Below are positions 1 through 64,000 of a stretch of 64,000 nt of DNA, in pieces (position 1 is the first letter of the stretch; every line of letters starts with the position of its first letter). The DNA is from Antedon mediterranea (taxonomy: Eukaryota > Animalia > Echinodermata): positions 19,378,912 through 19,442,911 of the forward strand of contig NC_092675.1 in NCBI RefSeq assembly GCF_964355755.1. Direction: 5' to 3'. The position numbers were made by a program, and so were the translations under genes. The notes below the pieces were generated by a model. That model was not told the DNA's origin, searched no databases, and saw nothing but the letters and a program-made list of their open reading frames with translations.

Positions 1-574
1 AAATTATATAAGTTGATGTTTATGATATTAATAAACAAAAAATAACATTGAGTAATCTCTTGCCAATAAGTAGAACCTGATTTGCAACAAAACATGGTGT
101 AAACTAAATACACAGTAGCTTTTATAGTATTATATCTGAAATGGCATCGATCAAAGAATTGGAAGTGTGTACAAAAATCCACACTTACTTTTTATACGGT
201 AATCATTGACAGATACTTGCTAGCAAAACGCAAACAGTGTATCATGGATACCACACGGGCATGTTAAGCACTTCACCACGCCAAAGAATCTTTCCGAGAT
301 GACATCTAATCATTTACTTTTAGTAAAGTGGTTCTGTGTTCATTTATTAATTTGTTCGTTTGCTCTCTTCAAATAGGTTCTTGTACACTTTCAATCACTA
401 TCTATATTAGTCATCGATTCAAATGTTTTTGAATATTGTATGATTAATCTTGAAAATTACTTTGGAGAATTTTAAATTAGGTCACATAGCATCAGTAATA
501 TAGAGTTTTGGAAAACAAAATCAAAACGATGAAATGTCTTTGAGTAAAAGTTTTTTTTAAAATAAATACGACAT

Positions 575-1295
575 ACTGTGGAATTCGTAGAGAACTACAT
601 GGTGAAGAGACCAATTATCAAACTTGAACATTGCTGTGATTATCAAGTTTAGTAACAGGGTCAAAGTAAATTTAAATAATTTTATTTTTTACATTATGTT
701 TATTTGTTACTTTGTAAAGTGTAAATCATGATATTTGGATATTAGGACAAGTTATTAAGAAATGCTACATAAATGTATTGTTTACCCTTGGGCTGTCCAA
801 ATTGTTTTTCTAGAAAGTCTGGGTTTTTTTTTTCAATTTCAACAGTACAGGAACGAATGTGGAACATTAAAACCTTACGAAACGATGGTTTCAGGAGATA
901 TTTGACGGTACGTTGGTCTTCCTAATATCAAATAAGTATAGATCTCTGAATTAATCGTCGTCATAAGAATGCTTGAAAAAAAAGGCAACTTAGTCTATTT
1001 TACTTCAAGATATTTCGAGAGGGCGACATTCAGTAAAGATGTTCTAATGCCATAGGCCTAAAATATAAAACTATTTCAAACATTCTTGCGAATTTACCCT
1101 GAATACCTGTGATGACACTGCATACAAATACCTCAACATAATAAAATAGAAATTGTGCAAGATAGCTAAAATAGACTGTTGAAATAGGGACAGAAAAGTA
1201 TAAAAATTCCGTACATTTCAAATATTTGAATTAGATTTTTTCCCCCTACATTTTCCGGTGACGAGCTTCTTCGCCGGAAAATGTAGTAAAAAATA
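575..1295 (-). mobile_element. Putative Helentron/DINE-like non-autonomous element with terminal hairpin
   Basis: Perfect 13-bp stem CTACATTTTCCGG/CCGGAAAATGTAG at 1246-1286 next to an A/T run. A short CTACAT copy with a small GTAG..CTAC stem lies near 587-600. This matches the subTIR + IR layout of DINE-1-type elements; boundaries are uncertain. Confidence 0.35.
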
Positions 1296-2789
1296 AATAA
1301 TTATCAAACGGAAGCTACTACAGTATGTTATACATTCAAATAAATCAATGAATGAATCAATCATGAATCACAATGATAAGGAATAAATGTAATGTAAATT
1401 GAAATAAATTACCAATAAAGCTTTATTTGCTATAACAGTCTTCTTTATAAAAGAAGATATTTATTTAATAATGTTTATTATGGAACGTTTCGTCTTGCTG
1501 ATTAAATACGTTGTCAATGTTCTTTTAGTATACATTATTTAATTTACGAAAATAAATCATAATGGTACTTTAGATATATACTAGCTTTATTTAATAACGT
1601 TGTATTTTATAGGACTATTTTCTAAAACCATAAGCACATAATATGGTTTTAACTTGAAAACTGATACGCCATGGATAATGTATAGTAAATTTGATGATCG
1701 TTAAATCACGAAGGAAATAGCTGTTGCATGCTTAACTGTCAACCGCATTGGTAAAATCAATTTAAGATTTATCAATCGTCGCATCAAATATAACATGTCC
1801 ATGCCTACTTTGTATAATTGCAGCTAACTTATTCCTCTATCTGAAAACAGCGTTCCGCTTTAAACTGATTGTTCAAATCACCGCAGGTAACTATACAGAT
1901 ATCATGTTCGAAACAGAGCTTAATCAGACTTTTAACAAAAATTGACCGGGTTTAAAGTGAAAATGTACGCAAACGAAAAAAAAAAAATTATAGTATATAG
2001 AATGTTCATATTATGTGAGTGATTGAAGAGTGGATTGGTTACTTTGTATATGCCAATCTATTGGCTATTGATTACTATATGGAATAAGAAGAACTAATAT
2101 TATCGTGTAATATTATTTAATGTGATTCGAAGTCACTGACCAAAGCATGATTCACAATAAATCTGATGGAGATTGAGGTGGTGTGAAATCGTTACACACA
2201 TAGATGGACATATCTAACGATTCTCCCTCGGTTGTTTATTAGCTATGGTAAATGAGGGATGTTACACAAGTAGGCTAATTAGAGAACGTACATGGCCTAT
2301 ATAGACTGTAACTTTATAATCTACATTACGTTACGGTTAGAAAGTTCATCTATACACAGGCCTATAATTATCATCACGTCTTCTTGGCTCAATATTACAC
2401 CAAATGTAGAGTGGTAAGTGACGTTTAGCCGTAGGTCAATAAGCATTATTTAAAAAAAACATTATAAAACACTCAGCATACGAATAAACTATTTCACATG
2501 CTATTCCGTATACAAAAATAGGAAATAGTAAGCGACTTCGTTCATCATTTTGATGGCAACCCTTAGTTTTATGCCCTGCGATCTTAACTACGTCATGTTA
2601 AATCTTACTGCTGCTATTTTATCTATCTTTGTTTCTCTAGGCCCAGCTGTTTTACAGAAGATTAATCAGTCATTATGTGGATTCAATCATTTGTCCCACC
2701 CCCTTTCCGTCCCCTTGAGTACAGTAGTATCCTAATTCTGTCCATCATCTTATGTTTAGTGTGAACTAGTATTGACTCTCTCGTACAGA

Positions 2790-3500
2790 AGATAGATAAA
2801 AAATGAAGGTGAAGATAACAATATAAACAATTAAGATGATGAAGAAAGTGAAGACGAACACAAAGAGAAACAATAGATAAGGGAAGAAATGAAGATAAAC
2901 ATAAATTAAAATGAAAAAGAACATGAAAGAAAAAATGAAAGAAAAACAAAGAATAGATTTAAGAAGAGTATACATCAATATGAAGTAAGGTGAGAATATA
3001 AAAGGAATCAGGGATGGAAATGAAGATATTAATTTAAAATAAAGAAAATAAAGAAGAATAAATTGAAGAATAGATTGAAGAAAATTAAGTTAAGATGCAA
3101 AAGAAGCTCGAGGTTGTTGGATCATCAACAAAAAATGTTACCAAATACAAAATAGTTATCAAGATGAACTTTTTCACCAATAAAGAAAATAAACAATAAC
3201 AAAATGAACGTGAAATTGAAGTGAAGATAAATTGAACATGAAGGCGAAGCAATAAAGAATATTAAAAGTGAAGAAAATGAATGAAAAAAACCTTTATTGC
3301 GTTTCTTACATTTTTTGAGATGAAGACGATTAATAAAATGTAAAAGAAGTCTATAAGACACACAACAAATTGATGAAGATGAATTAGGAACATAAAAATA
3401 GTTGATGAGACAGGAACAGGGTATAGGAAATGAAATTGAAGATAAAGAAAATGAAAATTAAATTATGCCAATAAAGAAGATGAAATTACAAATGTAAACA
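2790..3500. repeat. Purine-rich (GAA/AAT/GAT) low-complexity tract
   Basis: Strong A/G strand bias with recurrent TGAAGA/AAATGAA words and frequent stops on +. The minus-strand ORFs are F/L/I-rich compositional artefacts. Confidence 0.7.
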
Positions 3501-5581
3501 TATTGATTAGTATATTGGTAATTATGATAATAATGACGATTTAGAAAATAACTGTGACTCTTCTTATTAGTTTTACAGGACCTGGTTAATAATCTGTTAA
3601 GAATTCAACAGAAATTATGATATCATGGGACGTTGCAAGAGGTCTCTAGTTTATGATTATCGACACAACATCTATTAGCATTTTGACAGTTGTTTTCCAA
3701 TGCTATGACTCAAATAGTAAAGTATGTCGGCTGTCAAACACTGCAGTATACAATCACTTTTCTCTTTCTGTATTATTATATTTTAAAGAAATAATGAAGA
3801 ATTTGTAACTTCGCTATGCACACAGAACTTATAAACATATTTAAACAACTTTCCCAATCGATGGGTACCAATTTGTTTTCTCTTGATTTTATGTATTAAC
3901 GGATTATTGTTTTGTATAAAAGTTATAGCATTTATGAAAAGTTATTCGTAATGGTTTTGTGCTTTAATTGTTAAAAAATCACTGTATACTGTTATATGTA
4001 TAGAAAACCTTTCTTGCTGTTCGATGGCGGATGATCCGCCAATTACACACGATGCCGTGCTCCAGTATCACTGGAGGGCTCTATAAAATAGAAAATAACA
4101 ATAAGTGTGAGTAAAATGTGATAATAAGGCTAATTGTCAATGACGATTCTCTTCTCTATTTTGAATGAAAGCATTACATAAAAACGAAATATAAATACCA
4201 AATGTCATCAATTGATAGATAGTTGTAAAGTATTTGTTAGGTTATGGGTTTACGAGGTTAAAAAGTACAGATGCTTAGAGATTCAATTTGTGTTTGCTTG
4301 ATAAATGTTCACTTGATGATCCATTATACTGATTACCTTAGGGTATATCACGTGTCGGTCTGAAATTCATATTAGTGAGGGATAACAAAAGTACACACAA
4401 CAAGGCGGTGAACGATAGTGATGTATGTTAATGGTGTTATGGAAGCAAATCAGTATTAATTCTGAATTAACGCATATTACGTTAAATATGACTGTATCAT
4501 TAAAGCAATTGCCAGAGGTATCAGAAAATAAAACAACAAGCTAGTGGTAGGATTTACTACGGATCTATCGATGTTGTAGGTGTATGGGATGACACATTAT
4601 AAACACATAAAAAAATATCTAAAAAATGATATGCATGATGATGTATTTACCGTAATGGTGTAAAATAAAATACAGGAGGCTGTTAAGCTTTGCCTACTAG
4701 CAAACGTTAGTTTTGCCAACTTGGTCAAGGAAAGACATTCTAGTGTAGACAAATTTAGTGTTGACAAAATTCGACTATAACTCCAGAAAACTACTACAGT
4801 AGTTTGTAGAAGTTGCTGAGGTACGGTTTGTAAATCATTTCAGCCGTTGTGGTTATGTGATCCTCATGCAGAAAGACAACCTCCAGTGCGTCAGAGACTG
4901 TATAGTTTTAATAAAGAACTTCTCCAAACAGATACGGAGTTTGCAAACAATTGGTTAAAAGATTGGAAAATACAATTTCTATGTATATGGTTTGAGCATG
5001 GAGGAATTCTAAATAATTTCTCCATGGTGGTTTGAGTAAGTTCTGAAAACATCGCTGTTGTCTGTGTACGTACACGAAGTTAACTTGTCGCGCGCGTGCT
5101 TCACAATTATGATTGGCTAACTGGATATACAAATCATATCAAACATCAAACGAAGACTGGTGATCTACACAAGTGCGGAAAATCGATGTTTTGCTCTACT
5201 AACTTACTAAATACTAAACTATTATTTGAAGAAATGTTTCTAGAAGTATTTGGTTAAATTAGTATTAGAACTTCTGAGCTGAAACTTGATTTATCTTTGG
5301 ATTTATGTGAAGTTTATTACATATTACACGATCAATTCAACAAAGGATTTCGTCGTATACAACGTCACACAGCGCGCGAACGCAGAGACTGGTAAGCTCA
5401 CGCGTGTAAAATGTTAACACGTGCTGCCGAGCAACTATGAAACAAAACATTCGTACGCGCCAGAGGGTATAAAACCCGAATGTTTGCAGAGTTTTTGCAG
5501 AAACAAGATTTAATTATTTTCTAAATCACTAAAATGAATTTATAATTGATTTTGCTTTAGGCCTATAAACAAAAGCAAAGG

Positions 5582-8500
5582 ATGAAAATCTTTTTTGCGT
5601 TTCTTGTTTTTATTTTGCTTTCACTTACTTTGATGACATCTGCTAAGAAAATAAATGGGATCGTTGATTCGACCGAGGTAGGCTATGATGATTCCTTCTT
5701 TGTATCTTTGGACTTACCTTAGCCTAGGACTAGATCTGCTGTGTATGATAATTAAAGAGCATAGACCCAGGTATAATTTTGCCGAAGCATAACGCAAATG
5801 CATTTTTGTAACTTGTGTTTTCTAGGACTTTGTTTTTCTTACCCGATTTGTCTTCCAACCAGACGAATATGGTGAAATGGACTATACATTCACCTACCCA
5901 GCGGTAATACATTCTGTATATTATATTATTTTTAAGTTTTACAATTTAGTGTTGTGTAATCCATTTTAATTTAATAATCCATGTATAAATTACAATACTT
6001 TTTTATATTCAGACTGAATGCTGCTATCAAATGCTGATTTTTAATGACGAACCTGGACAATGGCCTTTCGTGCGAGAGCATGAAAATGAACTGGTAAAGT
6101 AATTTCTTCGTTGAAAGAAGTATTTTATTGGTATCCCAAAAACAGTATATTATTATTTGAATTTCTAGTTTTGCTTAACATAAGACTATTGTTCAGTTAT
6201 CTAACTTGATACTGACTTTAATGATTGTAAGTTGTTATTATCATCAATAGATGTTAACATTACAATCCTGATATTTATTCGCAGAATTGCCTTGAAAGAA
6301 AGGAATTGATTCCAAGCTACTACAACGGAAAGGTTACGCTGAGTACGTCACAGAACTGTGAACTAAGGATGAATAACAACACACGACAAGAGGTACCAGT
6401 GTAAAATAGAATATGTGTTTAAAAGTAAAATCAACTTGGTATAGTCTATACACAAACTCGGATCAAGAAAATACTAATAGTAATACAATCATTGAATTTA
6501 GTGAAATCCTCCAATAATACACTAGGCCTACTTATATAGTTAAAGATGTCACTTTCGTCTCTACACTGTAGTTGATACCAAGTAAAATCGCATGAGTAAT
6601 GTGCAACAAATTAAACATTAAGCTAACTATTAGTAATATAAAAAATGTAATAATTAACTAAGAATGCATAATTATTATGACCTCTGTAGGAGTTTTTCTG
6701 TCACGGAAAACGTCATTTTGACGTAATTGATGAACGTTGGTGGTACATTGTAATTGCAAATTGTGGTGGTGACGGAATTAAAGACTTCAAATACAATATC
6801 CATCTCATAAACGGTAAAACGGCTTTCGACAACGAGTTTTCAGCGGATGAGCGCTGTAAGTATTAATGTGATTAAATATCACTGACTTTAAAAATAACTC
6901 AAAAGTTGACCAACTTTATTGGTATTGAGGTGGATCTAATACCTAAACTCTATATTTCAACAGACATTCTGCAAACTGATATAGCTTTTCTTGTTCTGTA
7001 CTTCGTAGTCTGTTTTTGGCTTTGTTATTATAGAAGTAAGTATAATAGTGTTTCTGTGATATTAAATTTATCCTTTACTTTAATTGGGATGTAAGCCTAA
7101 AGATTACATTCAAAATGGTTACCTTATTAGAGAATGTTGTTTACTTTTTAAAAATAATAATAATAATATTAATAATAATAAATAATAATAATATTTATAG
7201 AGTTTATGATCCAGCGACGCATGTTCAACCTCACCTATCGACTCTTTTGCTACTCTTGCTGTCTGCAAACGATAAGTCTTCTATTCCAAACATCGGCTTT
7301 AGCAAAATATGCCACTAATGGCGTCGGATTAGAAGGTTTACGAACATTTGGTAAGATTGATAATAAATGGTAAAAAGATTGATAGCGGTTTAAAACGATT
7401 GATAATGGTATATAAAGATTTATAATGGTATAATAGAAAGATAATGGTTTATAAAGATTGATAATGGTATATAAATATTGGTAATGGTAATTATTATATA
7501 AAGACAGATAATGGTATATATAAAGATTGATAACGGTATATAACAATGATAATGGTATATTATAGAAAACTGTAAATATCGTTAAAAAGTAGGCAACACC
7601 TGAAGTCTTTTATTTCAATATCTACTCTATTATTTTTCAGGCGAAATTATTTCATCAACTTCAATTCTCCTCTTTGTCCTTCTGCTCATCTTGATTGCTA
7701 AGGGATACACAGTCACTCGGTAAGACAATTTAGAAGTCTACCTATTAAAGATAATCTAAATGTAGTTTAAATGTTCAATGAGCAACGACTTCCGAAACTA
7801 AAATGGTCTTTGTGAAAACTATTTCCAATTCCCTTATTTTTTTACTTTCTTATTAAGTGCTCGATTGAGACCAACGACTAACCTTAAAATAACAGTCTTC
7901 ACCTGCTTTTACTTCTTTGCTTATTTCGGACTTTACGCCATCCAAGAATTAACCTTTGACCCAAGGGATGTAGTAAATAAGTACGATTCTGTTGCCGCAT
8001 TTGGAATCATCATCATGCAGTTCATTGGTTAGTTTTACATAATTATTATTATGGTACATAAATCTGAGTTTAAGAAAATATTAACTAAAATAAGGAAAGA
8101 AAAACAAGATAGAAAAAAAAAGTAATTCAGCGGGAAAAAAACAGAATCAAAAGAGAACACTTATAACGTTATTTGAATGCTTTATTTTAGGATTGGGTTG
8201 GATGTATTATGCCTGTTTCTTCACTATTAAACACAACCGAAACAAGACTCTATTCTACCTTATGTTCCTTGTGACATTTTCATGTTGGTTTTTAATAACA
8301 CCTATTACCATTTGGACATCAAACAGATTTATTGCAAAGTGGAAGAGGTAGAAATTGGATTATTTACAATTATTTGTTTGTTTTGTTTCTCTAATCTTAT
8401 AGAATTTATAAGAAGTTGTCCATAAATTATATTATTACAAAACACGTTCTTCTTGTTCAAGTAATTAAATCGTTTGTTTTCTTAAATAAGTTGATTAAAC

Positions 8501-9479
8501 TTGTTGTATTCCTTCAGAGCAAAAATCGTCAATGGGCTTGAACTGACTACTTTGTTTTATGGTCACCTGATTTTCCTTATCCTAACTCGACCTGCCGCCG
8601 CTAACGTGTTTTTCCCATTTCACCTCACTACAAACACTGTAAGAAATGTATTAATTAATTTGTTATAGAACAAATATCACCAGAAAATAGAAATATTATA
8701 ATTTAATAAAGATAATATATTCAGCTGTTCTTATCTACAGCAGCTGTACCAAACATGATTAAACTTATTCTTTTTCTTTATCATGCAAGCAACAATGTAT
8801 GTTTTGTAAAATAAAAATAGGTTGATATCTCGGGAAATACTGATGACGAAGACTCAGCAACGACTGAACCACCAGTGTACTCATCTCTCTTCGGAATTGG
8901 TTCATCGGGAGCTAAATATGTAAGTACAGTAAAAGAATGTTGTAATTGGAATAGTATACAGAAAAAAGATGAGTGGAAAAGTGTGTAAAACATCCAAACT
9001 TTCTTTACACTTAGGCAGTTAAAAACGAAAAGAAAAAAACGACCTTTGACCCAATCATTAGCAGTACTATTGAAGAGGTTAGTAATTATTAGGGAAAGAT
9101 AAATCCATCTAACCATTGTTTGGAAGGAATCATGCACGAAGCAAAACAAACGAAAAGCTCTCTCTATACTATCAAACTTATGTACCATTATGGACATGAT
9201 GTCATATCACTACCATATTTGGGCAAATCATAATAATTGTCAAACTAGTTTGATAGTGTAGACTGAGTTTTAGAAAATAGTTGGTGCTTCTTTTCTTTTT
9301 AAACTATAATTTAATTATAATTAGAATTTAATGCAACAATATTGTTGTTACAGGATGATGAGCGCAGCAACCCACCTCCTCCATCTGAAACAGTAAAACT
9401 GAGCATAGATGCTAAAGATGCAAGCGCTTTACCAAAAGGCCGATATATTATTGTGAAAGCTTATGTGGAGGAGAATTAA
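5582..9479 (+). CDS. TMEM145: TMEM145-like GOST/GPR180-family 7TM protein, multi-exon
   Basis: GT-AG exons 5582-5677 (signal peptide MKIFFAFLVFILLSLTLMTSAK), 5826-5903 (DFVFLTRFVF), 6013-6093 (CCYQMLIFNDEPGQWP), 6285-6392 and ~6690-6855 (ERWWYIVIANC...NGKTAFDNEFSADE). Later exons give ILQTDIAFL, LIAKGYTVTR, FDPRDVVNKYDS and AKIVNGLEL...LTRPAAANVFFPFH; the last exon is 9354-9479. The motifs match TMEM145 from memory. It is divergent and could be a paralog. Confidence 0.88.
7350..7560. repeat. Degenerate ~20-bp minisatellite (AAGATTGATAATGGTATATA) in TMEM145 intron
   Basis: About 9-10 imperfect tandem copies of GATTGATAATGGTATATAAA. Confidence 0.75.
9156..9269. mobile_element. PIF/Harbinger-type MITE family B, degenerate copy
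   Basis: TIR AGCTCT(G)TCTA(C)ACTATCAAACT...AGTTTGATAGTGTAGAC(A)GAG. Internal ATGGACATGATGTCATATCACTACCATATTTGGGCA is shared with the copies at 23724 and 31454. Confidence 0.7.
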
Positions 9480-11177
9480 TAAAGTCATTTTACAGAAAAC
9501 GTTATATACCGAATTATTAGTACAATAGTATTACGTACTAGATCATGCTTAAGATTCCTAGCATGGTGGATCAAATATGTTGTGATCTTTTTGAAAAAGT
9601 TCAGAGAAATCGGAATATTAAACTTGGACTGGTTTACGACACCTGCTGATGGCGCGCTACACAAATCATTAACGTGGATAAATGTTTTGCCGCTAGTTTG
9701 ATTTTAAGTCCATTTACTTTACTAAAAGGTTAATATATAAAGGCCATTTAGTCCGATTAAAATGTAAACATTATGTTAACATTGTTTAAAATTAGAAATT
9801 ATTATTACAATATCTGGTTGTATACGGTATATCGGCAATATTTATGTTTTACCTCCTTGTTTTGTCGTGGGCTACTGCCTGTAAAGGGTGATAGGAAAAT
9901 GCTTGTTCTCATGGTCACTCTCATCAATATCTAAATCTAAACCAATAGTAAATTATTTTATCATTCATTTTGATTATAAATTGATACTGTATGGGATAGT
10001 GGATTATGGATATCATGACGTGACTTTCTACAGTGACCCTTGGTCTTTGTTCACACATTTAAAGGTTCGACTTTAAATATAAAACTGTATCAATCAAAAC
10101 AATAAACGTACAGAAAAATATAGAATGGAGTAATAACAGAAATGAAAAGGACAATAATGCATGTGCGTGTGAATTGACTGTAAAACGATTAATGACAAAG
10201 TATCATCACATCCCAGATATACCATCAATTTCCATACATCAATCAGTAAGAAACCCGATCAAATCATAAAATTATAAATAACGTGTTGCTGATATTATTG
10301 TTTTTACATAGGTACCGTACTTACTATTAATTTAGGATGCATAGAAATATACATTATTTCTAGTTTCGGTTCCTTTCATCTTTACCTTGTGTCGATATTT
10401 TGCTCCGGGCTTATTTTTCTCTGCTCCTCTATAATCACTTGGCATTGTCTAAGTTACTATTATATATATTATTTTGTTATTGCCTCTATTCAAAAGTATT
10501 ACTCATCGATTTATTTTTTGACGTCTGCTTGTCTATAATAGTAAACGTTTTATCTCCAGACTGACTGAAATTATATGACGAATCAAAATTGATTTCTTAA
10601 ATAACAACATTAAATTTCAATTTTCATACAAATAAAAAAGTTAATTTGAATGAATGAGAAAGAAAATAGGAAATACGATTTGGAAAGTTCGAAAAAAAAT
10701 GAAAGAAGATAGCAGATTATCGGACGGTATCATGTCTAGCGAGAATAAACAGCCCTTAGTATCGTGTCAGCAGACAGCAATCGGCCTAACTATAGAAAAG
10801 GTTATTGTGTAGTTCAATTCATTTATTCATCAGTGGAAAATTACTTCCATTTATTGTCATTCATATAAAACATACATGAAATTATGTTTTCTCTGAGATA
10901 TACAAAATCAGATAAAAACAATTATTAGTGAAGTGTCACATCACTCTCGCACGGTATACTGACAATCATTCAGTGCCCGAACGGCAGCTGGATAAAAGCT
11001 GTTAAGAAACCTATTTGTACGAGAGATGATGGCAGCGAGCGAACATCGTCATCGTCTAAATCATGATAATTTTTATTGTTCATTTCCGGATAGGCGGCGG
11101 CATTCATATATATACACGTGTTTTCGTCAGGAACAGATATCATCATAACCTTAATTACTAACATCGTCAAAATCTGT

Positions 11178-11200
11178 ATCATCATCATAATCATCATCAA

Positions 11201-11236
<36 letters not shown>
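11178..11236. repeat. (CAT)n microsatellite
   Basis: About 19 ATC/CAT triplets; source of the poly-Met minus-strand ORF. Confidence 0.95.
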
Positions 11237-12873
11237 AATGATTGGATATTATAAGGGTCGTGGTCATTGTTGAGCGACACTTCTCGTATATAAATCGCCA
11301 GGATTCGAAAGGGTTCCACAAAAATGTTCAAATAATTATAAGAATATAGGCCTACACATTTACCTAAAAACCATTCAGATAATAATCTATATATAAATTT
11401 ACGTAAGGGCAAAAATCGGTAAATCGTGCGTTATTTCTAGAATGTTTACTCGATGGTATATAAAGTTGGTTCGTACTTTCGGTACTGATTTTAACCACCT
11501 GATGTAACCCTGTTTACTAATTAAATTGAGTTCGATTATTAGTTATTGACGATTAAAACGAATTTAGGTTCAACGATTTGCCCCAAATAGGGGTGTTTTC
11601 CGATCGTGGTATACACTGTCTAATGGATGTCAATTTGAAAAATACCCGCACACAATAATACGAGGACACTTCGCATTTTCCTATCTCCTCCTACGATAAT
11701 TGTTTTTAATAGCTGAAAACCGGTTGAACAGTTCGAGTACAGCATCATAATGTTGAAGACGGGCCAATTTTCTTTAAAAAATGCTATTTTGATACATGTA
11801 ATATACGTTTTTACAAATATATTGATTTGTGATGAATGGAACATTCCAAATTATTTGGTTTAACCATAGAGGTATAGATTTAGATTTATGGGCCCCCTTG
11901 GAGAATAAACATAAATAGTATTGCAATGCTGTACAATACTGTTAAGGTATTAACCACTTTTGATCGCAATTTGAATCGCAAATTTCTTACTGTGAGTGTT
12001 GGTACTGTTAGATATAATATAAACAAATATAAAAATAAACTTTATTACTGTGAGTGTGGGTAGGCCCTACTGTTAGATTATAAACATATAATATACAAAT
12101 AAATAAACGTTATTACTGACAGTTGCTTCTCAACGTTTGTATTAATTAATAATTTAAAAATATATAAACGTACGTAGTTTATGACGTTTGAATATGCCAG
12201 TATACATTTTCTTAAAATGTTTTCTTCTGTCGTTCTGTCAATTTGAAATAAGCTCAGAACAAACGCGTTACTTTATAGCTGACTGCAAACACCTTATTTT
12301 CAATTTGCTACGAGTGTAATTGTTAATTACAACATCATTTTATGACTATGTGAAATCATCTGAAACAACACACAATTACAAACTCAAATTACCATACACG
12401 TAACGAAAACATTTCCCGACACCACACAAATTACGGTGAAAATGCACAATGTACCTTAATTTGATTGGGCGACCATTCTAACGCCTTCACAAGATAACAA
12501 TGAATAAAAGAGACTATAATATTGTAATGAAAACATATTTAATCATAATAATAACTAACCTTATGAAAGAGAGACCTATATAATTTAACCTCAAATCGTT
12601 AGATAATTAGTATAACAAGTTTAAGGTCGAAGAAGACGTCGCATCTACCTCATTTATATCATGCACCAACGTTTGTAAAATTCGCCACAAAACATACCTT
12701 CAATTGAAGTATAATCATTATAACCTAAGAACCTAATGTAACAACAAATATAACAAAATAATTTATGAAAAATTGGAATTTTAAATTGTATACGACTATC
12801 TCTAATGATATCATGGTTGTTGGTTAATCTATTTGATAACAGAGGTTTGTTGAAGTTTGTGCTACTTGTAAAA

Positions 12874-12984
12874 AACAAGGCCATACACATGGCTGCATTC
12901 GCGTGCGCAAATTTGAGTTAGTGTTTACCGACCGACCAACCGACCGACATAATCAGCTATAGAGAGCGTTTGCACGTGACTAAA
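12874..12984 (-). mobile_element. Minimal Helentron-associated (DINE-like) element
   Basis: Reverse complement reads TTTTAGTCACGTG..CTCTATAG..TATGTCGGTCGGTTGGTCGG..GCACGCGA..GCCATGTGTATGGCCTTGTTTT, the same ends as 17419-18208, with a 3' GCCAT/ATGGC hairpin. Confidence 0.7.
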
Positions 12985-15900
12985 ATAGGTTTGTTTGTTA
13001 ACATGTTTGAGTTAACATTTGTTTAAACTTAGGGGTATTAAGACGGACACGTTTGTAAGCCGGCATTCTTGTCTAAAAAGCCTCTTAACCAGGATAGCAA
13101 TATTACACAAAAATTGATATTGTTTTCAAAGAAGTTACTGTGAGGAGGCGTGCGAGCATTTTAAATGTTTAAAGATTCGGTATTGCTGCTTACTGTTGAG
13201 AAAGATGACAACAACGTGTATTGCATATACATCGTGGGAAGTGGGTAACGGTCATACAGAAATACATCACAATAAATGGACGGAATTATCTAGTCTCTAA
13301 GGTTTGCCTATTAAAAACAAATTGCAATATTGTTCGTACTCAATGTAATGGTCGTAAAACCGTTCTAACGGACGTTGCGTTCCATAACCGTAGCAAGGGA
13401 CTCGCAAAATGGGCGACTTAGGAATGAGTTATCGATTCTAGTGTAATTTTCAATCTATTCTATGTAGCATGCTTACGTCATCTGCATAAATACAGTACAT
13501 AGTTGGACAAACAGTTTGGGTTTTTCGTTCGCCGTCTCCGAAAAGTGTATTGGGTTCTTTTGTCTTACGTTTGTTGACGTACAGTGGACCTACGCTTGAG
13601 CCATATTATTACAGACCAATATATTATCACGAAAGACACTGCTAATGTCGGTATTTTGAACAATGGAATCCGAAAACAAACTAAATGTATAAGCTTTTCT
13701 ATTTACAGTCCAATCAGAGGGGATGGAGGCTGTTCTGTTCTACCCTTCTGTTTAAGTCTTACTTGTGGTAAAGTATTGATCATAAGATTAAAAATAAAAG
13801 GTGTGCCAGATTTTTTCCTCGTATTTGTTTGAAACAATAATGATTAATTTATTTTCAAAATATTCTATTTCATTAGATTTATTTACATACTACTTTAATC
13901 CGCTAACAATGAATAATGGAGTGGTGTGAGTGGGAGATCAACGAATGTAGGTAAATGCCTGCAAGAGATGATTAAAAAACATCTTGTATGATATAATACC
14001 GATTTTTTTTCAGGTAATGACATACATGAATATTCGTCTACCTGTATACTCCAGAGAATGCGTCATTTAGGATAGAAACAGAACGAGACAATTAAAACCA
14101 GGTTATGTTGTCATGGAAACGCGGTGCTGATTTACTAAATTGCTTTAAAAATTATTTCACACAAAATGACAAACTACCTTTTGTACACTCTTTAGTGGTA
14201 ATTGTCTTTGTGTTTGAACGTTTAGCAGCAGAATTTAAGACATATTCCACGTTATTATACACCGTTTAACACCTCCAAGCGTTCTAATAGCGTTTAGCCC
14301 ATTTGGAATCATGTTGGCTGCACATGCATGACCTGGTTTCCGATCCCAGAAACGCATTCTATTTAGTATTCCAGGTGTGTTTCAAACAATACGTTATTTA
14401 ACCATTGTATTCTTGCTAATAACATATTTTTCAAGGGTATAGAAAACCCGTGAAACAATGAATGATTGAGTACCTGCTCGAGGCGAAGTAAGAGTAAACG
14501 GATTTTTTTTTCTGTTGTGTTGGTCTGGGCCTACAGAATGTACTGTGAACCTTCGTCCTCTGGTGATTCTTGATTCATATTTAAGCAGATGTTTCAAGAA
14601 AAGATAATGGTATAACTCTTTTGATGACAACGTCAGGCCTTCTAGCAGTGCCCTACTACAATAGGAATGGTCCACATCACCTGGACGGTTAGTCGTAGCG
14701 GCCACATCAAACATCAATTAACAAGAAAAACCAAGCAAACATAATCTATGCCCTATGCCCGATGTTTCATTTAAGTCTCAGACTTACATCTCCTGCAAAT
14801 GTGATGCAATATTATAAACTAAAAACAGGACAAGACAATTATGTACTGGTTCTTATTTGTTTAAAAAAGAATAATTTATAATATATAAACACACTGTGTT
14901 CTTCTTTCAGCAAATAAACACAATTGCCAGCAGTGAGATGATTCTTGTGGAAATTATTTTTTTTTCTTTTGCAGATTGATGTCAGAATACCTCGATGATG
15001 ACAATACACTGTTAATGCACACTGAAGTCTTCAGCAAAATAAGAGCAACGTTTTCAATGTTAGTCTACTGTATGTATAGGAATAAACTGAAAAAAAGAAC
15101 AAGAATACACTGGTATTATATATGATCAACAATAGTTCAAAATTGTATGTCAAAATATTTTGTAGGTTTGAAAAGTCTGGCCATCTAGATTGTTAATCGA
15201 TCGAGGTATTATATAATGCGATTTTAAAAATACTTAAATTTCGTAATAGTTGTAAATATCATATGCAAAAACAATGAATAATAGGCTTCTTATGAGTAAT
15301 GTGTATGACACGTGCTAATATCCATATCATTTTGTTAACAATGTAATTAACCTGTAATTGATATCATATATGGATTAGACGCTTTTTACGATACAGCTGG
15401 CTATATATAAAAAGAAGGCTATGGAATCGTACAATCAGTCCTGAGACATTGGGCTTATTGAAAATATCAAGTGCCTTCAACTCAGGCGTAAACTGTTTTG
15501 TAACGTGATAGCTTCAGAAAAGCAAATCGCTAATTGATCGCGGTGAGTTTTGAGAATTGGGAAGCAAATTGGGAAGTAAATTACTTAATTTCACGTTGAA
15601 AACAAAGATGTAGTTATCTTGACCCGGCAACGACCTTTGTGTGAAGCGTGTTAGTCTGTCTGTTGAAGATAAAGTTAAAGTAGGTGGAATGGCCGCGTAA
15701 TTTACACACACTCGAATGCGTTTACAATTGACAAGGGTCAACGCACCTTAAACGGTTTAGATAGAATATGACGTGAAAATAATTTGAATATTGATAATGA
15801 ATACTTATGGTGTATAAATAAATCAGAGAATCTGCATTTGCTAATTAAATTTTAAGTTTAAGCACGCATATATGATCAGCATTCTATTAATGTTATTTTC

Positions 15901-16534
15901 ATTACCAATTAATATAAGCTAATGATCAGAATTGTCGCGGTTCAGGCGACAACACTGTTCATAGACATATGAATGGATTCATTCAAAATAACATCTTTTA
16001 ACACCGGTACATCGTCATAAGGTACCTAAAATCAATAAACTAAGCCTCTATAATGTATAAACCACTCACTAATATGATTTTAATCAAACCTAAATTTTCT
16101 CTAATTTTATTCCTCACCTATAATGTTAAATTACGATTAAATTACCGACTAATTCTCAACAGCGAAATTTACAGACTGCGACATCTACATTGAGCTTCAT
16201 ACTGACCACAATACAGACGTCGTTATATCAGGACTTAATTTATCTATCGTATAAGTAAAATAGATTTGGCAAGATATTAGCCACCGATTTAAATCTGACT
16301 TAACGATTAATTGAAACCGTTTGGCGGCTTTCATTGATTTCCCCCGTTTGATGCCATGTTATACTTTGGATTTTTTGTATAGATATTTATATCGCTGTCA
16401 CTAATTTTCTACATCTCATATTTCCTCTTTGCCGTTAGGGGTTTTAAAGTATAATGTAGGCTGGTTGTTACACATTATCCGCAGTTTAACGTATTATATT
16501 TTACAAGAAAATATATTGTATGTTTAAAGTTAAC

Positions 16535-16967
16535 GGGTACTCATTCTGGTCGTGAACAGATAATCAATATTGCTGAGTTCAAAATATGGGAAAATGTATA
16601 TACAACTCCTACTTATAACGTTACCGGTCTTTATTGCGGTTATATTTTACAAGAAAATATATTGTAAGGGTTCTCATTCACTTCTAGGTCAGAGTTCAAT
16701 ATAGGTGAAAGTTTTATAGGCCCTACTTTTTAAATACAATATGTGAAAGAGAAAAGGGTACTCATTCTCGTCGTGAACAGATAATCAGTATTGCTGAGTT
16801 CAAAATAGGGGAAAATGTGTATACAACTCCTACTTGTAACGTTACCGGTCTTTATTGAGGTTATATTTTACAAGAAAATATATTGTAAGGGTTCTCATTC
16901 ACTTCTAGGTCAGAGTTTAATATAGGTGAAAGTGTTATATGCCCTACTTTTTAAATACAATATGTGA
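16535..16967. repeat. Tandem duplication, period 221 bp
   Basis: GGGTACTCATTCT...AATACAATATGTGA occurs at 16535 and again at 16756 with few substitutions. Confidence 0.9.
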
Positions 16968-17418
16968 TACGGTATTTTATGGTTCTGTTTAAAGTTAACG
17001 GTACGTTTACTGAATTGGTCAAATAATCATTAGGTTGATGGGATTTGGAAAACCGATGTTTTATAATAAATAATATTTTAAAATTTAAAAATAAAATTAT
17101 CTGCTATACATCAATTTTGACAAACTATCCTATTTCAAATTACGTTTTGATGTTATTGTAAGCTTACCCTAAATACAATTTGGGTGGGAGTTATAATAAC
17201 AGAATAAACTATGACAAATGAAAGTAGATAATTGTCTGTAGAGTCCAGTCTACGAAGATAAAATTATTTTGTATTAATACATTGTTGTAATAATGAAATA
17301 TAAACACACGCCCACATTATTCAAATTACTGGATAGCATTACAATTTTATTCTATTATAACAACATATTTTTCCAATGTTTTTTTATGGGGTTTACCAAG
17401 ATTATTAATCCATTAGAA

Positions 17419-18208
17419 GTTTTTAGTCGCGTGGAAGCGACTCTATAGTTCACTATGTCGGTCGGTCGGTCTGTCTGTCGGTCTGTCTGTCGGTCTGTCT
17501 GTCTGTCTGTCGGTCCGGTATCACTACGCGTTTTATCACTTTATGACCTTATCTTGATATCAGTTTAATCTAGCTAAGTCAATTTTTCACAGAATATTCC
17601 TTATGGCCAGGAATCGATGTGGTTATGTTTTCACGGTGCGCAATAAAAAATTACGCGGTCTACGCACGATTTAACGAAATCACGTTTGTAATCATATCTT
17701 AACAACCATGAATCACAATTAAATAAAAGTTGGTACTCATAAATTTCAGGGCATAAATCATCATATGGCAATACAATTACGTGCGTAGCGCATGTAACGC
17801 ATGCGTACGCGCGCTTAAAATTTTCAAAATTTATTTTCGATGAAATAAGAGTACGTTTCAGGCAATTTTAAGCGTTTACAAAATTGCCATGAGTGCGCAG
17901 ATTTTGCGCGCACACTGCGCGTTAAATGTTATTGCGCACTCTTTTTGCCCGATTTCTGTTTTCTTGACTTACTTTTCAACTCGAAATTACGTTATACGAG
18001 CACGTCAAAAGTGACAGGCTACGCACGTGTAAATTAAAAAAATATAAATGTTTTTAAACATTTCAACATTTTTAAACATGTTCAGTAATTTCGGTCAGTA
18101 TAGTTCACTATGTTGGTCGGTCCGTCTGTCTGTCGGTCGGTCTGTTTGTCTGTCGGTCCGGTATCACTATGCATTGTAGCACGCGACTTAATGGCTGTTG
18201 GCCTTGTT
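17419..18208 (+). mobile_element. Helentron-associated INE (DINE-1-like) non-autonomous element
   Basis: Starts in a T run. SubTIRs AGTCGCGTG (17426) and CACGCGACT (18180), short IR GCGACT, (GTCK)n microsatellite 17456-17515 repeated at 18115-18160, and 3' GGC..GCC stem followed by TTGTT. Confidence 0.75.
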
Positions 18209-18293
18209 CATTTTTGACGACCTCTAGGACCTATGAACGTAAGTTAAATAATTGTACGCATGCGGGTACGCAAAATTTGACGTGTTTCCCTAA

Positions 18294-18561
18294 TCGTGGT
18301 TCCCACTAGCGACGCAACACAAAGACGTAACGCAACGCAAGTGAATTGACCAATCACAAGCGATGGCTTATTCGCTTGTGATTGCTAACCGTCTATAACT
18401 TCGCTTGTCATTGGTTAAAACGCTTGCGTTGCGTTTACGTCCTTGCATTACGTTCTAGTGGGAACCAAGCTTTACTATCTATAAATTCGCTTGTCATTGG
18501 TTAAAACGCTTGCGTTGCGTTTACGTACGTCCTTGCGTTACGTTCTAATGGGAACCAAGCT
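18294..18561. mobile_element. MITE family A (TIR AGCKTGGTTCCCACTAG) with partial tandem duplication of its 3' part
   Basis: 18294-18471 is a near-palindromic element, the reverse complement of the copies at 40447 and 42282. 18477-18561 repeats its last ~85 bp. Confidence 0.85.
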
Positions 18562-21182
18562 TGACTTGATTTCTCGAAACCGGCGGATTCTAGACTGTTA
18601 CGGTCCAGGCGATGACCAACGACGACAGTTCCAGTATTCATAGAAAAAACATGAGTAAATTAAGATCGAACTAACCTCAGCCACAATTTTTTTTTTTAGA
18701 TCTACGTTCTATAGCCTCCATTGTATTATGTACAGCATATCACTTTCAGTTTATATTTATGTAGGCCTACTTGGCTTATGTTATCAACAAAACCGAACTG
18801 ACATTCTTTGAATGGAAGAAATGTAATGGATATGGATAAAGATGGTTCTCGTCATGTATACAGTATATCTAAACCACTGTTTAATTGCGTATGGCTTATA
18901 AGGGTGATTTAAGAAACTTTTAGTTAAACTATTACATATAGGCATATTTCGTTAGCTTCCCGGTCCTAAACGGAACAGTAATATCCACTATCATTATGTT
19001 TAATCAATTACACATATCAATACGGCCAATTAGGAGTTTGTCAGAATACACGCTATAAATTCCCAATGTCCAATATTAGTAGCCAAGAAATTCATGTCCA
19101 AATGGATAATGAATATATCGCCTATCTTCTACGTAGCAAGATTGTCATCAATCATGCGTGATAACGTGATGTTGATGCGTAGCTATAAATGTCTAAAAAA
19201 AAAATTTTGAGTCATAGAAACCGAGAAACGTGTGACGATATAGAGGGCGCGCTATCAAAAGATTCAGCAATCATGTTTTTTTAAACTTAAAATAAAAGTA
19301 GCCCGGTTCGTTGGAGACGTGTTAATTTATAATTTGTATAATTTCAATTCTGATTCATGGATACAGTTGTATTATTCGTACCTTGTTTATGAATGAATGA
19401 TTCTTCTTTTACATTCACTTACAATTTTCGATTTCTTCATGACAGAGAGAATTTGGCCTTTGGCGGTTTCGCGACTGTTTGCCGAACAGAGCTCCGTGAC
19501 ACTTTCAATAAATTACTCCTTGTAGAGTTGATTTAGCGCTTAAGCATGTGCGCTGGAAATAAGGATACTGAAACAAATTTTACAAATGTAGGGCATCCAC
19601 TGAAGAAGGCATTCGTTCGGCTATTCATTCATAAGAATATGGAAGAATCATCAACGACGATACGTTCTACCTTTCTGCTACTTTACTTTTTACAAAAAGT
19701 GCGTATCGTACTTGTTTTGCATCGGTGTACTGTTTTATAACTGACGAATGAAACATATTGCAAACTTGTTCTCAACCTAATATAAAAAAATAAATAAAAT
19801 ATTGGGGGTATATGGCATTCCAATCAAATAATAATATCCTGCACACGCCCTTCTTCTGTTCAAATACAACCAAGCCAATATTTGACAAAAAAAATTCTCT
19901 TTATCACTTTAGTAGCAGTATTTACATTTTTATTCTAATCATAATAATTATGTTACAATAGTCACCAGCACACAACAGGGACGGGATTCACAGAAGTATT
20001 ATTGTGTAATAACACTAAGGTAGTAAAGACGGTCGGAAGCCAACCTAAACGATTGGAGATATATGCATATTACATTATTAAAACTAACATTTCATATTAA
20101 TTTAATGCAGAACGTTCTTTGTAATAACAATAATGCTAAGGTAATATTATTATAATCTACATTGTCCTATTGTGTCCTATTGTGTCTTAAATATAATAGA
20201 GTTTTATTTTATATTTAAAATAACGTCATGCGATTTTTACATGGAAGGAATTATCATATGAACGGACAGAATTACAATGGACGGAAGAAATATTTTGCAT
20301 ATTATATTTTTACAGAATATGTTAATTTGAAGCATAATTATTACATACAATACAAAATGAAATTAAATGCATTAATAGAACTGGTGGCGTAATTTGTTTT
20401 ATTCATACAATACTACATAGGTAGATATTCTTCAAGCCCAAATATAATTTTATTTAATAGCTAATACTGTAATATGATAAATTGAAATTATTTTATAGGG
20501 ATATATTCTGTTTTAGCAACACAGTACGATTAAAACAAACATTATTTTAAATTGTATATACTCTTCTTTACATGAATTACAATTACATTGTAGTGTATTA
20601 GTATACTTAAAATCTTAAGTATTTCTTTTTACAAATAGGACATCACAGAGGTATCCATTATTCACAGCTACCAACAAATCGGTCGCACGATTTTTTATCG
20701 AAGAGAGTCAAAGAGATCGGGTTGTCTATTTTAGGGTTACATTGATTATTTAGAATTTAGGTATTGCTTTTTAAGAGCATGCGGTCAATTTTCTTGGCTG
20801 CTGTATACGTTGTAATCATAGTTGTATGGGATTTAAACCAAACATTTTAAGGCAAGTATCACAAAGCCTTCATTTCATGTGTGATCGCTAGATAAATTCC
20901 AATTTGGAAAATGTTTTGGAAAAAATGTGGAAGATCTTAAAGCTGATGGTAAGGAATACAGATGTATTGTTGTAGAGGAAAAATAATTATCAAAACATTA
21001 TAGTTTTATATTTACATATTATATATTTAAATTATGAAAGAATAAAATCAAAAACAAGATTGGCTTTTTTACAAAAGAAAAAATATCATCGGCGGGTTAA
21101 TGAAAGACATTTTATGGATACAAATAAGAATACACATTTGGTGGATAAATATTTATTTGAATTTTTATGTGAATGCTGTGTT

Positions 21183-24100
21183 TTAAACACCTAGTATAAA
21201 TGCATGGTTTGAGTTTGTTCTTGATTCTGATAGCTCCATCTTGGGTGCTATTGGGTTGTTCAGCGTTGCATTAAATGTTCCTTTTAGGACTGTATCTTGA
21301 ATTAGTGGACTCATCTAAAAAAAAAGGAAACATATTAGTTATTGTTGAATATAGATTTGGTTAAGTTTCCATATCATTCAACCATGGTAAAATTCACCTA
21401 ATAATACTGTATAAATATGCTTCTTGTTTGGTTTAATTTAGGTTTTGAAAGTGCATATATGAATAGAATTCACTGACTAATATTTCCCCTGGGTGACACC
21501 AAATGCACCCTCTGGTTTTGATGCAAAAATAGATTTCTATATTGCATTGTTGGATATTTGTCAACAGGCTCTGTTCTTTGGTATGGCATAGTCATTCAAA
21601 ATGAATTGTTCATGCAATCATTTATGGTTGGAATATTCAAAAATTAAGTAAAAGATACACATATTCCATAGATAATTTATTTAATATTCAACAAATTCCA
21701 TTTTTATTAATCAGTACAATTAGAGTACCCATTTATACTCCTGCCTAACAACATATGCAGTGTGTGTGAGTATAAAACTTCTTCATTAAGAACAGAACTG
21801 AGCAGAAAAACAAGATCAGATGAATTACGGTAAGGTTCAGATTGTAGCTATAAAAGCATCGCAATTATCAACACACGTGAGAATATGAAGAATATGTCTT
21901 TTTGAAATAACCAATTCAGTCAAGATTAAATTGATTTCTCAGAGTACAATGAATATTGCATGAAGCAAGCCAAAGTGACTAATTTAAACATTGAACAAAC
22001 ATGATGCAAATATATAATACACACAGAGAGCATCAAGAACGCAACATTTTATACTAACCTATACTAAACTATACATATATACAACTGCACAAATCAATTT
22101 AGGTCAAATAAAAGTTCGATTTCGATGTCAAATGAAATTTCTTTTGGTGGTGGAAAAAATAATGTTTATTTTATAGATTTCTAGTCGCATCATGAGTATT
22201 TTGTTATATATATTAATAATTGAAGAATGTCACATATAAAAACATAAATATTTATGTGATTCTGGGTTTAAATACAGTAGGATGAATAAGTTGGGAATTC
22301 TTATACTGTACAGTAGTTAGTTTCTTCTTCTTAAGTTTTTAGTGTACAATGAAGGAGAGAGTATGGTCCTATCTGATATCTATAAATACATACATAGTTT
22401 GCAAACTTGTGATGGTTACATATAGGATAAAAATAACTTTACTAATAACTCATCTATTCTCATTTATTCCTAACAAATCTCTGATGGTAGCTTTGAATAT
22501 TCCCACCATCATTTAGAGTGAGTCAAGGAGATAAAAAAATAAACCTTGCCGAAATAAATTAAAATCTGTGAGCTGAAGAGGATTTATCTTGGAAAATATA
22601 TTGCCAAGGGAGGAATTCAACTGCGGAAGAGTTCCTTTCTTTTGAAGAACAATTAGTTTATAGTTATTTGGGTGAGTGTTGGCCCAGAGAGTAACCAGGG
22701 TTCTAACAATTCATCAATGCTGAGGCTGAGAAATTTCACAAAGTTGTGTCTATCATACAAGACATTTATGAATATTGCAGTTAATACCATAAATCATTCG
22801 ATCATATCACGTTAACAATGTTTACTATAAATTGGAGCACAATATCTAGTAATAAACTGACACTTTAATGATAAGTGAAAACTGTACATTAGCAAAACAA
22901 GGACATATTATCAACAGTGTAACTTTCCCCAGAAAATTATTAGGTAATTCTGAAAATGAGTTCAATTTAGATATACAATATTGATGAGAGAATAATAAGG
23001 CATGATAAATGAGAAAAGTTTTCTGTCATTGAATGTCATATAAATGAATGAATACAGATTGTTTAAAAGCAGGTCTGAAGCCCAAAGTTCAGAAATACGT
23101 TGTCAGTTTAAAATGTGTTCAAATTAAATTGCAGGTGATTGTTCATGTATGATTAAACAAATATGGGTGTAGATCTTTTTTAACAATAGCATTGTACTGT
23201 TTGTAAATTGTAGTGGATATAATTTAATTTTAGAGATATGTAAAATTAGTGTTTAATACATGAAGCATAGATTGAATTATTATGCTTAATTATTAATAAA
23301 CTAAATTCTAAATTATTATTGATATGTTTTTAATTACAAGTTTAGGTGAAAGTTTTATTTTCATAATGAAATATTATTTGCTTTTATTTTTATTTTATAA
23401 ATATATTATTTTAAATATGAGAAAAATATTAATAATTCACTATAGTTTTCTATAAAATACAACAGTTTGTAATATTTACAAAAATATTTACACCAACCTC
23501 ATATGAACCTGGTCCAGGATTATCATTTTTTAGCTCTTTGAAACGGGTGTCTTTATTAACCATAAGTCCCAACTTTATACTACTACGATTATCTTCTGGT
23601 CTGTATGTACCAGGGCCTAGAAAAGCAAAAACACAGAAAAAATGTTAATGAAATTAATGAAATCAATAGAATGAGGGAGTAAGATGGCACAATTGTAAAA
23701 AAAACACACTGTATATTATATAAAGCTCAGTGTCTACACTATCAAACTAGCTTGAGAAAAAAGTGTGATATACCCAAAAATGGTAGTAATATGCCATCAT
23801 CATGTCCATATATCGGCACATCATATTTTTTTGTCACATAAAGTTTAATAGTGTAGACAGAGCTTAAGAGAAGCATGAATTTGTATCAATGTTGTCTTAT
23901 GAAAGTTTATGCCGTTCATCTTTAGTAAAGTACCTGGATTTGCAGATTCTGGTTTCTCAATGATGATATCTCTTGGTTGTGAGAACCTGGAAGAAGATGA
24001 CAGGAAAGATCCTTTCTTTCGTTTTCCAACCACAGACCTCGGAGGAGCTGGTTCTACCTTTTTCTGGGTTCGATCATATGACTTGCTGACCTCATAAGCA

Positions 24101-27100
24101 CCTGGAGGTGGCACTTCCTGCAAAATTAAAACATTTTACAATATTATAATATTATTGAAAAAAAAATGATTGCTGCCATGCTCAATGTACAGTATTATCC
24201 TTCATGCAAACTTTCAATATTAAAGAGCTAAACGACCTATGACCTAGCTATGTCATATCAATATGTGCAAAGTGTGCTTCCTTGCCTAGGCTCAATTGTG
24301 CCGGATTCAATATGCATAATTGTTCTAGGTTGTCGGAAATAGAAAGCTCCCTAATAGTACCTTTATGTACATAAAAAAAAAATTGGAAACCATTTTTTTT
24401 TTCAAATTTCCAAAAAAATAAGAAAGAGAAAATACAAAATAGGTAAAATCAAATTAACATAGTGTCACAATAATGACAAATTGTCACAGTGCCAAAATTA
24501 TGACAATTATACACATAACACGTAAAGTATATAAGTTCAAGTTTTTATTTTAAAAAGGTTCATCAATATTTTTTTTCATTGAAAATGCATTTTTCAATCA
24601 ATTTTCATTTTGCTACTTAAAATAAAAGTCAATGACCTGCAGGAAAGTTAATTATGCATTTCATAGGCATTTATTGAATGCAAAATAACCTGAAGAAGTG
24701 CATCACCTTGGAATAGTTCTATTTTATTATCTGAAATGGAATAATATTTATTAGCAATTCACGAAAAAATTACAAACCTTTATGATAGGTGGAGGTGAGT
24801 GAAGTCTGTTTGTCTGTGAGGAGAAATTTGCTGTTGTATTATGCGAATATCTACTATAGTCTGGTTTGTCTACAAGTTGGTAGTGTGCTGGGCCTGGTTG
24901 TGCAGATTCCGATCTCTTTGTTATTGGTTTAATGCGTACTGATGTGGATCCGAATGCACCTCTTCTAGTACTTTCCATGTAAGCTTTCCGTACACTGTCC
25001 TGTGCTATGCCTCTAAAATGATATGACCCTGGTCCTGAATGAAATAAAAAGATAATTGATTAAAACATTCATAAGTGAAGATCTTTATAAATCGCATTAT
25101 AAATACAAATCTATTATCTAATAACAAACCTGGTGTTTTTTGTATATGAGGTTCTTGACCAAATCTGAGAGCTGTTTGACCAAACGGACTTCGTTTTAAG
25201 CCTTTTGTTCGCTTGAGAACTTCTAAGGAATGCCGTGGGTCATTGTATGTTCCTGGTGCTGGACCTGAGGTTCGTGGATCTGAAAATCTCTGTAATCAAA
25301 GTATTGAAAATGAATTAAACCACGGAAGAGACAAAATTATACCATACATGATTTAGAGATTATGCATCAAGATCCAACAAATAGGTTTACATTTGTGATT
25401 AAACATTAACACAGAACAGAGAACACAAATACGAGTTAAAAAACTCAAACATGTAAAATAAATACATTACAATGAATGGAACTAATACAATGTGTATTTT
25501 AAACTGAGTTTGCTCTCTCGAATTCATTAAGTGCTTTGTATGTTTTTACATGTCTGTGTATTATATTACTCTTAGTGTGTTTATATGGAATTGCTACTGC
25601 ATATTGATTTACAAATAAAAAACAATAATAAGTCAACCAATATAGATATAAATAACAATGAACAATAAAAAACGATTCTATGAATAAAATATTTTGTATT
25701 ATTTGGTGGGTGGATGTCTATTGATTATTTTACACAAAACAAGTAAATATTTGCACATTTTAAAATGCCATAAATAACACAAAAGTGTAAATATCCACAA
25801 ACATAAATGCAACAAAATATACTCATTACACTCAACAAAATGTGAAAATACCTTTTCAAAGCACATTTGACTTTACAATTTATAAGAAATCAAGAAAGTA
25901 AGAAACTCTACCTTTGACTGCGACATAAATGGCGGGTGCTCAACTTCTAATCCTTCTGTATTTATTGATGGTTTTTTATTATCAAATTGGCTATTGATTT
26001 GATATTTGCCAGGCCCTGGAACAGCCTAAACACAAATATAACCAACAATTGATTAACAGTAATAATATATACTTACTTTTATTTACTCAATATACAGTTA
26101 CATTATTAGTTGATCATTAGTGCAAGTAAATATCCATTTTATTGATATTGACGAAATTTGTATAGTATATTTAAAATATGATCTCAAGCATTAAAATATG
26201 ACCTTTAAATAAAACTTTTAAAGTGCATGTGTTATTTTTATCTCTTTATTTTTATCTGCTTCTGTTTGATAATAAAAAAATACCCAATAAACTAACCTTT
26301 TTTTCATCTGCATGCACAATCAATTCATGGTATCGTGGCAGCCTAGAATCAAAGACCCTAGTACCTTCTTTAGCTTTCATGATCTCTGTTTCCATGCATT
26401 TTACTTGGTAGGGATTATACTCTCCAGGTCCTGGGCCTTGGTTCCCACTAAAATCCATCCTTGTTGATGCCATTCTGCTGAAGTGTACACCTTTGTATTT
26501 TGTAGTAGTCTTTGTATTTTCCTAGTAATTAAATGTATTTACAGTAAGTCTGACTATCAAGCCGGTTTGTTTCATTTTCACTCTCATAGATTTTCTTATC
26601 CTCACCATTCAACATTTATGCAGAGGATAAACAGAGAAAAACCTCTCCAACACCCTGCATCCCTCCCGACCCCCAGTGTGACAAATATGTTAGTACTGTA
26701 TGTAAATAAGTCTAAAACGAGACAAAATTTGATTAGCATCACTACCCTTGTTCCATTATTTATTAATAATAAACTTACATGATGTACATTGTAGAAGGCT
26801 GGTCCCATTGAAGAATCCCTTTCAGGGGCATCTTGTTTCTTGAGTTGTCCATCTTCATTTTCCTCATAACCGTATGACTGGCCAGGAGTTGGAATAGACG
26901 GTGCCTGGGCCTGCCGTTGATATCGAACCCTGGTGGTCATCAACTAAATATACCAAATATTAATTAGTGGTTCATAACGGCAAAGTTATGGGTTTGAATT
27001 TGGACAAGATCATGTATTCTATAAGAGGTTTTGTCTACAAATTTTTCTTTTATTGCTATTTTAAATGATCATCATAATAAAAATCATAATTAGCATTCAT

Positions 27101-27756
27101 AATTGAATGAATAAATATTATTCAAAACACATTGGCACTTACATTCCCTGGTGGTTTTATGTCATTTTCCAAGTTCTTCTTAATCCAGTCACTACTTTTT
27201 GACAAATTATATGAACCTGGACCAGGTGTCTTATTGGATGGAGTACTGTCTTGAAATCGTTGTGCACGGTTTGCTAGTGTACGACCACCTACAATTTTAT
27301 CTTGGCATACCAAAGGATCGTATTGTCCGGGTCCTGGAGCTGCTATAACACTATCTTGTACTGTCAAAAATGTTTCTCTTCTTGTCATCGAAGAAAATGG
27401 AGCATATCCATCTATAATTTAAAAAACAAATACAAAATTATTACAAGTTGACTGTGAAAATAAAATTGCCCTACAACAACTTTCAGATACTGTTTGTTTG
27501 TGTTTCTTATACTTTCAAACATTACTAACTTTTCTACTGTAGGCCTAGGCTAGTAGTAGTACAGTAGTACTACTACTCTAGGCCTGGCCCTAGGCCCAGT
27601 ACTACACAAAAGAGAGAAAATTAAAAAGGCAAATGTTTACGTACCTGATCTCAGTTTAGCATTTGTATGAATTAAATTTTCATATGTTCCAGGTCCTACG
27701 TTCGGTCCTGTTGAGTGTGATCCAGAAGTAAGCTGTCGTGGAGCTCTGTCATACAT
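21183..27756 (-). CDS. STPG2: Sperm-tail PG-rich repeat-containing protein 2 (SHIPPO-repeat family), multi-exon
   Basis: N-terminus MYDRAPRQLTSGSHSTGPNVGPGTYE, then DGYAPFSSMTRRE, many PGPGxY repeats, APSIPTPGQSYGYEE and STRRGAFGSTSVR. C-terminal exon MSPLIQDTVLKGTFNATLNNP..LGV*. Exons are bounded by GT-AG. Confidence 0.93.
23724..23864. mobile_element. PIF/Harbinger-type MITE family B in STPG2 intron
   Basis: TIRs AGCTC..TGTCTACACTATCAAACT / AGTTTAATAGTGTAGACAGAGCT flanked by TAA on both sides, a 3-bp TSD typical of Harbinger. Confidence 0.85.
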
Positions 27757-28366
27757 GGTTAATACTGTAGCTCTAATCAAGAATAAATGAAAATAGCTAG
27801 GCCTAACCAGGCCCCCTAGCCTAGCCTAGTGTAGTGGGTCTAATAATAATAACTTCCTTCCGGCGGTACTATAAAAGTCAGTCAGTCAGCTCTCTGTCTG
27901 GATCGTAACGTTTACGAAATTATGTACCACAGTGCACACAAGTTTACTGTTATGTCTAACAATCTTTTAAACTTAGTCCCATTAATGTTTACTTCTAGAA
28001 AGTTAGCAGTTTACAATGATCATCTCTCCAACGTATCACACACAAAGTGTAAACCACGTTAATCAACTAAACACACAACAAGGAAGCAGAAGAGAGACCG
28101 GAAAAACATGCACTTTGTGTTCACCGGTTGTCATGGAGCCAAGTAGAGGGCGCACGTCTAATCGAACGCGGAAGAAGTGTTTGCGTCATGTCCTTTATGT
28201 TAAACGCGTTTTTACTCTGTTAAACACAGCAACGCAGAGTGTAAACAACGTATGGTGGCGTGTGCGAAAGAAGGCTAGGCCAAAAATAAAGGCTTATCTT
28301 TAATTTAATTGAAAATAAGGTTATTTTTGCCTTGAATTAAATATTTGATTGAAATAAACAAGAACG
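27757..28366. promoter_or_regulatory. Probable bidirectional promoter between STPG2 and CHERP
   Basis: Divergent ATGs 611 bp apart and locally CpG-richer sequence. ETS-like CTTCCGG/CCGGAA/CGGAAG (27857, 28098, 28169), X-box-like GTTGTCATGGAGCC (28127-28140) and TGCGTCA (28182). Confidence 0.6.
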
Positions 28367-31300
28367 ATGTCGGATGTTCCTAATCCTCCAGAAGGTACGA
28401 ATGTTATTTTGATAATTATTTAATAAAAATAGCATGTGTTTACCATACTACAACAAAAAGGCTAGCCTAGGCCTCCTACCCGGCCGGGTAGCCAGATACT
28501 AGATAGAGGACCGAGTAGGCCTCTAGATAGATACTGTAGGCTAGGCTATGCATCATCTGCCACTTACATACAGTCTGTATACTGTAATGTTCAAGCCTGC
28601 TACTAGGAGGCCTAGCTTGGGATGGAACTTGGGTGTTATTTTTAAATTTCATAAAATAAGTAGTAAACAAAACAAGAAATTAATGAACAGACAGATGAGA
28701 CAAATGAAATTGTAATTGAAAATTGTACAGTTTTAACTTTATGTTAGTACACTGTAGTAGTAGGCCTACTGTAGTAGCTAGGCCTAGCCCTACGTCTGTA
28801 GTTGCTTTAGTAGTATGCTGCTGTTGCAAAGAAAGGTGTGTAAATAAAAATATAATAATAGTTAATACTGTACTGTTTTTCTTTTCTTGTGATATATTTT
28901 TTCAAAAAAACATTTTTAAAGTAAAGTGGAAGAAAAAACAGCTTAATTTTTGGTCTACTAAAATTTTGTTACTAACAATGTTACAACTACTACTAATGAT
29001 TGATAGTAACAACAGATATAATTTTTAATTTTCCATTTTTTCCCTAAAGATCCTGAATTAAGAAAAATAATTGATAAGCTGGCCAATTTTGTGGCCAGAA
29101 ATGGACCGGAGTTTGAAAATATGACCAAGCAAAAACAAGCAAATAACCCCAGATTTAATTTCCTATTTGGTGGTGATTATTTTAACTATTATCAATATAA
29201 AGTGTCTACTGAATCACAGAGTAAGTTTTTTTTTCAAGATTCTTTTAATTAAAGGTTATTGTATGATTATTATAACTAAAGTCAAGATTAAGTTGCCCAT
29301 TTATTATTTGTCTGATCCATGTAAATCAAACGTCTACTATTCATGTATTCTCGTCCAGTGGTCCTTTGTTGATGGAAGTGACCATCAGCATAGTCAATGG
29401 TGCATGTAAAGTTTTCCTAAACATTTTAATGTTTCATGCATGGTACCGTGGACTTGTGCCACAGTGATATTGGCACATGGTCAACCATACCATTAGAAAA
29501 TACTTATTTAACTTGTAATGATAGAAGAAAAACTTAAATTTACACACACGGTTGACTGTGCTGATAGCCTCATAATTGTATTTAACTACTGTGGAGTAGG
29601 TTTGCGTCAGGGAGTTAAGCAATTTTTGCCCTTCCATTTGAGTCCCACCCGAGAATTACCTGTGACCAATGTACAATACTAATTAGTATAAAGTACAACA
29701 TTATGTCAGAGTAGGGCAAACATCTGACCAATATTTTCTCTTCTTTTTTTTTTAGTAATAAGACAACAAAATCAAAAGCTTGCCCAGCAGCAGGCCATTC
29801 TACAAGATGTTATAACAAAACATTCCATACAAACAGCACCATGGCAACAACAGCAGCCACCACCTCCTCACCTACCACAGTTCCAGCAACCTCCAATGAT
29901 GCAACATCATCACCCTGGTACCATGCATCCACCACCAGGAATGCCACAACCTCCCCAACCACCACATCCCCAACCACCACATCCCCAGCAAGGAATGCAA
30001 CAGCCTCCACAACCACCACATCCCCAGCAAAGAATGCAACAACCACCACATCCCCAGCAAGGAATGCAACAACCACCACATCCCCCGCAAGGAATGCAAC
30101 AACCCCCGCAACCACATCCCCAGCAAGGAATGCAACAACCTCCCCAGCAAGGAATGCAACAACCTCCGCCACCACACATGCCACAGCAGATGCCCATGCC
30201 GCCAATCCAGATGCAGCAGAAACAGCAACAAATGTTACAGCAGCAGCAGGCTGAACATCAGAAATATCAACAGCAACAGGCAGAGAAACAGCAGCAATTT
30301 CAACAAATACAGCAACAAGCACAACCAAATTTGCCACAACAACAGCAGGTAGCATCAAATACTGAAACAACGCCTGTGGATCAGAATGCCCTGACAAATA
30401 ATCAAATTGAAAATAAAATCCGAGAAAGTCAAGTGAATCTGCTTGAGCAGCAGAAGCATTTGGTGAACCAACAACAGGTTAGAGTAACTTATACAGTATT
30501 CTTGATTGTAAGTAATATATTTTGTGACTGTGAAGATTGTTGTATTTATCATCTTATTTTTTTCTACATTTAACAGGAAAAAATTGATGCTGTATTAATC
30601 GAAAACAGACAACAAGTGATCAACCAAACTGCTAAAGCACTTGATATTGATGCCAATGATTTCCACAATAAGACACAGACAATTATTGATTCTTGCACGA
30701 AAGATGCAATTGCTGTAAGTATTTCTTCTTCTAACTTCAGTGCAGTGGTTGAAGGTAAATTACCAAATGACCAATTCTAAGTGGACACTTTTTATTGGGT
30801 CCTGAAGGTATCTTCTATAGGGTTTCGACTATACTGTGTATATTGATGATTAAGAAGGTAAAACAATAAAAATATCTAATATCTTTTCATTGCTGGGTTA
30901 GATTGTGGAAACAGTGAAATGTAATAAATTGATGTTGTCTTGTTTCCCTCCTGAATTGTATGTGATGAACCTCAAGTTTACTATTGTGTGGGAAAAGTAC
31001 GAAATAAATAAATATACTATTTGGTACTACAATATTATACTGTGTGGCATTTTCTAACTCAAATTTGATTTCTATCTTAGCATGGCAAGCAACTTATTTT
31101 TTCTACGTGTAAGACACAAAAACATTGTGAATTTGTTGGGTTATTTCTCCTACATCGGATAACTCCTAAGAACGTTCCATTTCAAGCAAAACTACACTTA
31201 ATATATTTAATTAATGATGTCATCCATCACTGGTAAGTCTGTTCACTTACTACTTAAGTAGTTTTTTAAATTGATTTAAAGATTTTCATTTATTAGTAAT

Positions 31301-34300
31301 ACATTACATCCTTACCCAGATTAACTAACTTTCCTTCGATATTTCTACATATTAGAATATTAGATTATAAGAACGTTCCAATAAAAATTTGTCTTATTTA
31401 AAAAAATCTTGTGGAAAATGCTGTGCATAGGGTTACTGTTTGAAATTTCGTAAAGCCTTGTCTACAGTACACTCAAAATTTATATGATGTGCCCATATAT
31501 GGACATGATGATGTCATATCGCTACCATATTTGGGAATATCACTACCATATTTGGGCACATCACACTTTTTTTGTCAAACTAGTTTGATAGTATAGACAG
31601 AGCTTAAGATGGTTTTCGTAGCATGAAAATTGTGTAGGTAAACATGGCGCCAGTGAATTAATAATTGTTCATTAAATGTTTAGCTCAAGGCGTGGTGCAT
31701 CAGACTTGCAGACAGCCATCCAGGGCGTGGTTGTACCAATATTTTGCAGTGCTCTTTTATGTATTGATCAAATGGATGATGAAAAACGAGATAGGGTTGA
31801 AAAGGTATTGTCAAAATTGTTATTAACCACCAATATAATATAAAATGATTAGCCTAAAATTGTAATAAGATATCTATTTACTATCTATTTGAAATAATTT
31901 GGTTTATTATTATCTGTATAATTAATTAAATTTAGTAGAATCTTGTGATAATTTTTTATTTATTTATTTTTTTATTATTTATTCGACTTCTCACTAACTC
32001 AGTTAGTGAAGGATCTGGACCAACAGGTGGTAATCACCTCTAAAACGGTCCGGTCCCAATTTGCACAGTGGCTGTGTGTGACAGTGGCTGTGTTTGTGTG
32101 GACTAGTACACCGGAGTAACCCCCTACTCGTCTCGAAAGATGTACTAGGTTCTTTAAAGTGCGCATGAGCTATGTGTACACTGGACCTACGGTTTATAGT
32201 CCTTATCCGAGAAGACTCGTTCTACCACCAGAACCATGGAGCGAGTGAGCCTCGAACCTTTGCCGATGTTATGGCTACGTAATTACGGTTCCACTGTCTT
32301 AACCGCTCGGCCACTCACTCGCCTTATATGGTCATATGAAATTAATGTTTATGAGTTGAATGTAGAGAATATTGGACTGTCTATTTCACTTCATTGAATA
32401 TAACAGTCACTCTTTTAAATTACTATGTACATACTATCCTGCAGTATTATTGAATTTTTGTACTAGTTTGAAATAACAATGATCAAATAATTGTTTTTCT
32501 TTGTTTCAGGTTCTTAAGTTGTGGGAAACTAACAGTTATTTTAACAATGATACCATTGAACAACTTAAAAACCCTATAGTCTCAATGAACAATTTCCAGG
32601 TAAGTTCTTTGTAAAATGTATTGTGCAATATTTATGGTGTGTTTTGTGGTACTACTGTAAAAGGAATGTCATTTTCTGTTTAATTAAACGAAGTGTTTAA
32701 TGCAAGAACAGAAGTGTCCATCAAAAATGTTGTTTTTTTACACACAGTAATTACAACCCATAGCATTGATAATTCTAGTTTCTCTAATTGCCCCAAAATA
32801 TCATAATGACTTTATTAGATTGTCTTGCTTGATGTGAGATTAAAGTATGGGTAATCTTTATACAGCCAATCAAATGGCGGCAAAAACATGACATACTAAA
32901 TGTATTGACTTCAGACTTAATTATCCATATGGAACTAAACAGTCATGCTTGTCACATTATGTGTTTATGTAGTTGACTCATGGAGGAATCCAAGGTTGAC
33001 TGTATGAGTTGTTGAGGAGATTGGTACATTACTCTGGTTTTTTTTAAAGCTTAATTATAAAAGATTTCTTGCTTTTTACTAGGCAAAAATGATGCAGGAG
33101 AACCAGGCGTCTGTACAGCAGATACAGCAACAGATTGAGGCTAGAATTCAGCAGTTACAGAAGCAACATTCAGACTTTGTCTCTCACTTGAAGCAACAGC
33201 TTGAGATCAATAAACAACAACAGCAACATAATATGCAAGCAAAACAGTTACAAATAGCACAAGGTACAGTATGTGGACTATTTATAATACAAGGGTTTTT
33301 TTAACAGTGAACCCCTTTGGACACCCCCATTCAGGGGAAACTCCTATTAGGGCACTTTCCTACAAAATGAACGAGATGAAATGTATTTTAACTGTATAGA
33401 ACACCTCTATTCAGGGTACACCTCTATTTGGGCGAAACTTTGTTGGGTCCAATTTAATAAGAGTTCTCCTGTATTCTACCTAGTCAGTGTTATTTGAATT
33501 TGAGTCATCTATTTCTTTCTTTAAATGTGATAGCAATGTAATCACAAGTGGATCACTTGTGATTAAAATAAAAAATAAATAAAAAATACAGTGTTCAAAT
33601 TGTCAACATTTTTAATGTGTAACTGTAGTCATTTAATATGTCATTATCAAGCATAGCTAAATGACATTTTCTTTATTTCTGGAAAAATATTGTACTACCT
33701 CTACAGTAACAGTACAAACAAATAAACTAATATTAAAGAAAAAAAACAATATTTTCAATTACATTACAGAAGGAAACACTAACACATCCACCCTGTATCT
33801 TTCAACTAGTGTTTGTGTACATTTAAACGCAAATCCATCTATAGGCCAAGATGATGACGATGCCTAATCAGACAATACTATCAAATTTTAATTTGACAGT
33901 AATTTAATTCATTCCTTTGTTTTTATTAGCTATTGGTATTAACCTACCTAGTACAACTATGCCAGGTAGCAATGCAGGCTCAACACACCCTACAACTGCT
34001 GGTCAAGATAATCAAAAAGGTAAACTTTACAGTTAACACTCACTGAAATGCATGTACCACCATGTTTAGGGAATATTTTCTCGCTAGACGTAACCATGAT
34101 GATGTTTTATCCTATAGCTTTTGTGACAACTGTAATATCATTATATATGTCTGCACCTATGTATACAATATAAAATTCATCATTTTTTAATGGATTACAA
34201 AACATTATTGTTTGAGAAACATTTAAGAAACACTTAAACTCACTTACTCACTTTTATTGCTATGATTTAGTTGTTTTTGTGATTAGTAAAGTAGGTTTGT

Positions 34301-37300
34301 CCCGAGAAGAAGATTTTAGGCTGCGAAAATAAAAAGTTTGCAGAATGCTGATTTATAATACAGTATTTTCAATTTATTACAGTGGTTGATATACAAAACA
34401 AAATATCTTTATTTATTCCTCATTATTCCTAATAATGTGTTTATTACATGGTTAAAGTATAAAAAATATTACAATCACAACATATATTTTATTTATTAGG
34501 ACCAAATTTGCCAAACTTTGATCCATCAGTACCTCCACCTGGCTTCCCTGTGGCACAGTTTCCACCCAATCAAGGTAAGATTAGCACTATATTCTAATTC
34601 CATGCAGTTTTTTCAATTTCTCTTCAGAAATAAGTTAAGGTTTAATACAGTATATTATCTTGACCTATGAATATAACTTCTTATTATGCTAAACCTTAAG
34701 ATTATGTAATATATGTAAAACATTTAATATTATAAAACTAATGAATATTTATCAGTGCGATAGTAAAAATAATTTTATGAGGTGAAAGATGAAATTCTAT
34801 GTTGATACCAAATAAAATTTACACACCAGATTCCTGGTGATGACATTGTATCTTTCATGATGGCATGTATTTCATTTTTAAGAATTCAGTATAAAAAATA
34901 AAGTATTGTAATAAGGCTATATACAGAGGTTTGAAAAATTTTACTTCTAGGTCCTCCACCCAGTCACCCTCCACCCAGTCATCCTCCACCCAGTCATCCT
35001 CCACCCAGTCATCCTCCACCCCCATTCAATCCCCATGTACCTCCTCCAAACTTCAGTGTACCACCACCAGGCTATACTCCTGATATGGCTGGCCAGGCTA
35101 TGATTCAACCTCCAAGTATGCCTACTAATGATGCAAGTTTAATGCCAACTGCACCATACTATGATCTGCCAGCTGGATTAATGGCACCGCTTGTCAGGGT
35201 AGGTTTATTATTTTTGTTTTTAGAGAAATAGTGTGGGTTTTGTAATTACACCAAATAAATACTATGTTGCATAAGCTATTTGATTTTTGCAAATTACTAT
35301 ACCCACAGTGTAATAAGTCAATTCCTAATCCATTAAGGATCTTTAATACATGAAAAAGTTTCCTCTAGCTGGATGTGATACTGTAACCTCTAAAGGTCAA
35401 GAAGATCTTGATCTACAACTCATTAAAATATTATATATACACACTTAATAAGTCAATAATAATTATCTTTAGTTATTGAGGAAGACAAGTTTTTAAGTAG
35501 CTTTTTATTACAAGTACCTCTGCTCTTTCGCGCTATGTGGAGAATTTGATGATACTTGGACGTGGTTTAGTTTAGTACGCGATTTGTTCTGTTCAACTTT
35601 CGCCCAAGGCGGTGTGTGCGGTCCTAACCGATCAGTTCAATGTCGTCGCAAATACGAGATGATATGATATCTAGGGCTATCTTATCAATGTTTCACGATT
35701 TTCTGTCTCGGGTATGACGTGTATTAGTAGGCAATTAGGTCTACTATATTGCTCAATGGCATCGACTTTTTCAAGTAAGCTGTTATGCTCTATCGTCAGC
35801 CTATTGTTTTTTTCTTGTAGTGATGTAATGTCACTGGCTATTGTCTCGTTGTCAAGGGAAACGCTGCTGTAAATATTTTGACTGACCTGGTCAAGTATGG
35901 CGTCACCTATTGATTTTATTACACATTCGTTTCCACATATGGATGCTATAATTTTATCCATAAGATTAGAAGATAGGATATGCCTACTTATGGTCGTAGC
36001 TACAATACTTACGAGTTCCTTATCGTCTGAAAGGAGGAGCTCAATATCTCGCATTGTTGATGTGTTCGTTGTCCGTAGGCCTTGTTTGTGTTGTTCCGAG
36101 GCGCCTGTCGTTATTTGTATACCGGTTGGCTCAGCGGGCTGTTTGACATCCATCGTTGATCACGCCTGGGTTGCCAGTAGGCTCCTACATAATTTCGGTT
36201 GATTTCCCGATCGATCGTTTAGATTTAGTACTCGGTCTAGTTGACGTCATGTTTTAAAAATATTAATGTATAATACTTGTTGTAAAGTTGGATGCCGTAA
36301 TGTGTGATTATAGAGCAATTCAAGGAAATTTTGTGTGCGATTACAACATTCGCTGTTTAGCTAAAAATTATATATATATATATAAAATTATACATAATAA
36401 TAAAAAAATACAAAATTGTATATACATAATTGTTTTTATTTAGTTTACATTAGTAAGGATATTCTTCTTATATTGCAGCTTGAAGACACAAACTATGAAC
36501 CATTGGATCCAGACCAGATACGTCTGCCACCTCCCCAACCTCCATCAGAGAGACTACTGGCAGCAGTTGAGATGTTTTATGCTCCACCTTCAAGGGAGTG
36601 TCCAAGAAACATGTAAATATGTTTTTTTAAATACACATATTTTGATTTTGAATTAAAATCTATATACTACAGTATAAGAGGAAGAAATGTTGTATAGTAT
36701 TATACAAATATTGGCTATTGCACACATCTACAATTGTGTACAAGCCACTACTCATAAGGGAGTATTTGTTTTCAATTGGAGTCATCATCATTATGTCATT
36801 CTTTACTGTATAGTGATGGTTGGGAAGCAAATGGTCTGTTTGAGTTTTTCAAAGCAAAACAGAAACATGGGAAAGTAAAGAAAGAAGAACCAGAACCACA
36901 GCCAGCACCTTCACCAGCACCACCAACACCAGAAGTAACACACAAAAGATTCCGTTCTAAGTCACCTTCACCACGAAGAAGGTCACTATCACCCCCCAGA
37001 CGAAGGTAAGTCAATTTATTTACTAATTTATTGCTTTATTTTGTGAGAATTTTAATTCTGTTGAGTATGAGTTGCTGGTTTATTATCTGACTTGATTACT
37101 TTTGATCCATAGAACAACCTATCAACTATTTCAGAAAACAACTTCCTTATCTATATTTACATAATGAATAAACAGAAAGCAATATAGAGAACACATTAAG
37201 ATAATGATTTTACCCATCTAGCATACATGCTAATTTGGGAAATTTTAAAGAAAAGTATGTACTGTACTGTTACAATTCACAGGTTAATTTTGAAAAATCG

Positions 37301-39101
37301 CAACTCTCAACCTTATAATACAAATTAGCAATATACACACAAAAAAATTAGTGTGAATATTAAATTCTTGTTTAAAAAAAAAGTTTAAAAACTAATTATA
37401 TATAACTTTAAGTACTGTGTAATAATAATAACAATATATGTTTACTTAAAACTATTATTCTAGGTCAAGGTCGCAAACACCTCCCAGACGTAGAGCTACT
37501 TCACGTTCACCATCACCGCCATACCAGCGGCGGTCCATATCGCCTCCCTACAAACGACGCTCTGCATCTCCTCCTTACAAAAGGGCTTCTGCATCTCCTC
37601 CTTACAAAAGGGCTTCTGCATCGCCTCCTTATCAAAAACGTTCAGTATCTAGATCCCCACCCCCGTCTCATAGAAGGAAAGCACGTTCAAGATCACGTTC
37701 ACCAGTATACAGACGGCGTTCACAATCACCACAATATCAACGTGCAGTTAGGTCAAGGTCAAGAACACCACCACCAAGGAGGAGAAGATCTCGATCTCCC
37801 ACGCCCGAAAATGTTGGATTGTAAGTATTTTTGTACTAGATTAAAGATGAGTAAAATGTTTACTGATGTGTCCTCTAAATTAAATATTTCCCTTAGTATA
37901 TCTAAGTATGTAATACGTAAAGGAACCCATAGAAAAAACTCCTACAATTTGTCTCCAAAATAAAGTTATTCATTATTCGTAGACAGTAATGTGGATTATT
38001 GTTTTTTCTTTTCAGCCATTCTTTCTATGAAACTGCGAGTGCGGACTCAATGTTAGGAAATGAAAATAAAGGACATCAACTACTAAAGAAAATGGGTTAG
38101 GCCAACAACTAATTGTAACCTACTCACATACACATACTTTAGAAATATAGTTTTAACTTTAATTTAAAGAGGAATATACGATGTAACCTTATTTAGGCAA
38201 CTTAAGCAAAATATATATGTTTTTATAAAAAGTTAATTAAATTTGTACTTTTAATAAGTTGGGTTTTTCCTTCACAATTTCCATAAACACTTTTATTAGT
38301 ATTTTAAACATTTTTCTTTGATATTAGGTTGGGGTGGACAAGGTCTTGGTGCCAGAGAGCAGGGAATAGTTGACCCCATTTCTGGTGGAGAGGTTCGAGG
38401 CAAGATGGATATGTATAAAGGTGTCGGAAATGCGGTTAATGATCCATTCGAAAGTTTTAGGAAAAATAAAAGTCATTCATTTATCAGTCGTATGAAGGCA
38501 AGGGATGAAGAAAAGAAAGGTTAGTTTAAGTTATACTTACACATTTTAGTATTTAATTTATTGAACTTTCGTCATGAGCTAGTTAGGCATATTTACCATC
38601 ACTTCCACTGCATGAGCTAGGCTAGTTAGGCATATTTACCATCACTTCCACTGCATGAGCTAGGCTAGTTAGGCATATTTACCATCACTTCCACTGCATG
38701 AGCTAGGCTAGTTAGGCATATTTACCATCACTTCCACTGCATGAGCTAGGCTAGTTAGGCATATTTACCATCACTTCCACTGCATGAGCTAGGCTAGTTA
38801 GGCATATTTACCATCACTTCCACTGCATGAGCTAGGCTAGTTAGGCATATTTACCATCACTTCCACTGCATGAGCTAGGCTAGTTAGGCATATTTACCAT
38901 CACTTCCACTGCATGAGCTAGGCTAGTTAGGCATATTTACCATCACTTCCACTGCATGGAGGAGGTTTGTTCGAACCCTCGTTAATAGCAATGTATGATT
39001 TTACAATAAGTGCTTGTTTAATTTTATAATAAATAAAAAATCAACTTTCTACTGTTTGTATTTTAGCAACAAAGCGTGAAATTGCAGAATCAACCAAATG
39101 A
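28367..39101 (+). CDS. CHERP: Calcium homeostasis ER protein (U2-associated; SURP, CID, RS, G-patch), multi-exon
   Basis: MSDVPNPPE/DPELRKIIDKLANFVARNGPEFE..FLFGGDYFNYY (SURP), Q/P-rich exon, IIDSCTKDAI..KLHLIYLINDVIHH (CID), PYYDLPAGLMAPLV, PPSERLLAAVEMFY, DGWEANGLFEFFKAK, RS region and NKGHQLLKKMGWGGQGLG (G-patch). The probable final exon is 39067-39101 (phase-1 splice from 38519); if unspliced, the stop is at 38524. Confidence 0.95.
31454..31604. mobile_element. PIF/Harbinger-type MITE family B in CHERP intron
   Basis: TAA flanks on both sides. Right TIR AGTTTGATAGTATAGACAGAGCT; the left TIR is interrupted by CAGTA. Confidence 0.85.
31953..32323 (-). mobile_element. tRNA-derived SINE with Deu/Nin-like central domain
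   Basis: Minus strand shows A box TGGCCGAGCGG and B box GGTTCGAGGC, then CGGATAAGGACTATAAACCGTAGGTCC..TTAAAGAACC..GAGTAGGGGGTTACTCCGGTGT (resembles the Deu domain as I recall it) and an (AAAT)n tail at 31953-31983. Confidence 0.8.
33305..33471. mobile_element. Degenerate pogo/Tigger-like MITE
   Basis: Begins CAGTGAACCCC, ends GAGTTCTCCTG followed by TA, with internal ACACCTCTATT repeats. A related remnant may lie at ~30740-30835. Confidence 0.45.
35480..36250 (-). pseudogene. Disrupted LINE ORF1 (CR1/L2 group: coiled coil + RRM) in CHERP intron
   Basis: Coiled coil then EQYSRPNCLLIHVIPE. Downstream in other frames are DRTHRLG and KPRPSIIKF. It has an early stop and frameshifts, and no ORF2 follows. 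Confidence 0.8.
38573..38958. repeat. 43-bp minisatellite, 9 copies, in last CHERP intron
   Basis: CATGAGCTAGGCTAGTTAGGCATATTTACCATCACTTCCACTG repeats exactly from 38611; the first copy (38573) lacks GGCTA. Confidence 0.95.
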
Positions 39102-40082
39102 AACTGGACAGAGAACAGGCTTTGTTAATGTTAAACATCTTTATTTTCTGAAACAGTGACTTCGGTGGTGATCTGTGATAGCACATAGTGTATTTTATAA
39201 TGTACAAAACAGTGAGACAAATTGATACCACAAACCAATGTCACAACATTCTAGTTTCAGTAAAACCAAGATTGTACAAATAACATACAAATATGTATGT
39301 ATATTTTGGATGTATATGTGAAAGCTGATTTCTCTTCTCAGTACTGTTATATTTTTATTTGTAAAGTGAATTCGAATTCTAGAATTTTTGAAAATGGAGT
39401 TGGAAATGCAGTCTTGTAAGTCTAACAGTACCGCATTTATTAAATAAAACACAATTGATTTTTCACATTTTTAATTGAAATTTTCATTTGAAAAATAAAA
39501 CCCAATCTATGATATTTTTTGTTTAGTTTATTAAGAACACAACAGAAGGTGGTTCATTGTTGTTGTTGACGTCTGGGGCGCTTATGTCTTTCACTGCATC
39601 TATTTAAATAGATACCGCAAAGCAGTGACATTTTAGTCTTTTTTAGTTAAAAAACAAATCCTTACTATTCAGTAATTAATATTTACTATAAATTACATTG
39701 ATTTGTAGAAAAATGTGGAACTTGTGTTCATTTGTGTCTGTATGTAAAATTATGCACAAGATTTCTTTTATTCTAAATCCGGCTTATGTAAAAAAAAAAC
39801 AATTTTAATCTTCAATACCTCACTCAAGCAAATGATTGATATAATGTATGTTATTTATTTATTTATCTATATATATTTGACCAAAAAAAAAGATATTCAC
39901 AACACATTATACACAAATCTCATCAGAGTCAAAGGGACAAAGATCAGATTCAAATAGAATCGTCATTCTTCTATAAGAGCAGCAATAGAAAATTCTCCAT
40001 TTCCACTTAACAAGAAATTATTAAATAATGTCTTCGTATTCGTCTTTCTGGTTCGTCATCGTTCATATATCCCTTTTCGTAA

Positions 40083-40724
40083 AGCTTGTTTCCCACTAGC
40101 GACGCAACGTAAGAAAATGCCCTTCCAATAATTGTGTTAGTTGCACCCCGCCTGCGTGAAATCAAACCTACGATGTTTGCAGCACTATTCCGTCGTCGGA
40201 TCCCACTTGTGATTACGCAATACGTCGTTGCGTTACGTTGCATCTCTAGTGGGAACCACGCTTTAAACACATTACAATCATTCCAATAACTAAAGCAGGT
40301 AGTATCATGTCTAAAGCGTGGTTCCCACTAGACGCAGCGACGTGTCGACGCAAAGTGCTGTATTGCGTAATCACAAGTGGGAACCGACGACGGAATAGTG
40401 CTGCAAACATCACGCAGACAATTTGATTTCACGCAGACAATTATTAAGCTTGGTTCCCACTAGAACGTAACGCAAGGACGTAAACGCAACGCAAGCGTTT
40501 TAACCAATGACAAGCGAAGTTATAGACAGCAATCACAAGCGAATAAGCCATCGGTTGTGATTGGTCAATTCACTTGCGTTGCGTTACGTCCTTGTGTTGC
40601 GTCGCTAGTGGGAACCACGCTTAACGCAGCGACGTATCGACGCAAAGTGCTGCATTGTGTAATCACAAGTGGGAACCGACGATGCAACAGTGCTGCAAAC
40701 ATCGTAGGTTTGATTTCATGCAGA
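40083..40724. mobile_element. Cluster of family-A MITEs and relatives (40083-40262, 40315-40445 partial, 40447-40621, 40622-40724 partial)
   Basis: Shared TIR AGCKTGGTTCCCACTAG / CTAGTGGGAACCAMGCT, with two internal sequence types. Flanks are T/A triplets but not always identical, so the Harbinger assignment is tentative. Confidence 0.8.
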
Positions 40725-40725
40725 C

Positions 40726-41955
40726 TTTGACCTTAATCCACTGCTTTTAAACAGGTTGTTAACTTTTCCACTCGTGGTAGGTCTTGTCTAGATAAAGTTG
40801 TTCTTAGTAGGCCTACGCCTGATGTTTATCAGACTCCAGTTAAACTCGCACCCTTAGCATGTAGCGATCATTCAAGTATTCTCTTGAAACCTAAGGTTAA
40901 TAAAGTTAAGAATCGGGTTAAACCAAAAAAAAAATTACTTCGTCCGATTAAAGATTCTTCCGTACGTGTGTTTGGTCAAATTATTACTCAGTTAAATTGG
41001 AGTAATGCTATTTCAAATTCTGATCCTGAAAAGGCTGCTGTCGAGTTGGGTGATATTTTGCAGACAAATTTTAGAAATTGCTTTCCTATCGTGGTATCAC
41101 ATTTAAAAGAGGATGACAAGCCATGGTTTAATGTTGGTATAAAGAAATTGATTCGCAAACGACATAATGCTTATAGACTAGGAAAAGACGCAGAATTCCG
41201 CTTCTATAGAAATGAGGTTCGCAATAAAATCAGATCGGCCAAGGCCGAATTTTATTCAAAATCAATCGCTGCCTTAAGAAATAATGAGCCACGCAAATGG
41301 CACAAAAAGATCCAAACAATTACTGGAAAAGCAAAGCCTAAATTTAACACAATCGTATTAAACTGTGATTTACCAGTACATGATGTTGTAAGAGACCTGA
41401 ATATTCATTTTTCCAGAATATGCTCTCAACTTCCTGCTCTAGACTTGGAGAATTTACCAGCATTTCTCCCATCTCTGAGTCCACCAGTTATCTATCCTGG
41501 TGAGGTATACAGACGTCTGTTGAAGATTAAGGTTAATAAGTCTAGTCATCCCGATGACATTCCTTCTCGGTTAATTAGGGATTTCGCCGTTGAGTTAGCG
41601 CCTCCTTTGACAGAGATATTTAATCTCTGTCTTAAGTCGCATGTTTTTCCTAGTGTGTGGAAACGTGCAGCTATTACGCCTATTCCTAAGTCCTCTAAAG
41701 CCTGTAGCCCAGATGAATACCGACCAATATCCATTACACCTTTATTTGGTCGTATTTTTGAGAGTTTTATTGCTGAGTGGATATCTAAAGATTTTCAACC
41801 CCATTTGGACCCTCAACAATTTGGAAACTCTAAAGGTTGCTCAACTACACATTACTTGGTTGACCTAATGTAACAGGATTCTGTCAGGTACGTATGCCTC
41901 GATTTGTACAGTTGATTTTAGTAAGGCATTCGACCGAATTAATCACACTACCTTA
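40726..41955 (+). mobile_element. Internal fragment of CR1/L2-group LINE ORF2 (end of APE domain to start of RT)
   Basis: TRGRSCLDKV..PLACSDHS (APE C-terminus), KPWFN, PSVWKRAAITPIPK, YRPISITP, QQFG..GCSTTHYL, stop at 41873, then DFSKAFDRINH. Truncated on both sides. Confidence 0.9.
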
Positions 41956-42281
41956 AAAAAAACTGGGGAAAACACAATTATTAGATAGGGCATTTCCTTA
42001 CATTGCGTTACGTTGCGTCGCTAGTGGATATCAACTGACGCAACGTATTTTTTTCTAGATATGTTTTTGAACATGCTCAGAATGAATTTCTGACTGTTTG
42101 GATTGCTTGTGTGCGTTATAAAAAGGTACAAAAGGCCACACTGTGTTCGTGGAAAGCCCCGTCATATGGTTCATATGTCCATAATTATTGCATTTTGCCG
42201 GGGATTCCCCATCACTTAAGTATTTCCGTAGTACCGTATTTATCTTCGTTTCGTCCGTATATTGGGCCGAATTTCCGTAAA

Positions 42282-42461
42282 AGCTTGGTTCCCACTAGAA
42301 CGTAACGCAAGGACGCAAACGCAACGCAAGCGTTTTAACCAATGACAAGCGAAGTTATAGACAGTTAGCAATCACAAGCGAATAAGCCATCGCTTTGTGA
42401 TTGGTCAATTCACTTGCGTTGCGTTACGTCCTTGTGTTGCGTCGCTAGTGGGAACCACGCT
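42282..42461. mobile_element. MITE family A, full copy
   Basis: Near-identical to 40447-40621, with TIRs intact. Confidence 0.85.
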
Positions 42462-43244
42462 ATACGGACGTTCCGAACTTTGAAATAACTGTACTGTTCA
42501 ATTTCTTCTTTCTGCAAATTTCGATCATATTTTCTTTTCTCTGGAGTGTGGTTTAAGCAACACTGTGTTCAGTTTATGTTTGTTTTTGTTTGCTACTGTA
42601 GCTCAACATTTCCGGCGAACTAGAGTTGCCATTTATCGTGAATTGTACGTGCAAAAGTGCCATTTCCGGTAATATAAAGGTTTCATTTAACACAATTCGC
42701 TTCCCTACAGGCCCCTGGGTTAGATATCGATATCTGCGGCAATCCCCTTAAAATAGTCCTCTTAAGATCAAGAAAGCCAGCTTTACTATAAATTATAATG
42801 TTCCGTTTCTGTTTTAAAACTACAGGACTGATATTCGATTTATAGGCTAGCACTTTTGGCCTTTCCTTGCCTTATATATTTCATTTTGTCTTTTTATTTT
42901 ATTGTAGGCCTACCTATATGGTAGAAATTGAATAAATACAATAAATGTTTCCATATTCAGACAATAATTTAAATAGGGCAAACATAAAAGAACAATTCAT
43001 ATGAAGCGTGTTAGAACTTAGCACTATACTAGCTTTATAAATGATTGCAATACTTTTAAGACACACACATTCACAGATTCACGGACACTGTTTCTCTATT
43101 CATTTTCGTTTATTAAAAGTTTCATATTTAGGCAAAAAATAATTATGACTATTTAAAGATAGGCATTATTGATTAAAACTAGGCTAGGTCCAGGCCTAGA
43201 CTAGGCCTACTTACTTTTATTAAAGAAAGCGGGACCGAGTGCAA

Positions 43245-44610
43245 TTTTTATTTTGACTCGGAAGAAGATTCACCGAGAAAAATGGTCAACATTCCTGAAA
43301 TTGAGATCCTGCCATTATCACCTGTCTGTAATCACCTGTCTTGTCGGGCTCGTAAGTAGACCATACATTTATGTATGGTACATGTCATGCCCTCCCAATT
43401 TCATCAAGTCATCACTGCATGGTTTTTTTTTTTGTTTGGTTTTTTTTCATTTGTTTCCTTGATTTAAATTCTTCTGCAATACACTTTATCCCATAAAAGT
43501 AAATTTGTTGTATTTTGTTTCAATGAATTTATCAAGTTTATTTTTAAAGGCGTTTACTGTGGTGGTGTTAACGGCTTCCTCTGGTAGACTATTCCATAGG
43601 TTAACAATTCTGTAAGAAAAATTGTACTTGCGGATATCCAGTTTAGGTCGTCGCTTATATATGGTGTATCTATGTCTTCTTAGGTTTCTCTCGTATGTTT
43701 TCATAGGGAAGAAGTTACGCATTCCACTACCACTTAGGCCTGTCACCATTTTAAAAACTTGAATCATATCTCCTCGTAATCTTCTAAAGGCCAATGTTGG
43801 TAGATTTAGTCGTTTTAGGCGTTCTGTATAATCCAGGTCTTTTAATGATGGAATTGCTTTTGTTGCCCTCCTTTGAACTTTTTCAATGCATGTTATATCT
43901 TTACGAAGAAACGGAGACCATACACAGTTAGCATATTCAAGGTGAGGTCTCACTAATGATTTAAAAAGTGGAACAAACATTTCCTCATCAAGGTAGTTAA
44001 ATGTATGTCTGATCAGACCAACAACTCTGTTGGCTCTATTACTGACGATTCCAACGTGTTTGCTGAACTTGAGGGTCTGGTCAAATATAACGCCCAAGTC
44101 TTTTTCTTCCTCTTTTGCCTGCAAAGCCTCCGCTGACATCGTATAATTGTACAATTCAAGGTTCCCGCCAAGATGCATAATGCAGCACTTATTGACGTTA
44201 AACTTCAACTGCCAAGTTTTTGCCCAATCGTTAGCAGCATCAATATCACGTTGGAGGGCTTCACAGTCAGCCCGACTCTTAATATGATTGAACAGTTTGG
44301 TATCATCAGCAAACATCTCTGTGTGGGTTTCTAATATATCGGGTAGATCGTTTATGTAGATCAAGAATAGTATAGGTCCGAGGATACTTCCTTGGGGTAT
44401 CCCGCTTGTAACATGGGACCAAGACGATAAGGTTCCTTTAATTGCAACACGCTGCTTCCTTCCAAGTAAGAAACATTCTATCCATTTTAAAAGATTACCA
44501 TTAATTCCATATGCTTGTATTTTTTTCAGTAGTCGTTGGTGTGGGACAGTATCGAAGGCCTTGCTAAAATCCAGGTATGCTACGTCTACACCACCTTCTT
44601 CATCAATCAA
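43245..44610 (-). mobile_element. 5'-truncated CR1 LINE; open 374-aa RT/C-terminal ORF (43486-44610) plus 3' UTR
   Basis: YLDFSKAFDTVPH, SGIPQGSILGPILFLIYIND, FADDTKL, SLVRPHLEYANCVWSP, EKVQRRATK, RRLRGDMI and WNSLP. The 3' boundary is approximate. Confidence 0.92.
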
Positions 44611-45014
44611 TTAAAGAAATATGATTAAGATTATGTATTCCACTGTTATTTATTAGGAAATTTTGGTAGCCCTTCCGTAAGCATTTTTTGACAATTTAAA
44701 CATGAAACAGTGCTTTGGTTTTTTTTTTGCAATAGGCCTACTGAAAATGGAATTAGATGGAGTTTGGAATACTGTATCCTGGCAACCATAGAACATTTCG
44801 ACTGTTAGAACCGCGCGCGAAGAACAAAAAGATGCATTACGAACATGTGAACGCACACGCGCTTTATTATTACATTTTTATTATCTATCTAAAAAATTTG
44901 CCCCAAACTATGATCGCGTTCTAGATCGGACGCACACTAACCGCCTTCAGTACGCCATTTTTTGATTGGATAATTACTTACTACGCTATACAGCACGCGC
45001 TGAAATATCATGTC

Positions 45015-47847
45015 ATGTCATGTGCAGAGGAATTTTTTAGTGAGCAGGAAGCTCACGTTCGGCGCACACACTTGAGGAAAATGGCACGCGTGCCAAAAAA
45101 TATTAAACACGATAGATATTTTCCTCAGCGGCACGCGTGGCCGATTCCTCACGAAATCCCCGGGGCACACTGCTGTGAGGCAAGTGTTACTCGTGGCAGT
45201 TGGCTCAGCCGAAAGCTCCAGTGTGCGCCGGGCTTTAACGTGCTGCTGTTAGTCTAACATAGGCTAGGCCTAGGCCTAATTAAGTAAGTAATAGCCTAGG
45301 CTTATCCTAGGCCTAGTCCTCTAGAGACTAGACCCTAGCCTGTAGGCTAGGGCTAGTTAGTATAGGTAGCTAGCTAGGCTAGCCAGGCCTAGCCTCTAGC
45401 CTACCTAGGCCTAGGCTAGGCCTATTAATTACGCTAGCCCGGCCTAGGCCTAGTAGTAGGTAGGTAGCTAGCTAGCCAGGCCTAGCCTCTAGGCCTAGGA
45501 GGACTAGTAATTACGCTAGCTGGGCCTAGCTAGCCTAGGCTAGGCGTAGCTTAACTTAGGCCTACTTACTAATACTAGCCTTAGCTAGGCCCTAGCCTAT
45601 ATGCCTACCTTTCTAACTAACTAGGCTATATATAATATATAGGATATGCCCCTACCTAGATATAGGCCTAGGCATAGCATATATAGGCGCGGCCTAGGCT
45701 AGGGCATAACTAAGTACTACTAGGCCTAGACTATAGGCTAGACCCCTAGTTTTAGTTAGGGCTAGTCTATTAGAAGTTATTTAGGCATATAGTAGGCTAT
45801 GCCTACTCTATTACTACTAGGCTAGACCTAGTAGAGCGTAGCGTGATAGTAGGCCTACCTAAGATATAGATATAGGCTCGCCTAGTAGAAGACTACTAGC
45901 CTAGGGCCTAGTCTACTGACTGGAGCCTAGCATAGGTAGAGGTGAGCCTACTACCTAGGCCTAGACTAGGCCTACTTATTATATAGGAGGTAGGCCTGGT
46001 AACTAGGCCTAGCTAGGTTAGGCCGGGCCTATCTACTATCATCAAGCTTAGGAGGTTAGCTAGCTAGCTAGTTAGGAAGTTACTACTAGTACTAGCATAA
46101 CCATAGAATACTATTACTAATTAGGCCTAGCTAGTAGTAGTACACTAGGTCTAGTCTACAAATAGCCTAACTAACTAGCCTAGCTAGTAATACTAATAGA
46201 CCCTTGCATATAGGCCTTAAACTAACCTAACCATTTAGTTAGGTATGATTTACAGTTCAATATATGACCGTAGGGCCTAGTAGGCTAGTTATTGGGCATT
46301 TCTGTAGTCTAGTACTAGTAGGAAGTAGACAGCTGACGTAAGTTCTAAGTACCACACAAAAGACTAGCTCTAGTAATAGTAATACTGTAGGTTACTTATA
46401 CCAAGCTAGCTGGGGGAGCATATTATTCTTAATCTTATTATACAGATCGTATTAGATTATTATTATTATTGAATAAATACATTGTGAATTTTTTTCTCTT
46501 TTCTTCTTAAGTAGATCTCAACCAGATGCACGCCAGCAAGCAAGAAGAAAGTCAGTATTTGGAAGGATTTGGGCAGCAGTGCTTCATCTTTTGTGTATCA
46601 GAAGTGACGAATCATCGGATAGTAACTTAAGTTCGTCATCGTCGTCATTATCAGCATCACCATCTCTATCAGCGGGCACAGTGTCGGCATCGCTGTCAAT
46701 GGGGTACACGTATCTGTACAACAGTCATCATCAAAGTCTCTATCAAAGTCATCAAGATCACATTCGTCTCTGTGGCCAATGCCATCCACATCGTTATCTT
46801 CAAAATTCGCGCTTTCTCCTGGCCATATACTTACCACACCAGGTCTATCACCAGGGGAGGTGATCCTCCCAAAGCAACGTGTTTATAGTTTCGTCGTCGG
46901 CATCATCTTCATCGTCTACCGCTCCGGTCCAGCGCATTTTCAGACAACCAACATCAGAGTTATCACCCGGTGAGATACCAGAAAGGAAACGTCTTTGTAG
47001 TGTGCCATCATCGTTGTCATCGCAATGGCCATTGTCACCTACCAGTAGCTTCAATGGTTCGTCCCGTTCTTCGAAAAGTAACTCCACCACTTCAACACTA
47101 AACCCGTCCTTAACGATATAGATGCTACAATAAAACTTGCTGAAATTCTTCCGCCTGCTCGGTTATTAGTTAGTTCAAGTGTTTCCCACCTTAGTAATCC
47201 TGTACGTCTTGGACAGGGAAGTTTTGGCCGCGTTGACCTGATGACATCCGATCTTTTTCCAGGCCACTATCACCTCGTCGCAGTCAAGACGGCTTTTTTG
47301 AACAGTTTCAGCAATCCTGATCAAGCATGGGGCTATATGCTGGTAGAAGCGCGTGTGATGAAGTTTTTAGACGATCTGCCTTCTGTTCCTCGCGTCTTTG
47401 GCGTCTTCCGCCAAGGTGACGTATGCTGTATGGTGCAGGAGTTTATCGGAAATACTTTCACCCTTTCCAGTACCACATTCCTGGATGTATTGCAAACCGG
47501 ACAGTCGTGCTTTGAGCGCGCTTGAATATATCTCTATGACATCAGAGGTTGTCATTGCACTCAACGAAATGCACAAACGCGGGATTCTCCACAACGACGT
47601 AGCTGCGAGAAACATCCTGATCCAGCACGATGGAACCAGCTACAGAGCGAAGCTTACAGACTTCGGGATGGCATGCAGAGTACAATATCCAAGAGGACAC
47701 AGAGAGTTAACCTTTTCATCGTTGGACGAAGTAATTCAATACATGGATAATCATCCAGAGGTAGCACCAGAAAAATACATTGACGGTGCTTGCGATTCTG
47801 TTAGCGGTGACGTGTATTCCATCGGTTATGGTATACGTATTGTTTAA
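45015..47847 (+). pseudogene. Two-exon protein kinase pseudogene (Ser-rich linker + TK-like catalytic domain)
   Basis: Exon 1 is 45015-45247 (GTTAGT donor) and exon 2 starts at 46515 (phase-2 compatible). Motifs LGQGSFGRV, VAVK, EARVM, MVQEF, HNDVAARNIL, KLTDFGMA, APE and DVYSIG are split by frameshifts near 47118 and 47510. It stops after subdomain IX. Confidence 0.8.
45260..46400. repeat. Non-periodic TA-punctuated tract (TA-GGCC-TA, TA-GGC-TA, TA-GCC-TA, TA-GC-TA, TA-G-TA...)
   Basis: The sequence parses almost entirely into TA dinucleotides separated by 1-5 nt G/C-rich spacers, with no fixed period. It fills the kinase intron. Confidence 0.9.
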
Positions 47848-49626
47848 TTTTATCATGTTTAAAACTATGATAATTCTTTCTTTTCATTATTTGACGAGAG
47901 CAAGCTATTATTACTACAACAAGAAGTCGAAATGATGATGGGGAAGTAACATTTTTCAACATTTTAGGTAAAGACATTACATTTTTTATAAATTCGAGTT
48001 TGAATTAACCTGAAAAACCTGAAAACGTTTTAAAAGTATACAAATGCTAGTTGAATGAGCTTAAGCGTTTTATATACAAATATCATGTTTTATATAACTT
48101 TGTAATTCTATTTTTCCTTTAGGTAAAAATAACCAGTGACAGTTTTAAAAGTTAAATTAAACGTTTTACAAATTTACAAATGCTTGTTTTGTTTATAATT
48201 TGAAATTCTTTTTTCTTTTCATGAATTCGCAAACCAACTCATAACCAAGAATTTAAAGATGATGTTTTAATATTTCAGGTAAAACAACCAATCACAGTTA
48301 AATTCGAGTCTAGATTGTGAAATTTCAACTATACAATTATGTATTTTGTTTATACTTTTTTTTTTATTACGTAAATTTGTTGTTTTTGGCTCGAATTTTC
48401 GACTTAAAGTGAATAACTTTAATATTACTTTGATATGGCCACCAATTTAAATTTAGAATATTTTGACCTTCATTTTTTGTGTTTCAAGGGACAATACATC
48501 TTTAGCCTAATTTTATTAAATAGAAATATGAACAACCGTAATTTTTTTAGGAGAGACCGGGAATTTCTAACGAAAAACGTAACGCTCAAGTATTGAATAT
48601 ATACACCACCTAAAAACTTCACTTAACAGTTTGTTCAATGTAAATAATATAAAATATGCAAAGTCAACGATCCTCCTGCCCGTATACACTACATTAGATA
48701 TCTGTCTCCTGATTGGTCAAATAAAGTTTGGATACTGTACTCACGTACAAAAGTCTGGATTTTCTGAGTGGTTGAATAAAATTACGTCAGACATAATGGC
48801 ATCAGGTTTAATTTAGTTTTATCGTCGACGTCTGATGTAGACACAATGTAAATTACACACCATGAACACGTTTTTAATATAATAAATACGGTTTTATCTA
48901 TTAAATAACATTAAAGTTTTTAATATGTTAACAATATTAAAATGGTTTTGTTTGTGTTATAGTTACGACATAGATCTAGCGGCCTAAAAAACAATTGTTT
49001 TCTTCTTGACCAAAGATGCATTGCAATTTTATTGAATGTACTGCCTACAAAATATAATATTGACCAATAATATATTAACTATACAATTAAGTATAACAAA
49101 TCAGTAAACATTACAATTATTATTATTATCTATCAATCAAACTAAAATATAAAATACAATTGATATTAGTTATCAGTTAAAAATTATTTTTTTTTACAAT
49201 ATTTGAATTGTTTGAACATGTATATTGAAATGTGTACACCTACATATTTTGTTTGATTTTGTAAATATTATAAAGTACATATCGATAACGATCTACTAGG
49301 CAAACAACCGGGAAACGTCAATGATGTCCCGACTTTCGGCTGAGGTTAATTTGACCTATGACATTACATGTTTAGCAAATAGAACGCAATCTATACGTCA
49401 TTACGTATATCGATTGCCTATAGTTATGAATACTATTGCGGGTATTGTTTACATGTCAAGCGCATGTAATTATCATCTTTCCGGGGACCATGTCGGTGAC
49501 GTGTCGCGGGAAAAGCTGCTTGTAACCGCTTCCTATTCAAGAAAAACAACCTATGACAGGCTTAGCTGCCTGCAGTATATTCTGCTTTATTCTAATAGAT
49601 CAACATATTACAGACAATGAAAAACA

Positions 49627-52600
49627 ATGACCGAAAGCGGCAGTCGATATTCTAGCTCACCAAGCAAAAGGCGGTCTTCTAAATCGAAACCAAACAAAGG
49701 AAAAACATCAACAAAGGACTTATTACAACGGTTGGTAAGTTACCGTTAGCACCGTGAAATATGTAGTTAAGTAAATCTAGGCTCAATTTATAAACGCTCT
49801 TTTTTTTTTAATAAACAACTCAGATAAAATAACTGCTACGTAATAATTAATTCATTGTTTTAATGGAAGCCAAACAGGAAGAAGCTCGTTTAAACGTTAA
49901 TGCAGGAGTAATAATACAAAAATGCATTTACTAATTGAAATGTGGCGTTTTTTAATGGATATTAATATAAATTTGACTGGAGCCGCAGAATGGGTGAAAC
50001 TTCCACGAATCCTAACCACTAGACCACACGGGATATAGCATATGCATGGAGCATACTCTGGATAGACTGTACATTAATATGAAGTTGTATTTAACTAATA
50101 GATAGTACAGTATACAATAGGCCTTAATAAAAATAGAAATCTTCCCGTGCCGGGAATCGAAACCAGGCCGCGTGGGTGAAAACCACGAATCCTAACCACT
50201 AGACCACACGGGATATAGCATATGCATGGAGCATACTCTGCATAGACTGTACATTAATACGAAGTTGTATTTAACTAATACATAGTACAGTATACAATAG
50301 GGCTAAGTAAAAATAGAAATCTTCCCGTGCCGGGAATCGAACCCGGGCCGCGTGGGTGAAAACCACGAATCCTAACCACTAGACCACACGGGATATAGCA
50401 TAAGCATGGAGCATACTGTGCATAGACTGTACATTAATATGAAGTTGTATTTAACTAATAGATAGTAGGCCTACAGTATACAATAGGCATAAATAATAAT
50501 AGAAATCTTCCCGTGCCGGGAATCGAACCCGGGCCGCGTGGGTAAAAACCACGAATCCTAACCACTAGACCACATGGGATATAGCATATGCATGGAGCAT
50601 ACTCTGGATAGACTGTACATTAATTTGAAGTTGTATTTAACTAATAGACAGTACAGTATATAATAGGCCGAGATAAAAATAGAAAACCTTCCTGTGCCGC
50701 GTGGGTGAAAACCACGAATCCTAACCACTAGACCACACGGGATATAGCATATGCATGGAGCATACCGTGTATAGACTGTAAATTAATATGAGGTGTATTT
50801 AACTAATAGATAGTACAGTATACAATAGGCCTAAATAAAAATAGAAATCATTCCCGTGCCGGAATCGAACCCGGGCCGCGTGGGTGAAAACCACGAATCC
50901 TAACCACTAGACCACACGGGATATAGCATGCATGGAGCATACCGTGGATAGACTGTAAATTAATTTGAAGTTGTGTTTAACTAATAGATAGTACAGTATA
51001 CAATAGGCCTAAATAAAAATAGAAATCTTCCCGTGCCGGGAATCGAACCCGGGCCGCGTGGGTGAAAACCAGGAATGCTAACAACTAGACCACACGGGAT
51101 ATAGCATATGCATTTGCGTTTGTATGATTTATTTCTTTTTTATTTTTAAATGCGCCTTGAGCACTCTGGAGTGGTATGTGTGCTATAAAAATCTTATTAT
51201 TATTATTATTATTATTATTATTTATGCATGGAGCATACTTTGCATAGACTGTACATTAATTTGAAGTTGTATTTAACTAATAGACAGTACAGTATACAAT
51301 AGGCCTAAATAAAAATAGAAATCTTCCCGTGCCGGGAATCGAACCCGGGCCGCGTGGGTGAAAACCACGAATCCTAACCACTAGACCACACGGGATATAG
51401 CATATGCATGGAGCATACCGTGGATAGACTGTAAATTAATATGAGGTGTATTTAACTAATAGATAGTACAGTATACAATAGGCATAAATAAAAATAGAAA
51501 TCTTCCCGTGCCTGGAATCGAACCCGGGCCGCGTGGGTGAAAACCACGAATCCTAACCACTAGACCACACGGGATATAGCATATGCATGGAGCATACTTT
51601 GCATAGACTGTACATTAATTTGAAGTTGTATTTAACTAATAGACAGTACAGTATACAATAGGCCTAAATAAAAATAGAAAGCTTCCCGTGCCGGGAATCG
51701 AACCCGGGCCGCGTGGGTGAAAACCACGAATCCTAACCACTAGACCACACGGGATATAGCATATGCATGGAGCATACTGTGGATAGACTGTACATTAATA
51801 TGAAGTTGTATTTAACTAATAGATAGTACAGTATACAATAGGCCTAAATAAAAATTGAAATCTTCCCGTGCCGGGAATCGAACCCGGGCCGCGTGGGTGA
51901 AAACCACGAACCCTAACCACTAGACCACACGGGATATAGCATATGCATGGAGCATACTCTGGATAGACTGTACATTAATTTGAAGTTGTATTTAACTAAT
52001 AGACAGTACAGTATACAATAGGCCTAAATAAAAATAGAAACCTTCCCGTGCCGGGAATCGAACCCGGGCCGCGTGGGTGAAAACCACGAATCCTAACCAC
52101 TAGACCACACGGGATATAGCATGCATAGAGCATACCGTGGATAGACTGTAAATTAATATGAGGTGTATTTAACTAATAGACAGTACAGTATACAATAGGC
52201 CTAAATAAAAATAGAAATCTTCCCGTGCCGGGAATCGAACCCGGGCCGCGTGGGTGAAAACCACGAATCCTAACCACTAGACCACACGGGATATAGCATA
52301 TGCATGGAGCATACTGTGGATAGACTGTACATTAATATGAAGTTGTATTTAACTAATAGATAGTACAGTATACAATAGGCCTAAATAAAAATTGAAATCT
52401 TCCCGTGCCGGGAATCGAACCCGGGCCGCGTGGGTGAAAACCACGAATCCTAACCACTAGACCACACGGGATATAGCATATGCATGGAGCATACTCTGGA
52501 TAGACTGTACATTAATTTGAAGTTGTATTTAACTAATAGACAGTACAGTATACAATAGGCCTAATTAAAAATATAAACCTTCCCGTGCCGGGAATCGAAC

Positions 52601-55600
52601 CCGGGCCGCGTGGGTGAAAACCACGAATCCTAACCACTAGACCACACGGGATATAGCATGCATTGAGCATACCGTGGATAGACTGTAAATTAATATGAGG
52701 TGTATTTAACTAATAGATAGTACAGTATACAATAGGCCTAAATAAAAATAGAAATCTTCCCGTGCCGGGAATCGAACCCGGGCCGCGTGGTGAAAACCAC
52801 GAATCCTCTAACCACTAGACCACACGGGATATAGAATATGTATGGAGCATACTCTGGATAGACTGTACATTAATTTGAAGTTGTGTTTAACTAATAGACA
52901 GTAGGCCTACAGTATACAATAGGCCTAAATAGAAATCTTCCCGTGCCGGGAATCGAACCCGGGCCGCGTGGGTGAAAACCACGAATCCTAACCACTAGAC
53001 CACACGGGATATAGCATATGCATGGAGCATACTCTGCATAGACTGTACATTAATTTGAAGTTGTATTTAACTAATAGACAGTACAGTATACAATAGGCCT
53101 AAATAAAAATAGAAACCTTCCCGTGCCGGGAATCGAACCCGGGCCGCGTGGGTGAAAACCACGAATCCTAACCACTAGACCACACGGGATATAGCATGCA
53201 TGGAGCATACCGTGGATAGACTGTAAATTAATATGAGGTGTATTTAACTAATAGACAGTACAGTATACAATAGGCCTAAATAAAAATAGAAATCTTCCCG
53301 TGCCGGGAATCGAACCCGGGCCGCGTGGGTGAAAACCACGAATCCTAACCACTAGACCACACGGGATATAGCATATGTATGGAGCATACTCTGGATAGAC
53401 TGTACATTAATTTGAAGTTGTGTTTAACTAATAGACAGTAGGCCTACAGTATACAATAGTCCTAAATAAAAATAGAAATCTTCCCGTGCCGGGAATCGAA
53501 CCCGGGCCGCGTGGGTGAAAACCACAAATCCTAACCACTAGACCACACGGGATATAGCATGCATAGAGAGCATACCGTGGATAGACTGTAAATTAATATG
53601 AGGTGTATTTAACTAATAGACAGTACAGTATACAATAGGCCTAAATAAAAATAGAAATCTTCCCGTGCCGGGAATCGAACCCGGGCCGCGTGGGTGAAAA
53701 CCACGAATCCTAACCACTAGACCACACGGGATATAGCATATGCATGGAGCATACTGTGGATAGACTGTACATTAATATGAAGTTGTATTTAACTAATAGA
53801 TAGTACAGTATACAATAGGCCTAAATAAAAATTGAAATCTTCCCGTGCCGGGAATCGAACCCGGGCCGCGTGGGTGAAAACCACGAACCCTAACCACTAG
53901 ACCACACGGGATATAGCATATGCATGGAGCATACTCTGGATAGACTGTACATTAATTTGAAGTTGTATTTAACTAATAGACAGTACAGTATACAATAGGC
54001 CTAAATAAAAATAGAAACCTTCCCGTGCCGGGAATCGAACCCGGGCCGCGTGGGTGAAAACCACGAATCCTAACCACTAGACCACACGGGATATAGCATG
54101 CATAGAGCATACCGTGGATAGACTGTAAATTAATATGAGGTGTATTTAACTAATAGACAGTACAGTATACAATAGGCCTAAATAAAAATAGAAATCTTCC
54201 CGTGCCGGGAATCGAACCCGGGCCGCGTGGGTGAAAACCACGAATCCTAACCACTAGACCACACGGGATATAGCATATGCATGGAGCATACTGTGGATAG
54301 ACTGTACATTAATATGAAGTTGTATTTAACTAATAGATAGTACAGTATACAATAGGCCTAAATAAAAATTGAAATCTTCCCGTGCCGGGAATCGAACCCG
54401 GGCCGCGTGGGTGAAAACCACGAATCCTAACCACTAGACCACACGGGATATAGCATGCATAGAGCATACCGTGGATAGACTGTAAATTAATATGAGGTGT
54501 ATTTAACTAATAGACAGTACAGTATACAATAGGCCTAAATAAAAATAGAAATCTTCCCGTGCCGGGAATCGAACCCGGGCCGCGTGGGTGAAAACCACGA
54601 ATCCTAACCACTAGACCACACGGGATATAGCATATGCATGGAGCATACTGTGGATAGACTGTACATTAATATGAAGTTGTATTTAACTAATAGATAGTAC
54701 AGTATACAATAGGCCTAAATAAAAATTGAAATCTTCCCGTGCCGGGAATCGAACCCGGGCCGCGTGGGTGAAAACCACGAATCCTAACCACTAGACCACA
54801 CGGGATATAGCATATGCATGGAGCATACTCTGGATAGACTGTACATTAATTTGAAGTTGTATTTAACTAATAGACAGTACAGTATACAATAGGCCTAATT
54901 AAAAATATAAACCTTCCCGTGCCGGGAATCGAACCCGGGCCGCGTGGGTGAAAACCACGAATCCTAACCACTAGACCACACGGGATATAGCATGCATTGA
55001 GCATACCGTGGATAGACTGTAAATTAATATGAGGTGTATTTAACTAATAGATAGTACAGTATACAATAGGCCTAAATAAAAATAGAAATCTTCCCGTGCC
55101 GGGAATCGAACCCGGGCCGCGTGGTGAAAACCACGAATCCTCTAACCACTAGACCACACGGGATATAGAATATGTATGGAGCATACTCTGGATAGACTGT
55201 ACATTAATTTGAAGTTGTGTTTAACTAATAGACAGTAGGCCTACAGTATACAATAGGCCTAAATAGAAATCTTCCCGTGCCGGGAATCGAACCCGGGCCG
55301 CGTGGGTGAAAACCACGAATCCTAACCACTAGACCACACGGGATATAGCATATGCATGGAGCATACTCTGCATAGACTGTACATTAATTTGAAGTTGTAT
55401 TTAACTAATAGACAGTACAGTATACAATAGGCCTAAATAAAAATAGAAACCTTCCCGTGCCGGGAATCGAACCCGGGCCGCGTGGGTGAAAACCACGAAT
55501 CCTAACCACTAGACCACACGGGATATAGCATGCATGGAGCATACCGTGGATAGACTGTAAATTAATATGAGGTGTATTTAACTAATAGACAGTACAGTAT

Positions 55601-58600
55601 ACAATAGGCCTAAATAAAAATAGAAATCTTCCCGTGCCGGGAATCGAACCCGGGCCGCGTGGGTGAAAACCACGAATCCTAACCACTAGACCACACGGGA
55701 TATAGCATATGTATGGAGCATACTCTGGATAGACTGTACATTAATTTGAAGTTGTGTTTAACTAATAGACAGTAGGCCTACAGTATACAATAGTCCTAAA
55801 TAAAAATAGAAATCTTCCCGTGCCGGGAATCGAACCCGGGCCGCGTGGGTGAAAACCACAAATCCTAACCACTAGACCACACGGGATATAGCATGCATAG
55901 AGAGCATACCGTGGATAGACTGTAAATTAATATGAGGTGTATTTAACTAATAGACAGTACAGTATACAATAGGCCTAAATAAAAATAGAAATCTTCCCGT
56001 GCCGGGAATCGAACCCGGGCCGCGTGGGTGAAAACCACGAATCCTAACCACTAGACCACACGGGATATAGCATATGCATGGAGCATACTGTGGATAGACT
56101 GTACATTAATATGAAGTTGTATTTAACTAATAGATAGTACAGTATACAATAGGCCTAAATAAAAATTGAAATCTTCCCGTGCCGGGAATCGAACCCGGGC
56201 CGCGTGGGTGAAAACCACGAACCCTAACCACTAGACCACACGGGATATAGCATATGCATGGAGCATACTCTGGATAGACTGTACATTAATTTGAAGTTGT
56301 ATTTAACTAATAGACAGTACAGTATACAATAGGCCTAAATAAAAATAGAAACCTTCCCGTGCCGGGAATCGAACCCGGGCCGCGTGGGTGAAAACCACGA
56401 ATCCTAACCACTAGACCACACGGGATATAGCATGCATAGAGCATACCGTGGATAGACTGTAAATTAATATGAGGTGTATTTAACTAATAGACAGTACAGT
56501 ATACAATAGGCCTAAATAAAAATAGAAATCTTCCCGTGCCGGGAATCGAACCCGGGCCGCGTGGGTGAAAACCACGAATCCTAACCACTAGACCACACGG
56601 GATATAGCATATGCATGGAGCATACTGTGGATAGACTGTACATTAATATGAAGTTGTATTTAACTAATAGATAGTACAGTATACAATAGGCCTAAATAAA
56701 AATTGAAATCTTCCCGTGCCGGGAATCGAACCCGGGCCGCGTGGGTGAAAACCACGAATCCTAACCACTAGACCACACGGGATATAGCATATGCATGGAG
56801 CATACTCTGGATAGACTGTACATTAATTTGAAGTTGTATTTAACTAATAGACAGTACAGTATACAATAGGCCTAAATAAAAATAGAAATCTTCCCGGGCC
56901 GGGAATCGAACCCGGGCCGCGTGTGTGAAAACCACGAATCCTAACCACTAGACCACACGGGATATAGCATATGCATGGAGCATACCGTGGATAGACTGTA
57001 AATTAATATGAGGTGTATTTAAATAATAGATAGTACAGTATACAATAGGCCTAAATAAAAATAGAAAGCTTCCCGTGCCGGGAATCGAACCCGGGCCGCG
57101 TGGGTGAAAACCACGAATCCTAACCACTAGACCACACGGGATATAGCATATGTATGGAGCATACTCTGGATAGACTGTACATTAATTTGAAGTTGTGTTT
57201 AACTAATAGACAGTACAGTATACAATAGGCCTAAATAAAAATAGAAATCTTCCCGTGCCGGGAATCGAACCCGGGCCGCGTGGGTGAAAACCACGAATCC
57301 TAACCACTAGACCACACGGGATATAGCATATGCATGGAGCATACTTTGCATAGACTGTACATTAATTTGAAGTTGTATTTAACTAATAGACAGTACAGTA
57401 TACAATAGGCCTAAATAAAAATAGAAATCTTCCCGTGCCGCGTGGGTGAAAACCACGAATCCTAACCACTAGACCACACGGGATATAGCATATGCATGGA
57501 GCATACTGTGGATAGACTGTACATTAATATGAAGTTGTATTTAACTAATAGATAGTATACAATAGGCCTAAATAGAAATTGAAATCTTCCCGTGCCGGGA
57601 ATCGAACCCGGGCCGCGTGGGTGAAAACCACGAACCCTAACCACTAGACCACACGGGATATAGCATATGCATGGAGCATACTCTGGATAGACTGTACATT
57701 AATTTGAAGTTGTATTTAACTAATAGACAGTACAGTATACAATAGGCCTAAATAAAAATAGAAATCTTCCCGGGCCGGGAATCGAACCCGGGCCGCGTGT
57801 GTGAAAACCACGAATCCTAACCACTAGACCACACGGGATATAGCACATGCATGGAGCATACTGTGGATAGACTGTACATTAATATGAAGTTGTGTTTAAC
57901 TAATAGATAGTACAGTATACAATAGGCCGAGATAAAAATAGAAATCTTCCTGTGCCGCGTGGGTGAAAACCACAAATCCTAACCACTAGACCACACGGGA
58001 TATAGCATATGCATGGAGCATACTGTGAATAGACTGTACATTAATATGAAGTTGTGTTTAACTAATAGATAGTACAGTATACAATAGGCCTAAATAAAAA
58101 TAGAAATCTTCCCGTGCCGGCAATCGAACCCGGGCCGCGTGGGTGAAAACCACGAATCCTAACCACTAGACCACACGGGATATAGCATATGCATGGAGCA
58201 TACCGTGGATAGACTGTAAATTAATATGAGGTGTATTTAACTAATAGACAGTACAGTATACAATAGGCCTAAATAAAAATAGAAATCTTCCCGTGCCGGG
58301 AATCGAACCCGGGCCGCGTGGGTGAAAACCACGAATCCTAACCACTAGACCACACGGGATATAGCATATGCATGGAGCATACTGTGGATAGACTGTACAT
58401 TAATATGAAGTTGTATTTAACTAATAGATAGTACAGTATACAATAGGCCTAAATAAAAATTGAAATCTTCCCGTGCCGGGAATCGAACCCGGGCCGCGTG
58501 GGTGAAAACCACGAACCCTAACCACTAGACCACACGGGATATAGCATATGCATGGAGCATACTCTAGATAGACTGTACATTAATTTGAAGTTGTATTTAA

Positions 58601-60718
58601 CTAATAGACAGTACAGTATACAATAGGCCTAAATAAAAATAGAAACCTTCCCGTGCCAGGAATCGAACCCGGGCCGCGTGGGTGAAAACCACGAATCCTA
58701 ACCACTAGACCACACGGGATATAGCATGCATAGAGCATACCGTGGATAGACTGTAAATTAATATGAGGTGTATTTAACTAATAGACAGTACAGTATACAA
58801 TAGGCCTAAATAAAAATAGAAATCTTCCCGTGCCGGGAATCGAACCCGGGCCGCGTGGGTGAAAACCACGAATCCTAACCACTAGACCACACGGGATATA
58901 GCATATGCATGGAGCATACTGTGAATAGACTGTACATTAATATGAAGTTGTATTTAACTAATAGATAGTACAGTATACAATAGGCCTAAATAAAAATTGA
59001 AATCTTCCCGTGCCGGGAATCGAACCCGGGCCGCGTGGGTGAAAACCACGAATCCTAACCACTAGACCACACGGGATATAGCATATGCATGGAGCATACT
59101 CTGCATAGACTGTACATTAATTTGAAGTTGTATTTAACTAATAGACAGTACAGTATACAATAGGCCTAAATAAAAATAGAAACCTTCCCGTGCCGGGAAT
59201 CGAACCCGGGCCGCGTGGGTGAAAACCACGAATCCTAACCACTAGACCACACGGGATATAGAATTCATGGAGCATACCGTGGATAGACTGTAAATTAATA
59301 TGAGGTGTATTTAACTAATAGACAGTACAGTATACAATAGGCCTAAATAAAAATAGAAATCTTCCCGTGCCGGGAATCGAACCCGGGCCGCGTGGGTGAA
59401 AACCACGAATCCTAACCACTAGACCACACGGGATATAGCATATGCATGGAGCATACCGTGTATAGACTGTAAATTAATATGAGGTGTATTTAACTAATAG
59501 ATAGTACAGTATACAATAGGCCTAAATAAAAATAGAAATCTTCCCGTGCCGGGAATCGAACCCGGGCCACGTGGGTGAAAACCACGAATCCTAACCACTA
59601 GACCACACGGGATATAGCATAGTATGGAGCATACTCTGCATAGACTGTACATTAATTTGAAGTTGTGTTTAACTAATAGACAGTAGGCCTACAGTATACA
59701 ATAGGCCTAAATAAAAATAGAAATCTTCCCGTGCCGGGAATCGAACCCGGGCCGCGTGGGTGAAAACCACGAATCCTAACCACTAGACCACACGGGATAT
59801 AGCATATGCATGGAGCATACTCTGCATAGACTGTATAGATAGTACAGTATACAATGGGCCTAATTAAAAATATAAGTCTTTCCGTGCCGGGAATCGAACC
59901 CGGGCCGCGTGGGTAAAAATCACGGATCCTAACCACTATACCACCACACGTGATAGGCCATATACATGGAACATACATTGAATAGACTGTTCATTAATAT
60001 GCAGTTGTATTTAATTAATAGATAGTACAGTATACAATAGGCCTAAATAAAAATATCGAACCCGGGCCGCGTGGGTGAAAACCACGAATCCTAACCACTA
60101 GACCACACGGGATATAGCATAAGCATGGAACATACAGTGCATAGACTGTACATTAATATGAAGTTGTGTTTAACTAATAGATAGTACAGTATACAATAGG
60201 CGGAGATAAAAACATAAGTCTTTCCGTGCCGGGAATCGAACCCGGGCCGCGTGGGTGAAAACCAGGAATCCTAACCACTAGACCACACGGGATATAGCAT
60301 ATGCATGGAACATTCAATATAGAATGTACATTAATATGAAGTTGTATTCGATTGATAGCTAGCAGGCCGAGATATAAATAGAAACCTTTCCGTGCCGGGA
60401 ATCGAACCCTGAAAACAGGAAGGTATTACCTCCCTGCTAAAAAAGTGCGTAGACATTAATTTAAGGTGTTTTTTGTATGTAATTTAGGATGATTTAGATA
60501 AAGAAGATCATTATCTGCTTGGAAAAACAGACAACTTAATTGAGATGGCGCAGGCACTTCATGACGCGCACGTAGCAAGTCCTGAGAGTTTTTCATCACC
60601 CGTAGCGTCATCAACTCCCGTCTCTAGTGGAAACAGTTCATCACAGCCAACATGGTCGTGTACACTATCAAACGGAAGTTACGTAACAGAGTCGGTGCCC
60701 ACAGTAAACACAACGTAA
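49627..60718 (+). CDS. Putative small two-exon gene (112 aa, unknown function) whose intron holds the tRNA array
   Basis: Exon 1 49627-49734 MTESGSRYSSSPSKRRSSKSKPNKGKTSTKDLLQRL ends at GTAAGT. Exon 2 60488-60718 follows TTTTTGTATGTAATTTAG and reads DDLDKEDHYLLGKTDNLIEMAQALHDAHVASPESFSSP...VNTT*. The phase 0/0 join is open. No homolog recognised. Confidence 0.5.
50322..50393 (-). tRNA. tRNA-Glu(TTC), representative intact copy
   Basis: 72-nt consensus copy with all stems paired and anticodon TTC. Confidence 0.95.
50508..50579 (-). tRNA. tRNA-Glu body with TTT (Lys) anticodon, probably pseudogene
   Basis: Plus strand GGGTAAAAACC replaces GGGTGAAAACC. It also has an A5:C68 acceptor mismatch and a disrupted T-run terminator. 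Confidence 0.7.
51114..51222 (+). mobile_element. 109-bp 3' end of an L2-type LINE/SINE inserted in a tRNA spacer
   Basis: GCGCCTTGAGCAC..GTGCTATAAAAATC + (ATT)n tail, with 7-bp TSD TATGCAT at 51107-51113 and 51223-51229. Sister units show the empty site. Confidence 0.85.
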
Positions 60719-61662
60719 AAGACTGGACACGATTGCAGCATTGTATGGCAATAACTGTAACGGTTTCGCACCGCCCAGGCCTACCTGATGGATTACAGAA
60801 ATAATTGCGATCATGATATGCTTACTTCAGGAGGAGTATATTACAACAATGTAATATAGGTGGAGTTTTTTCGCCATCGAGCAACCCCTTGTGTATCGTT
60901 TTAAATGTAATATATTAATTTGCATGGGAAAGAAGATTATACGAATATTAACTGTTAAACTAAAAAGTTTTCTTGTACATAATGAACGAACAAATTCTTT
61001 ATAATAGTATATTCTAATACAAAATCTATGCAAGAGACATATTTTGAATTACCAACTATCAAAAATGAAAATAATAACTTTATTGTGTATTTTTATTGCA
61101 TTTCTTTGAATTTTCTGTGAAAATCGTTCTGTACGTTATATATTGTTTTGTGTGCTGAGTTAGTATCTAAGTTTATGCTTATATTTAATGTCATAATGTG
61201 TTCTTTGTAGAACTTAAATATTGTAAACAATACTGTGCTATCATCATATTATGTCTAATGTAATATTTCATGTGATTCTTAAACAAAGCAATATTTTATT
61301 TATTTTGTTGGTGCAATTTAATAATAGAGAATATATCTATCTATCTAATGTTTATTTTGTTTAAGTCATTTTCAACAAATAAAATACAACGAACAATTAT
61401 TTTGATATGCCTAATTTAAAAGGAACAAATGTACGTTTCGTTTTTATATAGATTTACTTATGATTCGTACAGACTTGAAAAATAAGCTTTGAAATTGGCT
61501 TAATATGGTTTATTAATAAATTTAGAAAAACTTTTTTCTGATACCCAATGCAATGTTATTTCACTTTACCGTTTGAATGCTTTTACCTGGTTTCATTCAT
61601 CCTAGTAATCGATAGAGAATGTTACTTTCAGTGTTTTTCCTGCATATTTTACGTTACGCTAC

Positions 61663-61870
61663 AGCTTGGTTCCCACTAGCGACGCAACGTAAGAAAATGT
61701 TTTTCCGATTGTGTTTTTCCCCGCCTGCGTGAAATCAAACCTGTAATATTTTCAGCATTGATGCGTCGTCGGTTCCCACTTGTGATTACGTAATATAACA
61801 CTTTGCGTCAATACGCCGTAACGTTCCGTAACGTTGTATGTAACGTTGTATCGCAAGTGGGAACCATGCT
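61663..61870. mobile_element. MITE, same type as 40083-40262
   Basis: AGCTTGGTTCCCACTAGCGACGCAACGTAAGAAAATG..CCCCGCCTGCGTGAAATCAAACCT..AGTGGGAACCATGCT. Confidence 0.8.
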
Positions 61871-62517
61871 TAACGACTGGACAACCGTTTACGTAATATA
61901 ACCGATAACAATAAAAAGCAACAACGAAGAATGTAGGCGGCCAGATAGTCAGATGAAACATCTTACATCATTACGCAGTAACACCGGTAAGTTACATCAT
62001 GGAAATATATACCTCCATTATTACATTGTCATTGATAAATTAACTCCTGTTCTGTGGGTGAAATATCACTATTGGTGAAGTATAATGTTAAAAGTAATGC
62101 TAGGCTAGATAGCCGATCAGATCATAAAGCCTGTTGGGGGTGTGATCTACACAGTGCTTTCAATGTATTGTTTCGGCTATTCGGGGCTACGTGAACAGGT
62201 TAAACACATCTTAGCTTATTAGTCGGGCTTTTGGTGATCCAATGGGAGCGTACAACTATACCATCATTGGACATTTTCTTCAGTTATTTGGAATAATGGA
62301 ATGCAAGTATAAAATGGGTGATTTTATATGATAAACTATATATATATTTACGTGAATGTAGAGATAGTAAAGATCCAACTGTATCTGGACGATTGTGTTT
62401 GTGTTCGCACTGAGAAAAATATATTTAAACACAATAGGCATAGAAATTAATTGTAAACCGCCGCCCGGTGATATACTGAAATTTAATTAATTAATGAGGA
62501 AATTTGTGAGAATGAGA

Positions 62518-62568
62518 AAATTCGCCCAACAGAGATTCGAACCCGGACCTTCTGCTTGATATACAACT
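62518..62568 (-). mobile_element. tRNA-derived fragment (B box), likely SINE remnant
   Basis: Minus strand AAGCAGAAGGTCCGGGTTCGAATCTCTGTTGGGCG; no A box or cloverleaf. Confidence 0.4.
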
Positions 62569-62688
62569 AGAATCATCCATTCAAAATACCATTTGACTGA
62601 AACATACATTTATTCAATGAGATATTTTGTTTAGGTCTACGCATAGTTGTGACAATGAAGTTCACTATAATTCTCTGGTCGGTAACGG

Positions 62689-63029
62689 GACGATTCGGCC
62701 CTGAGACGATTCGGCCCTGAGACGATTCGGCCCTGAGACGATTCTGCCCTGAGACGATTCTGCCCTAAGACGATTCTGCCCTAAGACGATTCTGCCCTAA
62801 GACGATTCTGTCCTAAGACGATTCTGTCCTAAGACGATTCTGCCCTAAGACGATTCTGCCCTAAGACGATTCTGCCCTAAGACGATTCTGCCCTAAGACG
62901 ATTCTGCCCTAAGACGATTCGGCCCTAAGACGATTCGGCCCTAAGACGATTCGGCCCGGGACGTTTCGGCCCGGGACGTTTCGGCCCGGGACGATTCGTC
63001 CCTGAGACGATTCGTCCCTGAGACGATTC
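62689..63029. repeat. 16-bp minisatellite GACGATTC(G/T)GCCCT(G/A)A, ~21 copies
   Basis: Period 16 (62705, 62721, 62737...), with three 15-bp variants (GGGACGTTTCGGCCC type) near 62958-63000. Confidence 0.95.
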
Positions 63030-64000
63030 AGCACACTTAAATTTATCGGCTTTGATATGCATTTTATAAGCATAAAATAAGCTTTTTCCCCCAAACTTTA
63101 TTTTCAGAGAGACGATAGGGTAGTACTACTAGGAATAAAGATGCAATAAAGCAAACATTTTGAAAACATTGTCGAAAATGATCTACTCAAGGCAATCAAA
63201 CAACTGGTCTCCTTTACGCGAAAATTATTAGCCTTGTTCATCCCCCATAGAGCGCCCTCTCTTTCGTCACACATTTCGGTTGTCTTGCGCTTGTCATCCG
63301 TTCGATGTATTATTCCCTTTTTTCGCAAGTTTTCCTCCTGAAACAGTTGTTTTTTCAAGGGACAGATCTTCTTCTTCTAATTATTTTTATATTTTAGTTC
63401 ATTTAGGCGTAGTTTTGAAGTTTTTGTAAATATGCATTATAAATACTGTGACATACTGTTACAAAATAAAGACACTGTGTGTTAAACAAGACTAAAATAA
63501 TCGGTGAAACATGAGTCAAATGTAAACTAATCGGTCGATATTTAACAATTTATTAATACAAATACATGAAAAATGTCTATATTATATAGATGTACAGAAA
63601 TGTATATATGTGTATTAACGTCCTTAAATCAACTTAACTGTCGGTCTAATAAAAATTATAAGTGAAGTGCTCAGAAACTCATCGAAATACTTAAATAAAA
63701 AGTACAGAGGACGTGCTATTGTTGAGCCCATATAGAAGCTACAGATATAGCTCAAGATTTGTGTGACGTCACCAATATATTGATTTTACTGAAAATCATG
63801 GTATGTTGGTAGCATAATATAGCTGTTCCAGACGATTGCTTAACACTTGTAGACTTTATCATGCAAATTTTGCAAGTAATTGTTGTTATAATATATAATG
63901 ATAACATATATTTATTTTACTGGCCATTTTCATAAGGGGAAAACCACCCACCGTAGCCTGTAGGATATACCCGCTCTCCCCCACCCCCCCTCCTAAACAC

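Follow-up and report, generated by a model that had tools for sequence, protein, structure and literature searches.

A kilobase tract of TA-bounded G/C words beside a crinoid kinase copy, probably accreted from the excision footprints of a TA-targeting transposon

Introduction

That transposons leave footprints on excision, and that they may re-insert beside one, is well known from the accounts drawn on here (PMC7913693, PMC6943129, PMC1925063). Sleeping Beauty leaves TACAGTA or TACTGTA, ZB leaves 0-3 bp and Passer 0-4 bp (PMC6943129, PMC7913693, PMC9976928). CAG/CTG is the canonical Sleeping Beauty footprint, footprints of 1-2 bp are described from mouse spermatids, and footprints of 2-4 nt are also on record (PMC6943129). 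Passer, a pogo element, prefers transcription start sites and the 5' ends of expressed genes (PMC9976928), and for Stowaway repeated insertion and excision has been described at one TA, in intron 4 of the Triticeae beta-amylase gene (PMC1925063).

Elements with G-rich termini are also on record. A published table of pogo elements holds, among the rows listed, one G-ended element that duplicates TA, an Entamoeba Fot-like element with a GGGG end, and the other G-ended rows listed have TAA or TAAA duplications (PMC7386202; the rows of its supplement 3 considered here cover 24 of 26 TAGG, 4 of 5 GGC and 4 of 99 GGG word-starts). The PHIS elements comprise PIF/Harbinger (TWA duplications), ISL2EU (GG ends, AT) and NuwaII (C-TNA-G), as given in the part of that survey used here (PMC4482050). 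In the portion of a teleost study cited here, the accessible linkers of hypomethylated promoters in medaka and zebrafish hold TA-containing 6-mers, GCTAAC among them, for which no factor is known (PMC5607494).

Here we analyze a stretch of 64,000 nucleotides, called the window below, in which an earlier note had seen a tract of about 1.1 kb apparently built from stacked footprints of an element with GGC...GCC ends. On balance we think it probable that this tract consists of excision footprints accreted beside a probable promoter and left by a cut-and-paste transposon that targets TA and has G-rich ends.

Results

Extent and composition of the tract

The density of CTA and TAG bears out the extent claimed for the tract (Table 1): it climbs steeply at 45251-45300, from 0 to 10-15 per 50 bp, and declines by 46400; the left edge, at 45260, is sharp. 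These 1141 bases hold 228 TA dinucleotides and 227 spacers. Compared with 1000 dinucleotide shuffles, TA-GGCC-TA (15 observed, 1.46 expected, p = 0.001) and TA-GGC-TA (11 observed, 4.75 expected, p = 0.008) are in clear excess, but GCC (7 against 4.9) is not significant, so that of the three words said to be among the most frequent only GGCC and GGC are enriched. The spacers G, C and GC do occur as had been listed (18, 16 and 12 times), but none exceeds the tract's own dinucleotide shuffle, and GCCC, which was listed as well, has 0 occurrences in the tract; rarer spacers are GGGC (2), GGGCC (2) and GGCCC (1). Against trinucleotide shuffles GGCC is borderline (15 against 10.5, p = 0.054), because that null already contains most of the word.

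We refer to GGCC, GGC, GCC, GGGCC and GGCCC as core words and to G, C, GC, GG and CC as short words. The tract contains 36 exact core words (31.6 per kb), 55 short words and 30 words one substitution away from a core word, which cover 201 (18%), 186 and 166 of the 1141 bases, respectively. Counts are balanced between the strands (GGC 11/GCC 7, G 18/C 16, GG 5/CC 4). Where a spacer mixes G and C, the order is G then C in 50 of 56 cases, and the lack of C-then-G spacers may be due to CpG loss (observed/expected 0.21).

Core words are interspersed and are not neighbors above chance (GGCC 1 against 0.91 expected, GGC 0, GCC 0). Identical adjacent spacers number 20 against 7.0 expected, an excess driven by GC, empty and AC spacers. 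The head-to-tail periodicity of a micro- or minisatellite was seen neither in core-word adjacency nor by Tandem Repeats Finder, which returned only weak matches over short stretches (scores 31-44); the description of the tract as having no period is right to that extent, but a stretch of about 100 bp is duplicated once within it. Rfam gave 10 weak matches, all far under the gathering score. The folding z-score of the tract, -7.3 against 20 shuffles, arises because the words are palindromic, and it is not taken as evidence of function. With a single TTAGGG and no GGG or GGGT spacer, the tract does not look like telomere-derived sequence.

Table 1. Coordinates of the features discussed, in positions of the window
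Feature	Position	Strand	Basis or remark
Tract of stacked TA-bounded words	45260..46400	.	word counts, CTA/TAG density
Promoter-side part of tract	45260..45893	.	highest core-word density, 41 per kb
Older part of tract	45894..46400	.	20 core words per kb; parts also found in organism B and in organism A paralogues
Internal direct duplication, ~100 bp	45332..45538	+	45332-45453 vs 45431-45538, 77% over 125 columns
Allelic site	45346..45352	.	other haplotype has 6 more bases, one extra GGCC-TA unit (X1 vs X2)
CpG-rich probable promoter of kinase unit	44700..44890	+	CpG observed/expected 1.37; promoter function putative
High-copy MITE fragment	44889..45237	.	depth up to 101,208; loose ends 44889, 45235-45237
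Frameshifted copy of multi-copy crinoid protein kinase	46531..47844	+	first match to relative starts 46531
Bidirectional promoter region	27451..28900	.	between sperm-tail PG-repeat gene (-) and Surp/G-patch CHERP-like gene (+)
6-bp insertion at TA, tRNA-Glu array spacer	50466..50471	.	unit alignment
TAGGCCTA inside LINE ORF	40808..40815	+	two extra residues vs relatives
TA-GGCCC-TA in one copy of local duplication, plain TA in the other	12061..12069	.	copy comparison
Palindromic MITE, first family	18291-18566, 40078-40725, 42274-42468, 61660-61870		
Palindromic MITE, second family	9189-9279, 23714-23869, 31482-31609		

Haplotypes and related copies

A 942-nt contig of the public run X1 equals 45240-46141 with zero differences, and further contigs tile 46112-46517 exactly. 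Run X2, from the same sample, gave a 948-nt contig with 2 substitutions and one 6-bp insertion relative to the window. This support comes from assembled contigs rather than raw long reads, and the individual sampled is probably the one from which the window comes. Because the X1 contig is identical and the X2 contig carries the longer allele, the DNA of the tract is real and polymorphic. The extra GGCC-TA sits beside an identical unit, and the allelic indel is therefore indistinguishable from slippage. Three TAC/CTA indels were found against organism B, one of which (at 46191) is non-tandem and two of which are tandem to like units.

The shared part of the tract lies downstream. Positions 46112-46495 are common to organism B, with 12 substitutions and 13 gap letters over 384 bases and multi-copy depth; 45894-46076 is common to one organism B contig, and 46313 onward to other organism A paralogues. 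The stretch 45260-45893 has single-copy depth in organism A and no long organism B homologue among the matches listed, and is likely the youngest part of the tract. Core words by tract halves number 25 on the promoter side against 11 (p = 0.03). A shared 3' part and about 630 single-copy bases on the 5' side fit growth from the promoter side.

Genomic setting

The tract is placed between the truncated MITE and the kinase copy. The kinase unit (about 44660-47950) is multi-copy in organisms A and B, and a relative of the kinase is found in Anneissia japonica; the unit in the window has a Ser-rich N-terminus, several frameshifts compared with other copies, and the MITE fragment at its probable TATA region. 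Organism B copies run on from the CpG-rich stretch into a TATA-like word. A polypyrimidine run and AG at 46490-46526 precede the kinase coding match, and a donor-like GTAAGT is present at 45284-45289. Given the CpG-rich stretch upstream and the polypyrimidine run and AG before the coding match, the tract is likely the first intron of the kinase copy, with acceptor and donor predicted from the sequence. Run X8, which may be RNA, gave no usable splice joint; the long joints were not taken as signs of splicing because most of them have sides of 20-30 letters and stem from unrelated word-rich loci.

The right end of the adjoining MITE reads ...GGGCT followed by TTA/TAA, its left end is missing, and from its end features we take it to be Harbinger-like. 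As a donor of the tract words it was rejected, since its end is of the AGC type with TWA. Palindromic MITEs of two families also occur in the window; their ends are AGC...GCT, their flanks TAA/TTA, and they are presumably Harbinger-like too. LINE reverse-transcriptase fragments lie at 43486-44610 (-) and 40737-41873 (+). A 160-residue coiled-coil-like ORF within a CHERP-like intron (35677-36159, -) is one that we take to resemble retroelement ORF1, and a 16-bp tandem array at 62689-63029 (21.5 copies, graded variants) is possibly a subterminal repeat of a mobile element.

Insertions at TA outside the tract

TA-directed micro-insertion occurs in this window. Filled and empty sites can be paired in the tRNA-Glu array, in the LINE ORF and in the duplication at 12061, and these pairs confirm that words are inserted at TA with the TA doubled: the site is plain TA when empty and TA, a short spacer and TA when filled, as in footprints of IS630-Tc1-mariner/pogo elements. 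The spacers in the tract, of about 0-4 nt in either orientation, also agree with such footprints, apart from a few 5-nt forms above the published range. Duplications of the TWA, AT, CWG or TNA type (PIF/Harbinger, ISL2EU, Nuwa) were not seen at these sites, where the empty state is TA only.

In the tRNA array (50003-60348) a unit of 180 bp recurs in tandem, and every unit has its tRNA-Glu(TTC) gene on the minus strand; ARAGORN finds 52 genes, including one Lys anticodon variant and two undetermined, and there is a higher-order repeat of about 2334 bp. The 6-bp insertion listed in Table 1 is also found at 52902, 53439, 55236, 55773 and 59684, that is, in 6 of 57 aligned units and in two lineages. 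The outer units are empty, and five filled units are 1-2 substitutions from the nearest empty unit. The sixth is 8-12 substitutions away from the other five, which implies two insertion events, or one event plus conversion. A like word 12 bases downstream of the insertion in most units could have been the template.

In the LINE ORF, the motif containing TAGGCCTA has 28 residues. Among the 72 relatives in which the motif was counted (79 further proteins are without it), it has 26 residues in 61 and 28 in one. A LINE protein of the window is 99% identical to a protein labelled Antedon mediterranea, and with the kinase relative in Anneissia japonica this identifies the source of the window as a feather star, of the genus Antedon. 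No TAGGCC or GGCCTA template lies within 300 bp of the LINE site or of the site at 12061. The earlier note had held that indels which are tandem copies of their neighbors would speak against footprints: those of the three filled and empty pairs outside the tract are not tandem, but the allelic indel inside it is.

Word enrichment in the window and in metagenome loci

In 50.5 kb of background, with the tract and the arrays masked, the four TA-bounded words with the strongest enrichment are GGCC (13 against 0.5 expected), CAG/CTG (37 against 12.2), GGC/GCC (14 against 4.4) and ATAA/TTAT; G, GG and GC are barely enriched. The count of such words against a null, which had been proposed genome-wide, was thus run in the tract and this background, and the footprint word of the Tc1 type, TA-CAG/CTG-TA, is indeed enriched in the same window as the G/C words.

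A search with a 19-nt tract motif found 119 metagenome loci, most of them apparently of animal origin to judge from Pfam matches, and 0 matches in the viral contigs searched. In the 99 non-redundant loci analyzed with the seed masked, which were selected for carrying such words, GGC/GCC occurs 247 times against 33.5 expected, GGCC 230 against 4.5, and GGGCC/GGCCC 15 against 1.9. In the same loci G, GG, GGG and GC are not enriched (GGG 15 against 19.7, GC 53 against 62.4, GGGCCC 0), and TA-GGGT-TA is (31 against 5.2). Among homologous loci, 77 clean indels comprise 20 that are TA-bounded (8 non-tandem) and 57 that are not, with 2 core scars. Pooled over the loci, TA-AGCT-TA (23 against 3.5) and TA-CATG-TA (21 against 5.5) are also in excess; elements with AG and CA ends may have left them as scars, and the indels include one non-tandem AGCT insertion at TA. 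In loci from other organisms the words grade into a pure hexamer array (L052:840-1050) or lie within arrays of telomere-like TTAGGG/CTAGGG variants next to a BIR-domain ORF (L059:100-330).

Association with promoters

Both flanks of the bidirectional promoter carry word patches, with 10 core words and 7 CAG/CTG words. The flanks have 10 core words per 157 TA against 1 per 1567 TA in the adjoining CpG-poor gene bodies, a contrast that comes from one locus with borders drawn after inspection and with the 43-bp array of the last CHERP-like intron left out. CAG/CTG words are less restricted (7 in the flanks, 18 in the gene bodies). CpG-rich intergenic DNA has 0.3-1 core words per kb, far below the density of the tract. 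The array that was left out is a perfect tandem array of 8.9 copies at 38578-38958 with one TA-GGC-TA in its unit, so that a scar would have been amplified there as a passenger. Small patches of TA-bounded words also lie at 43175-43210 and 42840-42915, with no gene start identified nearby.

Candidate donors and their ends

No inverted-repeat element of the form TA-GG...CC-TA was found in the window or in the 119 metagenome loci; the inverted-repeat scans of the window returned Harbinger-like and other MITE arms. Among 68 ORFs selected from the 277 of at least 130 residues in the metagenome loci, Pfam recognized one IS4-type transposase (L029) and none of the Tc1/pogo type. We regard IS630-Tc1-mariner/pogo as the likeliest class of donor. 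Ends of GGC with 3-nt overhangs would give GGC/GCC, GGCC, GGGCC/GGCCC and rare GGCGCC. The ends and 3-nt cut that had been proposed fit the observed spectrum, in which GGC/GCC are about as common as GGCC and far more common than GGGCC/GGCCC, but GG ends with a 2-nt cut, or cohesive GGCC ends, come close behind; GGC with 3-nt overhangs has a slight advantage over GG with 2 nt.

Simulated growth and proposed mechanism

When slippage is simulated without bias, core words reach a density of 0.1-1.2 per kb against 31.6 observed, and simulated core scars alone give a TA density of at most 0.15 against 0.20 observed. Slip-dominated simulations have 33-207 adjacent identical spacers against 20 observed, and 1-9 short words against 55. 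The observed statistics are approached when 30-40% core scars are combined with 40-60% trimmed scars and 10-20% slippage; the set of trimmed scars was chosen after inspection of the tract, and these fits therefore show sufficiency only. The idea of stacked footprints gains from the fact that the words arise at TA and that slippage alone fails, but exact scars account for only the 18% of bases given above. To build the tract, short TA-bounded inserts are required as well, along with some slippage and the ~100-bp duplication, the last two being secondary contributors to its length.

In the mechanism we propose, each landing of the transposon would double the TA, and excision would leave the terminal bases of the element as facing overhangs. 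End joining would convert these into GGC/GCC, GGCC, rarely GGGCC/GGCCC, or trimmed scars of 0-2 nt. Each scar would add a new TA target in accessible germline chromatin, so that new scars would pile up on the promoter side and the older ones, farther downstream, would decay. Secondary gains in length would have come from slippage of short units and from the one ~100-bp duplication.

Discussion

Several explanations do without a transposon. We consider it unlikely that the words are a signature of host break repair, in which open chromatin is cut at TA with a stagger, the ends are filled in, G is added and the ends are joined, a terminal-transferase-like polymerase or telomerase adding 1-2 G to both 3' ends to give TA-G(m)C(n)-TA. 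Such repair would explain why no donor was found in the window or in the 119 metagenome loci and why the whole spacer series is a G-run followed by a C-run, and the short words needed to build the tract, the telomere-like arrays in some metagenome loci and the excess of TA-GGGT-TA point the same way. Against it stand the sharp limit at two G and two C (no excess of GGG, GGGCCC or GC in the metagenome loci), a tract with its single TTAGGG and without GGG or GGGT spacers, and the enrichment of a published footprint word, CAG/CTG, alongside; we know of no host nuclease that doubles TA. A cryptic microsatellite, expanded from a few seed words by slippage and local duplication with no continued insertion at TA, is decidedly unlikely. 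The excess of identical adjacent GC, empty and AC spacers, the internal duplication, the tandem allelic indel and the pure hexamer array that the same words form in L052 are what it would predict. However, the core words are strand-balanced and not adjacent above chance, unbiased slippage produces almost none of them, slip-dominated runs yield too many identical neighbors and too few short words, and non-tandem insertions exist outside the tract.

An assembly artefact, which the earlier note had named as something that would overturn its reading, is next to impossible: low-complexity, hairpin-prone sequence might invite one, but independent contigs of two runs reproduce the tract and the related organism B shares its 3' part. 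Selection for regulatory sequence, that is, clustered binding sites or nucleosome-positioning words kept beside promoters, seems very improbable to us. It could draw on the clustering of words at both flanks of the bidirectional promoter and on the TA-containing 6-mers that the teleost study, as cited here, places in accessible linkers of hypomethylated promoters (PMC5607494). However, the words arise also in a LINE ORF, a tRNA spacer and intergenic DNA, and the tract varies between haplotypes and paralogues and precedes a frameshifted copy; selection leaves the doubled TA unexplained, and it could act on scars afterwards.

Accretion of transposon excision footprints remains the reading we prefer, and a wider conjecture can be attached to it, though we hold it only tentatively: a promoter-seeking transposon family in crinoids and other animals might write kilobase lengths of first-intron DNA de novo by self-feeding scar accretion. 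Growth on the promoter side would then be tape-like, scar density would map germline open chromatin through time, and the TA-rich motifs of teleost promoters may be scars too. On the reading we prefer, footprints, usually taken as rare by-products of a few bases, would here be a sequence-building force: some 200 TA-bounded units within one kilobase, concentrated near promoters, differing between the haplotypes of a single individual and capable of lengthening an ORF by whole codons. If a donor is found, the scars would register past transposition and access to germline chromatin directly and in a form that can be dated; they would also be a source of length for first introns and would explain by mutation promoter motifs now read as regulatory.

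Comparison with known systems

A literature search with most subscription journals outside it returned no kilobase tracts of stacked scars and no TAGGCCTA described as a scar. Teleost promoter-linker 6-mers resemble the tract words in being short, TA-containing and enriched in accessible promoter DNA; they are different words, described as a nucleosome code, and no insertion origin is proposed for them in the part of the paper cited (PMC5607494). The PHIS elements have purine or GG termini of the kind proposed here, and Harbinger-like MITEs are common in the window, but in the published account as used here their target duplications are not TA, whereas the empty sites in the window are plain TA (PMC4482050).

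G-rich termini like those of the proposed donor occur in Fot and Fot-like pogo elements. Among the rows listed, the G-ended Fot-like elements come from fungi, oomycetes, algae or amoebae and mostly have TAA or TAAA duplications, and two echinoderm rows end in CAG, unlike the G-ended scars here (PMC7386202). The tract words share with IS630-Tc1-mariner footprints the doubled TA around a strand-symmetric spacer of 0-5 nt; they differ in that the spacer is G-then-C, in being natural and stacked to about 1 kb, and in that the donor is putative. The preference of Passer for transcription starts is a precedent for the piling up of scars on the promoter side. The Stowaway case is similar in that footprints lie in an intron and a new insertion lies beside an older footprint, as far as the account cited goes (PMC1925063). 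It concerns one site with few events and with the element present, whereas the tract described here holds some 200 TA-bounded words. What this window adds to these systems is a stacked, polarised, promoter-side tract of scars.
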